IMG/VR virus record: IMGVR_UViG_3300022689_000474
Span: 88,053-152,052 of that record
Origin: a virus
Reading direction: 5' to 3' (one strand)
Length of the DNA: 64,000 bases
Shown here: positions 1 to 64,000 of the stretch, in pieces
Numbering within the stretch: the stretch's first letter is position 1
How the letters are laid out: the number at the start of each line of letters is the position of its first letter
The notes under the pieces: generated by a model
The model's input: the letters and a program-made list of their open reading frames with translations, nothing else
Told to the model about the DNA's origin: nothing
The model's database searches: none
Made by a program: the position numbers and the translations under genes

Positions 1-1
1 T

Positions 2-2380
2 GCTTTAGAGTTAAATTCTACTCAAGTAGCTGGTCAACTTCCTATATCTAAAGGAGGTACTGATGCTGAAACTCCTTTAGAGGCTAGAAATAATCTAGCA
101 GCAGTTGGAGATGCAATATCTCTAGGAGGTGTTTCTATATTAGGAGCCCCAACTAAAGATTTTACAGGTCCTGATCCTACAGTACTAAGATTTAAAGGTC
201 TAGTTACAGATCCTGCTCTTCCATTAATAGTTTTAGATGATTCAGATCCTAATCAAATATCTATTGAATTTGATCCTTCTCAACTTGATATTAGTCTTAC
301 TACTGGAGATTTAGATGCTACTACTAGATTAGCTGGGGTTGTACCCATTGCTAGTGGTGGTACTAATGGTACTACTGTAGGTGAAGCTAGAGTTAATCTA
401 GGTCTTATTTATAAAGTACAAAAAGTACTTGGATCAACGGGACAATCATTAGTTCCTGCTACTAACCCTTTAGTACTTGATGCTGGTTTAGGTTATGCCA
501 TGAATCTAAGGGGTCTTAGACCGGGTAATGGTATTACTATAGAACCATCTTTAAATGGTCATGATTTATTAATATCTACGAATATACCAGATAATTATGA
601 TATTGCTAATATAGGAACTGGTACAGGAACTTTTTATCATAATAGAATTGGAAATACTTTTAATTTTAAAACTCTTAAAGTGGGACCCGCAGGTGGTCTA
701 ATTATTCAGAATAATCTTCAAGAAGTAGTTGTAACTCCAAATATAGCTAATGCTGTAAATATAGGAACAGGTACTACTCTACTTGCACCTTTTACTTTAC
801 CTGGAGCAGAATTAAGATTTAGAAGTATAAATTCTTTGACTGGTTCATTAGAAGATGATGGTATTGATATATCTACAAATGGTAATGAAGTATTATTAGC
901 TACACATATAGCTAATATTTCTTCTGTAGGTACAGGTTTTCATTTACATCAAGATCTATTAGTAGGTCCAGGTAATGATGTTAAGTTTAAAACTGTATTG
1001 ACAGAAGGTTTACTACCTGGCATGTCTATAATAGATACAGGGGATGAATTAAGGTTCCAAGCATTTCTGGCTGATGCTTTATCTGTAGGTATAGGTACTT
1101 CTATATTAAAAACTATTACTCCAATAACTCAACCTGGTACTGTATTGGAATTTAAATCTATTACTGAAGGTCCTGGTATATCTATAGTTGAATTACTAGA
1201 TGAAGTTCAGATAAATAATAGAGTAGTTAGTGTAGGAGGATTTACTTCTATATTATCTCCTACTGTTATTAATCCTGGTGATGCTATTGAGTTTAGATCT
1301 CTTAGAGCTGGTCCTGGTATTCAAATAACTACAGTAAACCCTAATGTTATAGATATAGCTTCGACTATACCTGAATATCTTATTGCTAATGTTGGTGGAG
1401 GTGTTGGACAAGTATTTAGAGATAGAGTGGGAAATACTTTTAATCTCAAAACTCTTAGACCTGCTGTTGGTGATAGAATTAGAATAATTAATGAAGCTTC
1501 TCTTATAACTTTAGATATAGATGAAGCTAATTTAGATATTAATAATTTAGGAGGAGTTCCTCTTACTATTGCTGGGGGAGGTACTGGTGCTACTACAATT
1601 CCAGGTATTAGAGATAATATAAATGTAGTCTTTGATGTTATGGATGCAGGAGCAGCTGGGGCAGCAGCTATTAGTATTATAGATAGTGTTTATAATTCAG
1701 TAGGGGAAGGTAAGATAGTTGAATTGAAGAAATTAATGGCGGGTAATGATATTCTTATCAGTGAAGTAGGATCTGATTTAGTAATCGAATCTACTGCCGT
1801 TATGACACCTATACCAGGTCTTAATATAGGGACTGAACCTGGAGAAGTATTTGTAGTAGGATCAGAGACTACTGGTCAATATGAATATAAGACTATTGGT
1901 TATGAAGCAGTCAATCCTGGTATAGAGATAGTTAATAATGCAGATTCAATTATTTTGCAACCATATATCGCTTCTGTAAATGAAGTGGCAGGTGTTGGTG
2001 AATCTTTAATTAATACTCCTGTAGCTCTCCCTATAGCTACTCCAAATACTACTGTTGAATTTAAGAAGATAACTGCAGAAGCTAATACACCTATTACAGT
2101 ACAGACTGTAGGTTCAGTATTAGAAGTAGGTATCTCTCAATTAGGTGCTTTTGTTGATGGAGTGGCTGGTGTTGAGACCGCTGTTGGTAGTGGTATTTAT
2201 GAATATAATGTCAATCATAATTTAAATGTTACCGGTACACAGATGATTGTTCAAGCTAGTACTGCTGCAGGACAAGTGGCTCAGATTATTTCTATTGCTT
2301 CTGGAGGGGCTAATACGGCTACTATTAGGACAAATAGTCCCGGACCCTTAAACTTTAGAATAATTAAAGTCGGTCCTTAA
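2..2380 (+). CDS. Tail fibre-like virion protein with ~50-aa repeats (5'-truncated; frame is open from the window start)
   Basis: The frame of ORF 500..2380 has no stop back to position 2 (ALELNSTQVAGQLPISKGGTDAETPLEARNNL...). It has three fibre-type motifs (LPISKGGTDA...EARNNL, VPIASGGTNG...EARVNLG, LTIAGGGTGAT) and recurring NIG-x-G...F(K/R)(T/S)L..G.GI.I repeats. Confidence 0.7.
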   Translation, partial: ALELNSTQVAGQLPISKGGTDAETPLEARNNLAAVGDAISLGGVSILGAPTKDFTGPDPTVLRFKGLVTDPALPLIVLDDSDPNQISIEFDPSQLDISLTTGDLDATTRLAGVVPIASGGTNGTTVGEARVNLGLIYKVQKVLGSTGQSLVPATNPLVLDAGLGYAMNLRGLRPGNGITIEPSLNGHDLLISTNIPDNYDIANIGTGTGTFYHNRIGNTFNFKTLKVGPAGGLIIQNNLQEVVVTPNIANAVNIGTGTTLLAPFTLPGAELRFRSINSLTGSLEDDGIDISTNGNEVLLATHIANISSVGTGFHLHQDLLVGPGNDVKFKTVLTEGLLPGMSIIDTGDELRFQAFLADALSVGIGTSILKTITPITQPGTVLEFKSITEGPGISIVELLDEVQINNRVVSVGGFTSILSPTVINPGDAIEFRSLRAGPGIQITTVNPNVIDIASTIPEYLIANVGGGVGQVFRDRVGNTFNLKTLRPAVGDRIRIINEASLITLDIDEANLDINNLGGVPLTIAGGGTGATTIPGIRDNINVVFDVMDAGAAGAAAISIIDSVYNSVGEGKIVELKKLMAGNDILISEVGSDLVIESTAVMTPIPGLNIGTEPGEVFVVGSETTGQYEYKTIGYEAVNPGIEIVNNADSIILQPYIASVNEVAGVGESLINTPVALPIATPNTTVEFKKITAEANTPITVQTVGSVLEVGISQLGAFVDGVAGVETAVGSGIYEYNVNHNLNVTGTQMIVQASTAAGQVAQIISIASGGANTATIRTNSPGPLNFRIIKVGP

Positions 2381-2404
2381 TAAGAAGTCTTTTAGGTAAA
2401 AGAA

Positions 2405-2440
2405 TTAAAGGCTTCCTAGAAATAGGGGCCTTTAACTTTA
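2405..2440 (+). terminator. Probable intrinsic terminator after the fibre gene
   Basis: Hairpin TTAAAGGCTTCCTA-GAAA-TAGGGGCCTTTAA with one bulge and a GAAA tetraloop, 25 bp after the stop. Confidence 0.55.
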
Positions 2441-2473
2441 TATAATACCTCTATTAATAAATTATTATTATTT

Positions 2474-2905
2474 ATGAATGTTATACTATTTGAATTACTT
2501 AATAAAATAGATTATTTAAGTAGAAAACCTCTTAAGATAGAAATAGGAAGTGAATTGGCTAGGGATCAATATGTATCTCTTCATAAAAGATTCCCTGATA
2601 TGCCAGATGATAAGAAGTTGGGTATAGCTAACTTATTACAGAATTATAATCTTAGAGACTTTACAGATTTAGAATTAAAGACATTATCTGAATTAAGATT
2701 AGATCTATTATTTCATAATCCTAATCAATCTATTGAAAGACAAATATTAAGGGGTAAAAGATTATATGATACTGGTTCTCCTAGAGTTTATAGATTATTA
2801 TATGATAATAATGTTAATGCGGAGAATATAGAATATATGAGAGCTACAACTTCTTTTACTCCTATTACTATTATTAAGAATTTAGCAGATATTTATATTT
2901 ATTAA
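2474..2905 (+). CDS. Hypothetical protein (143 aa)
   Basis: Non-overlapping ORF in the + strand operon; no motif recognised. Confidence 0.6.
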   Translation: MNVILFELLNKIDYLSRKPLKIEIGSELARDQYVSLHKRFPDMPDDKKLGIANLLQNYNLRDFTDLELKTLSELRLDLLFHNPNQSIERQILRGKRLYDTGSPRVYRLLYDNNVNAENIEYMRATTSFTPITIIKNLADIYIY

Positions 2906-2922
2906 TAAGAGGTATTTAAATT

Positions 2923-5900
2923 ATGAGTGATCCACTTTATGAATCTCAATTAGCTACATTAAACCTAGAAGATCCACCTATTGAACAGGGTCCAGATGTA
3001 ACTTGTTATAAATATGTATTGGTTCCAGACTATCTTGTAGATTTCTATAAGAATAATATTAAAGATAGGTCTAAAGTTTTAATTAATGAAGAAATGGATG
3101 GAACGGGGGATAAGAAAATAATAATGGTTGATATTACTATAGATAATTTTGTCCTCTTTGAAGCTCTTAATTATTTAGCAGAAGAAATAAGTGGATTTTC
3201 TACATTTACTGATGTAAGTAATGAAGAACAATATATAATATTAGAAGAAATCTTAAATAATCCTTCTTATAAAAATGCTGTTTCAGAATATATAAATAAA
3301 AAAATCTCTGAAACAACTAAAAGTCTTGGATTGAGTAATGATATAAAAGTGACATATAGATTAATAGGATTTGAAGCTCTTTATACTTTTTATAACTTGG
3401 ATAGTATTTTTAAGAAAAGTGATATAGGAGCGACTCTTACTATAGATCAAGATCTCTTAGATTTTTCTACTCGATTACTTAGAGAAAGTATCAAAGGTTT
3501 AAGACTATTTACATTTGACCCCCCATTAGTAGAGAAAAAAAATCCTGATGATAGTTTTAGATATGAAGTAATACCTCTTCATTTATTTAAGAATGCTCAA
3601 GTAGGTTTTGAGTATGATATTACGTTTAATATAGATTATGTACCTCAAGAGGGCTGTCAAGAACCTCAAGCTGAAACTGCCCCTACTCAACCAACTCCAA
3701 CTATTACAGCAGAAGAAGCTACAGTACCAATAGATGCTACTTCTATTAGTCCGATAGAAGATGAAGAGGTAGTATCACAAACTACTCCTAATGGATCTCT
3801 TTACTGTCCTACTGATGAACAGGTTGAGTTAGAAATAGATACCTTAAGAAAAAAAGCAATTCTTTCATATGAAACTCTAATATCTGAAGCTGAAAGTTTT
3901 ACATTCACAGATTCAGTATCGGAGTTATATAACAATATTAAGCCATCTTTAGTTAATATAGATAAAGAGAATTTATTAGATTCTATATTTTCTAAAACTA
4001 TTGGAGAAGATACTACTCTATCTAAATTAATTCAAGCACAAGACAATCTAAATCAAATAATACTTCAAATAACAAATGACAGTATTCCATCATCAACTGA
4101 TCTTGATAAAAACAAGTTAGAGACTTTATACAACCATATTCAAAATATTATAGATATACATCGACAGTATCTAACTTTGATAAATTATAAGGATAATTGT
4201 GAAAATCCAGAAGTAAATGATAAACTTATTGAACCTGAACCTGTTGAACCTACAGAGAAACCAGAAGTACCTCAAGAAGAAGTAGAAGTAGATGCAGGTC
4301 CTTGTGAAATATTCCCTAATAAAGGAAATGATGATTGGGGTATTAAATTTACTTATAAAGAAAGTCCTAATATAAGTGGATTACTTAGGGCTAGTTGTGA
4401 AGGTACTGCCGGTTCATTCTATGATGATACTGGAGAGAATGATGATATTGAAGAAGAAGTTCTTCTTAATAATCAAGAAGAAGGCGGAGAAGGATCAGAA
4501 GATAGACAAGCTTTAGCAGAAGCTACAATAAACACAATAGAAGAGAGAGAACAAAGAATAGCAGAAGAAGGTAGTGCGGTATCAGGGCCAAGTACTCCTG
4601 AGTTATCATCATCTTCTGGAGGTTATTCATCAGGAGGAGAATTACATGAATGGGAAATGACTTTATTACCCGCCATGAGATCAGTAGTTCCAAAAAGTCC
4701 TGGTATGGATGTTCCTAATGTAATGCCTGGTTTACAATTCCAGATACGTTCAAATATAGCTAAACATAGAGTACCTGGAGGACAAGCTATATATCAGAAT
4801 TTAGGTGTAGATTCTGTCATGGTAACTATAGTAGGTTGTTTTACAGGTGATGGGGGGTATGCTACAGAAGCTTCCTTGGCTGGAAGGGGAGAGAGTGTAA
4901 CTACTGCTTCTCCAATACTTTCAGAGGGTGATAATCCTTTCATAAATTTAAGTAGAGAACTAAGTGATGATGAAAAAACCCAACTTGAGAACTTTCCTTT
5001 AGAAACAGATCCCCAGAATGCATTAAATACATTTAATAGTTCTAATGTTACAGATATGAACTTTAATGGTTTATCTAGTATATCTACAAGTTCTATGAAA
5101 CCTACAGGAAGGGGAGGAAGAATATGGGAATTAGATGGATGCCCCTGTGATCCTGATATGGGTAACTCTTATTTATCTAATAGTGACCAACCATATATAG
5201 TAGGTAGTGGAAGTAAAGTAATACCTCAATACTTTAATGGACCTGATTGGAATCAGAGACCAACGATGTTTACATTATATGAACAATTAAGGAGATTAGA
5301 TTCATATCATGAATTTACTTCTTTTTATAAAATGGCTATAGAACAAGGAAGAGAATTAGAAATAGAGATAAATTTAGATAAATATAGTAATGGTTTAGAA
5401 TCTCAAAAGAATTTATATAAGAAGTATGGATTAGATTCTACATCATCAGTAAAACATATGGATAGTGATTGGGGTCCTTTAAGGAATGGTGCTAATGGTA
5501 ATCCTAGATTCAAAGGACTTATTAAAGCAATGGAAGTATATCATTCTAAAGGGGATAGAACATGGTATTTAATGCAAGTAGAATTAACGGATTTAGGTCT
5601 TACTACTGATATCCCTTTAAATCTTACTAAGATAGTACAAGAGGCAAGTGATCAAGCCATACAAGAAGCAGGTAGTGAAGATGATAGTGGATTTACAACA
5701 GAGTCGAATAGATTACTTGACTGTTTACTTATGGAACATCCTGAATATTCTGTGGATCAATTTAATGATGTACCTAATAGAGCTTATTATAGATCAAGTA
5801 CTAGTGATTCTAATAAAAATAATAGAATGGTATGGTCTACTACAACTGGACAAGGTATGTTATATACTGTTGAGAAAGTAAAAGTAGCTAAGCAAGAAAT

Positions 5901-8900
5901 TAAGTATGCTAAAGCAATTGGTTCAAAGACTCTATTAGAACCTAGAGAAATGATAGGAGCTCTTATAGAAGGAGGAAGAAGTAGTAGATGGAAGTTATCT
6001 GATATAAGATCTTTTAAGAAATATTTACATTTATTAAATACTGGAGCTATTTATGCCATTCCAAATTCTGCTGCGGGAAATTGTGGTAATCAAGCCCCTA
6101 GACCGAGAGAAGAAGGAAATGAACTTGAAGTTGCTCTTGGACCTTCTGAAGCTGTAGGAGATAATACATTAAGATATGGAAATATTCAATCTATTCCTTG
6201 GTTGAGTGAATTACTTGAGGGTGTTGACTCGAAGGATCCTAATCATTTAGGTTATTGGAAACCTAAACAATGGAAAACAGAAGAATTAGGAGGTGGAGAA
6301 AGTGAAAACGTTACTAAACTTTTCTCCTCTTTAAATGAGATTTATAATGATGAAGATCTAACCGATTCTAATATTGATACTGCTTGGTTTATGGGATATA
6401 GATTAAAACTTATTAAAACTGGCCCATTACAAGGCTATGGACTTATTAGAAGAAGTAATAACGCTTTTACAATATTAAACCCTGCCCAAGTTATTCTTAA
6501 TATTACTGAAGGTGAAGGCACTGGTAATTGGAAAAACTTTAATGTTGAAGGAGACTTAGAAAAAGTCATAAGTAATGTTTGTTTAAGAAGAAATCCTAAC
6601 GGAATACTTGATAGGATGTCTACTGGTTATGGAAGTGATGATCCACAACTTATAAAAGAACAAGCTGAGTCTTGTATGACCTTTTTTACTCAGGGTGATA
6701 TAGCTAATTGGCAGTCTTCTTCTATAGATACTGGAGATCCATATAGGATTGGAGATGGAGAATTAATCAGAAGACTTGTTGCTAAAGTTTTACTAAGTTG
6801 TGGGAGTCTAGTTGTAGATGTAGTTGGTGGATTGTTTTTATCAGTAGCAGCTGGTTTATTAACTGGTGGTGTTTTAGCTTTTATAGGAGCAGTCTTTACT
6901 CTTTTTACTGCGGTTGTTGCTTTAATTGATTGTCTTAAAGCAAGTTGGGATATAATTCAATACTTAAGGTTAGAAGATAAAAGTAGAATTTCTGTACCCA
7001 GTAATCAGGAATTACAACTAGATATTCTCTTTGCATTAGTTCCTTTCGTTCCCCAATTAGGTGCTTTTAAAACATTTGTTAATGCGGCTCGAGGTGCTTT
7101 TCAAAAGATTAAAACTGTTGCTCAAGCCTTTGAAAAGATACCTATATTAGGTAGTGTAATAGGCGTCGTTAAAAAAATGTATAAAGCACTTGTTGATTAT
7201 GTTAAACCTTCTCCAGGCACAGAGGCACTTCTAAATAGAATCTCTGATTTTCTTGAAGATGTAAGATTGAAAATGGGGAAAAAACCAGCTCCTACTACTC
7301 CTGGTACTCCTGGTTCTAGTACTCCTGGTACTCCTGGTTCTAGTACTCCTGGTACTCCTGGTTCTGGTAGTACTCCAGGTATACCTTCATTAAAATCAGT
7401 AGATGATTTTATAGATGAAATTCCTACTAATATAAGGCAGAGTATTGGAGAAAATAATCTACAAAGCTTTTTTAATGATCTTGCAAATAAATTTGGTATT
7501 CCTAGTAATGCAACTCCAGGTATTACCATTGATGGTGATCTCTTGTATTCATGGCATGATGCTGCAGGTGTTCGTCATGAATTAACTCTTTTTCCTAGTG
7601 CTGAGTCAGGAAAGGTTCGTATAAAATATGGAAGGGGTCCTGATATAGGTCAAGTAAAAACTGTAAGTGATGGAGTATATAATGTAGATGATATAGATAA
7701 TATTATTACTAATCCCCCTCCTAATAATACTCCTCCAGGTACTACCTCTCCCCCTGTAAATAAAATCTCTGTACAAGATTTTAAAAATCAAGTTACTTTA
7801 TCACCACAAGTTGTTGATTCTATAAATGCTAATCAACTAACATCAGATCAATTTATAGACAGTCTAATAAATAAATTTAATATATCTCAAGATGCTAATT
7901 TCACCACTCTAGCAGATGGTTCAATTATTGCTGATTGGGAAGTTAATGGAGTTAGAAAAAGGCTTAAATTATCTCCTACTAATAATGATAATTTTAAAAT
8001 AGAATATCTTGCACCAGATGGAACTAATAAATCGATAGAGTTAAATCCACAAGAATTAGATTATGTTGATGTAGATACAGGTACGCTTATTTTTCCTTCC
8101 TCTCCCCTTCCTCCTTCGTCTCCCCTTCCTCCTTCCCCTCTACCAGATGTTCCCCGACATTCTGGTACTGGATTAGAGATTCTTAAACTTAACGGAGGAA
8201 ATGCGTTAGCACCTGTTAAAGGAGATATTATAAATGGATTAAGGTTTCCTGAAACTGGTACTATTAAAGATATTCCAACTCCAGATGCATTAAAAGTTCC
8301 TGGTAATGGCGTAACACAATATGGTAGCTATGGTGCAAAATTAATGGAATGGACTGATGCAATGGGAGTAGATAGAACGGTAGCAGTAGTTGCTTACACA
8401 GATGGTTCAGTTACAGCGGCTGAAGTCACTTTAGATACTTCTGGACAGATTGTAAGTGTTGGTAAAAAAGTTAATACTTCTAATTCTGACTTTAATGATT
8501 TAACAGACTTTTTTAACATTCCTAATTATGGTGGAAATCTTAATATAGCAAATGTTCCCCCTCATCCTAATCGTACTGGTGTTCAAATCCAACGTCCTAC
8601 AATACAGAAAGCTATAGATGGTCTAGGTATCAATGCTGGTGCTACAGTAAATCCTATTGTACATACAGATGGAGCGGGAATTCCATATCAAGGATATGAA
8701 TTTACTTGGACAGATGCTAATAATATAACCAGAAAAGTAGAAATAGCGGAATCTTCTAGCACCAGGATGCTTGTAAAAGATCCTATAACAGGTGTTTGGA
8801 GTCAACAACCTCATGATAATCTCTTTGTTCCAATTCAAGCAAGTGATGGAACTAATCCAAATAATATAGTTTCAAGTGGAGATATTATTCATAACCAACC

Positions 8901-10755
8901 TGAGATGTCAAGAGAGATAGCAGCGGAGTTTAATTTACAACAAGGTGGGGGAGCTACAGATTTAGTTATTACACCTCAATCTTTTTCTTGGAAGGATAAA
9001 GATGGTATTCCAAGAACAGTTTCTATTTATAATGGTGATGACCCTACTGCTGGATTATTACAATATAGACTTAAGATTGATGAGGGTCCTAATGCTGGAA
9101 CAACATATTTGATTGATCGTAGAGCTGGTGGTTCTGTCGTAGCGACTCGTCCAGATGGTTCAACAAATAATTTAACTTTAGATGATTATAGAGCAGAAAT
9201 AAATCAAGTACCCTCCACCACTCAAACTACTACTTCTCCTCCTAACTCTAGTCCGGGTTCGACTCCCAATCCCAATCCCAATCCTCCCAATCCTAATCCT
9301 CCTCAAACTCCACTTACAACTCAAACACCTGCTAGTAATGCTTATTATGATGTAGATCAGAGTCAATTAGTTAACTTAATACCGGACCAAGCAGTTAGAA
9401 ACAATGTAGTACAAGGTATGAATATTCCAAGTAATGCAACACCACAATATTCAGCTAATGGTAACAGTATAGACTATACTTGGATTGATGGTGATACTAC
9501 TCATCTTGCAAGAGTAATTAAAAATCCAGATGGTACTTATAGTGTTTCTCGTAATATTGTTAATAGTACGGCTTCAGTGGGTTATACCGTTGATAATGTA
9601 ACGGAACAAACAAACTTAACAAATCAATTGTTGAGTAGTAATAATACTGGATTATCTTCTAGCTTACCTGGGAGTCAAAACCCTCCTGGTACTTCTCCCT
9701 CAAATACTCCTGATAATACTCCTAGTACTGAAGGTACTACTATTCCTGATAATACTCCTAGTAATACTCAACAGACTGGCCCTGAAAATTCTATAACTGC
9801 TGGCCAAAATTCAAGGCCTAATGGAAATTCAGTAACAAAGGATTCTTTACCAGATAATGTTCAATCACAAATTCCTGATGGAGCTGAGATTATAGAAACT
9901 CCTCAAGGTGATATAGTTTGGAAACAGGATAACCCGGATGGTACAGTAACTTGGACAAGGGTTGATCCTAATAACCCTAATCCTACTCCAGGTTCTACTA
10001 CTCCTGATAATGCTGGAACTTTAGATCCACAGAATCCTCCTCCTGATACTTCGGGGACAACTATTCCTGCTTCTTCTCAGACTAATCCTATTCTTCCTGA
10101 TAATAGTGTACGTCAAGGTTCTTCCTTGACTGACCAAGAGGGTATAGATCTTAGCAATAGAATTTTCTTCCTTAAACATGAGAATGGTTCTCTGATTTAT
10201 AACCGTACAGAGGTAGAGACAGTACAACAATTAGGTGATGGAAGTATAAAGATAGTTACAAAGCCAATACCTCTTGGGCCTGACGACGCCAAGTATCAAC
10301 AAGATGTGTTTGTGTATGCATCTGATGGATCCTTCATTTCTTTTGATCCTTACTACATTCTTCAGGATGGTAGAAAGATTTTAAAGTTTGAATGGTTAAG
10401 AACTTCAGGGACAACTATTCCTTCTCAGACTCCTAATACTAATATACGTCAAGCTTCTTCATTGACTCCACAAGAGGAAGCAGATCTTATTAATAGGATT
10501 CCAGATCTTATTTCTGATAATGACTCATTGATATTTTATGATGACGCTGTAGATACTATACAACAATTAGATGATGGAAGAATGATAATAATTACACAAA
10601 AAATATCTATTGCTAGTGGACCTATTGATCCTCTTGCACCTGCAAATACTGCGTTTATTCATGGAGAATATTTCTTGGCACCAGATGGGACGGTGTCGAC
10701 CCGTAATTTTATATATACTCTTACAGACGGGACACTAAGGACACGTGGATCTTAA
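2923..10755 (+). CDS. 2,610-aa modular putative virion protein: GpU/tail-tube-initiator-like segment, membrane helices, repeated C-terminal modules
   Basis: RBS-like AAGAGG upstream. IRSNIAKHRVPGGQAIYQNLGVDSVMVTIVGCFTG (~4745-4850) resembles the GpU/DNA-circulation N-terminal signature. A long hydrophobic stretch lies at ~6775-6940, followed by P/T/S linkers separating W-x-D modules. Confidence 0.55.
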   Translation: MSDPLYESQLATLNLEDPPIEQGPDVTCYKYVLVPDYLVDFYKNNIKDRSKVLINEEMDGTGDKKIIMVDITIDNFVLFEALNYLAEEISGFSTFTDVSNEEQYIILEEILNNPSYKNAVSEYINKKISETTKSLGLSNDIKVTYRLIGFEALYTFYNLDSIFKKSDIGATLTIDQDLLDFSTRLLRESIKGLRLFTFDPPLVEKKNPDDSFRYEVIPLHLFKNAQVGFEYDITFNIDYVPQEGCQEPQAETAPTQPTPTITAEEATVPIDATSISPIEDEEVVSQTTPNGSLYCPTDEQVELEIDTLRKKAILSYETLISEAESFTFTDSVSELYNNIKPSLVNIDKENLLDSIFSKTIGEDTTLSKLIQAQDNLNQIILQITNDSIPSSTDLDKNKLETLYNHIQNIIDIHRQYLTLINYKDNCENPEVNDKLIEPEPVEPTEKPEVPQEEVEVDAGPCEIFPNKGNDDWGIKFTYKESPNISGLLRASCEGTAGSFYDDTGENDDIEEEVLLNNQEEGGEGSEDRQALAEATINTIEEREQRIAEEGSAVSGPSTPELSSSSGGYSSGGELHEWEMTLLPAMRSVVPKSPGMDVPNVMPGLQFQIRSNIAKHRVPGGQAIYQNLGVDSVMVTIVGCFTGDGGYATEASLAGRGESVTTASPILSEGDNPFINLSRELSDDEKTQLENFPLETDPQNALNTFNSSNVTDMNFNGLSSISTSSMKPTGRGGRIWELDGCPCDPDMGNSYLSNSDQPYIVGSGSKVIPQYFNGPDWNQRPTMFTLYEQLRRLDSYHEFTSFYKMAIEQGRELEIEINLDKYSNGLESQKNLYKKYGLDSTSSVKHMDSDWGPLRNGANGNPRFKGLIKAMEVYHSKGDRTWYLMQVELTDLGLTTDIPLNLTKIVQEASDQAIQEAGSEDDSGFTTESNRLLDCLLMEHPEYSVDQFNDVPNRAYYRSSTSDSNKNNRMVWSTTTGQGMLYTVEKVKVAKQEIKYAKAIGSKTLLEPREMIGALIEGGRSSRWKLSDIRSFKKYLHLLNTGAIYAIPNSAAGNCGNQAPRPREEGNELEVALGPSEAVGDNTLRYGNIQSIPWLSELLEGVDSKDPNHLGYWKPKQWKTEELGGGESENVTKLFSSLNEIYNDEDLTDSNIDTAWFMGYRLKLIKTGPLQGYGLIRRSNNAFTILNPAQVILNITEGEGTGNWKNFNVEGDLEKVISNVCLRRNPNGILDRMSTGYGSDDPQLIKEQAESCMTFFTQGDIANWQSSSIDTGDPYRIGDGELIRRLVAKVLLSCGSLVVDVVGGLFLSVAAGLLTGGVLAFIGAVFTLFTAVVALIDCLKASWDIIQYLRLEDKSRISVPSNQELQLDILFALVPFVPQLGAFKTFVNAARGAFQKIKTVAQAFEKIPILGSVIGVVKKMYKALVDYVKPSPGTEALLNRISDFLEDVRLKMGKKPAPTTPGTPGSSTPGTPGSSTPGTPGSGSTPGIPSLKSVDDFIDEIPTNIRQSIGENNLQSFFNDLANKFGIPSNATPGITIDGDLLYSWHDAAGVRHELTLFPSAESGKVRIKYGRGPDIGQVKTVSDGVYNVDDIDNIITNPPPNNTPPGTTSPPVNKISVQDFKNQVTLSPQVVDSINANQLTSDQFIDSLINKFNISQDANFTTLADGSIIADWEVNGVRKRLKLSPTNNDNFKIEYLAPDGTNKSIELNPQELDYVDVDTGTLIFPSSPLPPSSPLPPSPLPDVPRHSGTGLEILKLNGGNALAPVKGDIINGLRFPETGTIKDIPTPDALKVPGNGVTQYGSYGAKLMEWTDAMGVDRTVAVVAYTDGSVTAAEVTLDTSGQIVSVGKKVNTSNSDFNDLTDFFNIPNYGGNLNIANVPPHPNRTGVQIQRPTIQKAIDGLGINAGATVNPIVHTDGAGIPYQGYEFTWTDANNITRKVEIAESSSTRMLVKDPITGVWSQQPHDNLFVPIQASDGTNPNNIVSSGDIIHNQPEMSREIAAEFNLQQGGGATDLVITPQSFSWKDKDGIPRTVSIYNGDDPTAGLLQYRLKIDEGPNAGTTYLIDRRAGGSVVATRPDGSTNNLTLDDYRAEINQVPSTTQTTTSPPNSSPGSTPNPNPNPPNPNPPQTPLTTQTPASNAYYDVDQSQLVNLIPDQAVRNNVVQGMNIPSNATPQYSANGNSIDYTWIDGDTTHLARVIKNPDGTYSVSRNIVNSTASVGYTVDNVTEQTNLTNQLLSSNNTGLSSSLPGSQNPPGTSPSNTPDNTPSTEGTTIPDNTPSNTQQTGPENSITAGQNSRPNGNSVTKDSLPDNVQSQIPDGAEIIETPQGDIVWKQDNPDGTVTWTRVDPNNPNPTPGSTTPDNAGTLDPQNPPPDTSGTTIPASSQTNPILPDNSVRQGSSLTDQEGIDLSNRIFFLKHENGSLIYNRTEVETVQQLGDGSIKIVTKPIPLGPDDAKYQQDVFVYASDGSFISFDPYYILQDGRKILKFEWLRTSGTTIPSQTPNTNIRQASSLTPQEEADLINRIPDLISDNDSLIFYDDAVDTIQQLDDGRMIIITQKISIASGPIDPLAPANTAFIHGEYFLAPDGTVSTRNFIYTLTDGTLRTRGS
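7297..7380 (+). repeat. 24-bp in-frame tandem repeat x3 (TPGTPGSS)
   Basis: ACTCCTGGTACTCCTGGTTCTAGT at 7297 and 7321, with a one-base variant at 7345. Confidence 0.9.
10048..10752 (+). repeat. Diverged tandem duplication of a ~118-aa C-terminal module
   Basis: ACTTC(G/A)GGGACAACTATTCCT at 10048 and 10402. The protein copies read TSGTTIP..VRQGSSLTDQEGIDLSNRI..VETVQQLGDGS and TSGTTIP..IRQASSLTPQEEADLINRI..VDTIQQLDDGR. Confidence 0.85.
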
Positions 10756-10886
10756 AATAAGACTATCTTACTATTGTTACTTTAATTGGAGGGGAAGTTT
10801 TATATCTTATTAAGGAAAAATTTAGAGAATTATTTGGAGATTAATTATATAATAGTAAAAGGAGTATCTAAAAAATAAATAAAGTT

Positions 10887-11396
10887 ATGAATAAAGGATT
10901 TGCAGTAATAGAAAAACCTAAAAAGTTAATATCTCATTCTTTAACCAAAAATGGGACTTTAGAAAATAACTTCGAAGAAGTATTTAAAAGGGCTTGTAAT
11001 ACTAAATATACTTATGTATATATGGCTAAGATCTCTCCTGTGAAATTAAATAATTTCATGGTAGATCCTTATGGTGTAAATTTTATAAAAAGTATATCTA
11101 TAAGGAGATACTTATTAAGCCCTTCTTTATATAAAAGTTTAAAGCATAATGAAAGTATAATACAGAAATATGTATATATGGATTGGTTAGAAAATTTATG
11201 GATATCTGGACAGGAAGTTAAATGTGTAGATGAGATATTAGAGGGCAATTATAGAGGTCTATTAGTATTTTTAGATGTTAATAAAATGCATGATACTTTA
11301 GATCCAATAAAGAAGAATAATCTAAAGAAGGATGCAACTTTTTATATACAAATAGGAAATAAACCAGGTAAAGAATCGTATAGTAAATTAGATTAA
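10887..11396 (+). CDS. Hypothetical protein (169 aa)
   Basis: Clean ORF followed by a terminator-like hairpin; no motif recognised. Confidence 0.6.
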   Translation: MNKGFAVIEKPKKLISHSLTKNGTLENNFEEVFKRACNTKYTYVYMAKISPVKLNNFMVDPYGVNFIKSISIRRYLLSPSLYKSLKHNESIIQKYVYMDWLENLWISGQEVKCVDEILEGNYRGLLVFLDVNKMHDTLDPIKKNNLKKDATFYIQIGNKPGKESYSKLD

Positions 11397-11405
11397 CTTT
11401 CATTT

Positions 11406-11430
11406 AAGGGTCTAGTAGGACCCTTTTATT
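11406..11430 (+). terminator. Intrinsic terminator
   Basis: AAGGGTCT-AGTA-GGACCCTT followed by TTATT. Confidence 0.6.
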
Positions 11431-11434
11431 CTAT

Positions 11435-12655
11435 ATGAATTTAAAAGATTATAAAGATATAACTAGAATGATAGCTCAATATATCTCTCCAGATTTAAGT
11501 CTTAATAAAAGGAGAGATTTATTCTTAAAAAGTATCATACAAAATGACTTAAAAGAATTACCATATACTAAACAAGAATTATCACAAGTAACAGATAAGT
11601 TATTTAATTCTATATTAATTTATTATGACACTAATTTTATATCTTTACAACAGACACTCTACCCTTCTAATCCATTTATAGACCCGAGAGGACTAAATAA
11701 TCCCATGTTTGATATGAGTAATGAAGGTAATATGTACTTTGATATAAATAATCTTTTAGGAGACGAGTTAATTCAATATTCGGGTATTAAATTTGTAGAC
11801 TACTATAACAAAGCAGATAATAATTCATCTTTAGTAGCTATAGGTTATCATTCAAATGAAATACCAAATTGGATACCTTCATTTAATAACGAACCTAAAT
11901 TAGTCTGGGAGTTTGTACAGTCTAATAATGACTTCCAAGTATTTCTAAAACCTTATTATTACTGTTTAATTTCTAATAGTCGATTAGAAACTCTATTTAA
12001 CTATTTACCTAGAAGGACCAGGTGGAAGTATAAAGATGATGGAAGTATATCTGTAGATTATATATTTCCTACTGAATATAATCTTATACCCATCTATTCT
12101 AATAATTATATCCATACTCTTACAGTATTAACTAAAGAAATGGGTCATAACTTACTTCCAAACTTTATATTCACTGGTAAAGTTTATTTTATGGGTGAAG
12201 TAGGAGAACCATATTATGAATATAGTAATATAAATAATAACTATTCTTTTCCAGGAGATTTATATATTAGTCCTCTTAAGCCTCCAAACTTAGATTTTCC
12301 TCTAGGAATTCCAAAGGCAGAAGAATTAGAAGAATGTTTAAATGATCATATAGGGTATTATCCTAGTGATGGAGATATTGATATAGATTTAGGAATATAT
12401 ACTGGATATATAACTAATAATACATATCATAGTAATATCACTTATTATTTATATAGAAGGTCAGATGATTCCATATTTTTATCTAAATATCCTCCTAAAA
12501 GGGATGTGAAGTGGATGGTAAAAGATGCCAGAAGAAAAATGTTATTAACAATAGACCCCTATTTAAGAGATAATTCAGATATAGATATAGATATTAATAT
12601 AACATCATCTAATTCACCTTCTAGTTATAAGATCTTATTGAAAGAAATAATATGA
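11435..12655 (+). CDS. Hypothetical protein (406 aa), probably structural
   Basis: Long ORF, first of a tightly packed run leading into the terminase gene. Confidence 0.6.
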   Translation: MNLKDYKDITRMIAQYISPDLSLNKRRDLFLKSIIQNDLKELPYTKQELSQVTDKLFNSILIYYDTNFISLQQTLYPSNPFIDPRGLNNPMFDMSNEGNMYFDINNLLGDELIQYSGIKFVDYYNKADNNSSLVAIGYHSNEIPNWIPSFNNEPKLVWEFVQSNNDFQVFLKPYYYCLISNSRLETLFNYLPRRTRWKYKDDGSISVDYIFPTEYNLIPIYSNNYIHTLTVLTKEMGHNLLPNFIFTGKVYFMGEVGEPYYEYSNINNNYSFPGDLYISPLKPPNLDFPLGIPKAEELEECLNDHIGYYPSDGDIDIDLGIYTGYITNNTYHSNITYYLYRRSDDSIFLSKYPPKRDVKWMVKDARRKMLLTIDPYLRDNSDIDIDINITSSNSPSSYKILLKEII

Positions 12656-12662
12656 TAGAAAA

Positions 12663-13199
12663 ATGCAAGGAACATTATCCAGACAAATATCTATAGATAT
12701 AATTCAAGATTACTTATTATTAGGTCTGGGAACTTTCTTAATATATAGACCAGATCTTGGTCTTACTGAAATTCCTACTCCTACAGAATTAGATTTAAGA
12801 TATAACATGACTATGAAAGAAGCAGTGGAATATGAAGTAGGTGGTGCCACTTTAAATGGTTATATGAGACATTTTATTAATACTCCTTTTGTATTATATT
12901 TAGAAGGTCCTATAAGTAAGATAATATTTGATACTTATTTTATATCTATAAAAAGAACTATGGGACCATTTACACATATTTGTATAGCTACAGGTATGAA
13001 TATATTTGGGGGAGGTATTACTAATGGTAATAATAGAGGAGATACTAGAGGCTCTTTAATTGGTATCCAACCGGTCCCAACAGAAGTATTACCAGAAATA
13101 GGAGATAGACCGGATATCTTACCTGGTACAGTAGGTAAAGTATTATATCCTGAAGAGGTATATACAGATTCTATAAAATTAGAGTTGAGCTTCTATTAA
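12663..13199 (+). CDS. Putative minor tail/baseplate protein
   Basis: EVGG..LNGYMR...F.....GPFTHICI resembles the 'GY-x-R ... F ... G-x-ITH' pattern of small phage tail proteins; similarity is weak. Confidence 0.35.
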   Translation: MQGTLSRQISIDIIQDYLLLGLGTFLIYRPDLGLTEIPTPTELDLRYNMTMKEAVEYEVGGATLNGYMRHFINTPFVLYLEGPISKIIFDTYFISIKRTMGPFTHICIATGMNIFGGGITNGNNRGDTRGSLIGIQPVPTEVLPEIGDRPDILPGTVGKVLYPEEVYTDSIKLELSFY

Positions 13200-13200
13200 A

Positions 13201-14220
13201 ATGATTACATCTCAAGATTTGATAACCTTGAATACTAAGTTTTATTACTTAAGTAAAGGATTTGGTGGTGCTATGAGATTATATGATTTAATAAGACAAT
13301 CTTCTTTCTCAGAAGCTGAAGCGGAAAGGAAAATACATCTTATATTAAGTCATCCTAATCCAATATATGTAATAAATCCTTGGACTAGACCTTTCTCTTT
13401 AATACCTCCTCCTCGAATAAGATGGGAATATGATTATGACCCGGGTATAAATATAGATGATAATTATCATGTGTTTGATATAAATCAAAGACATATTTAC
13501 TCTGTAAGTCCAGAGAGACATAAAGGATATTGGGGTAGGTCCTCCTTAGACATTTTGTTTATAAAACAAAGTTTTACTGGAGAATTATTCTATCTACACC
13601 TTAGTACTTATAATTCTGGTCCACTTATTTTGGGTATTCTAATTAATAATATAAGTCTAAAAACATTTAGAACTGAAGCATTAGGGTCTCCTGTAAGAAG
13701 TCCTCATGAATTTAATAATCCTAGACAAATATCATTAATAGAAAAACCATTAGAAACTAGTTATATAGTTATTAATAGATTTATAAATTTAATAACTGAT
13801 CCTAATTCAGGATATTTATATCCTATACAAGTACATCATCTAGAATCAGAACCTTTTGTCAATACTACTAAAGAAGACGTAATATCTAATTCATCTTCAA
13901 CATTACTACATTTTGATGTAGCTGATTATACCTTTTCTATAGAAACTCAATCTAAACTTACTATTAATTTACCTTCTAGTGGTTGGTTAGTTATATCTCA
14001 ACTTAAAGAAGATGGTACTAGAGTATTTCTTAATCTTTCTTTTATTAGTGGATTAGGAGCTGATAGAATTCTTCAAGATGCAGATGGTCTATGGTATGTA
14101 TCTTTTACTTCTGGTATAGATTTTATAAGCCTTAGAAGAAGATTCTCTCAAGTTACTAGAAGACCTAAAGATTTCAGTACTAGAAATGCTATAAGAGTTA
14201 CTGCTGACCTCATATTTTAA
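13201..14220 (+). CDS. Hypothetical protein (339 aa)
   Basis: Starts 1 bp after the previous stop; no motif recognised. Confidence 0.6.
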   Translation: MITSQDLITLNTKFYYLSKGFGGAMRLYDLIRQSSFSEAEAERKIHLILSHPNPIYVINPWTRPFSLIPPPRIRWEYDYDPGINIDDNYHVFDINQRHIYSVSPERHKGYWGRSSLDILFIKQSFTGELFYLHLSTYNSGPLILGILINNISLKTFRTEALGSPVRSPHEFNNPRQISLIEKPLETSYIVINRFINLITDPNSGYLYPIQVHHLESEPFVNTTKEDVISNSSSTLLHFDVADYTFSIETQSKLTINLPSSGWLVISQLKEDGTRVFLNLSFISGLGADRILQDADGLWYVSFTSGIDFISLRRRFSQVTRRPKDFSTRNAIRVTADLIF

Positions 14221-14232
14221 ATTATTGCTATT

Positions 14233-17200
14233 ATGACTTTTCTTAATACTCAAAATTTAGTAGGTCTAGATAATTACTTTGACTTACTTATAAGTGAAGC
14301 TAGTACTTCTTTAAATGCTGTTAGTGATCTTTCTATAATAGATTTTGCAGAAAATATAGTATTTAATGGGGAAGCTTATCTTTATACTCAACAAAAAGCT
14401 GTTCTTAAATCTTTTTATGGGGAACCTCTTACTCCTGAAGAAGAAGATATCTTAATAAATTGGAAGAATAGGGAGAAGAGTAATTGGGTTCCTAATAGAA
14501 CTTATAGAGATATGATTTTGGAAGTAGGTAGAGGTGGTTGTCCTTATATAGAAGATAAAGTTATTACTAATAAAGGTACTCTTAAATATAAAGATTTAAT
14601 TGATAATAAGAGTTCTATATTTACCTTCTTAGAAAAAGATAATACTATTGGTCTGACTTCTAATATACTTACATGGGATAAAGGTTTATGTGAATGTGTT
14701 CAAATTACTACTAAAACAGGTCGAAAGGAAATAGTTACTTTAGATCATCCTTACCTAATTTCTTTAGGAGACCCCAATTCATATAAATGGCTTAGAGCTC
14801 AATACCTTACGAGGGAAAATAAATTATATTTACCTATAGGATTAAAACTCTTTGGTTCAGATGATTCTTTAGATGAATCTTTTATCTTAGATATAGTTCG
14901 AGATATATCTAATATATCTTCTTCTATTATAGAAACTATAGAACTATCTACTGAATATCTTCACTCTTTATCTTTATCTTATATATTATCCTATTTACCT
15001 TTCCAATTAGATTATCTACTTACAGTAAAAAAGGAATCTTTATATCTTAAATCTGAGGTTCTACCTGGTGATATATTAGATTTCTTACAAAGAGAATTAA
15101 GTAAATGGGGTGTTATATGTATATGTGATTATAAATCAAATATCTTTATTATAAAAGATTTAAATTCATTTATTAATTTATTAGAATTACTTAGATCTCA
15201 TAAAGATAAAGACCATAAAATAAATAATTTATTTAACTTATTGGAATTTAATATTTCTCAAGGTAAATGTTATGACAATATTCCAAGATATAAATATGGA
15301 GAAATAGAATATTTCTTAGATGAAGTTTATAGTGTTATTAAAGTTGGTAAATTACAGACACTTGGATTAGAAGTTGTTAAATCTAATACTATAGTTAATT
15401 CATTTATATCCCATAATTCTAAGAGTTTGATTGCTTCTATTATCTCTTTATATGAATTTAATAATCTTATATCTTTAGAAGACCCCGCTCGATATTATAA
15501 TTTAATATCTAATGATCCTATAGCGATATTCTTAATAGCTACTACTGCTACTCAAGTTAAAGAAACTTTATTCTTGAAACTTAAAGGATATTTAAGAGGT
15601 AGTGATTTCTTTAGGAATTTAGAAAATAAAAAGAAAATAGAAGTATTAGCTGATCAAGTTAGATGTCCTGATAAGAATGTTGCTATATATGCTAAACATA
15701 CTAATTCAGATGCTTTAGTTGGTTATAACTTGAAATGTATGATTCTTGATGAAGTAGCTAGATTCTCTAATAAAACTAGAGAAGACGGTAAAATTGTTTC
15801 TTTAGCTGATACTTTATGGAGAAATGTAGGTAAAGGTTGTTTTCATATGAATTCTTATATTTATACTAATAAAGGATTTATAAAAGCTATTGATTTACTA
15901 AATATTTATCAATCAGTAGATTATCTTAATGATATAAAGATTTTAAGTTATTCAAATGATTCATTTAAATATCTAATATGGGCAGATGATATAGATATAT
16001 GGAATAATGGAATTCATCCTACTATAGAACTTATAACTGAAAATGGTTATAACGAAAGAGTTACATATAATCATCCTTTTTTTATTTATAGACAAGGAGA
16101 TGTAGAACCAAGCTGGATTGAAGCAGAATTTATTAATGAAGGAGATTATATCTCTTTACCAAAATCTTTATTACCTTCTGATAGATCTATAAATTATTTA
16201 GAAGAAGAATATACAAACTTTTTTGAATTCCTAGCATATATATTTAGTTTTGGAACTTGGTTTGTAAATCATGGTCGAATACAAGATCATGCTATAGAAA
16301 TAAGAAGAACTGTTCATAAAGAAATAATACAAGTTATTCAAGATTTATTGAAAGATATAGAAGGTTATAGATTTCATAATAATAAAGATTCAACCTCTGG
16401 TAGTAAGTATAGAATTTTCTTTGATAAAAAAAGTAAAGGTTATCAGCTATTAAAAGAACTTACAGATAGAGGATATTTAATTAATTCTTATAGATCTTTC
16501 TATAATGATATTCCTGAATTTATTGATACCCTACCTCTAGCAGAATTAAAGTCTTTTCTTAAAGGATATTATACTTCTAATTGTACCTTCTTTGATTTAT
16601 TAAATCCTTCTGGTATTACTATTAAATTACCTCAAGAAACTGAAAGTGCTGCTAGAAGAATACAACGTTGTTTATTACTCTTTGGAGTAATCTCTTCTAT
16701 TAAAATAGAACCTGTCAGGATAAATAAAGATAAGTTTATTTTTAATGCTAATGTTGTTTGTATAAAAGGAGTTTATAATATCTCTTTATTCTTACAATCT
16801 ATTGGTCTTTCTACTTCTGATTTTGTTACTATGAAAAAAAGAATAGATAGATATATCTCTTTAGATAAAGATAAAGATAAAGATAAATATTCTCTTCCTT
16901 TAAATATAGAACAATGTATCGACAATAGTAATAAGATTGATTCTATAAATAATCTTAGATGGGAGAGAGTTTCTAATATTATAAACCATCCTAAAACTAT
17001 TACTATTGGTTTAGAAGTTAGAGAAAGTGGTCTCATTTGTAATAGTATATTGAGTCATAATACTCAAAGATTCGCAGAAGAAGGAAGAAGGGTAGCGATA
17101 TCATCAGGATGGTACGAAGGAGACCCTATACAAAAATTAAGAGAGAAGGCAGATAGGAACCCAAATCAAATATCATTTTTCTTAAAGACATGGGATTTAA

Positions 17201-18117
17201 ATAAAAATAGAAGTGCTAGTAGAGAGTCTTGTGAATCAGATTATATAGATGATAGAGCTAGAGCTGAACTTGAATATGAAGGTATAAGACAGAAATCGGA
17301 TACAGGTTTATTTATGGAATCTTCTTTAGAAATTGCTAGTGTAGGAGGTTCTATTATAGATACTGAGGAAACTGATGTCGAAATGAATGGAAGGAAGTAT
17401 GTAGGTATAAATGTAAGAAGGTTAGAGAAGAATAAAAGTTGTCCTAGTTTCATTCATATAGACTTATCTTTAAAGACAGATTCAACAGGTCTTTGTATGA
17501 CACATATAGATATAGATGATAATGAGAATTGGAATATAGTAGTTGATGCTCTTATTAAATGGACCCCTTATGTAGATGGTACTGGTTATAGAAAAGTAGT
17601 TTCATATCTAAATGTAGAAGAAGTTATTCTTAAATTATGTGAATATAGAAATGTAGTTAGAATTACTTTTGATTCATGGAATAGTGCTTCTACTATACAG
17701 AGATTACATTCTTTAGGTATTATGACTGAAGAAATATCTGCTTCTAGAAGTAAACAAAAAGAATACTATTTATTAATACGAGATCTAGTAAACCAAGGTA
17801 AAGTCTTAATACCTAAAGATTCTAAATACAGGATTCAACTTATAAGTGAATTAGTTCATCTTAATATGAAAGAAAATGGGAGTATCGTACATGGTCTTTA
17901 TGGTAAAGATCTTAGTGATGCTTTTGTTAATAGTTGTTATCAAATATATAAAAGAATGGTAGAAAGTGGTCTTATTCAGGGTTATAAACCTAGTATTAAT
18001 TCTCTACCTTCTAATCTTGTTAATGCTGTTACGCCCCGTTCTAAAGAAATGACTAAACCTGTAGTTCAAAGTGGTAGAGATAAATTTAAAAAGATGAAAT
18101 CATATGGCATTATATAG
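14233..18117 (+). CDS. terL: Terminase large subunit containing two inteins (~593 aa after splicing)
   Basis: Spliced Walker A LEVGRGG|SKS, Walker B CMILDEVARF, coupling motif VAISS, and RNase H-like nuclease motifs IHIDLS..DSTG, ITFDSWNS and KDLSDA. Confidence 0.92.
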   Translation: MTFLNTQNLVGLDNYFDLLISEASTSLNAVSDLSIIDFAENIVFNGEAYLYTQQKAVLKSFYGEPLTPEEEDILINWKNREKSNWVPNRTYRDMILEVGRGGCPYIEDKVITNKGTLKYKDLIDNKSSIFTFLEKDNTIGLTSNILTWDKGLCECVQITTKTGRKEIVTLDHPYLISLGDPNSYKWLRAQYLTRENKLYLPIGLKLFGSDDSLDESFILDIVRDISNISSSIIETIELSTEYLHSLSLSYILSYLPFQLDYLLTVKKESLYLKSEVLPGDILDFLQRELSKWGVICICDYKSNIFIIKDLNSFINLLELLRSHKDKDHKINNLFNLLEFNISQGKCYDNIPRYKYGEIEYFLDEVYSVIKVGKLQTLGLEVVKSNTIVNSFISHNSKSLIASIISLYEFNNLISLEDPARYYNLISNDPIAIFLIATTATQVKETLFLKLKGYLRGSDFFRNLENKKKIEVLADQVRCPDKNVAIYAKHTNSDALVGYNLKCMILDEVARFSNKTREDGKIVSLADTLWRNVGKGCFHMNSYIYTNKGFIKAIDLLNIYQSVDYLNDIKILSYSNDSFKYLIWADDIDIWNNGIHPTIELITENGYNERVTYNHPFFIYRQGDVEPSWIEAEFINEGDYISLPKSLLPSDRSINYLEEEYTNFFEFLAYIFSFGTWFVNHGRIQDHAIEIRRTVHKEIIQVIQDLLKDIEGYRFHNNKDSTSGSKYRIFFDKKSKGYQLLKELTDRGYLINSYRSFYNDIPEFIDTLPLAELKSFLKGYYTSNCTFFDLLNPSGITIKLPQETESAARRIQRCLLLFGVISSIKIEPVRINKDKFIFNANVVCIKGVYNISLFLQSIGLSTSDFVTMKKRIDRYISLDKDKDKDKYSLPLNIEQCIDNSNKIDSINNLRWERVSNIINHPKTITIGLEVRESGLICNSILSHNTQRFAEEGRRVAISSGWYEGDPIQKLREKADRNPNQISFFLKTWDLNKNRSASRESCESDYIDDRARAELEYEGIRQKSDTGLFMESSLEIASVGGSIIDTEETDVEMNGRKYVGINVRRLEKNKSCPSFIHIDLSLKTDSTGLCMTHIDIDDNENWNIVVDALIKWTPYVDGTGYRKVVSYLNVEEVILKLCEYRNVVRITFDSWNSASTIQRLHSLGIMTEEISASRSKQKEYYLLIRDLVNQGKVLIPKDSKYRIQLISELVHLNMKENGSIVHGLYGKDLSDAFVNSCYQIYKRMVESGLIQGYKPSINSLPSNLVNAVTPRSKEMTKPVVQSGRDKFKKMKSYGII
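14539..15417 (+). mobile_element. Intein 1 (293 aa) inserted in the TerL Walker A motif; endonuclease degenerate
   Basis: Starts with Cys (CPYIEDKVITNKG), has block B VTLDHP, ends SHN followed by Ser(+1). Only a block-H-like remnant (LQRELSKWGV) of a LAGLIDADG domain is visible. Confidence 0.9.
15838..17061 (+). mobile_element. Intein 2 (408 aa) with a degenerate LAGLIDADG homing endonuclease
   Basis: Starts CFHMNSYIYTNKG, has block B VTYNHP, ends SHN followed by Thr(+1). Block C/E-like FLAYIFSFG and FLKGYYTSNC lack the catalytic acidic residues; block H is IQRCLLLFGVIS. Confidence 0.9.
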
Positions 18118-19075
18118 ATATAAAACTTCCATAAATACTTTTCATAAACCCTTTTATGGTATATATACAGATTCTTTTATACATATAGATAGTAGGGCTT
18201 CTCAACCTTATCATAAGTATTTGATGCCTTGTTATAATTATGATTGGTGTTGTAGATATACTGATGACGATAATCTATTAGTTCCTATTTGTATAGATCT
18301 TTCTTTATATTCTGATACTGATAAACAATGGTTTGAACCTAACAGTTTTACTGAACTTAAGGATCTAAATATTCCTAAAATGACTAGTCCTAGATTCTAT
18401 ATCACAGTAATAAAACCTTCTAGAGATAATACTAAAGGTTCTACTGGTTATATACAAGAATATATCTTAATACCTCATAAAGGTATATTTAAAGATAAAT
18501 TGAGATTATGGCTTTCTACTTCAAAAGGATATGATATTGAAAGTTGTTATTTAATTCGCTATTGGTCAATTCATAAAGCTTTTTATCCACAAGATTATAA
18601 GAAATATTGTGAGAGAGTATGTATAGATACTTATAGAGAAATAGAAGATACTGGGTCTAAAAGGTTATTAAAAGAAGAAAGATGGAATGTTAAACCAAAT
18701 TATTCATGTGATCCTTGTAAATCTCATAATGATTTCTTAATAGATATGAAGAGAAAAGATGAAGATAGTCAAGATAGAAATCATAATGTTGATTATATTA
18801 CTCATGAATTAGTATATAAAGTAATGGATATTAAAGAGTTAAATATAAATGGGAAAGTAGTAGATCCTAATGATTATCAATTGGTTATTGAATATTCAAA
18901 TAATGAGGTCTCTCCTTATAATAATGATAATATACCTATTGGTATTGGAGTTAAATGGTTAAATAACCTTCCTCCTTTAGGTACTCAATACTCTATTAGA
19001 TGTTCAATGCCTATAGATATATGTAAGTTGATATATACTCCAACTAGAAAAGAAAATTATTTAATTAATATATAA
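18104..19075 (+). CDS. Hypothetical Cys/Tyr-rich protein (323 aa)
   Basis: Overlaps the terL stop by 14 bp, consistent with translational coupling. Confidence 0.6.
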   Translation: MALYRYKTSINTFHKPFYGIYTDSFIHIDSRASQPYHKYLMPCYNYDWCCRYTDDDNLLVPICIDLSLYSDTDKQWFEPNSFTELKDLNIPKMTSPRFYITVIKPSRDNTKGSTGYIQEYILIPHKGIFKDKLRLWLSTSKGYDIESCYLIRYWSIHKAFYPQDYKKYCERVCIDTYREIEDTGSKRLLKEERWNVKPNYSCDPCKSHNDFLIDMKRKDEDSQDRNHNVDYITHELVYKVMDIKELNINGKVVDPNDYQLVIEYSNNEVSPYNNDNIPIGIGVKWLNNLPPLGTQYSIRCSMPIDICKLIYTPTRKENYLINI

Positions 19076-19086
19076 ATTTAATTATC

Positions 19087-19671
19087 ATGCCTAAATTAAT
19101 ACCTCCTTGTCCTATAGATTATTCTTTTAGCCCTGGTAGGAAATATAATCTCATTGATCCTGAAGATGTAACTGAAACTCCTATATTAGAAGCTAGAGGT
19201 TTAGTTATATTCTCTGATTATAAATTTATTCTAAAAGATGCTATAGCTGATGAATCTTTATTCTATAAATATATAACTCTTAATGATGGTCAAGTTTTAG
19301 GTATGTGGCAAGATGTTATAACTCCTCTTCCATTAGAAATTAAGTTTGATGTTAAATATTATCATGATATTTATGTAGATATAAATACTTTCCCTAAATA
19401 TGATTCGGGTTTTTATGTTTTAGATGGTGTTTTTATTACTAAAGTATATATAGAACCTCATTGTTGTGATGGTAAAGTATATATAAGACATGCAAGAGGA
19501 GTTTATAATTGTATTAGACATGAAGGAATAGAAATAATAGAACCTTCATTTCCAGAATGTACTAAACCATTAATTATGTATGATCCTATAGATCCTCCAG
19601 ATATACAACCTCCTGAGACTGAACCTCATTTTCCTGAATGTATTCCCGATTCACCTGAATTAGTTCCTTAG
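19087..19671 (+). CDS. Hypothetical protein (194 aa) with a Pro/Glu-rich tail
   Basis: ORF whose stop overlaps the stop of the convergent gene. Confidence 0.6.
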   Translation: MPKLIPPCPIDYSFSPGRKYNLIDPEDVTETPILEARGLVIFSDYKFILKDAIADESLFYKYITLNDGQVLGMWQDVITPLPLEIKFDVKYYHDIYVDINTFPKYDSGFYVLDGVFITKVYIEPHCCDGKVYIRHARGVYNCIRHEGIEIIEPSFPECTKPLIMYDPIDPPDIQPPETEPHFPECIPDSPELVP

Positions 19672-20228
19672 ATTCTCTTCTTATTTTCCTCTTGACCCCT
19701 TATATTTATCCAATTGATAGCTTGAATCTGATGTGATAATAAATCTCTTATATTCTTAGATACTTCATAATATTCTGATTCAACTCTTTTATAAATAACA
19801 GGGGTTAATTTATTAATTCTTAATCCTTTACATATCCAAGTATCTATAGTTACTAATGTACTCCTTTCAGGGTATAAAATGTTTAAATAAAAAGCTTTTA
19901 CTTTATTTCCACTTATTATTCTTATATCTTTATTTCTTAATAACTTTAAAGCTTTATATTTATTTCTATTATAAGTACATATCTTATATCTATCTATATC
20001 CTTCTCCCTATATCCCTTTATTAGATTTAATGTATCTATCTTATTTCTTTCCCATCGATTCCTAGGACTTAATATTGCTAATACTCCTACTACTATATCT
20101 AACTTTATTTTTGTCCTTTTAGATATCTCTACACAATAATCTCTAGCTTCTCTATACCATCCTTTTCCTTCTTCTATCATTGAAGGAGAAGCTGATTCTA
20201 ATAACTCTATAATACTTTCTCTATACAC
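19668..20228 (-). CDS. DUF7178-like phage protein (possible DNA-glycosylase-like fold)
   Basis: Pattern GWY..A...VGVLAILSP...WERN...KVKAFYLNI...VTIDTW...Y...QIQAINW, characteristic of a widespread phage family. Confidence 0.6.
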   Translation of the reverse strand: MYRESIIELLESASPSMIEEGKGWYREARDYCVEISKRTKIKLDIVVGVLAILSPRNRWERNKIDTLNLIKGYREKDIDRYKICTYNRNKYKALKLLRNKDIRIISGNKVKAFYLNILYPERSTLVTIDTWICKGLRINKLTPVIYKRVESEYYEVSKNIRDLLSHQIQAINWINIRGQEENKKRI

Positions 20229-20306
20229 TTTATTCTTTTTCCTCTATTTATAAATATCTAAAAGTGTATTATTTAAAAAGTAGATATTTCTATATCTCTA
20301 TATAAC

Positions 20307-20927
20307 TTAATTAAGTATTTTTCTTATATAACTTCTTCTATGTTGTTGATGTGGACCGTAAGATTGAAGAGCCATTCGATGTTTATAAGTACCATAACCC
20401 TTATTACATTTAAGATCATATTTGTTTAAGTCTTCATCTTTATTAACCATATCAATTATTAAATTATCTCTATATGTTTTAGCTAAAATACTAGCTGCTC
20501 CTATTATTGGTTCTTTTAAATCTCCTTTTATAATACATTCATAATTGAATGTATTCAGAGATAAACTAAAAGAATTGATACCATCTAGATATATCTTCTC
20601 TATATTACTTAGTTCAGAAGTAAAGTCTTCTTTCAGTTTTATCATTCCTCTATAAATTCCATTGAATTGAGCTTGATAAATACCTTTAGAATCTATTTCA
20701 TCTTTAGTAACGTGTACAAAAAAATAATCATCTAATAACTCAATTATCTCAGGGTATAACTTCTCTCTTTTCTTACTACTTATTTTTTTACTATCAGTTA
20801 CTCCTATATCTATCATTTCTTTATCTATTAAACTTTTCTCTTTTGATGATAGTGCAAAACATAAAACCATATCATAAAATAAACTTCCTTTACCTACTTC
20901 ATCTATACCTACAATATATCTCTTCAT
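20307..20927 (-). CDS. rnhB: Ribonuclease HII
   Basis: GIDEVGKG, DSKK, LDG, KGD, IGAASILAK..RD, NKGYGT..H and HRRSY motifs. Confidence 0.95.
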   Translation of the reverse strand: MKRYIVGIDEVGKGSLFYDMVLCFALSSKEKSLIDKEMIDIGVTDSKKISSKKREKLYPEIIELLDDYFFVHVTKDEIDSKGIYQAQFNGIYRGMIKLKEDFTSELSNIEKIYLDGINSFSLSLNTFNYECIIKGDLKEPIIGAASILAKTYRDNLIIDMVNKDEDLNKYDLKCNKGYGTYKHRMALQSYGPHQQHRRSYIRKILN

Positions 20928-20952
20928 TACATTAATATCTTATTGACTTAAT

Positions 20953-23900
20953 ATGTACTTTTCTAATATATCAAATAAGAATCAATTATTCTCTCGTAGT
21001 ACTTTATTTAACTCTTCTATGACTTCTGAGTTGAATAAAAAGTTCTCTTTTGATATTTATAATAATAAAAGTAATTATATTCCATCTGATTATATTAATA
21101 ATTTAAGTACAGATATAGATCCTATAAATAGTCTTATAAATGAATCTTCTCTTCAATCTAGACTCTCTGGTAATACTAATCAATATTCTATACCTCCATC
21201 TAGAAAGTTATTAAATACTTCTTTTAGTCTTCCTCTTGAGAATAGAGCCCCTTATTTAGGTGGTATATCTTCTAGTCTATATAACTCTTTAACTCAATCA
21301 AATTTAGGTAATATTGATACTTCTAATATTACTCTTACACCTTCTAATTATTCTTATGTTAAGTCTAATGTTGATTCTATAGATACTTCTAATATCGGTT
21401 TTAATAACTCATCAAAATATTCTTTCATAAAGTCAGATACATCTTCCATAGATACTTCTGGTATTAGTTTTAATACCCCTTCTAAACCTCATTCCTCTTC
21501 TATTAATGAGGCTATTAGATCTAATATTTCAGGAAGTTCTATAGTTATTCCCTCAAGTACTTATTTAGATCCTGTCTCTAGAAATCAAGCTTATAGAGAT
21601 ACACTTAAACCTCAAAGTGGTTATATTGATAGTACAACTAAAGGTTTTAATCAACATTTTAGAGATTTAATGAAGCCGAAGTATGTAGCTTTAAGAGAAG
21701 AAAGTATTCGGGAATATGTTGATACTATCAAACCACAAAGTGGTTATATGGAAGATGTAAGTAAAGATATACATTTAAGATATAAAGATAATAGTAAAAG
21801 GGGTATCTCAAGTATCAATAATAAAGACTTTTTAGAATATTTACCTTCTGAGGATATTAATTTTAGGAGTGCTAATAATCTAGAAGGGGTTAAAGAATAT
21901 AATCAATTAAATTTCAAATCTAAAACTAAAACTTCTGTCTCTTCATTAGCAAAGAAAGTTGAATTAACTCAAGCAGGTTTGGATAATTATCAAAGAGTCA
22001 TTCAGTTAGTATTCGACTTTGAGAATAGAAGTACAGAAGGAGTCAGACTTCCTCAATTAGCTTCTATGAGGGAAAAAAGATATGAAATGTTGGGGGCTGG
22101 TGCTTTATACGACCCAAGAAAGAATGTAGTTGCAGTAGATGACTCTATTATAGGGCAATTAAATAGAGGTAAACTTACAAAAGAATCTTTCGGCACTTTA
22201 GCTCATGAATTAGCACATTCTTATCAGAACCACTTTGGTAATACATGGAAAAAACAAAGAGCCTTTGAGAATAGAGTTTATTCTGCTGATATAGATGAAG
22301 TTAAACCAGGTAATTTAATTCAAGATAAATATACCAAAAGGGTAGTAAAGAGATCATTAGAATCTATAGCTCTGACTAAACAAAATATGCCGGAAGGTCT
22401 TACAAAAGAAAGAAGAGAAAGTGCTATCAGAAGATCTACTGCTAATGAGTTAGATGCATATTCATTAGAGGATAGAATTACTCGGAGTGTTGATGTAGAC
22501 CGAATATTTGATCCTGATTATAAACTTACTAAAGTTGGTTATCGTACTGAAGATACTATTAGAAAAGTAAGAGCTACAAGAGAATTTAATAAAAAATTAC
22601 TTACAGGTACTATAGGTACAACAGCAGTAGTAGGTTTAGGTGCTATTGCTTATTCATTATTTAGAAATAGAGAGGAGTCAAAATCTGAAGAGAGTAATAA
22701 TGATAAATTAGTGTTAGGAAGTATTGTAGGGTCTTCTTTCTTATTAGGAAGTATTAGACAGACTACATTTGGCCCTTATAAAACTTCAGAACATTTAGGA
22801 GAATCTTCAATTGCTCAAAGAAATTTAAAGAAAGCTACTAAAAAGGTATTTGATTATCTAGGGGTAGACTTTGATCTTTCTCAAACTCCTACAATTGCTG
22901 CTTTTGGACCTGATATTCCAAAAGGATTAGGAGGTGCTTATGTAGCAAAGTATAATGAATTGGTATTAAATCAAGAAATATATGGTGAACTAGTAAGTGG
23001 AAAAATCTCTAGAAATTCATTCTCCCTGTTGGCTCATGAATTAGTTCATGCTTATCAAGCTAATGTAGGTGGTAATATTCAGAAAAAACTTCTTTCTGAT
23101 GAAGAAGTAAATCTATTACCTAAAAAAATTCTTGATATGGCAAAGAAGTCTGCAGCAGTTCAACCGTATGAATCTAAAGAATATTGGGAATCTTTTAGAA
23201 AAGAAGTAGAAGCTTATGACGTTCAATTTCAAATATTAGCCAAAAAAAAGAAATATATAAGTCCTAAATATAGGCAGACACGAATTAATCCCGTTTCTAC
23301 ATCTATTGATCAACCTACTTCTCCTAAACCACCCTTTCAGCCCTCTTTACCTCCTACTAAGCCTAAGCCCCAATTACTTCTACCTCCGGCCAAGTCTATT
23401 AGTCCTAGATCTGTTAATCAATCTATTCTACCACCCGGATTAACCGTCCCATCTCCTATTTCTCCTTACCCTAGTCCTCCTGGTAAGTCTAAGCCCCAAT
23501 TGCTTCTCCCTCCTGCTAAGCCTATTAGTCCTAGATCTATTAGTCAATCCATTTTACCCCCCGGATTAACTATTCCATCTCCTATTTCTCCTTCACCCAG
23601 TCCCTCTCCTAAGTCTAAGCCCCAATTACTTCTACCTCCTGCTAAAGTTATAAGTCCTAGACCTGTTAGTCAATCTCTTCTACCCCCCGGATTAACGGTT
23701 CCATCTCCCATTTCTCCTCCCCCTAGTCCTTCCTCTAGTAGGTTGGGGAGTCAGTTACTTTTACCTCCTGCTAAAGCTATAAGTCCTAGACCTGTTAGTC
23801 AGTCCATTATACCTCCGGGACTAACTATCTCCTCTCCTATTTCTCCTGAAATTAGTTCTTCTCCAAGCCCCCCTTTTAGTCCAAGACTTAATAATCAACC

Positions 23901-26900
23901 ACTCTTACCTCCTGGGAAATCACTAGAAGAGGTAAATATGATAAAAGGTATTGGTCTTAAGAACATTATTCAGGGACAAAATCTTAGATCTTTAAGAAAT
24001 ACTTCTTTAGGAGCTATTGGGATAGGAATAGGTTTGGCTATAGGTATAAATCAATTTATTTATTCATCAAATAGAGAAATAAGTTCTAGAGAATTTAAAG
24101 AGATAGACGATTCCCTTGATAGAAGGATGAGAAGTGTTCGGATTAATAGAGAGCAAGAAAGAATGGAAATAGAGGCTGAAGAAAGGGTAAATAAAATGAT
24201 TGAAAATAGTATTACAGAAGAGGATAAAAGATTTATAGAAGAGCATTCTAACCAACTAAAAGAAAGACTACAATCATTAAATAGTGCTAGAGTCTCACAA
24301 GACAATACAGTCAACAGTACGTCTAGTAGTTCTAATGAACTTCCTTCAATTCTTCCAGAAAGAACAATATTTGGGAGTATTTCACCACCATTAGTTTTAT
24401 CTAATGAAATTGATCTATTAAATGAACCTTTAGACTCAAGGACTCAAACTAAAGTTGCTTCTGGATCTCAACAGTATGTTCAAAGACAAGAAGCATTAGC
24501 TCGAGGAGAGTTGTATACAGATGAAGGTGCATCTATTTCTATCGGGAAATGGACTCGTGAACCTATGACTAATAGATCTAATGAAGAATGGAAATCTCTT
24601 TTAAAGAAAGAATCAGACTTTGTTAGGTCATTAAATAGAGATGATCAAATAAATGTATTATTGGGTGATAGTCTAACTCAATGGTTTAGACCGTATCAAC
24701 TTCCTCAAAAAGAAGATACAACTTGGTTAAATCAAGGAATATCCGGTCAAAATATACAACAGATTGATCAAAGGATTGATATCCTTAAATCAATGAAAGG
24801 AGATAAAGTATTCATAATGGCCGGTATTAATGATTTAAGACAAGGAAGATCTGATAAAGAAATACTAGAAAGATACTCTTCTATGCTTGATAATGTCAAG
24901 AAGAGTGATGTTGCTGATGAAGTTGTAGTACAATCTATACTTCCCACAAGATTAGATAATTTACCTACTAATAGGATTAAGTCACTTAACTCTCAAATTA
25001 AAGCTATGGCGGAGAAGAGAGGAATGACTTATATTGATCTCCTCCCCCATTTCTTAAATGAAGAAGGTCGGTTAAAAAAAGAATATACTACTGATGGTAT
25101 ACATCTTTCTAGAAAAGGATATGACACTTGGTCTAAATTAATGTCTCAACATCTAAATGGAAAGGGAGAAGAACAAGATATTAATATTTTGGGGAATCAA
25201 GAGAAATTAGAAAGGAACACTAATCAGGCTGGAGAAAGTATTATACCTCCATCTAGTTCAGTAGCTAGACAGGCAGCTAAAAATAATAAAGATAAAGAAC
25301 AGACTCTTTCTTCAAGTGCTGGAGGTGGTGGTAGTAAACCACCTGGTACTCCTAGAACTTCTACTCCTCCTCCTCCTGAAGAACCTGATCCTCGAAAGAA
25401 AGCAGGACTATATACTAATATGGATGATCAGGAAAAGAAAAGTTGGGTGGATAGATTAAAGTCTGCTGTAGGGTTTATGAGAGATGAAAAAGTTGAAGAT
25501 GTTATTAAAGTAGTAGGTGTTACTGCTGGTATTACTGCTGGTATGTTAGGTACTATTAAAGGTGTAGAGGTTCTATTCTCTAATGTGAATAGAATCTTTA
25601 GTTCTTTGAGAAGTTCTATAGCTCTCTCTACTTCATCTAGTTCCTCCCCTGGTCAATCAGTTACTTCCCCTCAGCCTACCTCTTCTACTAGAACTCCAGG
25701 TCAACCAGCTGTCCCATCCCAATCCTCTTCTCCTACTACACCTGTATCTCAATCTACCCCTTCTACTAGAACTCCAGGTCAACCAACTGTCCCCTCCCAA
25801 CCCACTTCTCCTACTACACCTAGGGCTCCAGGTCAACCAGCTGTCCCATCCCAATCCTCTTCTCCTACTACAACTGCATCTCAATCTACCCCTTCTACTA
25901 GAACTCCCGGTCAACTAGTTATCCCATCTCAACCTTCTTCTCCTACTAGGGCTCCAGGTCAACCAGTTAGTCCACCTCAACCAAGAGGGCCTGCCCCTTC
26001 TTCTTCAGTAGGGAGTAACTTACCAAATAGATCTATAAGTAGTGGACCGCCTTCATCTCCATTATCAAGTACTCCTTCAGTAAGAACTAGAGGTAAAGGA
26101 GGTATGGGATTTATGTTAGGTGCAGGTCTTGTATCTTTAGGAGTAATGGGAGTTATTGGAGGAATAGCTGGTTATATGGTCTTTTCTCCTAGTGAAGATA
26201 GAACATCAGGAGAAAGGAGAGATGATTTCTATTCCAGTCCAGAAGTAGAACAAAGTAGAAAAGAAAGAGAAATAAGAGAAAGACAGTTAATAGAACAAGA
26301 GAAAAGAATTACGGGGAGACCAGATAGAAGTATAGATAGAGATACTAGTTTATTATTAAGGAATAGTAGAGAAAATAGGGACGGAAGTTCTGTAAGAAGG
26401 CAATTATCTTATAGAGAATATATGGCATTACAGACGGGAAGAAGTGAAGAACATTCATTACAACCTGAAATTAGTAGACCTTCTTCTTTATCTTTAGATG
26501 AACATTTAGCTATACAAAACCAAGGCCAAATCCGTAGAAGAGTTAGTAGAGATATAGATCAATCTAGAGGTATTAGAGCATCTGATTTATCATTTGAAGA
26601 GTTTTTAGAGATACAATCTGAAAGACCAGAGATAGAAAGAAGAAGAGAACGTATAAATAGGGGGGATAGTAGATCTAGAACTCTATCATTAGGAGAATAT
26701 CTATCTATGGGTGAAGAAAGAAGAGTATCTATAGGGAGTGATGATAATAGATCTAGAGCTAGATATCTAGCCATCATGGAAAGTAGTGAATCTTCTATAG
26801 ATGATAGGTATAGAAGAGCTAATAGATTAATAATAAATAGACCTGATAGGGAGTTAACGACTCCACTATTACCTCAAGGAAGTCATGAACCCCGTCCAGA

Positions 26901-29900
26901 AAAACACATTGACATGAGTTATGACGAGGAATATTTAGGAATATGGGAATTTGGTTCTAAAACTAGAGGTCTATTAAGTCAAATACAGAAAGGTACATTA
27001 TATGGAGGGTTTTATCAAAGGCCCTCAAGTCCTTATGGAAATATATATATTGATTTAGCTAGTAGAGAAGTTCCTACTATAATGCCTCCTACTAGTGGTA
27101 CTGGATATCTATATGAAAATAGGAAAAGATATATGGAAAAGTTAAGAGAAAGTGGAGTTCCAGTAGTACAGGTTGGTGACTTCCACGCTAAAGCATTTAT
27201 AGGTACTAATATTAAAGATGAAGAAATAGCTATAGTACTAACAGGTAATTTAACTAGATCTGCTTTAGAGTCTGGTGTTCCGGATGAGGCAATTATGACT
27301 AATGAATCTATAAAAGATAGATTTTTAAGAACTTTTTTCAATCAACGTCCAAAGTTTTATCAAAGTAATATTGGTTTAGTTGTAAAAGATTCAGAAAAGA
27401 TTGGTCAACTTAAAGAAATCTTATTTAATATACAGACAAAGGGGGTATCTTACTCAACAGAAGATTTTATAGTAGGGGGAGCTATGGGAAATAGTAGAGA
27501 GAGAATAGTAGATTTTATACTACAAAAGTCTAAAACTGGAGATGATATTAGTATTACTTCACCATATATTGATGACCCAGAAATAGTAAGAGCTTTAGTT
27601 CAAGCTAAACAACAATCTGGTGTTACTATTAGACTAATAACTTCTAAAGAAGGTTCTGGAATAAGAGCTTATTCACAAGCCATTTCAACACTTCAAGCAA
27701 GTGGTATAGAAGTATATGCTCCAAAGGGAACTCAGTCTTATTTACCTCATGAGAAGATGATACTTATAGGTAATGATTATATAGTAGGTTCTCATAACTT
27801 TACTTCTAAGGCTTCTGATAGACAAATAGAAATAAGTCTAATGGGTAATGACCCTAGAATAGCTTCTTTAATGCAAGCTGATTTTATCAGACAAATAGAA
27901 GAAGGTTATGTATCTCTTAAAGAAGGTTCGGGAGCTAGAAGATCTATGATGTTAGGTACCAGTCCTTTACTTAGTGGTTTATACGCAGGTAGTGATAAAG
28001 CTGGTACTCTTTTATTAGACCCTAATATGGGGGCTTCTTATTTCTATGGGAGAGCTTTATATAATAATCAACAAAGACAGGCTAGAGCTCATCATAGAGT
28101 TATAGATCAAGAGACTTCAGGTGTAGCTACAGCTATGTATAAAGCTGCATATCTAGCTAAATTGAATGAAGGGGAATTAATTCCACAACATAGTGATTTA
28201 GATAGAATACCAGGAATAGTACAACAGTATGATAGAGAGTTATATACACCTGGTATAGGTGCAATATTAAATGAAAAAGTCTTTATGAGATTAGGTCTAG
28301 GAAGATTATATAAAGATGAGCTAGGATTCTTACCATCAGCGATGGGAGCTTTAGGTTCAGTCTTAGATAAAACTTATTTATATTTAAATCCCAATGCTAA
28401 CTTTCCAGGAATTACGCATTATTTTAAGGAAATGGATATTAAAGATTCTTCATATAGAGATAGACCTGCACCTGTAGGATTATTTGAGGCGGGGTTAAGT
28501 GAATTAGCTTTCTTAGGACAAGCATCAGCTCAAGGTATATTATTCTATATGATTGTAGGAGAACCTATATCTATGTTCTTATCAGAGACTATAAAGAATG
28601 ATGTAGAAAGAGTTATTTCTAATAGTCTTAGTACAGATTTAAATCAATTCTATTCAACTTCATCTAGACTTCATAGGAGGGCAAACTTATCAATGGCTAG
28701 TGCTTTTAAAAGTCCCCTATCAGCTAGGATGGAAGTATTATCTACGATGGATAATTTAAGGAAGATAGATGCTGAATACTTTGGTGCTGAGAATCCGGGC
28801 CTTAGTATTTATCATTTCTCTTCTATGTATTTGAGAGGGAGAAGTGGAATATTATTGAATGAAGTTATGAAACCATTCTTAATGGAAATAGTTAATCCAT
28901 ATGATCCTATGGATGTACAAAGTAATAGAGGTTTTTCTAATGTTATAGATAGATTTATAGAAGAAGTTAGTAGACCTGTAGGATTAGCAGCTATAAGTCC
29001 TTCTGATCCTCATTTAGATTCAATAAAAATAACTAGAACAGATGTACAAAGGGGATTATATAAACAAGGGTTTTCTAGGAATCAAGTACAAAGTATGAAG
29101 ATAGATGAAATAATAGGATATAAATATGCTAGAGAACAATTTGTTAATAAAGCGAGAGATTTCTTAGATACATCTACATTTAGATCTTCTTTAATATCAA
29201 ATAGAGTAAATAGCTTCAAGACTTTTATTGATAGATTTGGAAATTATCAAGATTTTAATACTAAACAATTAGCTAATCTATTTAGTCAATTAGAAATAAT
29301 AGAGAATAGTGTAGATCCTACAGATGTAGATGTAATAGAAGATATACATATGATAAGAAGGAGATTGATGCAAATAGGTGCTCAGATAGAAGATCCAGCT
29401 AAAAGATTATCTAGAAATAGGAAAGCTGATATCAGTCTTACTAAAGAAGGAAGGTTAATAGGTGATATCGACTTTGAAATTACTAATGAAGGAATAGATA
29501 GATCTTCATCTATAGCTAGAAGATTACAAGATATATTAGATGAGATACCTTTAAATCCTCTTAACTGGAGAATGTTTAATAAGTATCGTGCTATTAGAGG
29601 TATAACGGGTCAAGACTTAGAAAGTGAAGGTTATTTAAGAATAACGACTACAGGACAACAAGATACTGGAAGAGTTATTCCAAGAGTAAGAACTGTAGGA
29701 GAATTATTTTCTTTCACTGATTTAACTCAAGTAATGAGGGAGATATTATTTGGAAGAGGAGGTTTTTCTCAACATTTAGCCAGAGCGGAAGTATTTAGTG
29801 ATAGAGAAAGATTAATAAGATTAAATAGAGTTTCTCAAGTAAGTAACTTTGAAGATCTAACCTTTAAAGATGCTAGTAGTATTTGGTTTGATAGAAAGAT

Positions 29901-32900
29901 AGGTTATGCAGGTAAGATGGCTGTAGATAAAATTCATACTGTATGGAATGCTACTATTGGTTTTGCTTATGAATCTTCTAAAAGAGTTATAGATAAATAT
30001 AGATATTTACAAGGTTCATTATTGGCACCTTTTGGAATAGGTAGAGAAAAAGGATTATTAAGGGGTAGTAAGGCCTTAAAGGATATGGAATATTACTTAA
30101 TGAATATGGAAGATGAAACTACAGGTCTTAAAGCTATAAGTTGGGGTGATGATTTAGATGAAATAAAAGAAGCAATAAAGTCTTTAGAACAAGAAGCAAT
30201 AGAAGAGTTTAGAAGTTTAAGTAATACTGAAAGATTGACTAAATATGGTTCTTTAAATGAATCAGAGTATATAGATAGATATGTTAGTGAAAATATACAG
30301 AGAGCTACTAGTAGTATAGATCCAACTGCTAGAAGATTGAATTGGTTAGATGAAAATGTTGTAAAAAGTCTTGCAGAAGCTGAAGAAGTTAGAAGTAGAT
30401 TTATGAATAATCCCGAGAGACCTTTTGACTTTGTAGAAATACAAGAAAGGTTAAGAGCAGAGACTTTAGGTTTATTTAGAATGGGGACTGTTAAAGATGA
30501 AGCTTTAAAGAATAGAATGGTTCGTATGAGTCCGGGTATAGGAAGAGATGTAACTGGAAAGATGACTAAAGGTACTTTAACTACTACTGCTTTATCTATA
30601 TCAGTATTATCATCTTTAATATTATCTGATTTATTCCAAAGTACTTCTGGAGTTAGTCTATTTACTCAATTGGGTTTCTCTCTATTTAGTGGAGGTGGTC
30701 CTATAGGAAGATTAATGGGTAATGAACAAGGAGAATTGGGTATCAATACACATTTTGAAGGAGATAGATTATTTCCTGATATACCTGGTCTAGGTAGAGT
30801 TGGAACTACATTATTAACTACAGCAGGTACACTATATGCTGCTCATGTAATAGGTACATCTGCTTTAAGGGCTGAAGCTATAAATTATAGTTTCACGACT
30901 GATTTCATGTTTCAACAATTAAAGTCGGAGACTGGAACTGATATTGTTTTATCAGCAGCTAGAGGATCAAATGAAGCGGATATCTCATTAAGACAAAAAG
31001 TATTAAGTGGAGAAATAAAGAAAGGAAGGGAGTTATCAGATTTTATAGATAACAATCCTACTAGGACTATTAGTATGAGAATGAAGTATAAAGATACATT
31101 TGAAGCTTCACTGTCTCTAATGAAAAAGGGAGATATGTTAAATATCCGTTCTATGAGATTTAGAGGCAATACATGGTTAAATACTATGATTGCCTATGCA
31201 GGCTTATCAATTGGTGGTAAAGCTTTAGTCTCTTCTACTTCTTCTTTACTCAATCATATGAGGGAATCTCAAGGGAGTCTCGATCCTTTAGCTTTTGGTG
31301 TTGCTGGTGCATTGATTGGATCTAAAATGACTAGAAGTTTTGGTGGAGGTCTTGCCGGTCTTTTAATAGGTGGATTAGGTTCTTATGTTATGAATAAGAT
31401 GGGTGTTAAAGTATTTAATCTTGGAGATCCTGGTTCGGTTGTAGATAATCAAGGGGCTACTCTATTAGGAGAGTTATCCGACTTTAGGAATTCTGTAATG
31501 GCCAACTTTGATAAAAGTTCTAGAATTGAATTGATGGCAGCTTTAGTATCTCAAGGAATAGAATCACCTTATGGTTTATTTAAACAAGAAGCTTCAGGTA
31601 CTGATGTTAAAGTAGTAGCTAAACAGGTTACTTCTCCTATAATACAGTTCTTTATGGCAAAAAGAACTAAGGGACAATATACTGATTATTCAGGAAAGGT
31701 AGTTGATCCAGGTATAACTACATATTCTTTAGGTATACAAGGACCGCCTATAACAGGGATGTCAGTTGGTATCCAATTACCATTTAAGATATTAAAAGAT
31801 AGACCGGAGAATAATAGTTCTGGATATATGAATAGAGGCAGTAGAAATTTTAATCTTGTATATAATGATGAAACAGATATTTTAGATTATTTATATGGAG
31901 TAGGAATGATAGCTACATCTGCTCAGATGTTAAGTTATTCATTAAGAACTATTGGTGCTATAGGTTCTCCTTTAACTCCATCAGCTGGTAGTACTTTAGG
32001 ACAATATAGAGAAACTGCCGATAATTTATTTACAGAATCAGGTAAAAGGATAGGTAAATTTGGTACCGCAGTAGAAGATGTTGGAATGATATTACCTAAT
32101 ACTATTCATAGAGTAGCTCAATATATCTTCTCTTCTGATTATGATGTCTATAATCAAATAGAACTAAGAATGAAAAGGAGATATGAGATGTCTAAAGGTA
32201 TAGAGGGTGGAGATCTTACATCTGTTAGATCTTTTAATAGATCTAGAATGTTAATTAGATATACATCTAAAGCTGCTTTTGGGGCTTTTGTATTAAATTT
32301 TGGGGCTGGTCTAGTACAAGATGATGATAAATTTCAAGAGAATTCTTTAGTACTAAATATGAGTGGTGTTGGTTTGGGTGTGGCTGCTGGAGTAGGTCAA
32401 GATTATCTAGCTGGTGTATCTAGAGCTATGAGAGTATCTAATGCTGGTAGAGCTCTACGTATGACTAGATTACGTAAAAATTTACTTCCTTATGCTTTAT
32501 CTGGACTTGTGGGATTTCATCTTACTGATGATAGATTTGGGGTTTTTACTGGGATGAGTAATGAATATGTTAAACAACAAAAACATGATGAATATTATTC
32601 TTATCATAGGGAAGCAGTTATAGGTACTTATGCTGTAGCTATGGGTACATTAGGTGCTACATTTGGAAGAATGGGTATGGATTCAGGTCAAGTATTAGAA
32701 GAATATTCAAGAGCCCTTAATTCTTTAAATGAATTAGAAGATATACAACAGGCAAATACAGCAGGAGGGGGAGTATTAAGAAGAGTAAGAAGAGCATATC
32801 AAGCTCATCGAGTAGAAGAATTAGAAAAAGAAGCTCAACAGATAGTAGATTACTTCAGACATAGAAGTAAACAAATAGAAGAGACATTTGATTTAGTATC

Positions 32901-35900
32901 TTCAGCTTATCCTAATGTAGCCCCTGAGACATTAAGAGAATTCCATATTAATAAGGCAAGACAGATTATAGAAGATACGGGGTCTATGTCAGCTAGGGAT
33001 ATAATGAATAGACAGGATGAAGCTACAGCATTAATACAACATGTAAATAGATCTAGGGGTGCGTATATTGATGCAAGGTTATCTAGTAGAAGATTTTCAG
33101 GTAGATTAATGAAAGGTATGATAGGAGTTCCAATAGCTACACATATAATAGGATCTTTATTACATTCTATTAACCCTGAAGTTTTTAATGCTAATAAGTT
33201 CTATGATTGGTTGGAGAGTAGAGGTACTAATTTTGATGCTAATGCTCCATTTATGAAAACAAGAAATGTTATAGCAGATGCTATTAGAGCTATAACATTT
33301 ACTGATAGATCAATAGACTCTGGTATTAGTTTAGATCAAACTTTTAGGAGTGCAGCAGCTTCAGGAGGTTTTTATCAACCTGTATCTCATGAAAAGTTAT
33401 TAATACGACAGACTGGATATGCTAGGTCAATGACCAAGTTATTCAGAGACCTATCTGAGATAGCTATTCTTGATGATGTAAATCCATTTATAAGTGGTCC
33501 TTTAGGTGCAGGTGCTTCTATTAGGAGAGGAGATAGAGGTACAGTATTAACACCTTATATACAAATACAAACATCTGGAAGTGATATATCAACAGCTTCA
33601 TACTCTATGAGTTCAAGATTCTTCTTTAGAAATGTATTACAAGGGAATAATGATTTAGTATTTGAGATACAAAATGCTATGAGGATGAAGAATGAATTTA
33701 TGAAGAAAGGTTTAGATCCTTCAGTAGTAATGAGAAGAACAGCTTTAAATATATTAATGGCTACTTCATCATTACAACCTAGAAAGAAACCAAGAAGAGC
33801 TTCTAGATTATCAGACAGTCAATTATCAAGTCTAGCTTCGGATACTTTATTAATGGCATCATTAAAGGAAAGGATGGCAATACAGAAACATAGTAATTAT
33901 CAACCAGTAGAGTCAATAGTGACTCAAATGTTAATAGAACAAATGATGCCAACTCATAAGTATTTAGATAATATGTTAATGAATGTATTATCTCCAGAGA
34001 ATGCTAAGAAGTTAGGTATAGGTGTAGGTAAGAATTTGGCAGCATATATGATGGGAGATCCTTATTACTTATTATCTAGAAAGATAAATATGATGGGTAT
34101 AAAATTCTTTGGAGATCAACCTGGTGGGGTAAGAGGTAGAGATATATCTAGTCAAGCTAGAGATTTTCCTGATTTATTTGGAGAGTATAGTTCTAAACAT
34201 TTAGAGACATATACTATGGAAAATAGTAAGAGATCTCCTTTCTTAGAATCATTAAGTGATAATAGTAGTCGTATATTTGGAGCTCTACCAGCACCTGTTA
34301 GTTTAATGTTAGGTTTGACTCTAGGTCTTAGTATTACTTCTAGACTTATTGATTTTGCCAATGTTATTAAAGGAGGACATGAAATAAGTGAAGGTCAAAA
34401 GATGTTAAGAGAAATATCTAGTGAAAGATGGTTCACTAATGCTCCTGAATCAGATAAGTTAAGGAATGTATGGGTCAGTATGAATTATCCCCAAATAGGA
34501 AGTTCAGAGCCTCTTGTAGCTGGAGCAAAAACATTACCAATCTTAAGTAAAGGATCTTTTCACTTCTTATTAAATCCTGCCTCTCATGATTCTTATAAAG
34601 TATCTCAATCTTTAAGAACTGGTTTATCAGAAGTACAGAAACAATTAGATGAAGCTAGATTAAATTTTAGAGGTCAATCAGTAAATATATTTGAATATTT
34701 ACAGATAAATAAAATAAAAGAATTAGAGGCCATATTAGGTGGAGTACCTAATCAAAGTCATATACAAGCTATGACAGTATATGATAATTCAGGTAATAGG
34801 GTATATGGTATTGATACAAATAAAGCTTGGATGGATAACTTAAATGATGCTAGAGATTTACTTATGACTTCATCCAAGGGTATGGAACCTGAAACTGCTA
34901 GAAGGATGAAAGCTGTAATATCTGCTATGGAGACTGAGATTAAATCTCGTCATATAACTAATTTAAGTGATACTATTTTGGATCAAGTAACAGAACACTT
35001 TACTAAAGAAATAGATCATTATATTGATCAATATGTAGATTCTTTAATGAATAATAAGGTTCAGATAAGTAGAAATGATTATAGAAGCATGTTGGAAAAA
35101 GCGAATATATCTGATATAGAAAATAGATTAGATAAATATTTTCCTTCTGCTCCTGGAGGTGGACCTATTAAATCAACTGTTGATGTTCCTGTAGCTGCAT
35201 TTTTTATACCTAATGCCTCACCTGAAGAGATATTAGGAGTTAAAACAGAACAAGATTTATACAAATTAATTGAGGCGAGAGGAGAAGCTACTGGTCAGTT
35301 AGATGCTATATCTACAACTGATAGTTCAGGTGTTAGAGTAGCAGATATGAGAACTAAACTTAAGTCGGCTGCAGCTAATTCTATTAGAGAAGAAGTAGCT
35401 AGAGAGTTAAAATTATTTAGTAATGACCCTAAGAAATTATCTAGACTCAGTTCTGGTCTCACAGGATCTATAAAACATATTGCTTCTTCAGTAACTAATA
35501 AAATATTCTTAAATGCATTAGGAGGGAGGACAGGAGAAGTTGAGAAGTCATTCTTTTCAGTCTTACGTCATCATTGGGGAGGTTTAGGAGTTACTCCTTC
35601 AGCAGATACTAAAAGAAGTCTAATAAATAATCTTAGGTCATTCATGTCTAGGATGACTAAAGGTTCAGCCCCTTATATTGCAGAAGATGAAATAGAAGTG
35701 GCTAAATTCCATTCATCAGTTTCTGTAGAGAGAGCTAAAAGAAAAGCTTTATCTTCTGTTGAATTACCAGAAGAAATGGCAGAATTAGAAGCGAGGAAAG
35801 CAGCAGGAGATCCAACAGCTTTAGATATAGCTAGAAAAACAGAAGAAATAAATTTAAGGAAAGCTCCTTTATTAACTAAAGCAAGTAGAGGTCTTCAAAG

Positions 35901-37407
35901 TTTCTGGGATGTGGCTACATCTATTTTTGATATTATTGAAGCTATAGATATATTTTCATCTTTCTCACGATTAAGTAGTGCTAGTAGAAGTAATATGACT
36001 AGAGCTCAAAAGAAATTAATTGCATCTGAAGTAGGTACTACAATTAATAACTTTACTCAAGGTATGGCATTTATGGTTGCTATGAATACTATAAATATGG
36101 GTATTCAAGCTAGTGCTTCTGCTATAGGTTGGAAAGCTCTAGCTCCCATTTTATTAATAGCAGGTGTTATAGCAGTAGTAGGTGGAGTCACTTATATGAA
36201 AGATCAGGAGAATAGGGAGAGTTGGAGTGGATTCTGGAAAGGGGTAAGTGAATTCTGGGGAGATACTATCTTCAATTATACAGAGAAGGCTGAGAAATGG
36301 GGAGGAGGTGGTAGAAAGACAGATGCAATACTTATGGGAACAGGTGGTGCTTTAGGAGGTTTAGCTTTATCTGCATCTGCATTAAGTATGGCTCCAGGTA
36401 CATTAATGGGTGTATTTGGAGGAGTATCATTATTAGCTGCTGGTCAATTTTTATTAGCAGGTTTAGCTATAGGTGCTGGTTTAGGAGTAGCAGCAGCATT
36501 AATAGCTCCAGAAGCTACATCAAATCTATTTGATAATTTAGTAAATAGTTTATCAGATATAACTATAGGAGGATTTCCTATATTTGGAATGTTTTTAACG
36601 AAACCAGGTAGTGGTTTATATATGAAAGGATACTCAGAACCTTCTTTAGGTGTAAGTAGAACCACTCCATTTATGGTAGGAGGTGTAGAACAAGTTATAG
36701 CGGCAGATTATAGAAGATATCTACTAGCTGCCAAAGATATAACGGGTGGAGATGCAGCAGGTCTATTCTTAAGTACTACTATATATGGATCATTACCAAC
36801 AAGAGGTAATGATGTAGTATCAAGATACGGAAAAACAATGAGTATAAGACCTGGAGGTGTAGTAGATCCAGTAATAAGGAGAGAAATACAATTAAGAGGT
36901 CAACACTTTAATCAAAGTGTTATAGGAAGACAAATGTGGGTGGCAATGTTAAGTAATGCTACTAATTATAGAGCTATCAAACAGGCTGATTATAGAGATT
37001 CTATAAGGTCAGCTACTTTAAGTATGGAGGCAATGAAAGAAGATAATTCTCCAGAAGTAGAAAGTAAGAACTTAAAATATAAAAACAAATTAAGAAAGAG
37101 GAATCCAGAAATTAGAGGTGAAATTATAGGTCAATATGTAGATGATGTAGGTAAAGCTATAGATAGAGCGGAGAAACAAAAAGAAGAACCACTATTATTA
37201 AGTTTTGATAAAGAGTCATTAAATAATACGAATGTATTATCAAAGGACTATATAGTAAATGGATTGGATAGAAAGAGTACAAATAGTAATATTCCAGTAG
37301 TCAGTTCTACAACTCAAGGACATATAGTAAGTAAAGTACCTAATCCAGAAGGGAGTTTAAACGATACAATATTAGTAAGTCCTTATAGTGAATATGATAA
37401 TGTCTGA
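20953..37407 (+). CDS. 5,484-aa multi-domain protein (2 zincin metallopeptidases, SGNH hydrolase, PLD-family domain, many membrane segments); putative ejected or tape-measure-like virion protein
   Basis: HELAH (22204) and HELVH (23035), each with a downstream E-x-(D/E)-AY. GDS (24664), NQGISG, GIND and DGIH (25093) mark the SGNH domain. HAK..TGN (27184) and HEK..GSHN (27748) mark the PLD domain. Gly/Ala-rich hydrophobic helices occur throughout. Confidence 0.75.
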   Translation: MYFSNISNKNQLFSRSTLFNSSMTSELNKKFSFDIYNNKSNYIPSDYINNLSTDIDPINSLINESSLQSRLSGNTNQYSIPPSRKLLNTSFSLPLENRAPYLGGISSSLYNSLTQSNLGNIDTSNITLTPSNYSYVKSNVDSIDTSNIGFNNSSKYSFIKSDTSSIDTSGISFNTPSKPHSSSINEAIRSNISGSSIVIPSSTYLDPVSRNQAYRDTLKPQSGYIDSTTKGFNQHFRDLMKPKYVALREESIREYVDTIKPQSGYMEDVSKDIHLRYKDNSKRGISSINNKDFLEYLPSEDINFRSANNLEGVKEYNQLNFKSKTKTSVSSLAKKVELTQAGLDNYQRVIQLVFDFENRSTEGVRLPQLASMREKRYEMLGAGALYDPRKNVVAVDDSIIGQLNRGKLTKESFGTLAHELAHSYQNHFGNTWKKQRAFENRVYSADIDEVKPGNLIQDKYTKRVVKRSLESIALTKQNMPEGLTKERRESAIRRSTANELDAYSLEDRITRSVDVDRIFDPDYKLTKVGYRTEDTIRKVRATREFNKKLLTGTIGTTAVVGLGAIAYSLFRNREESKSEESNNDKLVLGSIVGSSFLLGSIRQTTFGPYKTSEHLGESSIAQRNLKKATKKVFDYLGVDFDLSQTPTIAAFGPDIPKGLGGAYVAKYNELVLNQEIYGELVSGKISRNSFSLLAHELVHAYQANVGGNIQKKLLSDEEVNLLPKKILDMAKKSAAVQPYESKEYWESFRKEVEAYDVQFQILAKKKKYISPKYRQTRINPVSTSIDQPTSPKPPFQPSLPPTKPKPQLLLPPAKSISPRSVNQSILPPGLTVPSPISPYPSPPGKSKPQLLLPPAKPISPRSISQSILPPGLTIPSPISPSPSPSPKSKPQLLLPPAKVISPRPVSQSLLPPGLTVPSPISPPPSPSSSRLGSQLLLPPAKAISPRPVSQSIIPPGLTISSPISPEISSSPSPPFSPRLNNQPLLPPGKSLEEVNMIKGIGLKNIIQGQNLRSLRNTSLGAIGIGIGLAIGINQFIYSSNREISSREFKEIDDSLDRRMRSVRINREQERMEIEAEERVNKMIENSITEEDKRFIEEHSNQLKERLQSLNSARVSQDNTVNSTSSSSNELPSILPERTIFGSISPPLVLSNEIDLLNEPLDSRTQTKVASGSQQYVQRQEALARGELYTDEGASISIGKWTREPMTNRSNEEWKSLLKKESDFVRSLNRDDQINVLLGDSLTQWFRPYQLPQKEDTTWLNQGISGQNIQQIDQRIDILKSMKGDKVFIMAGINDLRQGRSDKEILERYSSMLDNVKKSDVADEVVVQSILPTRLDNLPTNRIKSLNSQIKAMAEKRGMTYIDLLPHFLNEEGRLKKEYTTDGIHLSRKGYDTWSKLMSQHLNGKGEEQDINILGNQEKLERNTNQAGESIIPPSSSVARQAAKNNKDKEQTLSSSAGGGGSKPPGTPRTSTPPPPEEPDPRKKAGLYTNMDDQEKKSWVDRLKSAVGFMRDEKVEDVIKVVGVTAGITAGMLGTIKGVEVLFSNVNRIFSSLRSSIALSTSSSSSPGQSVTSPQPTSSTRTPGQPAVPSQSSSPTTPVSQSTPSTRTPGQPTVPSQPTSPTTPRAPGQPAVPSQSSSPTTTASQSTPSTRTPGQLVIPSQPSSPTRAPGQPVSPPQPRGPAPSSSVGSNLPNRSISSGPPSSPLSSTPSVRTRGKGGMGFMLGAGLVSLGVMGVIGGIAGYMVFSPSEDRTSGERRDDFYSSPEVEQSRKEREIRERQLIEQEKRITGRPDRSIDRDTSLLLRNSRENRDGSSVRRQLSYREYMALQTGRSEEHSLQPEISRPSSLSLDEHLAIQNQGQIRRRVSRDIDQSRGIRASDLSFEEFLEIQSERPEIERRRERINRGDSRSRTLSLGEYLSMGEERRVSIGSDDNRSRARYLAIMESSESSIDDRYRRANRLIINRPDRELTTPLLPQGSHEPRPEKHIDMSYDEEYLGIWEFGSKTRGLLSQIQKGTLYGGFYQRPSSPYGNIYIDLASREVPTIMPPTSGTGYLYENRKRYMEKLRESGVPVVQVGDFHAKAFIGTNIKDEEIAIVLTGNLTRSALESGVPDEAIMTNESIKDRFLRTFFNQRPKFYQSNIGLVVKDSEKIGQLKEILFNIQTKGVSYSTEDFIVGGAMGNSRERIVDFILQKSKTGDDISITSPYIDDPEIVRALVQAKQQSGVTIRLITSKEGSGIRAYSQAISTLQASGIEVYAPKGTQSYLPHEKMILIGNDYIVGSHNFTSKASDRQIEISLMGNDPRIASLMQADFIRQIEEGYVSLKEGSGARRSMMLGTSPLLSGLYAGSDKAGTLLLDPNMGASYFYGRALYNNQQRQARAHHRVIDQETSGVATAMYKAAYLAKLNEGELIPQHSDLDRIPGIVQQYDRELYTPGIGAILNEKVFMRLGLGRLYKDELGFLPSAMGALGSVLDKTYLYLNPNANFPGITHYFKEMDIKDSSYRDRPAPVGLFEAGLSELAFLGQASAQGILFYMIVGEPISMFLSETIKNDVERVISNSLSTDLNQFYSTSSRLHRRANLSMASAFKSPLSARMEVLSTMDNLRKIDAEYFGAENPGLSIYHFSSMYLRGRSGILLNEVMKPFLMEIVNPYDPMDVQSNRGFSNVIDRFIEEVSRPVGLAAISPSDPHLDSIKITRTDVQRGLYKQGFSRNQVQSMKIDEIIGYKYAREQFVNKARDFLDTSTFRSSLISNRVNSFKTFIDRFGNYQDFNTKQLANLFSQLEIIENSVDPTDVDVIEDIHMIRRRLMQIGAQIEDPAKRLSRNRKADISLTKEGRLIGDIDFEITNEGIDRSSSIARRLQDILDEIPLNPLNWRMFNKYRAIRGITGQDLESEGYLRITTTGQQDTGRVIPRVRTVGELFSFTDLTQVMREILFGRGGFSQHLARAEVFSDRERLIRLNRVSQVSNFEDLTFKDASSIWFDRKIGYAGKMAVDKIHTVWNATIGFAYESSKRVIDKYRYLQGSLLAPFGIGREKGLLRGSKALKDMEYYLMNMEDETTGLKAISWGDDLDEIKEAIKSLEQEAIEEFRSLSNTERLTKYGSLNESEYIDRYVSENIQRATSSIDPTARRLNWLDENVVKSLAEAEEVRSRFMNNPERPFDFVEIQERLRAETLGLFRMGTVKDEALKNRMVRMSPGIGRDVTGKMTKGTLTTTALSISVLSSLILSDLFQSTSGVSLFTQLGFSLFSGGGPIGRLMGNEQGELGINTHFEGDRLFPDIPGLGRVGTTLLTTAGTLYAAHVIGTSALRAEAINYSFTTDFMFQQLKSETGTDIVLSAARGSNEADISLRQKVLSGEIKKGRELSDFIDNNPTRTISMRMKYKDTFEASLSLMKKGDMLNIRSMRFRGNTWLNTMIAYAGLSIGGKALVSSTSSLLNHMRESQGSLDPLAFGVAGALIGSKMTRSFGGGLAGLLIGGLGSYVMNKMGVKVFNLGDPGSVVDNQGATLLGELSDFRNSVMANFDKSSRIELMAALVSQGIESPYGLFKQEASGTDVKVVAKQVTSPIIQFFMAKRTKGQYTDYSGKVVDPGITTYSLGIQGPPITGMSVGIQLPFKILKDRPENNSSGYMNRGSRNFNLVYNDETDILDYLYGVGMIATSAQMLSYSLRTIGAIGSPLTPSAGSTLGQYRETADNLFTESGKRIGKFGTAVEDVGMILPNTIHRVAQYIFSSDYDVYNQIELRMKRRYEMSKGIEGGDLTSVRSFNRSRMLIRYTSKAAFGAFVLNFGAGLVQDDDKFQENSLVLNMSGVGLGVAAGVGQDYLAGVSRAMRVSNAGRALRMTRLRKNLLPYALSGLVGFHLTDDRFGVFTGMSNEYVKQQKHDEYYSYHREAVIGTYAVAMGTLGATFGRMGMDSGQVLEEYSRALNSLNELEDIQQANTAGGGVLRRVRRAYQAHRVEELEKEAQQIVDYFRHRSKQIEETFDLVSSAYPNVAPETLREFHINKARQIIEDTGSMSARDIMNRQDEATALIQHVNRSRGAYIDARLSSRRFSGRLMKGMIGVPIATHIIGSLLHSINPEVFNANKFYDWLESRGTNFDANAPFMKTRNVIADAIRAITFTDRSIDSGISLDQTFRSAAASGGFYQPVSHEKLLIRQTGYARSMTKLFRDLSEIAILDDVNPFISGPLGAGASIRRGDRGTVLTPYIQIQTSGSDISTASYSMSSRFFFRNVLQGNNDLVFEIQNAMRMKNEFMKKGLDPSVVMRRTALNILMATSSLQPRKKPRRASRLSDSQLSSLASDTLLMASLKERMAIQKHSNYQPVESIVTQMLIEQMMPTHKYLDNMLMNVLSPENAKKLGIGVGKNLAAYMMGDPYYLLSRKINMMGIKFFGDQPGGVRGRDISSQARDFPDLFGEYSSKHLETYTMENSKRSPFLESLSDNSSRIFGALPAPVSLMLGLTLGLSITSRLIDFANVIKGGHEISEGQKMLREISSERWFTNAPESDKLRNVWVSMNYPQIGSSEPLVAGAKTLPILSKGSFHFLLNPASHDSYKVSQSLRTGLSEVQKQLDEARLNFRGQSVNIFEYLQINKIKELEAILGGVPNQSHIQAMTVYDNSGNRVYGIDTNKAWMDNLNDARDLLMTSSKGMEPETARRMKAVISAMETEIKSRHITNLSDTILDQVTEHFTKEIDHYIDQYVDSLMNNKVQISRNDYRSMLEKANISDIENRLDKYFPSAPGGGPIKSTVDVPVAAFFIPNASPEEILGVKTEQDLYKLIEARGEATGQLDAISTTDSSGVRVADMRTKLKSAAANSIREEVARELKLFSNDPKKLSRLSSGLTGSIKHIASSVTNKIFLNALGGRTGEVEKSFFSVLRHHWGGLGVTPSADTKRSLINNLRSFMSRMTKGSAPYIAEDEIEVAKFHSSVSVERAKRKALSSVELPEEMAELEARKAAGDPTALDIARKTEEINLRKAPLLTKASRGLQSFWDVATSIFDIIEAIDIFSSFSRLSSASRSNMTRAQKKLIASEVGTTINNFTQGMAFMVAMNTINMGIQASASAIGWKALAPILLIAGVIAVVGGVTYMKDQENRESWSGFWKGVSEFWGDTIFNYTEKAEKWGGGGRKTDAILMGTGGALGGLALSASALSMAPGTLMGVFGGVSLLAAGQFLLAGLAIGAGLGVAAALIAPEATSNLFDNLVNSLSDITIGGFPIFGMFLTKPGSGLYMKGYSEPSLGVSRTTPFMVGGVEQVIAADYRRYLLAAKDITGGDAAGLFLSTTIYGSLPTRGNDVVSRYGKTMSIRPGGVVDPVIRREIQLRGQHFNQSVIGRQMWVAMLSNATNYRAIKQADYRDSIRSATLSMEAMKEDNSPEVESKNLKYKNKLRKRNPEIRGEIIGQYVDDVGKAIDRAEKQKEEPLLLSFDKESLNNTNVLSKDYIVNGLDRKSTNSNIPVVSSTTQGHIVSKVPNPEGSLNDTILVSPYSEYDNV
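23365..23915 (+). repeat. 126-bp (42-aa) Pro/Ser-rich tandem repeat, 4 copies plus a partial
   Basis: KPQLLLPPAK.ISPR..SQS.LPPGLT.PSPISP units start at 23365, 23491 and 23617; a diverged fourth starts near 23746. Confidence 0.9.
25645..25990 (+). repeat. PGQ-containing Pro/Ser/Thr repeats including a 132-bp duplication
   Basis: CCAGGTCAACCAGCTGTCCCATCCCAATCCTCTTCTCCTACTACA at 25696 and 25828; about six PGQ units. Confidence 0.85.
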
Positions 37408-37942
37408 TATTAAATATTTTGGTGGAATAGATATAGGAAAAGAAGGTGCTATATCAATAGTATCTTATTCTGATAAAAAGATAATACCAGCATTCTTTAT
37501 AGAAATGCCTGAAAGTAATAAAGAATTATTAAAGAAATTAAGATATATAAAAAGTAAATTCCCGTTAGATGAGATATGTATAGAAAAACAAGTATATATG
37601 TCAAGAGGAAATTATTCCAGACAAAGTGGAAAGGGTGCCTTTACATTAGGTCATAGTCAGGGATTAATAGAAGGAATATTAATGACTTTAGATATTAATT
37701 ATTCAGTAATAGCCCCCAGAACATGGCAATCTATTATAAAAGATATAAAAGTAAGTAATAATGTAAATGAATTATGTAAATCTTCCAAGAAGATATCTTC
37801 TAAGATATCAAAACAAAAGAGTTTATCTTTATGTGAAGAGATATTCCCTAAAGTTCCTTTAGTAACTAAAAGGGGTAGGATATTAGATGGTATAGCGGAT
37901 AGTCTTTGTATTAGTTATTGGAAATATAAAACAATGTTATAA
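37388..37942 (+). CDS. ruvC: RuvC-like Holliday junction resolvase (true start possibly ATG 37400)
   Basis: GIDIGKEGAI, ICIEKQ, FTLGHSQGLIEG, PRTWQ and DGIADSLCI give the RuvC/RNase H acidic residue pattern of phage resolvases. Confidence 0.8.
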   Translation: MNMIMSDIKYFGGIDIGKEGAISIVSYSDKKIIPAFFIEMPESNKELLKKLRYIKSKFPLDEICIEKQVYMSRGNYSRQSGKGAFTLGHSQGLIEGILMTLDINYSVIAPRTWQSIIKDIKVSNNVNELCKSSKKISSKISKQKSLSLCEEIFPKVPLVTKRGRILDGIADSLCISYWKYKTML

Positions 37943-37943
37943 T
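37935..37943 (+). promoter_or_regulatory. Extended -10 promoter element
   Basis: TGTTATAAT 35 bp upstream of the ORF at 37979. Confidence 0.4.
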
Positions 37944-37978
37944 ATAGTATAAACAGTTTTTTATATAAATATCAATCA

Positions 37979-39097
37979 ATGAAGAATTATAAAGAATATA
38001 AAGTAGAGGAATTTCAATCTGAAGAAGTAGAAAACTATCAATACTATAGTGTAAGTAGATTAAAGACTTATAAGACGTGTCCAAATTATTATAATAATAA
38101 ATATATTAATAAATATCCTGACTATCCTTTCACTGCCAGTACTTTATATGGATCAATAGCTCATAGTATATTAGAGACTTATTATTTCAATAAATATAAT
38201 AAGGTTGAAATATTAGAACCTATAGAAGATCTTTTATTAGATGCTTTAATGTCTACTTTAAAAGATATGGGAAAATTAGAAGATGAAATGGAAATAGTAA
38301 TAAGAAGATCTTTATCTTCAATAGCTTCCAAGATGGAAGTTTTATATTATAAAGCGTCTGAAGATTATATAGGTAAAGATTCTATACGTAAAAAAGATGG
38401 TACTGTTTCTTCTAATCCTAAACTTACTACAGCTTGGAAGAATCAATTAAATAAGTTGGGTGTAAATGAAGATATAGAAGCTATAAATGTATATTTTAGA
38501 TCTTTATCTGATCCTAGAGATACATTAAATTTATGGGATCAGATATCTATTGTAGAGATATATAATGATTTATATTCAATATTTAAATTATATAAAGACC
38601 CTTTTTTAAATTATGAGATAGAAGGTATAGAAGTACCACTAAGTAAATTAGAAGGGGATAAAATAATAAATCCGGTATTAATGCCTCCTAAATATGGAGG
38701 GAATAATAATATTTATTTAATGGGATATATAGATCTAATAGTAAATAAAGAGGATAAATTAATATTAATAGATCATAAAACTGGATCACAACCATTTTCT
38801 AGAGAAGATGTAGAATTTAATTCTCAATTGATAGTATATGCATGGTGCATAGAACGATTAACAGGTAAAGAAGTTTCTCATATAGGAATAAATAATATAG
38901 GTAATAATAATGTATTAGTACCTTTACCTTCAAAGGATATAAGGAAGAAGATATTATCTACACTATTTTCATCCCATTTGGGAATAGAAGCGAAATACTT
39001 CCCAAAATATATACCGGAACCATATAGTCCTTGTCTTAAGATGTACGGTAAAACTTGTCCTTATCTCTCAGTATGTTGGCCAGAGAGAAATATATAA
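37979..39097 (+). CDS. PD-(D/E)xK RecB/Cas4-like exonuclease
   Basis: SVSRLKTYKTCP, GSIAHSILE, GYIDL, IDHKTG, QLIVYA and a C-terminal C..CPY..VC cluster. Confidence 0.88.
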   Translation: MKNYKEYKVEEFQSEEVENYQYYSVSRLKTYKTCPNYYNNKYINKYPDYPFTASTLYGSIAHSILETYYFNKYNKVEILEPIEDLLLDALMSTLKDMGKLEDEMEIVIRRSLSSIASKMEVLYYKASEDYIGKDSIRKKDGTVSSNPKLTTAWKNQLNKLGVNEDIEAINVYFRSLSDPRDTLNLWDQISIVEIYNDLYSIFKLYKDPFLNYEIEGIEVPLSKLEGDKIINPVLMPPKYGGNNNIYLMGYIDLIVNKEDKLILIDHKTGSQPFSREDVEFNSQLIVYAWCIERLTGKEVSHIGINNIGNNNVLVPLPSKDIRKKILSTLFSSHLGIEAKYFPKYIPEPYSPCLKMYGKTCPYLSVCWPERNI

Positions 39098-39124
39098 AAA
39101 GTAGTTTAAAGAATTAAATAAGAT

Positions 39125-39658
39125 ATGTATTCATTGAGTAAAGAAGAGAAATCTCATGTATTCAAGTATTTCCAAGAAAGTTATTCTTCTAAAGAAGATC
39201 TAGTTATATATAATTCTAAAGATAAATTCAAACTTTTATATAATCCCTCATTAGTATTTAAGATATATCCTGCTATAAGAAAAATAGTAAATTTAATAGA
39301 TAGAAAAGGTAGAGTAAGAAAAAGAGATTTTGATGATGTTATAGATATATTAAGAGAATTTATAAATTATTATGATGGAGTCAAAAATGTTAAAGAGATA
39401 TATACTTATGAACAGGTTAAAGATGCTCTTAGTAAGATAAGAATAACTGATCCAGCATTATATAAAGTTTTATGGTACTCATGGTTCACTGATAGATCTA
39501 TAGTTGATATAAGTTGTAGTTTATATATGGACTCTTCTACATTTAAAAGAAAATGTGATAAAGCTATTTGTTTAGTATTAGCTTATTTAAGAGATCCTGA
39601 AATAATGTCTAAAGAAGATATAAAACCAATCGATATAATAAATCCTAGTTATACTTGA
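39125..39658 (+). CDS. Putative transcription regulator with a C-terminal sigma-region-4-like HTH
   Basis: C-terminal LWYSWFTDRSIVDISCSLYMDSSTFKRKCDKAI fits the sigma-4/ArpU-type HTH pattern. Confidence 0.5.
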   Translation: MYSLSKEEKSHVFKYFQESYSSKEDLVIYNSKDKFKLLYNPSLVFKIYPAIRKIVNLIDRKGRVRKRDFDDVIDILREFINYYDGVKNVKEIYTYEQVKDALSKIRITDPALYKVLWYSWFTDRSIVDISCSLYMDSSTFKRKCDKAICLVLAYLRDPEIMSKEDIKPIDIINPSYT

Positions 39659-39661
39659 TAA

Positions 39662-40390
39662 ATGAATACTGAAATTACATCATTTTCCTCATTACCATCC
39701 GCTTTTAAAAGTTTCAAGAAAAGATTTCAGTTGGCATTGAAGGAAAGTTTATTAGAAGATATAGCTCCTTGGGATACTTTATATTCTGAATTAGATACCT
39801 TAATCACTATATTAGATGATCCTGATATTTCTAAACCTTTAGATAGATTTACTTCTATATCTAACTCTAAATCAATTATAGATAGATTAGGTTTAGGTAA
39901 ACATGTTTTAGGACTTATAGAAAGTGGTATCTCTTATGAAGAGACAGCTGAAATCTTAAGAGAGAATAGTGGTAAAAGTATCAAAGTAGAAGATGTGGAG
40001 AATTGGTTAAATGAATTTGATAAGTCTTCTATCTCTTCTAAATCTAAAGTAGTTACTAATAGTATTTGGAATACTAAAGATATCTATGATGATCTTTATA
40101 TTCAAATGAGTGATCTTATTCAAATGATCAGACAGAAAGATGATGAATCTTTCTTAAGATCTAGAGTTACTAAAGAACAAGTTCTTATTGAATCTATCAG
40201 AGAACTTAGACAATTAGCTAAAGATGCTGAATCTATTATGAGTCGTATTGAAGAATCTAAGAAAGTAGAAACTTTTATCGGTTTTATTCTTAGAGATCTT
40301 AAAGGACGTATCTCTCCTGCTGAATTTATGGGTATTGTTAAGTCTTGGTCTGATTATAAATCTACTCTTAGTATGGGACCTTCTATCTAA
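39662..40390 (+). CDS. HTH plus coiled-coil protein; possible terminase small subunit
   Basis: SIIDRLGL..LIESGISYEETAEILRENSGKSIKVEDVENWL is HTH-like (Mu gp27/DUF3486-like layout), followed by a helical region. Confidence 0.35.
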   Translation: MNTEITSFSSLPSAFKSFKKRFQLALKESLLEDIAPWDTLYSELDTLITILDDPDISKPLDRFTSISNSKSIIDRLGLGKHVLGLIESGISYEETAEILRENSGKSIKVEDVENWLNEFDKSSISSKSKVVTNSIWNTKDIYDDLYIQMSDLIQMIRQKDDESFLRSRVTKEQVLIESIRELRQLAKDAESIMSRIEESKKVETFIGFILRDLKGRISPAEFMGIVKSWSDYKSTLSMGPSI

Positions 40391-40418
40391 CTTTATTAGA
40401 ACAATTATTTCATCTTTT

Positions 40419-40450
40419 CTCTACATAATATATGTAGAGCTTTTTTTATT
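40419..40450 (+). terminator. Intrinsic terminator ending the + strand operon
   Basis: CTCTACATA-ATA-TATGTAGAG followed by CTTTTTTT. Confidence 0.75.
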
Positions 40451-40591
40451 TATATAACTACTCTATCTTCTTCTCCGTATCTTTTCTACTTTATCTTATT
40501 TCATACCCCTTAAACACTTCAATACGTCTCTCTCCTTTAATCTTCTATTTAAACCTCTATTCTCTTTCCAAATAAACTTTCTGAACAATAA

Positions 40592-40749
40592 ATTCTTCTA
40601 TACTAAAAAATCTGGACCGGCCCTCAACTTTAGTTCTTCCTGATTCTTCTATACTAAAAATCTGGACCGGGTTCCAACTTTAGTTCTTCCTGATTCTTCC
40701 ATACCAAAAAATCTGGACCGGGGCCCCAACTTTAGTTCTTCCTGATTCC
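40592..40749. repeat. Three tandem 50-52-bp direct repeats (iteron-like)
   Basis: ATTCTTC(T/C)ATAC(T/C)A5-6TCTGGACCGG-N4-5-CAACTTTAGTTCTTCCTG at 40592, 40643 and 40693. Confidence 0.95.
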
Positions 40750-40862
40750 TTTCATCTAAAAGTTAATGTCGGAAAAGGGGCGCGTCCTCCTCCCCTTATA
40801 CGGACACTGATTTTCAAATCGATTCTCTAGGGTACTTGAGTGGCTTAAAACGACTAAAAAAA

Positions 40863-40909
40863 AGTTTCCGTACCCCCCTTTTTCATGAAATTAGGGGGGT
40901 ACGGAAACT
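40863..40909. repeat. Perfect 17-bp GC-rich inverted repeat with a 13-nt spacer
   Basis: AGTTTCCGTACCCCCCT (40863-40879) pairs with AGGGGGGTACGGAAACT (40893-40909). The spacer contains the palindrome TTTCATGAAA. Confidence 0.95.
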
Positions 40910-40952
40910 GATGAGTATTAGATGAAAATATAGTATCAATACAATCTTTATA

Positions 40953-41021
40953 TTGTTAGTAAAGAAAATTGTGTTATAATAAATATAAATACATAAATAA
41001 CATTTAAAATCTTTTAAATGT
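40953..41021 (+). promoter_or_regulatory. Sigma70-type promoter and downstream palindromic operator for the RHH-polB operon
   Basis: TTGTTA-16 bp-TATAAT with an extended TG (40953-40980), then the inverted repeat ACATTTAAAA-TC-TTTTAAATGT (41000-41021). Confidence 0.55.
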
Positions 41022-41089
41022 GAACAAATATACTAAATTAATATATAGTACAATAAAAGTAAAAGTAAAAGTAAAATAAAGTAAAAATA

Positions 41090-41254
41090 ATGGCGAATAA
41101 AAGAATCAATAGAGTGCAATGTTGTATCAGCTTAGCACCACATGTACTAGATAAATTAAATGATTATGCGGAGAAACTTTGTTACCCAAAATCAGTAATG
41201 GTAGATATGGCTTTAAGAGAATACTTTAAACAATTAGATGAAGAGGAGAAATGA
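41090..41254 (+). CDS. Ribbon-helix-helix (CopG/Arc-like) DNA-binding protein, 54 aa, absent from the ORF track
   Basis: MANKRINRVQCCISLAPHVLDKLNDYAEKLCYPKSVMVDMALREYFKQLDEEEK has the beta-strand, helix, turn, 'KS...AL.EY' pattern. Its TGA overlaps the polB ATG (ATGA). Confidence 0.8.
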   Translation: MANKRINRVQCCISLAPHVLDKLNDYAEKLCYPKSVMVDMALREYFKQLDEEEK

Positions 41255-43752
41255 AGAATATTACTAATAATATAACCACAATATCAATAGATGCAGAGTG
41301 GGTTAAAGATACCTTCTTAACAGTACAGATGGCATGTAGTGATGAAAAAGGTAGAATAGAAAAATATTATATATTCTGTGATAATGAAGAATATTTAGTT
41401 CAGTGTCCTAAAGAATTCAAAGGAGTTAATGTAGAGAAAGTATTTTATCCAATAGGATATATGGGTATATTAGATTACTTTGAATCATTGCCAAAACAAT
41501 TAGATTGTCTATTCTTTTATTCTCCTAGAGATATAGAAAGTTTCTTAGGACCTGAAGTATGGTCTTCTTTATTACTCGGAGGTAAAGTTGTTAAAAGGAG
41601 AAATCTTAATATCTCTCCATATTATCTAGAAGATAAAGAATGTACTTTAAGGTTTGTAGACTTATATGGGAGATTTAGTTGCTCCCTAGAAAAAGCTTAT
41701 AACCTAATGGGTATTGATACAAGTAGAGGTAAAGATTATATCTCTACACTTAATATAGATAAATCTAGAATGGATTTATTTATGAAAGAATATCCTTTGG
41801 AGTTCTTTGAATATTCTTTATCTGATTTAGGTCTACATGAATTAAGCATTAAATTATTAAATTTAATATCTGAATTATTAGATGAATGTTTCTCTATAGA
41901 AGATTTATATGAATCTATCAGAGATTATCCTGGTACTATAGGTAGATTGGTTTCTGATGTCTTCTTAAAGTTTATTAGTATACAATATCCTGATTTATTA
42001 CGGTCTTCTTGTCTTCTATCTATTACTCCTAATGATAGGAAAAGTAATAGACTTAATTCACTTATAAACTCTTTAATATCTGGTCAAGACCCATATCTTA
42101 TTTCTAAAAGAATAGAAAAATGTGGAGATGTTATTCATGGTTTGGGTATGTGCTCTATTCCTGCTTTCTTTAGCGGTCATTATGGTCTAAATGATACTAG
42201 TCCTTATGGAGCTATAGTTCAAGGAGGAAGGGCTATTAAGGAAGACTCTGAGAATACTATATATAAACATATATTAGATATAGACCTACAATCAGCATAT
42301 GGTACTTCTTTAAAGAAGTTTGATTATCCTATAGGTATTCCATCTATCTATAGTAATAGTAATCATTCATCTAAAAGGATTACATTGAAACAATTCTTAA
42401 ATCAATATAGTTCAGAATTAATAGATGGATTATATGTCATAGCGGTCTCAGGAAGACTTAAATATCATCAAGATCTTATCTTTTCTAAATACGGTCTTAG
42501 TTCACATAAGATAGGTTCTAAGATTTTGGGTAATTTATATGAAGAAGATGATGGTATTAATGGAAGATTAGGAGGTAAATTCTTACTTACATCTAAAGAG
42601 ATTAGATTGGGATTTATTACTTCTCATATGTTGGAGATAGTTAGAAATATGTCTTCTAATCAAGAATATAGAGATTGGATGGATCTTAAAGTAGATGTGG
42701 CTATTTATTATCCAAAGAGTCATGAAATGTCTATAGATAAGTGGGCTGATTATCACTCAGATATTTCTAATATAGGTGAATTAACTCCTCATAATGATAA
42801 TAGATCTAGATATTGGTGTAGATTTCCACTTAATAAATTTATAGATAATATTATAGAAAAAAGATTATATTATAAAGCTAAAAGAAATGAATCTCCTATA
42901 TTTGATGCTAAACAATCTTTACTTAAATTATTTATTAATACCCTTTATGGAGATTTAGCTTCCCCTTACTTTCTCTTTGGAAATACAGTAGTTTCTAATA
43001 ATATTACTAGTTCAGTTAGAGCTGGCTCTTGGATAATGAGTAAAGCTTTAGGAACTAAATTAACTGTTACTGATGGAGGTACTTATACCCCTTATTCTGT
43101 CCCTTTCTTTAGGAATCATCTTAAAACTTTTAGAAGACCGTCTTTATCTAAATTATATAAAAAGAATTCTAGATGGCAGCTCTCTGTAGAGTACAAATCA
43201 TTAATAGATGAAAGTATAGAATCTATATTAAGAAAAGAAAATGCTCAAGAACTATTAGATAATTTAGCTCTTGAACATATAAATAGATTCTGTAGTTTAT
43301 ATAATATATCTTTTCCTTTTAAGGTAGAACATAAACTAGAGAATTCAGGATCCCTTATGGTTACTAATCCTTATGGGAAAGTAGATTATATTATATATAC
43401 CTATTATAATACAGAAGTTATTAAAATTAGGGGTGTAGAATCATATAATTATGATAATCATCCTAAAGTAGAGTTCTTAAGGGCTTTAGCCCAAAATAGA
43501 CCTACTAAATTCTCTGCCAATCAATTGATTCATATTGTAGGTATTAATGAATATATCAAAGGAGTATATAGAAAGATGCCAGGACATGAAGTTATGATTG
43601 AATATATTTATAAACCAAATAGTAATGGGGGGTCTATTTATGAAGATTATCTATCTTATCTAAAAGCAGAAGAAGCTCATAAGAAAAGAATTAAAAGATA
43701 TGAATCTAAATGGAAAGGTTTAGAACTTAATATTATACCTCCTTTTAATTAA
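41251..43752 (+). CDS. polB: Family B DNA polymerase, piPolB (pipolin)-like
   Basis: ExoI IDAEW, ExoIII YSLSD, QGGR, motif A DIDLQSAYG, motif B KLFINTLYG, NNITSSVRA, atypical motif C TVTDG, and KIRG. Confidence 0.8.
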   Translation: MKNITNNITTISIDAEWVKDTFLTVQMACSDEKGRIEKYYIFCDNEEYLVQCPKEFKGVNVEKVFYPIGYMGILDYFESLPKQLDCLFFYSPRDIESFLGPEVWSSLLLGGKVVKRRNLNISPYYLEDKECTLRFVDLYGRFSCSLEKAYNLMGIDTSRGKDYISTLNIDKSRMDLFMKEYPLEFFEYSLSDLGLHELSIKLLNLISELLDECFSIEDLYESIRDYPGTIGRLVSDVFLKFISIQYPDLLRSSCLLSITPNDRKSNRLNSLINSLISGQDPYLISKRIEKCGDVIHGLGMCSIPAFFSGHYGLNDTSPYGAIVQGGRAIKEDSENTIYKHILDIDLQSAYGTSLKKFDYPIGIPSIYSNSNHSSKRITLKQFLNQYSSELIDGLYVIAVSGRLKYHQDLIFSKYGLSSHKIGSKILGNLYEEDDGINGRLGGKFLLTSKEIRLGFITSHMLEIVRNMSSNQEYRDWMDLKVDVAIYYPKSHEMSIDKWADYHSDISNIGELTPHNDNRSRYWCRFPLNKFIDNIIEKRLYYKAKRNESPIFDAKQSLLKLFINTLYGDLASPYFLFGNTVVSNNITSSVRAGSWIMSKALGTKLTVTDGGTYTPYSVPFFRNHLKTFRRPSLSKLYKKNSRWQLSVEYKSLIDESIESILRKENAQELLDNLALEHINRFCSLYNISFPFKVEHKLENSGSLMVTNPYGKVDYIIYTYYNTEVIKIRGVESYNYDNHPKVEFLRALAQNRPTKFSANQLIHIVGINEYIKGVYRKMPGHEVMIEYIYKPNSNGGSIYEDYLSYLKAEEAHKKRIKRYESKWKGLELNIIPPFN

Positions 43753-45236
43753 CCTCTACTTAAGAACTCTTCTTTACTATATATATCTGGATATTCAATT
43801 ATATTATCTAAATGTTTAAATAGATTTATATTCTTTATAGCTGATTTAGATAAATAATAACTAAACATCCTATAACTGATATGTCCACCTACTTTACCTC
43901 TTAGACTTATTAGATATAAAAGTCTATTTATATCTAAAGATATATAATAATTAGTTCTATAGGCTTTAGGTAATAAATATTTAATTTTATTTATATCAAT
44001 ATTTTCCCTTTTAGTATATTCTTCTAATAACTCAAAACCTTTTCTAAAAGCTTCAATATACTTTTCTCTTAAAGAACTTAATTCTTCTATTTCTAAATAT
44101 TGAGGTAATGAATATAAATGTTCGTATGTAGGATATATTTTATCTATATTAATTTCACTTAATTCACTACTTAAGAAAGGTATAAATAAACATCCTCTAT
44201 GTCTATTAATATCTGTAAGAGTACCTAAATCACTCTTACCTTTAAATATATAATTACCTATACATCTGAATTCATTATTTAATTCATTATGATGATTACC
44301 ATTTTTTATTATCCAATTACCTATCTCTTCTATTAAATTATTATTACTACTTTCTAGTTCTAATCTCTTTATATCAGGATAATATATACTAATCACTCTC
44401 TCTATATCTACTAGATCTCTATTTAATAGTTCTATTTCCCAATCTTCTATTAAAGGATCTATAGTATATAAATCTTTATATCTTTCTATTATCTCTTTTA
44501 GTTCTATATAGATATCATTACTTGGTTCTGTATGTTTTATTAAATTCTTTCCTTCTGATTCCTTTTCTTTACTTAAAATTCTTTCTAACTCTTCTCCAAT
44601 TAAATTAAATTCTTGTTCTTTATGACTCTTTAGATATTTTATTAATTTACTCCATTCTTTACCTGACTGTATTATTCCTCCTTGTGTTAAGGTTCCCATT
44701 GGAATAAAATATCTAATACAGTCTAAAGTCCTTAATTCACAAGATTTTAATTCTAATTTGTTATTACTTATATTAAATAATTCTTTGAATGAATTAAAAG
44801 TCTCTCCTTTTAGAAGATTATAAGAATCTATCCAATGACTATAAATCTCTTCTGCTTTATTATCTATATATATATGATTTAATTTCTCTTTATTATCTTT
44901 TAGGTTTATCTGTTTATCTAAATCTATATATCTTGTAGATCTTTCTTGTCCTCCTTGTAATGGACATCTATTAAATATATCTAATAATGCTAATAATGAT
45001 ACACCTTCCATACAACATGTCATATATCCCATATTCATTATGGAAGAATGACCATAATTATTTATAATTCTTTTTACTAATTCACCATTATTTTCTTTAC
45101 TAAACTTTAATACTAAATCTTCTAATGAAGTATTACTCCTTGAATATCTAGCTAATATACCTGTTATATCTTCTGGAGAACTATCAATTAGATGTAATAA
45201 TTTTAAGTCTTCTACATTACTCTTTATATATTTCAT
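43749..45236 (-). CDS. thyX: FAD-dependent thymidylate synthase, long two-domain type
   Basis: ARYSRS, YGHSSI, QERSTRY and IRYFIP.GT in the N-terminal half; DINRHR, KYLLP, LR...GGHISYR in the C-terminal half. Confidence 0.85.
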   Translation of the reverse strand: MKYIKSNVEDLKLLHLIDSSPEDITGILARYSRSNTSLEDLVLKFSKENNGELVKRIINNYGHSSIMNMGYMTCCMEGVSLLALLDIFNRCPLQGGQERSTRYIDLDKQINLKDNKEKLNHIYIDNKAEEIYSHWIDSYNLLKGETFNSFKELFNISNNKLELKSCELRTLDCIRYFIPMGTLTQGGIIQSGKEWSKLIKYLKSHKEQEFNLIGEELERILSKEKESEGKNLIKHTEPSNDIYIELKEIIERYKDLYTIDPLIEDWEIELLNRDLVDIERVISIYYPDIKRLELESSNNNLIEEIGNWIIKNGNHHNELNNEFRCIGNYIFKGKSDLGTLTDINRHRGCLFIPFLSSELSEINIDKIYPTYEHLYSLPQYLEIEELSSLREKYIEAFRKGFELLEEYTKRENIDINKIKYLLPKAYRTNYYISLDINRLLYLISLRGKVGGHISYRMFSYYLSKSAIKNINLFKHLDNIIEYPDIYSKEEFLSRG

Positions 45237-45248
45237 TTATTCTTTGAC

Positions 45249-45635
45249 TTATATTTCGTACTTTTCAATTATTCTATTTAATATCTTAGAACGAGTTTTT
45301 AATACCTTTAAAATCTCTTTATCTTTATCTAGATTAGATTCAATAAATCTTTTAAATTTACCAGTAAAACATAAAGAATAAATTTTATTTACACCGTTAA
45401 TTTTATTTGGATTTAATTCTATTAATTTAGATTGAATATCTATATCTTCTAATTTTGTATAAATACTATTAAAACTATATATTAATTCAAAACATTCTTT
45501 AATCTTTTTATTTTCTTTTTTTTCTCTTATTAGATTTTCTAAAAAAGAAGAAGTATCTTGATCACTAATTATTAAAGAATTCTTTAACACTACCTTTTCT
45601 AATTTACTTAAATCTTTAATATGAATCTCTACCAT
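45249..45635 (-). CDS. Hypothetical protein (128 aa)
   Basis: ORF tightly packed in the - strand operon. Confidence 0.55.
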   Translation of the reverse strand: MVEIHIKDLSKLEKVVLKNSLIISDQDTSSFLENLIREKKENKKIKECFELIYSFNSIYTKLEDIDIQSKLIELNPNKINGVNKIYSLCFTGKFKRFIESNLDKDKEILKVLKTRSKILNRIIEKYEI

Positions 45636-45639
45636 TCCA

Positions 45640-46224
45640 TTATCCTTTTTCTTCTAATACTTTCTTAATGTCTAAAGGTATATAATTTAATTTATACATA
45701 AATAATGAACTGTAAGAATGACATAGTTTTATAAGTATATTCTCTTTGAATACAAATTTAAAATATGGGTATAATCTTGGATATACATTCGTATCTATAA
45801 AGTTCAAAGGATTAAATATATTATCAAAAGTATTTATTACAAATATTTCATTTCTATAAAAAGATTTAGGAGTATATAATTGTCTTATTTCCTCTTCATA
45901 TTTACTTAATTCTTCTAATATATTAAAATTATATTGAAATGTAGAGAAAGTAAATCTTAATATTAAATTATCTTTAGAGTTATCTTTACTATTTAAGTTA
46001 TCTTTAATCATTTCTGAAAGACATACTAACATATTTTCTTGTTTTAGATTAACTTTAGGATAACGTTCTAAAGAACTACCACTATAATATTTATCTATAA
46101 GTTTTAAATATATTTTAGAAGGTCTTAAATAAATAGTATATCTAACATATTCATAATCATTTCTCCAGAAAGAAGTATAAATATAATTAAAGTTAAAGTC
46201 TTTATCTATTCCTTTATAAATCAT
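45640..46224 (-). CDS. Hypothetical protein (194 aa)
   Basis: Overlaps the primase stop. Confidence 0.55.
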   Translation of the reverse strand: MIYKGIDKDFNFNYIYTSFWRNDYEYVRYTIYLRPSKIYLKLIDKYYSGSSLERYPKVNLKQENMLVCLSEMIKDNLNSKDNSKDNLILRFTFSTFQYNFNILEELSKYEEEIRQLYTPKSFYRNEIFVINTFDNIFNPLNFIDTNVYPRLYPYFKFVFKENILIKLCHSYSSLFMYKLNYIPLDIKKVLEEKG

Positions 46225-47593
46225 CTGTAATTGCTTTAAGAATAAAATCCACCGGGTCTATATTCTTTTTATTCATATAATCTTTTATAAATATCTTTCC
46301 CTTTTCTTTAACTTCTGTAATATTTATACAAGATACTAATCTGATAAATGATTCTACATTTATATTATTATCTAAACTTATTTCTTTCCAATAATCTAAT
46401 AATTGTTTTTTATCTTTCTCTAAACTATTCTTTAAAGACTCTTTATCTAAAGTAAAATAATCATTTACATCTTTAACTCTTTTGTTATTTATATATTCTG
46501 GAGGATACCAAATACTTATATATATATTAGGTAAAGATATTTGTAAATCATATACTTGATTATTTAATCTTGACCAACTTTTAAATTGACCAGGATATAA
46601 TATATGATCTTCTTCAAATTTATCATTATCACCTATTATTACAATACTTTTAAATTTATTTAATTTATGAACTTGGTTCTTTAGACTATTAATACCAAAC
46701 ATACTAACTGCTGGATATCCCATTTCTAATAAAGATAAAGCATCAAATACTCCTTCTGTAATATAGACTATAGAGTTATATCTTACAGAATACATATTTA
46801 GTTTATCTTCTCCAAATAAAGATTGAGATATAGATGGTAAATTTTTATAATTCTTAGTAGATTTATATCTTAAACGTAAAGGTTCACCATTACTATCTTC
46901 TGGAATATCTTTTATATATCTACCTTGAAGATGTAATAAATTACCATAATAGTCTCTTATAGGTATAATTATAGAATCTTGATAATACTCTTTACCTCTA
47001 TTACCCATAAGCCCTTGTTCTGATAATTCTTTTATATCAATACCTTTATACCTTAATATAGAAAAGTTTGGAGCAAATCCTAATTCCATCCTCTGTATTG
47101 TTATTTTATTTAATCCTCTATTATATAAATAATTTAATGCCTCTTTTCCAGATGTATCATTCCATAAACAATCTTTATATATACTTAATACTTTCTCTAA
47201 AAACTTATTCCTTATATAGTATTGATCTTCTATATCTATAATGTATCCTTTCTTTTCGAATACTAAAGAATTTAATTCATTTATAGCTTGTATGAAAGTT
47301 TTACTTTCTCTCAATCTATAAATAGCTATTATATCTAAGAATTTATCTCCATTAACTTTAGAAGGACATTTACTAGAGAAACATCTTACATTTTTCCCCC
47401 CATTTATAATATGTAATTTATTCTTTTTATTACAGAAAGGACAGTCAGTATATGTTTTTCCTTTATGAACATTTGGATATATATCCCAAATTGATAAAAT
47501 ATTATTAATTAGGTTAATCTGAGCAGATAGTTTAGATCTTTGATCAATAGAGTTAATATTTAGTAAGTCTATCTTACTCATATCTATATCCAT
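46214..47593 (-). CDS. dnaG: DnaG-type DNA primase
   Basis: Zn-binding CPFC...CFSSKC, YLYNRGL, LGFAP, IIPIRD..GR, and TOPRIM motifs ITEGVFDALS, GDND and KDVND. Confidence 0.92.
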   Translation of the reverse strand: MDIDMSKIDLLNINSIDQRSKLSAQINLINNILSIWDIYPNVHKGKTYTDCPFCNKKNKLHIINGGKNVRCFSSKCPSKVNGDKFLDIIAIYRLRESKTFIQAINELNSLVFEKKGYIIDIEDQYYIRNKFLEKVLSIYKDCLWNDTSGKEALNYLYNRGLNKITIQRMELGFAPNFSILRYKGIDIKELSEQGLMGNRGKEYYQDSIIIPIRDYYGNLLHLQGRYIKDIPEDSNGEPLRLRYKSTKNYKNLPSISQSLFGEDKLNMYSVRYNSIVYITEGVFDALSLLEMGYPAVSMFGINSLKNQVHKLNKFKSIVIIGDNDKFEEDHILYPGQFKSWSRLNNQVYDLQISLPNIYISIWYPPEYINNKRVKDVNDYFTLDKESLKNSLEKDKKQLLDYWKEISLDNNINVESFIRLVSCINITEVKEKGKIFIKDYMNKKNIDPVDFILKAITDDL

Positions 47594-48777
47594 AATAGAT
47601 ACCTATTATCTAAGTAGTTTGCTTGTATGAATTCTTTAGGAGTACCTACTATCCTAACATTCTTATAATCTTTTACTCTTGAGATAATTACGTATAGACC
47701 TCCTGATAATCTTCTTAAAAAAGAATCCCCTTTAACTTTAAATTGGATACCTCCTTCTATACTAGTACCTTGTATCGAATGTACTGTACTTGCATAAGCT
47801 AATCTAATAGGTATAAATGAAATATATCCTTCTGATTTTTCTGTTAATATATCTTTATTATCTATTCTGTAATAATCAATATCTACTATCTTATTTGAAC
47901 TTAATATTTCTACTTCTACTGATCTTGGTTTCATTCTCTTAACTATACCTAAAGACCCATTTGCATATCCTTCTTTAATATTATTTACTAATGTTATTAT
48001 TAGTGCACCTTCCTTTAAAGTTAATACTTTCTGTATCCTACCACCTATAAGATCTAAAGGTGGTTTCATTCCTCCATATCTAATTTCATAATCTTTACTG
48101 AAACTATCTATTTCTAATAATTTCTTTTTATTAAAATCATTTACATCTTTATTTTTAGTAAATATAGTAGTACCTTTAAAGTTATTATCTATCTCATCTT
48201 TAAAACCTATATTATCTCCTATCCAATCAATTACTTCATCCGCCCTTCCTTTTCTTATACTCTGTAATGTTTTTATAAATTCTTTATCTGTTTGTCTTTT
48301 TACTTTCTTAAGTTTTGCTATTTTAAACTTATGCCAATACATAGATTCAAATGCAGGTTTTGTCTTTACTTTACCTTTAGTTACATGAGGTAATTGAGCA
48401 AAGTCTCCAGTTAATATTAATCCTAAATATGGATTTCTACCATCTAAATTAAAATTACTTAGAGCTAGATATAAATAATTTATTGTTAGGGCAGATGCCA
48501 TTGATATCTCATCTATTATTATATTTTGGTATCTTTGAGATATTACTCTTAATCTTCTATATATTGTTTTATTATTTACTTTCTTTGCCAATTGTATATC
48601 ATTACTATATCCTAATAAACTATTAATAGTTGTCCCTTCACTACCTATTAAAGCGGCCCTTCCGGTAGTAGCAGTCTTTATACCAAAATTACTATTCTCT
48701 TCTAATTTTCTATTGATTAATGTAGTTTTACCAGAACCAGAAGGACCAAGAATTATTTTATATAGTATTCTAGTCAT
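47584..48777 (-). CDS. PIF1/RecD-like SF1B helicase
   Basis: GPSGSGKT, ATTGRAA, IIDEISM, GDFAQLP, RQ, NGSLG, PIRLAYASTVHSIQG and YVIISR motifs. Confidence 0.92.
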   Translation of the reverse strand: MTRILYKIILGPSGSGKTTLINRKLEENSNFGIKTATTGRAALIGSEGTTINSLLGYSNDIQLAKKVNNKTIYRRLRVISQRYQNIIIDEISMASALTINYLYLALSNFNLDGRNPYLGLILTGDFAQLPHVTKGKVKTKPAFESMYWHKFKIAKLKKVKRQTDKEFIKTLQSIRKGRADEVIDWIGDNIGFKDEIDNNFKGTTIFTKNKDVNDFNKKKLLEIDSFSKDYEIRYGGMKPPLDLIGGRIQKVLTLKEGALIITLVNNIKEGYANGSLGIVKRMKPRSVEVEILSSNKIVDIDYYRIDNKDILTEKSEGYISFIPIRLAYASTVHSIQGTSIEGGIQFKVKGDSFLRRLSGGLYVIISRVKDYKNVRIVGTPKEFIQANYLDNRYLLWI

Positions 48778-48813
48778 ATTGATATAAATTAATTTAGGAG
48801 TTAGGTAATATAT

Positions 48814-50424
48814 TTAAGAATACTTATTTATCAATATTTCTTTATGATAATCAATAGGTATTAAAGTACTTTCTGAGACATTATATGTACTCTTATAGGT
48901 TTCTATTCTTTTAGAAGATTGATTCTCATAAAATATAGTATTATCTTTAAAATCTATAATAATGGTCTTCTTATCTTCTTTATATCTTAATACCCTACCT
49001 AATACTTGAAGTAAATGATTTGGTTTATAACTGACATGAGCTAATACTAAATAAGATAGATATGGTATATCAATACCAGTACCAAATAGTTTAGAAGTTA
49101 CAAATACACAGTCTATATTACCTTCCTTTATATCTTTTAATATTCTCTCTTTTTCTGCTTTACTTTTACTACTACTTAATATTCGATATTCTTTAGTATT
49201 ATCTAATTCTTTTAATATATCTAATAATTTAGAAGCATGAGATTCTTTACCATTTATAGTCTTTACTACTACTAATACAGGTGCTTGTGAATCTCTTTTA
49301 TTTATAACATCTAAAGTTATATTACATAACATTCTATTCCTATTAAAATTATGAGTTATTACTTCTCTATCTAAAGTTTGATATATATAATGCTTTTTCC
49401 TACTATCAAGATTATCTCGGCATCTAGTTAATTCATTATAAAGTTTATTAGCATGATTACTTAGTTTTACTGGAGGTACCTCATATATCCTAAATGTTGG
49501 ATCACATATATAATTCTTTTCTATAAATTCTTCTTCACTCCTATTAAATTTTATTCGACCAGTTTGAGCATATACCATAATATTCTTACTATTTGAATTA
49601 GGAGTGGCACTAAGACCTATAGAATAATCTTTATTAACACAAAGAGAAGATATTAAATATCCATCATTTCTTGGAAGGACATCTTGAGGTTCATCTACTA
49701 TCAATATCTTTATACTTTTTAGAAAGTTTAATATTTTATCAATATGTCTTCCTTCCTTTAACTTGTAATAAAAAGAATTAGCTAAAGCTATAGTTCCTCT
49801 TCGATTTATATCGAAATGACCGTCTCCAACTAAACCTATTTCTTTCTTATCTATACTCTCTTTCATCCTATCATATGTTTGATTTAATAGAAGTCTAGTA
49901 TTTACTAAATATAAAAACCTAGACTTCTTATCTAATCTTAATAATTCCATAGCTATATGAGTTTTACCTCCTCCAGTAGGTATCTTAACAGTAAGAAATC
50001 TTTCTTTTAATATTGTATCTATAGCTTCTAATTGATATGGTCTTAATCTAATATCCGAATTAGTCTCTCTAGAATTCTTTATTTTTAGTTTTGGTTCTAA
50101 AGTTTTTATAGATAATTCAATATTCAGATCATTATTTAACTCTTTATAATTTTTTATTACTTTTATAATTTCTTCTTTAAACCCTATAGGAAATATTAAA
50201 GTATTTTCATTACTACTTAATAAATAATAATTACCTTTTATATTAGTAACATTTGGACGTATAACTTTTTCTTTAAATTGAGTATCATATAGTTCTTTAT
50301 CTATATCTAAATGTACTATTTGTAATAATTGAGTTAATAATTCTCTAGTAAATGGATTTATATAAACTTTTATACTACTTTGATTTAATTGTTCTAAAAT
50401 GATCTTCATTCTTTTTTCCTCCAT
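48814..50424 (-). CDS. SF2 helicase (UvsW/XPB-like)
   Basis: LRPYQ, PTGGGKT, IVDEPQ, GLSATP, GIDIP and QVLGRVLR motifs. Confidence 0.88.
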   Translation of the reverse strand: MEEKRMKIILEQLNQSSIKVYINPFTRELLTQLLQIVHLDIDKELYDTQFKEKVIRPNVTNIKGNYYLLSSNENTLIFPIGFKEEIIKVIKNYKELNNDLNIELSIKTLEPKLKIKNSRETNSDIRLRPYQLEAIDTILKERFLTVKIPTGGGKTHIAMELLRLDKKSRFLYLVNTRLLLNQTYDRMKESIDKKEIGLVGDGHFDINRRGTIALANSFYYKLKEGRHIDKILNFLKSIKILIVDEPQDVLPRNDGYLISSLCVNKDYSIGLSATPNSNSKNIMVYAQTGRIKFNRSEEEFIEKNYICDPTFRIYEVPPVKLSNHANKLYNELTRCRDNLDSRKKHYIYQTLDREVITHNFNRNRMLCNITLDVINKRDSQAPVLVVVKTINGKESHASKLLDILKELDNTKEYRILSSSKSKAEKERILKDIKEGNIDCVFVTSKLFGTGIDIPYLSYLVLAHVSYKPNHLLQVLGRVLRYKEDKKTIIIDFKDNTIFYENQSSKRIETYKSTYNVSESTLIPIDYHKEILINKYS

Positions 50425-50429
50425 TTAAA

Positions 50430-50461
50430 ATTATCCCGAGTTATAATAAACTCGGGATAAT
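50430..50461 (-). terminator. Stem-loop after the SSB-like gene
   Basis: Perfect 13-bp inverted repeat ATTATCCCGAGTT / AACTCGGGATAAT. Confidence 0.65.
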
Positions 50462-50469
50462 AAATATAT

Positions 50470-51729
50470 TTATAGAATTAAATCATCATTTTCAGAGTCA
50501 AGAAAAGAAGATAATTTACTTTCATCTTCATCTTCTCCTACTTCAATGATTTCTTCTTTCATTCCACTTTCTTCTGTTTCTCCTTTAAATCCAGAAAGTA
50601 ATTCTGGTGGAATGGGTTTTACTAAATCTTGTAATCTAGGTGATTCTTCTTCCCAAAAGTTCCTTAAAGCTATCTCTTCTTGAGGATCATTCTCTTCATT
50701 ATATTTACCTTCTATATGGATTTGTGGGAAGGTCTTTTCTTTTATTTTGCTTATAACTACTGGTACAGAAGACATAGAACTTTCTTTTCGTTCTTCTAAC
50801 TCTTTAGCAAAAGGGTATGAACCTATTATTTTAGGTACTCTTTTACCTGTTTTATCTATACCATATAGACCTCTGATACTAGAAGGACTTAAAATAATAT
50901 GAAGAATTACTCCTCGAATCTTTTTCTTTTTACCAGTACTATCTGTATATTCTATCTCTTCACCTATAGGATTACCATCTGAGTCTACAAAAGAACTTAA
51001 TGGTTTCATCTTTATAGTTCTAGAGTTTACTCCTATATCTGTTACTACCATATAGATACTACCTTTTAATTTACATGTTTTCTCTTCTCCTTTAACTTCA
51101 GCTTTAGCATGACCATTAGAAATACAAACTTTACAAGGTTCTCCTCTTGATCCTATATAATCATGCAAACGGTTATCTGGTGCATCAAATGTACGAGGTT
51201 CTACCGCTTTTTTATAATCAAATAATGTAGGACATGGAACACCTGGTATATAGCTATATGGTTTATCTTCCCCATCTCCTTTTGTAGGTAAAAATGAACC
51301 TATAGTACTACATATACGATTATAAGAATTTGTACTTGCATCCCATGTAGAGAACTCGGGATATGTAGGCATTGAAATTATACGACCTCTAACAGAAGCA
51401 ATTGTATTTAAACTATATTCTTCGTCTCCTCCTTCATTTATAACTTTAGTAAATAGTTCTACTTCTTTCTTAACTCTCTTAGTTCGTTCACTTCCTTCAA
51501 TTGTTTCTTTAGTTTGTATATATTCATATAAACTAAAAAATACATCTGTTGAACCACTCGTATTTAATAACCAATTCGGTTTCTTTTTACCTTCATGTAG
51601 AAATAAAGCTACTCTTGGTAAGTTATTTGGTTCTTCACTTTCTGTTCCTTGAAGATATTGTGGGGCACTGATAGCTTCTAAATCTATCTGAATCTCTTCA
51701 TTTCCATTGGGCTTTACTAAGTCTGACAT
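50470..51729 (-). CDS. Putative ssDNA-binding or annealing protein
   Basis: Lies in the replication cluster, has a Cys cluster (PCKVC...KTCK) and a strongly acidic C-terminal tail (EDEDESKLSSFLDSENDDLIL), as phage SSBs do. Confidence 0.45.
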   Translation of the reverse strand: MSDLVKPNGNEEIQIDLEAISAPQYLQGTESEEPNNLPRVALFLHEGKKKPNWLLNTSGSTDVFFSLYEYIQTKETIEGSERTKRVKKEVELFTKVINEGGDEEYSLNTIASVRGRIISMPTYPEFSTWDASTNSYNRICSTIGSFLPTKGDGEDKPYSYIPGVPCPTLFDYKKAVEPRTFDAPDNRLHDYIGSRGEPCKVCISNGHAKAEVKGEEKTCKLKGSIYMVVTDIGVNSRTIKMKPLSSFVDSDGNPIGEEIEYTDSTGKKKKIRGVILHIILSPSSIRGLYGIDKTGKRVPKIIGSYPFAKELEERKESSMSSVPVVISKIKEKTFPQIHIEGKYNEENDPQEEIALRNFWEEESPRLQDLVKPIPPELLSGFKGETEESGMKEEIIEVGEDEDESKLSSFLDSENDDLIL

Positions 51730-51778
51730 TTTGTCCCTCTTTGTTATTTCTTATCTTGAACTTTATGATTAAAAGTAT

Positions 51779-52669
51779 TTATTTATTTAATATAAACATT
51801 GTATATGCGTAGAATCTTATTATACCTTTCTTATACTTTCTATTGAAACTTTTAGTTAACTGTTTATCTATATAATTTATTTCAATTATCTTCTTTGATA
51901 TCTTATCTACTTTCTCTTTATTCGTTTCTTTATTATATCTCTTTATTAAATCTTTTTTTATTATAGATAATCTATCTTTAGTACTTCTTATAAGTATATA
52001 TAAAGTACTATCATCCATATTACTTATAGCTCTTAAACCTTCTATATTATCTTTATTGTTAATATATATTTGTATTAAATTATAATTAATACCATATGAG
52101 TATAATTGTTTTAATCTATACTCATTTAATAACTTACCTGATTCATTTATATATAATTCTAATTTCTTTCTATCTAATTTTATCTTTTCATAATCATTAT
52201 TGCAATATGAACATAATAGATCCCAACACTTATTTATATATCCTTTAATAAAATATTTGCTTATATCTTTCTTTAAATCTATATAAAAATCACATTCATT
52301 TATATGTACTATATTTATGTCAATATGTTCTAAAGAATCCCTCTTACCTTTTGTTATATTCTCTTCTGTTATTAAAAATATATGATTTTGTATATGTATA
52401 TTATCTATAGGATTCTTAATATAATATTCTATGAATTTATATATATCTATTTTTATATCTGGATTTAAGAATTTAATTATATATATATCTCTTAATATTC
52501 CTTCATCCGTTATATTTAAAGGACTTTTTATATATCTATATAATTCTTTAGGATTATCTATATTAATTGCATTAATACTATATATATTTCTATCTTTATT
52601 AAATTCTATTCGGTCTTCTATAAATTTCCTTGAAAATCCATACCCCCCTATTAATAAATTAATCTTCAT
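51779..52669 (-). CDS. Divergent clamp-loader delta (HolA-like) subunit
   Basis: Overlaps the dnaX-like gene. N-terminal LLIGG and LLCSYCNNDYEKIKLDRKKLELY resemble the HolA 'L....G.DL..L..ELEKL.LY' helix. Confidence 0.5.
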   Translation of the reverse strand: MKINLLIGGYGFSRKFIEDRIEFNKDRNIYSINAINIDNPKELYRYIKSPLNITDEGILRDIYIIKFLNPDIKIDIYKFIEYYIKNPIDNIHIQNHIFLITEENITKGKRDSLEHIDINIVHINECDFYIDLKKDISKYFIKGYINKCWDLLCSYCNNDYEKIKLDRKKLELYINESGKLLNEYRLKQLYSYGINYNLIQIYINNKDNIEGLRAISNMDDSTLYILIRSTKDRLSIIKKDLIKRYNKETNKEKVDKISKKIIEINYIDKQLTKSFNRKYKKGIIRFYAYTMFILNK

Positions 52670-53912
52670 CTAAACTATTACCAAGTAATCTTTCTACTAT
52701 ATTATCTCTATATTTATATTCGATACCTCTATTAACTTCTTCTTTAACTTCCCCTTTAATCTTATCTTTTTCTATCTCTTCTTTATTACATACTTCTATA
52801 TTCTTATCTTCCTTATTACATTTACCTAATACCTTAAATACATTTTTATTACTATTAGCTATAAGAGCAACTTCTATAGATATTCCTTCTTGTATACATG
52901 AATATATATCTCTTGTTAAAGAGAGTACTTCCTTCTGTTCCTTATCATCTTTTATATATAATGTATATATACTTAAATCTTCTAATATAAAATTAGTAAG
53001 AGTTTCTTCCTTAAGACCTTTAGATTTCCAAGTTTCTATAAGATGTCTACTTTCTGTACTTTTTTTATATAAACAAGCATATAACTTAATCCTTTCAGAA
53101 GGAGTACAACCTCCACCTAAAACTTCATAAATGATATCTTCAGTAATATCTTCTATACTGATCCTAGGATGAATAAGATTAAATTTACTCCAAGCTTCTC
53201 CCATAGTTTTATTCGTGAGAGAACTAAATGCATCTATAGCTTTTATATCCATTTGGGGAAATATAGATATCATTCTTTTCTTTATCTCTTTACTAGAATG
53301 AAATCCTAGTTCATAATCTTGTGCTCTTCTTCTTAAAGCTTCTGCAGTTACACTACCTATAGACTCGAGATCCATAGTAGTTAAAATCCATAATGAATTG
53401 AAGTTTCTATGTGGAGGGGGTTCAAATGCTTCTAATAACTGTTGTATTGCATTACCACTTAATTTCTGTACTTCATTAATAATGTTTATTACTCTTTGTT
53501 CTTTATTTATTATTTCTCCTTTTTCATTCTCTAATATCATTGGGGGACTTTGACTTTTAGATATTAAAGTTTCTAATATTAGTTTATCTGAAGCTTTCCC
53601 TATAGTAATACTTGTTATATTATCTTCTGATATACCTAAACATACATCACAATAACCACAAGGTTCAGAACTCCCTTTCTCTCTATTTAGACAATTTGTA
53701 CTCGATGCTATTATTTGAGCTAATGTTGTTTTACCTGTGCCTGGAGGACCATATATTAATATAAATTTGACCGGTTCATTATTCTCTATATTAAATCTTA
53801 TATTTTCTATATACTGTGGATTTATACCTATAAGATCAGACCAAGTATTAGGTCTATATTTTTCTGATAATGAAACATAAATAAAATCTTTTTTCTTATT
53901 CTCTTCTGTCAT
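52659..53912 (-). CDS. dnaX: DNA polymerase III gamma/tau-like clamp-loader ATPase
   Basis: LSEKYRP..WSDLIG, GPPGTGKTT, Zn motif NC...EPCGYCDVC, and IINEVQKLS..A.QQLLEAFEPPP. Confidence 0.88.
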   Translation of the reverse strand: MTEENKKKDFIYVSLSEKYRPNTWSDLIGINPQYIENIRFNIENNEPVKFILIYGPPGTGKTTLAQIIASSTNCLNREKGSSEPCGYCDVCLGISEDNITSITIGKASDKLILETLISKSQSPPMILENEKGEIINKEQRVINIINEVQKLSGNAIQQLLEAFEPPPHRNFNSLWILTTMDLESIGSVTAEALRRRAQDYELGFHSSKEIKKRMISIFPQMDIKAIDAFSSLTNKTMGEAWSKFNLIHPRISIEDITEDIIYEVLGGGCTPSERIKLYACLYKKSTESRHLIETWKSKGLKEETLTNFILEDLSIYTLYIKDDKEQKEVLSLTRDIYSCIQEGISIEVALIANSNKNVFKVLGKCNKEDKNIEVCNKEEIEKDKIKGEVKEEVNRGIEYKYRDNIVERLLGNSLDED

Positions 53913-53953
53913 TTATAAACTCACCTCCCTATTTATTTCCTAACTATAATAAT

Positions 53954-54679
53954 TTATTTTCTAAGAGATATACTTTCTAATACTTTTCTTTTTGCTAATT
54001 CATAATCTTTTACTAAGAAATAAATAGGATCTAAAGGTTCATATTCAAAAGGATAAATAACTTCTTTTGGTACTCTACTACCATCTTTCTTTATTGTATA
54101 TGACTTTATCTTACCTTTTATACAATTACTACCTATTATGGGATTATAACTTACTATAATTGGATGTTTACCAGAAAATCTAGAATAGTGAACTTTATTT
54201 CTATTCTCTTTAATACCTCCCTTTTTATCAGGTAAAAATACTTTAAATGCTTCTGAACCAGCTACTAATATAGGAGTATTTATATTAATACTAGATAGAT
54301 CTAACTTTGTCCAATCAGAACATATATTTCTATCAGATTGTTTTATATTTGCTTTATCACCCCTCTCTCCCATAGGGTTACATCTAATTACATTACCAAA
54401 TAATATATGGTTATAAAAAGGTTTATATTTATCTTCTAATTCAGGATCTTTATCAAATATATTTTCTATTATCATTGTTAAGAACCATCCTGCATTCCTT
54501 TTACTCTCGTCAGGACTTAATGATATATTCGTTCTTTCTTCTATAATAGATGGATAATCACTATATATACAAAGTAATACGTCTTTAAAAGGTACTTTTG
54601 AAGTACTATGTATAGATTTACCTGTTGATAAGGAACATTTTACACAAGATGGATCGTTATCTGGAGTTCTATAAACCAT
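53954..54679 (-). CDS. Uracil-DNA glycosylase family 4-like protein with divergent catalytic motifs
   Basis: CVKCSL, AGWFL, NVIRCNP, IC..W..DL and ILVAG..A give the family-4 skeleton with four Cys. Confidence 0.7.
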   Translation of the reverse strand: MVYRTPDNDPSCVKCSLSTGKSIHSTSKVPFKDVLLCIYSDYPSIIEERTNISLSPDESKRNAGWFLTMIIENIFDKDPELEDKYKPFYNHILFGNVIRCNPMGERGDKANIKQSDRNICSDWTKLDLSSININTPILVAGSEAFKVFLPDKKGGIKENRNKVHYSRFSGKHPIIVSYNPIIGSNCIKGKIKSYTIKKDGSRVPKEVIYPFEYEPLDPIYFLVKDYELAKRKVLESISLRK

Positions 54680-54711
54680 TATTTTTCTCTCTCTATTTTT
54701 ATTTATATATT

Positions 54712-54743
54712 AAAAACCTCCAGATACTTTATATATCTGGAGG
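54712..54743 (-). terminator. Intrinsic terminator after dUTPase
   Basis: CCTCCAGATA / TATCTGGAGG stem followed by TTTTT on the - strand. Confidence 0.7.
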
Positions 54744-54751
54744 ATTGTAAT

Positions 54752-55387
54752 TTAGAAGATACCTCCTGTACTTCCAAATCCTCCTCTATTTTCGGCTTCC
54801 CAATCTCTTTCTTTATCTATATTATTAATAGGATAAAGATTTACATAAGGCATAGCAATTAATTGTGCTAATCTTTCTCCAACATTAATAAAGTAACTCT
54901 CATCAGTATATGAAATAAGATTAAGATATACTTCATCTTCAGGTCCACAATAATCTGGATCTATAACTCCAACATTATTACCTAAAGTAATACCTCCTAT
55001 CTTAATAAGACTACTTCTAGGATATATAGCAAACCAAGCTAAAGAACTTTCAGGTTTAATACAGAACCCAGTCTTAACTAATTGAGCATCATACTTCTTC
55101 CTATATATAATCTCTTTACCTTCATTATCTTCTTCAATATAAAAGGAGGTAAAACCCCCTTCTATTGAAGATAAAACTTCTTCTTTATTATTTTCTGGTA
55201 GACTATTTAATTCACATACAGGTACATATTTAAATTTACCTAATTCATCTAATACTTTATGAGGATGGATTATTTTAGGTTCTGCAGCCATTAAATCTCT
55301 GCCAACACTCAAGGGAGTGCCTTTATTCATCTGTCCTTCAGGGAAATGATCTAAACATAGAATAGAAGTTTCTAATTCAAATTTCAT
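54752..55387 (-). CDS. dut: Trimeric dUTPase
   Basis: GRDL, PRSSL, GVIDPDYCG, GERLAQL and RGGFGSTG (motifs 1-5). Confidence 0.95.
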   Translation of the reverse strand: MKFELETSILCLDHFPEGQMNKGTPLSVGRDLMAAEPKIIHPHKVLDELGKFKYVPVCELNSLPENNKEEVLSSIEGGFTSFYIEEDNEGKEIIYRKKYDAQLVKTGFCIKPESSLAWFAIYPRSSLIKIGGITLGNNVGVIDPDYCGPEDEVYLNLISYTDESYFINVGERLAQLIAMPYVNLYPINNIDKERDWEAENRGGFGSTGGIF

Positions 55388-55683
55388 AAAAAATATAAAT
55401 CTAAAGAATTTTCATTACAGAATTGTTTCAACCAGTTATAAAAAGTAATGTAAGTATGATTATATAATTTGAATGAGAAAGATCTATAAATTGCTATATA
55501 CTTTAAAGGTTCTAAATAATAATGTTCCCATAGTTGTATATAAATATCAAAATCACTTTCTTTTAGATAAATAATATTAATATTAGATAAAGGTATATCT
55601 CTAAGTTTATCAGGTAATAATGTAATTACATCACAATCTTCTTTATAAGTAAGAGGATATAATATAAGTAAGGATATTGACAT
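55384..55683 (-). CDS. Hypothetical protein (99 aa)
   Basis: Overlaps both neighbouring genes by 1-4 bp. Confidence 0.55.
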   Translation of the reverse strand: MSISLLILYPLTYKEDCDVITLLPDKLRDIPLSNINIIYLKESDFDIYIQLWEHYYLEPLKYIAIYRSFSFKLYNHTYITFYNWLKQFCNENSLDLYFL

Positions 55684-56978
55684 TATTCTGTTTTCACATT
55701 AGAAGGAAGATAAGTAGTGGGACTTCCATCTATAACTCCAGTTACTAATTTGAATATTAAATAACAAGGATCTTTAGGTTCTTTCATGTTTTCTATTTTA
55801 TATACATCTATCTGCATATTCGAATTCTTTAAAGAAGAATAAACTCTTGCAACCTTATCAGTCTCAGGTGCGAATAATGTAATTGGATTCCAATTTTCTT
55901 TATCTATCTGTAAAGTATTAAGAGGAATCTTACCAGCTTCTCTAGTATTTTCTCCTTTCATCTCTAAACAATTTTCTTCTATATTTAAATCCATAGTTAA
56001 TTCAGTTGTATTATCTTCTGGAGAACTATGAATTTTTACTACATTTATAAAGTCTTCTATTCTAAAACTAAAATATCCTAATCTAATGAATTTATTTCCT
56101 TTATTGAGTAAAAATCTATCTATTTGGTCATATTGTTGAGAAACAGTAGTATTATCTTTTACATATATTATTTCTCCACAACTAACTACTATTTTGAATA
56201 GATTATCTGTCTCTTCATCTTTATATAATTTAAATACTGAATCTACAAATTGAGGTTTTATAAAATCTCTAATATAAGGAGTAATCCAACATTTACTATT
56301 TTCTTTATGTACTTCAGTATTAAAATCTATAGAAACAACAATAGAAGACATATCTCCTTTAGCTATTAAACTTACTAGTCCAGAACTTTCTTTTGTTTTA
56401 ATACAAATAGGATTCCTCTTATCTAAGAAATAAATATTCCTTAAACCTTCACATAGAGGAGTCATTATTTCTTTATCTTCTTCTTCTTGTAATTTAATAA
56501 CAGAATCATTTAATATTAATTCCCATTTTCTACCTTGTTGAGTTAAACCGGACCTAACTATTCTTACATCTCCTCCATATATAGGTTTATTAATACTACC
56601 TAAAGACCCCATATTATATATAATACGACTATCTGTAGTCTTTATACTAAATACAGCTATATCATCTAATAAACTTTTATTTAATATCTTAAGATTCTCA
56701 GGTAAAACATAAACACTACCTTCTTCATCTATATCACACTCTATATATACTTTTATCTTATAAAAAAGATTATTAGAACTATTTTCTATAAATAACTTAC
56801 CTTTCTTAGGATTAGCAACTAAGGTCTCTTTTGGTAATTGACAACTTATTTTTATGGGTTCTTCTTTAAGACTTGAAGAGTTTTGACCTGCTATTATTTG
56901 ATTTAATAAGAATAAATACTTCTTTACATCTTTTATAGAAACTTTCATTTTATTTCCTTTTATATTTAATGTTTCCAA
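55683..56978 (-). CDS. Divergent sliding clamp (DnaN/beta-like)
   Basis: Directly follows polA. The N-terminus MKVSIKD..LLNQII...PIKI...KLFIE...I.CDIDEEGSVYVLPENL..L.KSL follows the DnaN domain-1 pattern, and the length suits three clamp domains. Confidence 0.55.
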   Translation of the reverse strand: METLNIKGNKMKVSIKDVKKYLFLLNQIIAGQNSSSLKEEPIKISCQLPKETLVANPKKGKLFIENSSNNLFYKIKVYIECDIDEEGSVYVLPENLKILNKSLLDDIAVFSIKTTDSRIIYNMGSLGSINKPIYGGDVRIVRSGLTQQGRKWELILNDSVIKLQEEEDKEIMTPLCEGLRNIYFLDKRNPICIKTKESSGLVSLIAKGDMSSIVVSIDFNTEVHKENSKCWITPYIRDFIKPQFVDSVFKLYKDEETDNLFKIVVSCGEIIYVKDNTTVSQQYDQIDRFLLNKGNKFIRLGYFSFRIEDFINVVKIHSSPEDNTTELTMDLNIEENCLEMKGENTREAGKIPLNTLQIDKENWNPITLFAPETDKVARVYSSLKNSNMQIDVYKIENMKEPKDPCYLIFKLVTGVIDGSPTTYLPSNVKTE

Positions 56979-59302
56979 TATGGTGCTAGTTCTCTAGATA
57001 CACCTACAATAATTTCATCTCTATTAACTCCCATCATTTCTATAATATCTCTTTCTGCATCTTCCATACATTTAACTATTTCATCTGCTATCTCTTTACT
57101 CTCATTACTAACTTCAAATATTGGTTTCATATAACCATTATCTACTTTAATATCTATTAATTTACAAGTACCTGGTATTTCACAATTATATTCATCATGT
57201 ACTACACTTAAACTCTTTATATCTTTTACTCTTTTTTTTATATATAAACATGCTAATTTAGTCATATCAGCAGCACTACCTTGTACTATTGCATTTACAG
57301 CTTTTCTTCCAGTAGATTCTGCATTATGAACACCTTTAGCATTTCTCTCCCAAATACTAATTCTTCTTCCAGAAGGAATTGTTACTATTTTTTCTACTTT
57401 ACCTCTCTCATGATTTGTCTTAAGCCATTTATTTAGATTTGGGAATCCTTTTAAATAATTATCTATTCTATCTTTAGCTTCTTCTACAGTAATATTAAAA
57501 TCTTGAGCAAATGATCTATCTGTCTTTCCATAAATAATACTAAAATTAACTATCTTTCCATGATGTCTTGGAACTACTCCATTACTATCTGGAGTCCTAG
57601 CAAACTTATTTAATTTATATAATGGAATTTCTTTAAGACTAGGAAATATAAATTTAGCTGCTTTTATATGTAAATCTGAATCAGGATTGACTACTTTCTC
57701 TTTAGTTTCAGGATTATATATATAAGGATTATCTCTCTTCTCTCTAAATGATTGAATCATTTCAGTCTCACTTGATAGATATGCTACTATTACTAACTCT
57801 TGAGAAGAATAATCAAAACTACCAAATACTCCTTCACTGGATGTAAATAAATTTCTTGGTGATACATTTATCTTATATCTTTTACTATTTTTATTTTCCC
57901 TTCCCATTATTTCTTCTGCTGATGCTTCTATCTCTATTATACTATTTGGTATATTTTGAGCATTTATCTTTGTCCTTTCGTCTTTAGAAGCACCTCTACC
58001 AGTACTAGTTCCTACTGGAAGAATAGTTAAATGTAATCTATTAGTCTTATTATCGACCATATTAATATATTTATTTATAAATTCATTTAACTTTGTAAAT
58101 TTCTTATAATTGATAAGAGATTTTATTAACTTAATTTTCTCTTCTATATTCTTTGTATACTGTTTTTGTATATATAAACTATTTTCTTTCTCTTCTGATT
58201 TATCTTTTATATTTACTTCATTATTGTTATGTTCATATAAATCTTCTATTTCTTCTTTCTTTTCATATAAATCTTGTATTTCTTTTAATACTTCTAATAA
58301 AACTTTTGATTCTGAATTAGTTATATATAAATTAGGGTCTATCTTCTTAAGGTTTTTATTTATCATTTTCACCATACCTATTGGATTATTAAAGGTGGTG
58401 ATTACTTGAGAAGGAATTACATATTCATCTTCAAATGGATCATATTTTACTGATACATTTAACCCTTTACACAGATCTAATAAACTTTCTCTTTTCTTCT
58501 TTTTTATAGTTTCCAATAATATCTCTTTTAGAGGATTATTTATTGGCCAACCATTAAACTTCATATCTGCCATTACAGATACACATTTCTGATCCAGTTC
58601 AAATGCCCACTTTTCTTTTATTAAATTACAACAAATATCTTCAATAACTATATATCCCTCTATTAATATTGATTTAAGGGGTTTATTAGTAAAGGGATTC
58701 AAGTATCCTCTAGGAGCACCTACATCTAATATAGAATATTCTAACTGTTCATCACTCAATACTTCTGGAGACCAATCAGATTTCTGTTGTGTTTTATCTA
58801 GATTGATATCAAATAGACTTCTTGCCATATCTGCTAAAGAAAGACCATTCTTTATACCTTCTTTCCAACCTTGAGAAACATATAAAGAACCTAGAGCAGT
58901 ATATGTATCATTTATATTTGAGAATTCTATATCATAAACTTTTCTCAATATGATATATTCATACATTGAATTATGACCTATAAGTTTTATTCTCTCATGA
59001 TGTAGATTCTCTAATAATTCTAATAATTCAATTATAATATCTTTAGAGATTTTATAAGTATCTATAATATAAGGACATTCCCAATCTAAACAGAATAATT
59101 GTATTAATCTAACTATTGCATTTGTATGAATTAAAGCACCCCCATCTAAAGTTTTATCTATAGGACTCGTTTCTATATCTATACCAAAATATGTAATCTT
59201 ATTATCTTTTATAGTTTTCCTAACTATGTCTTTTAAACTTGTTATATCTTCTTTATTTTCAATAATATATGTATCTGTCAGTTTGAAGTTTAATCTCTTC
59301 AT
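56966..59302 (-). CDS. polA: Family A DNA polymerase with 3'-5' exonuclease
   Basis: DIET, GHN, QKSDW..QLEYS..DV, TSTGR, NAQNIP, DYSSQE, RHHGKIVNFSIIYG (Phe at the E. coli 762 position), NAIVQGSAAD and VHDE. Confidence 0.95.
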   Translation of the reverse strand: MKRLNFKLTDTYIIENKEDITSLKDIVRKTIKDNKITYFGIDIETSPIDKTLDGGALIHTNAIVRLIQLFCLDWECPYIIDTYKISKDIIIELLELLENLHHERIKLIGHNSMYEYIILRKVYDIEFSNINDTYTALGSLYVSQGWKEGIKNGLSLADMARSLFDINLDKTQQKSDWSPEVLSDEQLEYSILDVGAPRGYLNPFTNKPLKSILIEGYIVIEDICCNLIKEKWAFELDQKCVSVMADMKFNGWPINNPLKEILLETIKKKKRESLLDLCKGLNVSVKYDPFEDEYVIPSQVITTFNNPIGMVKMINKNLKKIDPNLYITNSESKVLLEVLKEIQDLYEKKEEIEDLYEHNNNEVNIKDKSEEKENSLYIQKQYTKNIEEKIKLIKSLINYKKFTKLNEFINKYINMVDNKTNRLHLTILPVGTSTGRGASKDERTKINAQNIPNSIIEIEASAEEIMGRENKNSKRYKINVSPRNLFTSSEGVFGSFDYSSQELVIVAYLSSETEMIQSFREKRDNPYIYNPETKEKVVNPDSDLHIKAAKFIFPSLKEIPLYKLNKFARTPDSNGVVPRHHGKIVNFSIIYGKTDRSFAQDFNITVEEAKDRIDNYLKGFPNLNKWLKTNHERGKVEKIVTIPSGRRISIWERNAKGVHNAESTGRKAVNAIVQGSAADMTKLACLYIKKRVKDIKSLSVVHDEYNCEIPGTCKLIDIKVDNGYMKPIFEVSNESKEIADEIVKCMEDAERDIIEMMGVNRDEIIVGVSRELAPYWKH

Positions 59303-59374
59303 CTTTTTACTTCCATCTAATTACTTATTTATTTATTAAATGTAATCATCTATTAAAACTAAACTTATATTAAT

Positions 59375-59953
59375 TTATTCTTCTAGATATACCTCTTTAT
59401 TACTTTTATTTATTACTTCTTGAACTAATCTTTCTAACTCGGGGTCCTCTGTTTCTTTCTCTTTAATTCCTTCATTTCCTTTATAAACATTTACTTCATT
59501 ACTTGAATCTCCTGACTTATCAAATGTATAATATGATTCATTTGGAATATTATGGGGTCTTGTACTAGGTATAGTTGGATATATACCTCTATTAGAAGTA
59601 CTTCTTGATCTATCCATAATATCTAAAGGTTTGACGCTTTGATTATAATCTGTACTAAGATTAGGGACTGTTATATTTGAATCAACTTCATAAGGATCTC
59701 CTTCATAAGTTTTATTTGGAATATTATATTGACTTATATTCCTATTATCTAATCCTATATTTGATTCAGTATATTGATTACTAGATTTATTATATCCACT
59801 AGCTGTTGAAGTTAAAGTTTTATTACTTAATTCTAAGAATCTATTACATTCTTCTATTAACTTCTTCAGAAGTTCTAAAGGAATTCTCTCTATTTCACCT
59901 TCATTAGGTAATTTTAACTTTTTCCAAGTCTCTATTTTTTGTAGTCTAGCCAT
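59375..59953 (-). CDS. Hypothetical protein (192 aa), largely low-complexity
   Basis: ORF between the recA-like gene and polA. Confidence 0.55.
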   Translation of the reverse strand: MARLQKIETWKKLKLPNEGEIERIPLELLKKLIEECNRFLELSNKTLTSTASGYNKSSNQYTESNIGLDNRNISQYNIPNKTYEGDPYEVDSNITVPNLSTDYNQSVKPLDIMDRSRSTSNRGIYPTIPSTRPHNIPNESYYTFDKSGDSSNEVNVYKGNEGIKEKETEDPELERLVQEVINKSNKEVYLEE

Positions 59954-59958
59954 AAGTT

Positions 59959-60663
59959 TTATAATATATTTATCTTACTTTCAATGAAAGGTTCTCCTAC
60001 TTTATTACATATATTTTGTATATATAAATGTTTAGGAATATCTTCTGATAAAAAGTAACTATCTTTTAATATAACTCTAATATCACAACTTAAAGATAAA
60101 GATTTACTTTCATTACTTTTAGTATTTAAACCTTGTAATTTATTAGTATAAGTTATGAAAAAAATAGATATATTATTATCAAATATCTTTTTCTTAAATT
60201 TCATTAATACTTTATCTAAATATCTCGCTTTCATAACTTCTGGGCTATTAGAAGAGAAATTACCTATAGGTCTTTCATCTTTAAGATTAGCTAAAGATAA
60301 AGAATCAATCCATATAAGATCTATTATACCTTTATTAATTATTTCAGATATGAGTTTGATAATAGTACGAAGATCATTTGTCTGAGAGACTAATAAAGAA
60401 TTAATATCTACATTATAAAGTTCAGCTATATTTGCATTATAAGAAGAATCAGTATCAAATATTAAAGAACATAATCCCTTATTCTGAGTCAATGATATTA
60501 ACTTGTATACCAAAGAACTTTTACCTGATTGTTCTAAACCTAATATTTCAATCATACATCCTAAAGGTAATCCTTTAGTCTCATGTCCAAATAATTGATT
60601 AAGAGTCTTATCATGCAAATCTATAAACATAGATGGAGGAAAGAACTCAAACTCTAAAGTCAT
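59959..60663 (-). CDS. Short, divergent RecA-like protein
   Basis: GLPLGCMIEILGLEQSGKSSL, VDINSLLVSQ, IDLIWIDSL and KAR follow the RecA core; only 234 aa. Confidence 0.75.
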   Translation of the reverse strand: MTLEFEFFPPSMFIDLHDKTLNQLFGHETKGLPLGCMIEILGLEQSGKSSLVYKLISLTQNKGLCSLIFDTDSSYNANIAELYNVDINSLLVSQTNDLRTIIKLISEIINKGIIDLIWIDSLSLANLKDERPIGNFSSNSPEVMKARYLDKVLMKFKKKIFDNNISIFFITYTNKLQGLNTKSNESKSLSLSCDIRVILKDSYFLSEDIPKHLYIQNICNKVGEPFIESKINIL

Positions 60664-60702
60664 ATAATTATTTTTATCTACTATTCATACATTATAAAAT
60701 AT

Positions 60703-61287
60703 ATGCAAACTATAAGATATAATGAGATCGTTCCCAATTCTAATATAAATTCTCCGATGATAAATAATGAGGAGGAGTGTGTACCTATAAGGTATGCTAA
60801 ATGTACTTTTTTAAATATAGTCTACGGTTTATTTATGGACTTAGATGAAGTACCTGATTGTGATTTAAATACAAGTTGTAATAAATTTACAATCCCACCT
60901 CAATTAGTTTCTATACCAGATGGGAAATCATCTCAGATGAATTATGATATATCACCTCAACAGGAAATAAGTATAAACTTTTCTTCTTTTGGAATGGAGA
61001 GATTACTATATTTCATTTTACAGGCCAAATGCGGTGATTTCTTATATAAATTTGATACTTGTAATTCCTGGGTAAAAGCTAGAACAATCTTTCAAGATTT
61101 AACTGATTTTAGGATATGTTGTGATGATGGATTTAATTTCTTACATAAACCTGTTTATGATAATACCCCTTTTCCTTTTCATCAATCTATTACATTAAAG
61201 AACTATTTTCCTAAAGAAGGATTATTTATAAAACCGGATCTAAAGATAAAGAATATTAGAGTTTATATGATAGCTGTTGGATTATAA
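60703..61287 (+). CDS. Hypothetical Cys-rich protein (194 aa), lone + strand gene
   Basis: Fills the gap between - strand genes and is followed by a symmetric hairpin. Confidence 0.6.
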   Translation: MQTIRYNEIVPNSNINSPMINNEEECVPIRYAKCTFLNIVYGLFMDLDEVPDCDLNTSCNKFTIPPQLVSIPDGKSSQMNYDISPQQEISINFSSFGMERLLYFILQAKCGDFLYKFDTCNSWVKARTIFQDLTDFRICCDDGFNFLHKPVYDNTPFPFHQSITLKNYFPKEGLFIKPDLKIKNIRVYMIAVGL

Positions 61288-61295
61288 ATATAAAT

Positions 61296-61326
61296 AAATA
61301 TACCTCGCTATCTGCGAGGTATATTT
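61296..61326. terminator. Probable bidirectional terminator between convergent genes
   Basis: Perfect 13-bp inverted repeat AAATATACCTCGC-TATCT-GCGAGGTATATTT. Confidence 0.75.
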
Positions 61327-61360
61327 CCTTTAATCAATCAATTAATTAATATAAAAGTTA

Positions 61361-61762
61361 TTAAATCACCTCCTCTTCAGTTTTCATATCAGATTCATTT
61401 AATAATCTTTTATCAATTAGAATTGCATCTTTAAGTTTTTCACAAAGTATTTGTTTCTTATTATTCTTTTCTTCTCCATCCATATTTTTATCCTTTTGAG
61501 ATAAATTAATTATATCTTGTACACTAGCTCCTATTGGTACATAAAGAAACTTAAAACCTTCTTCTTGCCACTTATAATGTTTTCTCTTTACAAACCCCTT
61601 AACTTCAATAATTAATTTAGCTGGTCCAATAGATACTACAGTACCCATAAGGTATTTATCTTGTTTGGTCTTATAAAAGATTGGAAGACCAGTTATATCA
61701 GATTTTTTAAGTGCTTGAGGAAAATTTGCTATACAATAGTATTCTTCTTCAATAATCTTCAT
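61361..61762 (-). CDS. Hypothetical protein (133 aa)
   Basis: ORF preceded by TGTTATAAT on the - strand. Confidence 0.55.
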   Translation of the reverse strand: MKIIEEEYYCIANFPQALKKSDITGLPIFYKTKQDKYLMGTVVSIGPAKLIIEVKGFVKRKHYKWQEEGFKFLYVPIGASVQDIINLSQKDKNMDGEEKNNKKQILCEKLKDAILIDKRLLNESDMKTEEEVI

Positions 61763-61826
61763 AATATTCTATATTTAATTTAACTTTAAAAGATTTCGTG
61801 TAATCACTTCCTATATTTATAAGATT

Positions 61827-61835
61827 ATTATAACA
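61827..61835 (-). promoter_or_regulatory. Extended -10 promoter element
   Basis: ATTATAACA on + reads TGTTATAAT on -, in the intergenic gap upstream of 61762. Confidence 0.4.
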
Positions 61836-61848
61836 AAAGTATTTATAT

Positions 61849-62307
61849 TTATAACATAGGTAATTCTTTAGCTCTTTGAATACAAAGTTTTTTCTTATCT
61901 CTTTGTAATCTTTCTAACTCTTCAATACCTATTATATGCTTAAGTAAAAATATTATCAATTCATTAGTAGAAACTATAGAACCTAACTCTCCTCTCATAT
62001 TTGAATTTATCTTTGGTAAGATCTTGAAATTATATCTTTCTCTTTTAGGTACTATCTCTACTCTTAGTCTATATCCTTCAAATATCCATTCTAATTCCAC
62101 TCTACCAGGATTTGAGGGGATAACTCTATCAGGTAATAATATATTTAGTATTGTATTTATGGGTAATAATACATCTCTTATATCAGTATGATGTATATTC
62201 TTATTCTTTATATGTTCTATCCTTTCATTAGAGAAGTTTGTTGCATCTATTGCAGATGATATGAAATTTTCTAACTTAGGAAATATTTGACTACTGTCAT
62301 AATTCAT
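61849..62307 (-). CDS. Hypothetical protein (152 aa)
   Basis: Clean ORF; no motif recognised. Confidence 0.55.
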   Translation of the reverse strand: MNYDSSQIFPKLENFISSAIDATNFSNERIEHIKNKNIHHTDIRDVLLPINTILNILLPDRVIPSNPGRVELEWIFEGYRLRVEIVPKRERYNFKILPKINSNMRGELGSIVSTNELIIFLLKHIIGIEELERLQRDKKKLCIQRAKELPML

Positions 62308-62320
62308 TTTGTATAAGTAT

Positions 62321-64000
62321 TTAACTTAGATTAAAGTTACTTTGTATCTGTGCCATATTACCACTATCATTTAATTGAGAACCTGACCATGTATGTATAG
62401 TATCTGAATCAACTGCCATTCTAGAAGCTCTAACATATATAACTCCTGAACCTGAACCACCAGTTATTTGAATATCATGTCTTAACCATCCTATTATTAT
62501 ATTCGTACTTGTAAAACCTACACTTGTTTGACCACCCTGTCCATTTGCTGGTACATTGAATGAGAAATTATTTGTCCATAATACTGCACCACCATCTATA
62601 TATGTTTTAAGTTTTCCTGATATCGTCCCTGAACCACTACTCCTTACAACCCAAACATGAGAATAAATTGTACAAGACCCACTACTTGGTTTAAGTATAT
62701 TGAAGTGTCCTATATTCTGCCATGTATTTAAACGTTGAGGAGAACTCGCACTTGCTCCTGTAGATAATAATCCACTTACTGCACAGGGAGTAGGTGTAGG
62801 ACTGGGGGTCGGAGTAGGTGTAGGACGAGGACTCGGAGAGGGAGTAGGTGTGGGACTAGAGGTAGCGGGAGCTATAGCAGTAATATTAGGTACTATTCTT
62901 GATCTTAATATTTGAGTAAAATATAGATGAGATCCTCCAGTCATCATAGAAACTGAAGGATTCTTACACATATGTATATAAATTCTTTGACCATTTTGCC
63001 AATAAGACCAGTTAGGTATATTACCAAAATGTATTCCTCTAGAAGAGAAACTTAAGTAAATTAAATCATTTACTTTAGGTCTAAAAACATGACCTGCTTC
63101 ATTATTAGTAAAACCATCTCCTTCAGCTTTTTGTGTTCTACTATGTGCTATACCTGAGCTTCCTCCTGTTCTTTCTAAAGCATATTGATCTCTCCAATGA
63201 TAAGCTTGTGACTCTTGAGAGGAAGCTACAAAGCAAACTTCTGATTCTTCAGGATCTATTGCAGTTATTTTAAGTCTTACGTTTACAGTCATGGCGTTAA
63301 CTGTAGCTGTTTCAATGACAAATGTCCCCGTGATCTCGCACCCATTCGCACAGTTTTGAAAAAAAAACTCTTCTAAAAAGCCTACATTAACTATTTCATA
63401 TGCATGATCTCCAGTAGGATTACCAGCAAAAGATCTAATATGTAATTCAGGGTTTGTAAAATTAGGACCTCTAAGGTCTACAACATTATCTCCTGAAATA
63501 GGAACAAGATTATTTCCTTGAACTCTCCATCTACTAGAATCAGGTATATCAATACTACTTAAAGCATTATTTAGATAATTAACATTAACTACTTGACTAC
63601 CTATATTAGTTCCATCCACTGGTTGATCAACAAATACATCAGTACCTCTCATATCTACTGCATCAATTCTATCTTTAGGTTTAGTCACTTGATCATAACT
63701 ACCACCTGTTATTATTTCCCATGCTACTCTTCGATCAAGATAATGAACATTAACTATTTCATATCTATGATCTCCTGTAGCTGTACCTGCAAATGCTCGG
63801 GCATGATCTTCAATATCTGAATAGTTATAACCTCTTAGATCTATAATACTTTCTCCATTAATAGGAACTAAATTATTACTCCTTTTAGTCCAATAAGTAT
63901 TTGGAAGTGTTATTCCAGATATAGCCTCTTCTATAGCGGTATTAATAGCATTAGTGACATATTGTACATTAACAATATCTAATGGATTAGAAGAAGAAGG
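62321..64000 (-). CDS. Tail fibre or receptor-binding-like protein (begins beyond the window end)
   Basis: The frame is open from 64000 (PSSSNPLDIVNVQYV...YWTKRSNNLVPINGESIIDLRG...TGDHRYEIVNVHYL...). It has repeated (I/V)VNVx(Y/F) and W...NNLVPI.G..DLRG units, a PT linker and a beta-rich C-terminal domain. Confidence 0.6.
   Translation of the reverse strand, partial: PSSSNPLDIVNVQYVTNAINTAIEEAISGITLPNTYWTKRSNNLVPINGESIIDLRGYNYSDIEDHARAFAGTATGDHRYEIVNVHYLDRRVAWEIITGGSYDQVTKPKDRIDAVDMRGTDVFVDQPVDGTNIGSQVVNVNYLNNALSSIDIPDSSRWRVQGNNLVPISGDNVVDLRGPNFTNPELHIRSFAGNPTGDHAYEIVNVGFLEEFFFQNCANGCEITGTFVIETATVNAMTVNVRLKITAIDPEESEVCFVASSQESQAYHWRDQYALERTGGSSGIAHSRTQKAEGDGFTNNEAGHVFRPKVNDLIYLSFSSRGIHFGNIPNWSYWQNGQRIYIHMCKNPSVSMMTGGSHLYFTQILRSRIVPNITAIAPATSSPTPTPSPSPRPTPTPTPSPTPTPCAVSGLLSTGASASSPQRLNTWQNIGHFNILKPSSGSCTIYSHVWVVRSSGSGTISGKLKTYIDGGAVLWTNNFSFNVPANGQGGQTSVGFTSTNIIIGWLRHDIQITGGSGSGVIYVRASRMAVDSDTIHTWSGSQLNDSGNMAQIQSNFNLS

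Follow-up and report, generated by a model that had tools for sequence, protein, structure and literature searches.

The window, a 64,000-nucleotide stretch of viral DNA, carries on its plus strand a single giant ORF, as the earlier note had described, with an ATG start and an unbroken translation, set between a small conserved gene that follows the terminase and a gene for a resolvase. The features of the locus are as follows.

14233-18117, plus strand: large terminase with an intein, the conserved upstream neighbour of the family
18104-19075, plus strand: conserved gene of 250-320 aa between the terminase and the giant, present in all loci examined
20953-37407, plus strand: giant ORF (P0001), 5,484 aa, ATG start, no internal stop, no Cys
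20953-21954, plus strand: Ser/Asn-rich leader (aa 1-334; 21% Ser, 12% Asn) with short repeats of the [YF]RDxxKP type, common only to P0002
21955-22587, plus strand: HExxH module Z1 (aa 335-545), HELAH at aa 418 (nt 22204), downstream Glu helix motif ELDAY
22597-22761, plus strand: hydrophobic hairpin between Z1 and Z2 (aa 549-567 and ~585-603)
22768-23292, plus strand: HExxH module Z2 (aa 606-780), HELVH at aa 695 (nt 23035), downstream EVEAY; paralogue of Z1
23350-23847, plus strand: Pro-rich tandem repeat, 126 bp x 3.9 copies, 42-aa units
24004-24060, plus strand: hydrophobic helix (aa 1018-1036), then a highly charged stretch
24550-25182, plus strand: SGNH/GDSL hydrolase (Pfam match aa 1237-1391) with Ser1240, Gly1291/Asn1293 and Asp1381/His1384
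25501-25557, plus strand: hydrophobic helix (aa 1517-1535)
25676-25982, plus strand: P/S/T/Q-rich 'PGQ' tandem repeats with periods of 132, 78 and 48 bp
26110-26166, plus strand: hydrophobic helix (aa 1720-1738)
26185-26832, plus strand: Arg-rich region (aa 1745-1960; 18% Arg) with four LS[LFY]xE[YFH][LM] motifs at aa 1818, 1846, 1879 and 1911
27070-27927, plus strand: two-lobed PLD/HKD domain (aa ~2040-2325) of Nuc-type fold with HxK at aa 2078 and 2266; the family's 'nuclease slot'
27940-37404, plus strand: family core (aa 2330-5484) with conserved blocks A (27940-29112), B (31270-32052), C (33250-33972) and D (35770-37032)
37388-37942, plus strand: RuvC-like Holliday-junction resolvase, whose GTG start overlaps the last 20 nt of the giant

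At ~33% GC, simple arithmetic puts the chance of 5,484 stop-free codons near e^-425. The concern that the ORF might be an assembly chimera is cleared by an independent relative of 5,089 aa that is collinear with the giant, and the closest relative, P0002, has an identical N-terminus (MYFSNISNKN). We conclude that one real gene of a Ma-LMM01-like (Microcystis-phage-like) cyanophage encodes the giant. A promoter and terminator scan around its start gave a site count no higher than in shuffled sequences.

When 1.84 billion protein representatives were searched exhaustively, only ~60 clusters of relatives were returned, all of them giants (2,250 to 6,072 aa), and a profile of the core recovers no family other than the giant's own. 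The PHROG match is phrog_29513 (E 2.4e-20). Ma-LMM01 gp120 (YP_851134, 2,898 aa; PHROG 29513) aligns with the giant in three collinear BLASTP segments (E 3e-25, 4e-22 and 3e-11), and the protein of Microcoleus phage My-WqHQDG (WOL31340, 4,151 aa) in six. Both are annotated 'hypothetical protein', and both share with the giant the whole core in collinear order, the position after the terminase and the absence of Cys, and WOL31340 also has a PLD in the same slot; unlike the giant, they have neither the leader nor the HExxH pair nor the SGNH hydrolase. A core of ~2,500-3,150 aa is kept in all ~60 relatives, and the family plan, as read from the sequences, is a predicted non-specific nuclease domain directly before this nearly Cys-free core. 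The genome has another Cys-free giant (G000 16006-30522; PLD and DFDGD), and paralogy between the two was rejected, the best BLASTP E being 0.46 and the score of that protein against the 55-member family HMM being negative. The idea that the giant is a virion RNA polymerase was also rejected, since the DxDxD motif is absent from the protein.

The slot ahead of the core is occupied in the giant by a PLD domain (Pfam PLDc_2, PF13091, aa 2194-2313; E 3e-21, 76.3 bits against a cut-off of 27). Its two HxK motifs, already noticed in the first reading of the sequence, are HAKAFIG...TGN at aa 2078 and HEKMILIGNDYIVGSHN at aa 2266, and the pair follows the pattern HxK(x)4[D/G](x)nG[ST]xN; the His is conserved in most PLD-bearing relatives. 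Nuc is the closest solved structure by sequence (E 1.4e-6) and also by fold: an AlphaFold model, in which the first (N-) lobe has low confidence, matches Nuc 1bys with a VIA Z of 18.3 (rmsd 2.2, 147 residues aligned) and NucT with a Z of 16.7, and Foldseek finds Nuc at E 1.7e-8 and TMt 0.84. Nuc of plasmid pKM101 (1byr/1bys) and H. pylori NucT are single-lobe PLD nucleases that have the HxK...GSxN motif in common with the giant, but the giant has two lobes per chain, as do PLD3/4 and poxvirus F13 (fold-match ranks 4 and 8), and its domain is fused into a far longer protein. Among 56 full-length relatives, the slot holds a PLD in 23-24, an SNase-like domain in 25 and an Endonuclease_NS domain in 4 (best match E 6.5e-34), and never two nuclease types in one relative; P0002 has no recognisable nuclease, and gp120 no Pfam-recognisable domain. 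Because the PLD is swapped for SNase or Endonuclease_NS, the conserved activity of the slot is predicted, indirectly, to be cleavage of nucleic acid and not of lipid, which keeps the nucleic-acid side of the earlier proposal of 'lipids or DNA' and drops the other. The note had also asked whether homologues keep the PLD and the core and swap N-terminal modules; the core is kept and the N-terminus is swapped, but the PLD itself proves to be swappable.

Ahead of the family plan, this lineage has added ~1,950 residues, comprising the leader, Z1 and Z2, the SGNH hydrolase, Pro- and PST-rich linkers and five to six hydrophobic helices. The leader, Z1, Z2 and SGNH recur only in P0002 among the ~60 relatives, and other long relatives have unrelated N-terminal extensions, likewise with hydrophobic helices. 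The leader, both repeat arrays, the Arg-rich stretch and the hydrophobic helices were all recovered in the order that the earlier note had given, and the analysis supports its picture of a cassette of enzymes, spaced by membrane-type helices and low-complexity linkers, that precedes a long conserved stretch. So is the SGNH hydrolase with its intact Ser/Asp/His: the domain matches Pfam Lipase_GDSL_2 (PF13472) at E 6e-23 (82.6 bits, cut-off 32.9) and keeps GDS at 1238-1240, GIND at 1291-1294 and DGIH at 1381-1384. Its best solved relatives are of the lysophospholipase L1 / sialate O-acetylesterase kind (7pzg and 6njc, E ~2e-21), with 171 residues aligned to 7pzg, and it is predicted to be an esterase of the O-acetylesterase/lysophospholipase type.

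Z1 and Z2 are probably zincins, a putative assignment that rests on motif, paralogy and sub-threshold matches and is weaker than first claimed. BLASTP identifies them as paralogues (E 3e-12), ELDAY lies ~80 residues past HELAH and EVEAY ~60 past HELVH, and a four-way alignment shows the HExxH...Glu pattern to be kept between Z1 and Z2 and in P0002, where the first HExxH is dead (HKIAH). None of the zincin family profiles matched an HExxH module above its cut-off (for Z1, SprT-like 13 bits against 25.6, DUF6782 12.9 against 27 and DUF6055 15 against 27; for Z2, XopG 21 against 150); Hvo_1808 is another sub-threshold match of zincin type for Z1. The HExxH region has no sequence match in the PDB and no shorter homologues among 5.8 billion proteins. 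Membership of Z2 in eCIS_core/DUF4157 (PF13699) was rejected at 15.4 bits, or 13.3 in the genome scan, against a cut-off of 22; similar sub-threshold scores for eCIS_core occur in 10 of 14 control genomes.

PLD/Nuc, SNase and Endonuclease_NS are classically secreted, periplasmic or extracellular-type enzymes, Pro/Ser/Thr-rich linkers such as those of the giant are typical of extracellular enzymes, and the known hosts of the relatives' phages form mucilage or mats. Together with a sialate O-acetylesterase among the nearest solved relatives of the SGNH domain, this would suit an external virion fibre whose enzymes break down the sheath or mucilage of cyanobacterial cells, with its DNA, polysaccharide and protein. 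We consider such a fibre very unlikely, because the giant has at least seven membrane-type helices (further segments lie at aa 4441-4459, 5062-5080 and 5166-5184), and strongly hydrophobic, Gly/Ala-rich segments are ill-suited to an exposed soluble protein. In this phage, lambda and T7, the external tail and fibre proteins contain Cys; the gene lies outside the tail-fibre region, and the N-terminal enzymes are missing from nearly all relatives.

The core itself had been described as ~3,000 aa of helical sequence, and the two parts that were modelled (AlphaFold, pLDDT 65 and 61, moderate confidence) are indeed mostly helical, but they also contain two beta-sheet inserts. Block D holds a C-terminal cluster of strongly hydrophobic segments, and such a cluster is found in all family members. 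Foldseek against the PDB, VIA-align (48,161 chains) and BFVD recognised no known fold for the core in the two models, and outside the PLD the fold searches returned generic helical bundles or hairpins with Z below 8. The core profile gave only chance syntaxin matches to PDB sequences (E 0.014), two ESM-Atlas searches gave nothing above 0.88, and self-BLAST found no internal repeats in the core.

Tape measures often carry hydrophobic Gly/Ala-rich segments and enzyme domains, and the giant resembles enzymatic tape measures in being long, largely helical in its modelled core and, like lambda gpH, Cys-free. It could be, in these contractile-tailed phages, a tape-measure or other tail-lumen protein whose helical core fills the tube and whose hydrophobic C-terminal block and enzymes act on the envelope at exit, the more so as the tail-module ORFs scanned gave no recognised tape-measure family and the sole tail-module protein with tape-measure-like PHROG matches is a 692-aa triple lysin. 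A 1,581-aa tail-module ORF, the alternative candidate, has no homologue in the phage database. We nevertheless judge this role decidedly unlikely on genomic position and lack of a family match. The sheath and baseplate genes lie at 51-72 kb of G000 and the giant at 109-125 kb, which places it outside the tail module, where a tape measure would sit between tube/chaperone and baseplate genes, ~40 kb away and after the terminase, a position that is conserved; neither Pfam nor PHROG profiles gave the giant a tape-measure match, and the models are bundles and beta-sheets with no single long helix. Length may be unrelated to that of the tail as well: family members range from 2,250 to 6,072 aa, and the tail of Ma-LMM01 is ~209 nm long. 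At 1.5 Å per residue, the 2,898-aa Ma-LMM01 protein would extend to ~435 nm, against the 260 nm tail of the relative MaMV-DH01 (PMC9927357).

No feature of the gene's surroundings is better conserved than its position after the terminase. All relatives with known context belong to Ma-LMM01-like cyanophages and adjoin the terminase, and the order terminase, small gene, giant is found at every locus examined, a set that leaves out the Endonuclease_NS-type and short SNase-type members. To the right lie genes for recombination and replication (the resolvase, a PD-(D/E)XK exonuclease and a primase); a resolvase homologue is also found directly downstream of the relative P0003, and RNase HII and helicases are among the neighbours too. 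The Ma-LMM01 homologue belongs with the terminase to expression class B5, a middle class and not an early one (PMC5780444, Table S3). This middle-class expression, the overlapping resolvase and its neighbours, and the charges flanking the helices, which on our reading of the sequence match ordinary positive-inside insertion, would all fit a non-virion protein that is produced during infection, sits anchored in the membrane and coordinates or supplies phage DNA metabolism or packaging, for example through the breakdown of host nucleic acid there. We hold this to be unlikely, given the linkage to the terminase and the classically secreted or periplasmic nature of all three slot nucleases. Furthermore, a cytoplasmic protein has no obvious reason to shun Cys over ~200,000 family residues.

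The avoidance of Cys is extreme. The giant has 0 in 5,484 residues, against 1.07% in the phage's other ORFs and 1-2.4% in its replication enzymes, and the whole family has 12 in 199,145. In a benchmark of five proteins, N4 vRNAP (0/3,500), T7 gp15 (0/747), T7 gp16 (0/1,318) and lambda gpH (0/853) are likewise Cys-free, and P1 DarB, a head protein proven to be ejected, contains 9 Cys, so the absence of Cys is suggestive only. In the same comparator phages, polymerases and primases have 1.1-2.3% Cys, and portal, capsid and tail proteins 0.5-1%. Because Cys avoidance is family-wide, and because of the terminase linkage and expression with the terminase class, we tentatively favour, at somewhat less than an even chance, a protein that travels in the virion, is ejected and becomes inserted in membranes.

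Several known systems bear on the ejection reading. Polyvalent proteins such as P1 DarB and the N4 virion RNA polymerase are, like the giant, multi-enzyme giants encoded near packaging or head genes, and the N4 enzyme shares its lack of Cys. Zincin-like HExxH...E modules are often repeated in polyvalent proteins and interspersed among other domains (Iyer et al. 2017, PMC5512222). The giant, too, combines several unrelated effector domains (SGNH, PLD and two HExxH modules) in a gene that adjoins the terminase. However, the polyvalent-protein paper (PMC5512222) makes no mention of PLD, SGNH, transmembrane segments or cyanophages, and ~60% of the giant is a conserved core without a recognised fold and not a string of effectors. 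The MPTase-PolyVal and LPD families gave no match above threshold in the giant, LPD23 being a weak language-model lead and nothing more.

T7 gp14, gp15 and gp16 exit the capsid via the tail and span the host envelope. Like the giant, they are helical and Cys-free or nearly so, and gp16 is annotated 'internal virion protein with endolysin domain', that is, an envelope-active enzyme. T7 differs in being a podovirus with three ejectosome proteins encoded within the structural block, whereas the giant is one polypeptide of four times the size that carries a nuclease; neither in sequence nor in fold was any similarity to the T7 ejectosome proteins found. Our literature search found no virion proteome or structure for any family member.

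If the giant is ejected, it would be synthesised together with the structural and packaging gene products, packed into the virion and, when infection begins, pushed out unfolded through the tail, so that Cys would be a liability. Its hydrophobic segments would insert into host membranes, placing the nuclease and core within reach of host nucleic acid. The N-terminal enzymes would be lineage-specific accessories that may act on envelope esters and peptides or process the chain itself. Besides the Cys of P1 DarB and the lack of a recognised fold for the core, other considerations weigh against ejection: the recombination and replication neighbours on the right would also suit an intracellular DNA-handling role, a non-specific nuclease beside packaged DNA would need to be silenced, for which we have no candidate mechanism, and P0002 combines a dead first HExxH with the lack of a recognisable nuclease. 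A more ambitious version, which we regard as rather doubtful, is that Ma-LMM01-like cyanophages inject an undescribed giant, Cys-free, nuclease-headed protein whose core is a new envelope-spanning or DNA-escorting machine and whose catalytic head was exchanged for unrelated non-specific nucleases on two or more occasions. In this lineage the chain would thread the envelope on five to six helices, with the proteases and esterase facing one side and the nuclease the opposite one.

Phages of the Ma-LMM01 type control bloom-forming Microcystis and mat-forming Microcoleus, and more than 80% of their genes are without a function. One of their largest 'hypothetical proteins' now belongs to a defined family with three testable properties: a nuclease head in three interchangeable folds, near-total exclusion of Cys and fixed adjacency to the terminase. 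If the giant is not ejected, it would be an instructive exception to the Cys rule for ejected proteins. If it is, it would rank with the largest phage proteins known to be injected, and be a natural case of enzyme cassettes added to a delivery scaffold.

The giant ORF of this Ma-LMM01-like cyanophage (window 20953..37407, + strand) translates without a stop over 5,484 codons, the window being the last 64 kb of the 152-kb IMG/VR virus record. The landmarks that the earlier note had read from the nucleotide sequence are all found, at about the positions claimed.

Landmarks of the giant protein (aa) and of its ORF (window positions, + strand)
N-terminus: S/N-rich leader
aa 418: HELAH
aa 549, about 585, 1018, 1517, 1720, 4441, 5062 and 5166: hydrophobic segments
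aa 695: HELVH
23350-23847: Pro-rich repeat, 126 bp x 3.9
aa 1237-1391: SGNH domain (Pfam Lipase_GDSL_2, E 6e-23), with GDS, GIND and DGIH intact
25676-25982: PGQ-type repeats
directly after the last N-terminal helix: Arg-rich stretch
aa 2194-2313: PLD (PLDc_2, E 3e-21), with HxK motifs at aa 2078 and 2266

An assembly chimera, the alternative that the note had raised, is unlikely because P0002, an independent metagenomic protein of 5,089 aa, begins with the same ten residues and is collinear with the giant from leader to C-terminus, with 57-73% identity across the common parts. We conclude that the giant is a real gene, in which a lineage-specific N-terminal cassette has been placed on a family plan. 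Short motifs recur in both proteins: [YF]RDxxKP-type motifs in the leader (window 21592-21680, aa 214-242), which may be docking or cleavage signals, and, within the Arg-rich region, four evenly spaced copies of LS[LFY]xE[YFH][LM] (window 26404-26703, aa 1818-1917), with LRLEEYL, LSLEEYL and LSLSEYL as comparable copies in P0002. Across window 22001-38000, G+C is 0.32-0.37 in the giant ORF versus 0.22-0.29 in downstream genes, and the ORF has a strongly positive GC skew; both probably reflect its Gly/Ala/Pro/Arg-rich composition.

The two HExxH modules, Z1 and Z2, are paralogues (E 3e-12) that align over ~180 columns, from an N-terminal helix-like stretch through a Gly-rich strand region and [TL]LAHEL.H.YQ to E[LV][DE]AY, a motif likewise conserved and 60-80 residues downstream of the HExxH motif. 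This is the HExxH...E layout of the metallopeptidases of polyvalent proteins (Iyer et al., PMC5512222). A family profile search gave no family at the cut-off, and the sub-threshold matches (eCIS_core, SprT-like, DUF6782, DUF6055, XopG) were HExxH families exclusively; a search for shorter homologues of the region found none. The two zincins proposed from the sequence are probably zincin-like modules of an undescribed clade. We rejected eCIS_core, which scored 13.3 bits in a genome-restricted search in which control genomes score similarly. P0002 has HKIAH in its first module in place of HELAH and has lost the catalytic Glu; one of the two modules is apparently dispensable as an enzyme. The predicted SGNH hydrolase was borne out with its catalytic set complete, and its nearest solved relatives (7pzg and 6njc, E about 2e-21; entry names lysophospholipase L1 and sialate O-acetylesterase) make an O-acetyl or lipid ester the likely substrate. 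Enzymes of these types would suit an external matrix-degrading fibre, but the hydrophobic helices are at odds with such a protein, and we regard it as very unlikely.

A phage-database search with the C-terminal 3,000 residues hit nothing beyond Microcystis phages (Ma-LMM01 and MaMV strains) and Microcoleus phage My-WqHQDG, each match being a 'hypothetical protein' of 2,898 aa (gp120) or 4,151 aa just downstream of the terminase; the corresponding family, PHROG 29513, is unannotated. A profile of core residues 2330-3529 retrieved only 60 clusters from 1.84 billion representative proteins, with lengths of 2,250-6,072 aa apart from a few short fragments. Searching pieces of the giant against this set detected core blocks A (2330-2720), B (3440-3700), C (4100-4340) and D (4940-5360) in 36-59 members, while the leader, the SGNH domain and the two HExxH modules matched P0002 alone. 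The C-terminal hydrophobic cluster is present in all members, and other long members carry unrelated, Pfam-silent N-terminal extensions with 3-7 hydrophobic segments. A partial protein of 732 aa, P0006, matches the core at 62% identity; it is deposited under Arthrospira platensis SPKY2, from a 2.2-kb contig, and annotated as hypothetical, which gives a clue to the hosts of close relatives or else to phage DNA in that culture.

Two AlphaFold models were built on 28-sequence alignments. The first (aa 1960-2720) has a mean pLDDT of 65, with an all-helical block A at about 75; the second (aa 3440-4340, mean 61.5) has long helices and, at the sites of the most conserved core motifs, beta-sheets (aa 3551-3637 and 4186-4218). 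For the core, neither Foldseek (PDB and BFVD) nor VIA-align (48,161 chains) returned more than generic helical hairpins or bundles, with Z below 8, and sequence-profile search of PDB and an ESM Atlas search returned nothing.

The modelled PLD lobe (pLDDT 80-94) has nucleases as its nearest structures, namely Nuc (VIA Z 18.3, rmsd 2.2 over 147 residues; Foldseek E 1.7e-8, TMt 0.84), NucT (VIA Z 16.7) and Zucchini (VIA Z 15). Nuc is again the best solved relative by sequence, and both lobes of the two-lobed PLDs F13 and PLD4 align with the giant's PLD. We examined the position directly ahead of core block A in 56 full-length relatives. It holds a PLD in 23 of them, as in the giant itself, an SNase-like domain in 25, and Endonuclease_NS (PF01223; best E 6.5e-34, with DRGH in the relative P0053) in four; none has two types, and the four with no recognisable nuclease include two that begin within the core. 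That one slot is filled by three unrelated nuclease folds points to non-specific nucleic-acid cleavage as its probable selected function. Of 'lipids or DNA', the substrates first suggested for the PLD, the Nuc-like fold and the swapped-in nucleases favour nucleic acid and not lipids. As to whether homologues keep PLD and core while exchanging N-terminal modules, a check suggested in the note, the core is kept and the modules differ, but the PLD is itself exchanged. Turnover of the slot is fast, since that of P0002, the closest relative, matches no recognisable nuclease or PLD. P0002 has 73% core identity, yet is without the Pro-rich repeat, HELAH and a recognisable PLD; accessory parts therefore turn over very rapidly.

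The giant contains no cysteine, against about 58 expected from the 1.07% average of the phage's other ORFs. The phage's replication enzymes have 1-2.4% and its large tail-module proteins mostly 0.1-0.7%, a few 1-2%. Throughout the family, 62 sequences hold 12 Cys in 199,145 residues. We compared a small set of proteins known to exit the virion via the tail.

Cysteines per residues in the benchmark proteins
N4 vRNAP: 0/3,500
T7 gp15: 0/747
T7 gp16: 0/1,318
T7 gp14: 1/196
lambda gpH: 0/853

Polymerases and primases of these phages have 1.1-2.3% Cys, and portal, capsid and tail proteins 0.5-1%. Because the benchmark is near zero but P1 DarB, also ejected, has 9 Cys in 2,255 residues, total exclusion is typical, not universal, of ejected or tail-lumen proteins in this small benchmark. 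A tape-measure or tail-lumen protein would carry the same signature; the giant's gene position is wrong for one and the family's lengths would probably fit one poorly, and we consider this improbable. The same phage has another giant ORF upstream of the window (G000:C1:16006-30522, + strand; 4,838 aa; Ma-LMM01 homologue gp080), which adjoins the head genes, is likewise Cys-free and has a PLD, HxK at aa 423 and DFDGD at aa 3522. BLAST and profile comparison found no similarity between the two giants, and apart from the lack of Cys and the PLD we regard them as unrelated. A 692-aa tail-module protein, also upstream of the window (G000:C1:60716-62794, + strand), combines three domains that hydrolyse the cell wall: GH108 lysozyme, M23 peptidase and VanY carboxypeptidase.

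The loci seen share one gene order: terminase, in many cases intein-bearing, then a conserved gene of 250-320 aa, giant, small gene, PD-(D/E)XK exonuclease and DnaG primase. Here an intein that carries a LAGLIDADG homing-endonuclease domain splits the 1,294-aa large terminase (window 14233-18117, + strand; Pfam Intein_splicing, LAGLIDADG_3); Intein_splicing also matches the terminases of two relatives. The 323-aa gene that follows (window 18104-19075, + strand) is unusually Cys-rich (11 Cys, 3.4%), has a counterpart of 250-283 aa at the locus of every relative (E 1e-7 to 1e-26) and no match in Pfam and PHROG searches; its product may act together with the terminase or with the giant. DUF7178 and RNase HII genes (window 19668-20927, - strand) separate the terminase block from the giant, only 25 nt from the giant's start, and RNase HII holds the same position ahead of the relative P0003. 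A RuvC-like Holliday-junction resolvase has a GTG start that overlaps the giant ORF's final 20 nt (window 37388-37407), and its homologue comes after P0003 with no gap, which suggests coupled translation of giant and resolvase.

Ma-LMM01 gp120 belongs to expression class B5 ('middle'), with the terminase and most structural genes and outside the ten early genes (PMC5780444, Table S3), so the giant must arrive with the particle if it is active at the start of infection. Neighbours and timing would also agree with a membrane-anchored DNA-handling protein inside the infected cell, which leaves the Cys exclusion unexplained and which we think unlikely. Our preferred reading, to which we give slightly less than an even chance as a whole, is that the giant would be packaged in the virion and leave through the tail as an unfolded chain, its hydrophobic segments entering host membranes and its nuclease being carried to the nucleic acid of the host. 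In this reading the envelope would be the target of the added HExxH modules and esterase, unless these serve to process the chain; as speculation, the membrane potential could pull inward the Arg-rich segment.

Among described concepts, polyvalent proteins (P1 DarB, N4 vRNAP) come closest to the giant: they too are very large, have zincin-like modules interspersed in the chain and are linked to packaging. A survey of these proteins includes no cyanophage examples and no PLD, SGNH or membrane helices (PMC5512222), and most of the giant's chain is conserved core and not effectors. In the family plan a nuclease head precedes a Cys-free core and a C-terminal hydrophobic cluster, and the gene is linked to the terminase; the interchangeability of that head and the exclusion of cysteine throughout the family are new, testable facts.

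Follow-up and report, generated by a model that had tools for sequence, protein, structure and literature searches.

Why should a large phage that already encodes a full PolA replisome keep a second replication system? The question is raised by a cassette at positions 40391–43752 of the window (the 64,000-nt stretch of viral DNA analyzed here), which consists of (i) a structured, non-coding leader of ~500 nt, (ii) a gene for a CopG-like ribbon–helix–helix (RHH) protein and (iii) a family-B DNA polymerase gene (Table 1). Every part that the original prediction had placed at this junction of two gene arms is found there, and the main ones go beyond what chance would produce. The replisome that it had described in the same phage is also present: PolA is encoded at 56966–59302 on the other arm, together with a DnaG-like primase, two helicases and a clamp loader, so that the need for a second replicase is not obvious. 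The suspicion of a chimeric join can be set aside, since the junction and its flanking genes are identical in arrangement on two contigs from two other samples (L027 and L028). The codon usage and GC3 of polB are like those of the phage's other genes, its composition being ameliorated to that of the phage; together with the shared synteny, this indicates that the cassette is neither an artefact nor a recent insert. As predicted, no integrase or att sites were found: tyrosine integrase PF00589 has no match in the 152 kb of the genome, and there are no direct repeats of at least 9 nt between the cassette edges, so that neither the recombinase nor the flanking att repeats of pipolins accompany the phage cassette. 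No tRNAs were detected in the 64-kb window.

Table 1. Features of the cassette and its leader (positions in the window)
Feature	Position	Strand	Remarks
Intrinsic-terminator-like hairpin and T-run	40419..40439	+	9-bp stem, then CTTTTTTTAT
Three direct repeats of ~50 nt, iteron-like	40592..40757	+	period 50, 3.1 copies, 89% matches
GC-rich stem-loop block ('motif 2')	~40768..40808	+	GGGG-CGCGTCCT-..CCCC-TTATA-CGGAC
Perfect 17-bp C-run/G-run hairpin, 13-nt loop	40863..40909	.	longest perfect hairpin in 64 kb
Sigma-70-like promoter candidate, TTGTTA-16-TG-TATAAT	40953..40980	+	10/12 consensus matches only
10-bp dyad ACATTTAAAA-tc-TTTTAAATGT	41000..41021	.	fold z = -3.1
CopG-like ribbon–helix–helix protein, 54 aa	41090..41254	+	ORF list and profile match to CopG
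Family-B DNA polymerase, PolB_SITDG clade, 833 aa	41251..43752	+	motifs, homologues, AF2 model

The polymerase belongs to PolB_SITDG, a cluster defined in Kazlauskas et al. 2020 (PMC7544198) and separate from piPolB in the CLANS clustering of that paper. Its motif C reads LTVTDGG (residues 604–610), T607, D608 and G609 being invariant in 36 sequences; the family consensus is QSITDGG, the plasmid homologues have SITDG or TITDG and piPolB has SVTTDG (alignment A3), which means that a hydrophobic residue (Val or Ile) takes the place of the first Asp in PolB_SITDG, and Thr does so in piPolB. Little or no variation is seen in the same 36 sequences at the residues of ExoI (D14/E16), ExoIII (Y188/D192), motif A (D343/D345), motif B (K559..Y566G567) and motif C (D608) or at K710..Y713; with its 3'-5' exonuclease and polymerase motifs thus intact, the enzyme looks active. 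An AF2 model (pLDDT 91.2), for which fold matches were obtained, displays an insertion of ~170 aa (residues 357–527) between motif A and the fingers, at the position that TPR1 occupies in piPolB. Searches of Pfam and NCBIfam, and of the PDB with phmmer, returned no match to the polymerase.

A tblastn search of 72,556 plasmids matched only 10 records (E 4e-11 to 3e-32), all of them small, non-mobilizable and cyanobacterial. In three circular plasmids, pGM05 (5.1 kb), a Calothrix plasmid (5.5 kb) and pSTA7437.05 (5.9 kb), the homologue of 963–1051 aa is the sole large ORF bar a TnpB, which bears out the claim that the polymerase occupies a 'Rep slot'. As in PolB_SITDG generally, the homology to the plasmid ORFs and to Nostoc chromosomal copies is full-length; identity to Nostoc and Planctomycetota loci is 27–37% over up to 790 residues. 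The earlier reports on the family give its distribution as cyanobacteria and Planctomycetota (PMC7544198, PMC4814812) and include orf4–orf5 of the Porphyra pulchra plasmid Pp6859 (Lee et al. 2016, PMC4814812). At E ≤0.001 the family comprises 1103 cluster representatives. In a tree rooted on piPolB, the PolB_SITDG group is monophyletic, and the window polymerase sits in a distinct, purely metagenomic sub-clade of it. What sets this polymerase apart is that it is encoded by a virus of at least 150 kb with its own PolA replisome. No homologue was found by tblastn among 50,697 GenBank phages, peptide-pattern scans of IMG/VR with the PolB profile and two flanking proteins retrieved no relatives, and a scan of metagenome contigs yielded only four loci, all distant. 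In the virus collections searched, the polymerase described here is thus the first family member to be encoded by a virus.

Since tiny cyanobacterial plasmids carry a polymerase of this type as their only large gene, the cassette is most likely a plasmid-style replication module, yet its polymerase is not a true piPolB. On balance, we favor a self-contained replication cassette that came from a plasmid or mobile element and is now resident in a large cyanophage-like virus. We know of no member of the SITDG clade that has been studied biochemically, and we infer the replicase function of the family from the small plasmids on which its members are the single large ORF. The flanks of four loci carrying relatives (L002–L005) have nothing in common with the phage except polB, so that the cassette is modular; none of the relatives' contigs was circular as judged by terminal overlap.

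The polymerase had been labeled piPolB-like, and part of this label stands. A profile–profile comparison with hhalign relates it to piPolB (Prob 99.1%, E 8.3e-19, 469 columns), and the two groups share the loss of the first motif-C Asp (though not the residue in its stead), a KS.M..L...P..F..YA..D block before ExoIII and a location on small circular plasmids or integrative elements as sole replication gene; like the piPolB of Redrejo-Rodriguez et al. 2017 (PMC5695915), it is an exonuclease-proficient type of PolB with an xTDG motif C. The phylogeny, however, places it in the separate PolB_SITDG clade and not among pipolin piPolBs. The motif B Gly and the motif C Asp lie 41 aa apart in this polymerase and in its pGM05 homologue and 46 aa apart in E. 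coli Pol II, against 64 aa in the pSE-12228-03 piPolB and 67 aa in phi29. The TPR2 insertion is absent, and hhalign places a piPolB insertion of ~18 aa at that spot. In phi29 polymerase and piPolB, TPR2 confers processivity and strand displacement; its absence from the family was counted against the replication-cassette reading. Finally, KIRG (residues 725–728) is not the KxRG motif of piPolBs for which it had been taken: K710-x-x-Y713 is retained and aligned with KKKY of Pol alpha, K725IRG is aligned with the 'VKG' strand of Pol alpha (the 'TRG/KG' strand of ordinary PolBs), and EHK (693–695) precedes KIRG by 30 aa, not 8, whereas in piPolB KH-X8-KTRG replaces KxY. Phi29-type PolBs differ as well: here there is neither a terminal-protein gene nor TPR2, the profile–sequence similarity is weak (Prob 9%) and the replicons that encode the family are circular plasmids and, in this case, a large phage.

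The small RHH gene that the original prediction had coupled to the polymerase holds up well. Taken alone, the window protein matches Pfam RHH_3 at E 0.0028 with 18 bits, below the 21.6-bit cut-off; its orthologues in L002 and L003 pass Pfam cut-offs (RHH_3 or RHH_5), and a profile of eight orthologues matches pMV158 CopG (1b01/2cpg; E 3e-6, residues 2–44) and the CopG-family protein 9kkd (E 5.5e-7). These matches assign the family to the ribbon–helix–helix fold (strand, helix, helix; ~45–55 aa). The RHH stop and the polB start overlap as ATGA, with the polB RBS (GAGGAG) inside the RHH gene. This pairing is conserved in all close relatives: an RHH ORF of 49–75 aa overlaps the polB start by 4–29 nt in the window, L002, L003 (twice), L029, L030, L032 and L039. 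The arrangement recalls the copG–repB operon of pMV158, in which a small RHH repressor gene likewise precedes the replication gene, with direct repeats and a hairpin located 5' of the promoter. The repeats differ between the two in order and length (3 x 50 nt here), and so does the Rep slot, which is held by a family-B polymerase here and by an HUH rolling-circle nuclease there. CopG sets the dose of RepB by repressing its own operon.

The leader is framed upstream by the terminator-like hairpin, which closes the upstream + strand operon after a 242-aa gene and is identical in the sister isolate L028 bar one T fewer in the T-run. Apart from the ~50-nt repeats, the window has no long-period tandem repeat outside coding DNA; of these repeats there are three copies in the window and two in L028. 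Each copy holds AAAAATCTGGACCGG..C(C/T)CAAC, a shorter form of which occurs once or twice in the relatives' leaders: a pattern search matched AAATC..GG..C[CT][CT]C upstream of the L002 cassette, and similar stretches were seen by eye in L029 and L032. Motif 2, searched as GGGG..CCCC..GGAC, occurs once in the 152-kb genome and is found upstream of RHH–polB in L002, L029 and L039; its sequence conservation in the relatives' leaders is also apparent in alignment A5, and its fold energy alone is unexceptional (z = -1.1). The C-run/G-run hairpin is the most striking element: first-order Markov simulations give an expectation of 0.03 hairpins with arms of at least 15, and its folding energy as DNA is -21.1 kcal/mol (z = -7.8). 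L028 carries two compensatory base-pair changes in it (TTTCCG/CGGAAA to TTGGCG/CGCCAA), and equivalent hairpins with other outer stems are present in L002, L029, L039 and L003; compensatory changes are observed between relatives as well as between isolates. The linkage of motif 2 and the hairpin to polB is thus confirmed in relatives; the leader blocks are conserved across unrelated contexts and the hairpin is under structural selection. Note that the hairpin is preceded by an A8 run, which on the minus strand becomes a T8 run after it. An antisense RNA read from that strand and ending there was considered and dropped as a general feature because the T-run is not kept in relatives.

Downstream of the hairpin, the promoter candidate would serve the RHH–polB operon; matches of its type are no commoner than expected from shuffled sequences, and a TGTATAAT-type box lies between the hairpin and the RHH start in L029, L039 and L032. 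The dyad is a candidate RHH operator. In L028 its arms are kept with a spacer of 4 nt versus 2 in the window, though the RHH protein is identical, and no comparable dyad was seen at the same place in other relatives; both observations were counted against the replication-cassette reading. No Rfam family was detected in the window or in the relatives' leaders.

The relatives' leaders contain a further element, a 17-nt core (AACCATGCGGGTTT[CG]AG), which we found in 98 IMG/VR contigs, mostly flanked by iteron-like repeats as judged by eye. Its commonest neighbors include D5_N/DUF5906 primase-helicases (12 loci), DUF927 helicases (7) and DnaG zinc-finger proteins (7), and terminases are also among them. 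The core is a sequence motif and not part of an extended hairpin, since its flanks do not pair with each other (0.26 paired vs 0.24 with permuted partners). A literature search for the string returned unrelated primers only. In the phage's own leader the core is absent even at three mismatches, which weakens the 'autonomous replicon' reading for that copy; as an origin, the phage's leader may not behave as those of the relatives would. Of the plasmid-replicon layout originally proposed, the leader with its repeats and hairpin, the CopG-matching RHH protein and the polymerase in the Rep slot are supported.

If the cassette is indeed a plasmid-style replication module, the RHH protein would repress its own operon and thereby set the dose of the polymerase, as CopG does for RepB. 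The polymerase, perhaps with some priming ability of its own, would initiate DNA synthesis at the leader, which would serve as its origin, and would then complete small circles, as presumably on the 5-kb cyanobacterial plasmids, or else hand over to the phage PolA/clamp replisome. A bolder version, which we consider tentative and somewhat unlikely, is that PolB_SITDG constitutes a third kind of 'all-in-one' replicase beside protein-primed PolB and piPolB, one that would recognize the GC stem-loop, the 17-nt core and the C-run hairpin with no separate initiator and under CopG-type copy control, and that the phage has domesticated such a replicon as an alternative means of starting or maintaining the replication of its 150-kb genome; some widely conserved host factor would bind the core, which is shared with primase-helicase replicons.

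The cassette might instead be a selfish passenger, a compact and self-regulated element derived from a small plasmid or mobile element that gives no help to phage replication and whose leader is a decayed origin. Its occurrence in unrelated contexts, twice within 7 kb in L003/L004, beside TnpB in L029 and pSTA7437.05 and, for a distant Nostocaceae member (L014), beside a tyrosine integrase, would fit this explanation, as would the loss of the core from the phage's leader and the phage's complete replisome. We nevertheless regard it as unlikely: polB is fully ameliorated, keeps all its catalytic residues and shows purifying selection when the isolates are compared (relative to L028, 13 codon changes are synonymous and 7 non-synonymous), the hairpin has acquired compensatory changes within the phage lineage, and there are neither flanking direct repeats nor a recombinase.

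Quite unlikely, in our view, is an accessory polymerase for repair, lesion bypass, repriming or the copying of modified or host-attacked DNA (e.g. in counter-defence) rather than origin-specific initiation, with the RHH protein keeping a potentially mutagenic enzyme low. The gene does adjoin nucleotide-metabolism (ThyX-like, dUTPase) and recombination genes, the lack of TPR2 argues against a highly processive stand-alone replicase, and piPolB, the nearest characterized relative by profile, has translesion activity (PMC5695915). However, the homologues are the sole candidate replication genes of 5-kb plasmids, the proofreading exonuclease motifs are intact, and a conserved non-coding leader travels with the gene, which a pure repair enzyme would not need. 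Very improbable is a leader made of ordinary intergenic sequence, with hairpins as terminators or insulators between two operons, repeats due to neutral slippage and the repressor–polymerase operon as the only real feature: C-run/G-run hairpins that may be terminators or insulators of these elements do lie directly 3' of polB in L030, L031, L041 and L013 (a point also counted against the replication-cassette reading), and the T8 run, the variable repeat number and the unexceptional motif-2 fold would fit, but sequence blocks, not structure alone, are kept upstream of cassettes with unrelated flanks whose PolBs are only ~57–59% identical, the relatives' 17-mer is common to iteron-flanked primase-helicase loci, and the + strand hairpin has no U-tract.

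So far, the PolB_SITDG clade has been a dot on a sequence-similarity map. The locus and its relatives add a conserved operon partner, the CopG-like RHH protein, and a conserved, putatively cis-acting leader, neither of which is mentioned in the excerpts of PMC7544198 and PMC4814812 on the family, as well as the hypothesis that small plasmids of cyanobacteria and red algae are replicated by PolB_SITDG enzymes. Being related to piPolB, the family is a direct candidate source of new primer-independent or origin-specific polymerases, and it could yield minimal replicons for cyanobacterial vectors.

As to the phage itself, partition genes (ParB_N, AAA_31/ParA), which the original prediction had suggested looking for elsewhere in the genome, gave no match in the 152 kb; the record is ~82% complete, so that the absence of a partition system is not proven. 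The failure to find partition genes or an integrase in the 152 kb was also counted against the replication-cassette reading. The best matches of PolA are cyanophage proteins, with only 26–31% identity, and the phage has giant ORFs, a trait that raised the question of a crAss-like identity.

The window, the final 64 kb of a 152-kb IMG/VR virus record, switches gene orientation at 43.75 kb, from the + to the minus strand; 40391–41089 is its sole long intergenic stretch. The ORFs, repeats, hairpins, dyad and promoter-like site that the original prediction had listed for 40391–43752 were all found in place (see the table). The 17-bp hairpin is the longest perfect one in the window (arms of at least 15: 0.03 expected from simulations) and, as single-stranded DNA, is predicted to fold with −21.1 kcal/mol (z = −7.8). 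The array of 50-nt repeats is the only long-period tandem repeat in the non-coding DNA of the window. Contigs from two other samples, L027 and L028, agree with the window in gene content and order across the junction, which excludes a chimeric join.

Coordinates of the cassette, of neighboring genes and of related loci
Sequence	Positions	Feature	Remark
Window	40419–40439	Terminator-like hairpin	
Window	40592–40757	Three repeats	about 50 nt each
L028	1865–1980	Two repeats	same phage, other sample
Window	about 40768–40808	GC-rich block	
Window	40863–40909	Perfect hairpin	17 bp
Window	40953–40980	Promoter-like site	TTGTTA-16-TG-TATAAT
Window	41000–41021	Dyad	10 bp
Window	41090–41254	54-aa ORF	ATGA overlap with 833-aa ORF
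Window	41251–43752	833-aa ORF	polymerase
Window	43749–45236 (−)	ThyX-like protein	495 aa
Window	20953–37407	Giant ORF	5484 aa
Window	2923–10755	Giant ORF	2610 aa
Window	14233–18117	Giant ORF	1294 aa
Genome	16006–30522	Giant ORF	4838 aa
L002	7740–7756	17-mer	
L029	1973–1989	17-mer	
L039	217–233	17-mer	
L030	4501–4517	17-mer	
L013	8785–8801	17-mer	
L003	397–3073	RHH–polB cassette	first
L003	7679–10448	RHH–polB cassette	second
L014	4302–5417	Tyrosine integrase	
L014	5587–8490	SITDG PolB	
L029	33–1211	TnpB (IS605 OrfB)	adjoins SITDG polB
L009 (pSTA7437.05)	2942–4159	TnpB (IS605 OrfB)	adjoins SITDG polB

On its own, the 833-aa protein gave no match in Pfam, NCBIfam or PDB sequence searches. A word-indexed search retrieved 11 metagenomic homologues, and the profile built from them matched 1103 proteins at E ≤0.001, 546 of them at E ≤1e-30, among 1.84 billion cluster representatives. 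The family is large and unnamed, with members of about 800–1100 aa. A tblastn search of PLSDB gave 10 matches, all on small non-mobilizable cyanobacterial plasmids; besides a TnpB, the homologue (963–1051 aa) is the sole large ORF carried by pGM05 (5.1 kb), a Calothrix plasmid (5.5 kb) and pSTA7437.05 (5.9 kb). TnpB adjoins a SITDG polB in two unrelated contexts, pSTA7437.05 and the relative L029. Other members belong to genomes of Nostoc, further cyanobacteria and Planctomycetota. No homologue was found among 50,697 GenBank phage records, nor in IMG/VR by peptide patterns. Motif C reads QSITDGG in the family consensus versus LTVTDGG in the window protein. Kazlauskas et al. (PMC7544198) describe a PolB_SITDG cluster, ‘found in cyanobacteria and algae’, with a hydrophobic residue for the first Asp of motif C, and Lee et al. 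(PMC4814812) trace the orf4–orf5 family of the Porphyra plasmid Pp6859 to cyanobacterial plasmids, red-algal plastids, Marchantia mitochondria and Zavarzinella; the family of the window polymerase is both this cluster and this family.

The exonuclease and polymerase motifs are all invariant or nearly so among 36 diverse members. An AF2 model built from the alignment of these 36 sequences is confident (pLDDT 91.2, pTM 0.88), and its best Foldseek matches are archaeal PolB, E. coli Pol II, Pol epsilon and RB69 (E about 1e-9). ExoI lies at residue 14, as in phi29; hence the polymerase has no N-terminal domain.

The original prediction had called the polymerase piPolB-like because of its altered motif C and its KIRG motif. 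Both signatures call for qualification. The first is shared in part: in piPolB, motif C reads SxTTDG, the first Asp being gone (PMC5695915), and the window polymerase has lost this residue too, with Val rather than Thr in its place. As for the second, KIRG is not the replacement of the KxY motif seen in piPolB: in an alignment of the profile against PDB, K710VDY713 is retained and aligns with KKKY of Pol alpha, and K725IRG with the subsequent ‘VKG’ strand. Archaeal PolBs carry KKRY...ITRG at the matching positions. The family profile matched a single piPolB, the pSE-12228-03 polymerase, with a probability of 92.5% (E 4.7e-7), versus 32% for E. coli Pol II (E 4.8e-4) and 9% for phi29 (E 3.7e-3); with an alignment of 19 piPolB sequences, the probability rose to 99.1% (E 8.3e-19), the matched region running from ExoI to the fingers (469 columns). 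Motifs B and C are 41 aa apart in both the window protein and pGM05, compared to 64 in piPolB, 67 in phi29 and 46 in Pol II; therefore, the TPR2 insertion, which defines pPolB and piPolB, is absent. In a FastTree phylogeny with piPolB as outgroup, where long branches were flagged and support is given by FastTree values only, ten metagenomic cassette proteins form a well-supported clade that includes the phage protein and is distinct from the small-plasmid and Nostoc chromosomal clades. The window polymerase is therefore a PolB_SITDG member and a relative of piPolB, but not a piPolB.

In every close relative with upstream sequence (L002, L003 with two cassettes, L004/5, L029, L030/31, L032–34 and L039), an ORF of 49–75 aa overlaps the polB start by 4–29 nt, and several of these ORFs exceed Pfam RHH cut-offs. 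A profile of eight orthologues matches CopG of pMV158 (1b01/2cpg, E 3e-6) and a second CopG-family structure. The genes flanking the cassette in L002–L005 bear no similarity to the phage, so the RHH–polB pair moves as a unit. Among more distant members, L015 has an RHH-like ORF upstream, under the Pfam threshold, and L014, a cyanobacterial chromosome (Nostocaceae MAG), has a tyrosine integrase with an Arm DNA-binding domain directly upstream of polB, a pipolin-like integrative arrangement in this separate polymerase clade. No RHH gene was detected on the small cyanobacterial plasmids. Note that, on L003 and L004, the cassette occurs as two paralogues separated by 7 kb; in L003, their polymerases share 47% and 51% identity with the window protein, the final 55 nt of both polB genes are near-identical, and the first cassette is preceded by 152-nt tandem repeats, each with a C-run hairpin and a reverse-oriented 17-mer variant.

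The leader is about 98% identical between the window and L028 where aligned. In L028, the number of 50-nt repeats is two rather than three; two base pairs of the hairpin have changed in a compensatory manner (TTTCCG/CGGAAA to TTGGCG/CGCCAA); and the dyad retains both arms, with a spacer of 4 nt versus 2, next to an identical RHH protein. The two isolates also differ by one 6-nt unit in the (AAAAGT)n stretch that leads up to the RHH start. The leaders of L002, L029 and L039, cassettes with PolBs of no more than about 57–59% identity, share ordered blocks: (i) an AAATC..GG..CTC motif, the core of the 50-nt repeat; (ii) a stem-loop, GGGG..GCG..TCCT..CCCC-TATA-GGGACA, which is the ‘GC-rich patch’ of the original prediction; (iii) a 17-mer, CAACCATGCGGGTTT(C/G)AG; (iv) a C-run/G-run hairpin with a covarying outer stem. 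The C-run hairpin of L030/31, L041 and the Nostoc locus L013 stands just past the polB stop, followed in L030 and L013 by the 17-mer. In the window, the 17-mer is missing even when three mismatches are allowed; the aligned position reads ...CTCTAGGGTACTTGAG...

Beyond the cassette, AACCATGCGGGTTT[CG]AG occurs in 98 IMG/VR contigs (about 14 estimated by chance) representing 86 distinct contexts with a GC content of 31–66%. The flanks are sequence-unrelated; on visual inspection, most are made up of short iteron-like repeats. AAA at −9 to −7 is conserved, and no covariation between flanks was detected in the 98-contig set. The commonest nearby genes encode gpA-type terminases (14 loci), D5_N/DUF5906 primase-helicases (12 loci), DUF927 plus Cch-HTH helicases, CHC2 DnaG zinc-finger proteins and a second terminase type (7 loci each), and an integrase (5 loci). 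These contexts, with their iteron-like flanks and replication genes, tie the relatives' leaders to replication origins, and the 17-mer looks like a widespread origin-like core. It has no Rfam family, our literature search found no account of it, and it merits study in its own right. Some copies lie 10–20 nt or less from tRNA halves, i.e. element ends.

In GC content (28%), GC3 (15%) and codon usage, polB matches the phage, and its 13 synonymous versus 7 non-synonymous codon changes between isolates are consistent with purifying selection. No direct repeats flank the cassette, and no tyrosine integrase was found in the 152-kb record (completeness about 82% according to CheckV); ParA and ParB were not found there either. 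The other arm encodes a PolA with a proofreading domain, a DnaG-like primase, Dda/PIF1-like and DEAD-box helicases, a clamp loader, a RecA/UvsX-like protein, a dUTPase and the ThyX-like protein; the phage therefore possesses a PolA replisome.

The best reading, which we hold to be somewhat probable, is that of a plasmid-type replication module that a cyanophage-like virus has captured and long retained. The leader would be the origin-like part of this module and may function as an origin; the CopG-like RHH protein would control copy or dose, presumably autoregulating; and the SITDG polymerase would be the replication protein, possibly initiating on its own. Three points call for caution: the polymerase has no TPR2, the 17-nt core is missing from the phage copy, and the phage possesses a complete PolA/primase replisome. 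That the cassette is a selfish passenger seems unlikely, and a role as an accessory polymerase for repair, bypass or counter-defence somewhat less likely still; that the leader consists of mere terminators and slippage repeats is improbable. Earlier publications cover the polymerase family and connect it with cyanobacterial and red-algal plasmids, but as sequence clusters only. What is new is the presence of a SITDG polymerase in a virus, the conserved RHH–polB operon, the conserved structured leader linked to a widespread origin-like core, and a quantified relationship to piPolB combined with the missing TPR2.

Among the other genes, the convergent ThyX-like and polB stops overlap by 4 nt, leaving no non-coding DNA 3' of polB, and the Thy1 domain is confined to the first 223 residues of the ThyX-like protein. 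The closest matches of PolA are Microcoleus and Microcystis phages, at 26–31% identity. Giant ORFs are present in both the window and the rest of the genome, and the 1294-aa protein has a terminase large-subunit domain at its C-terminus only.
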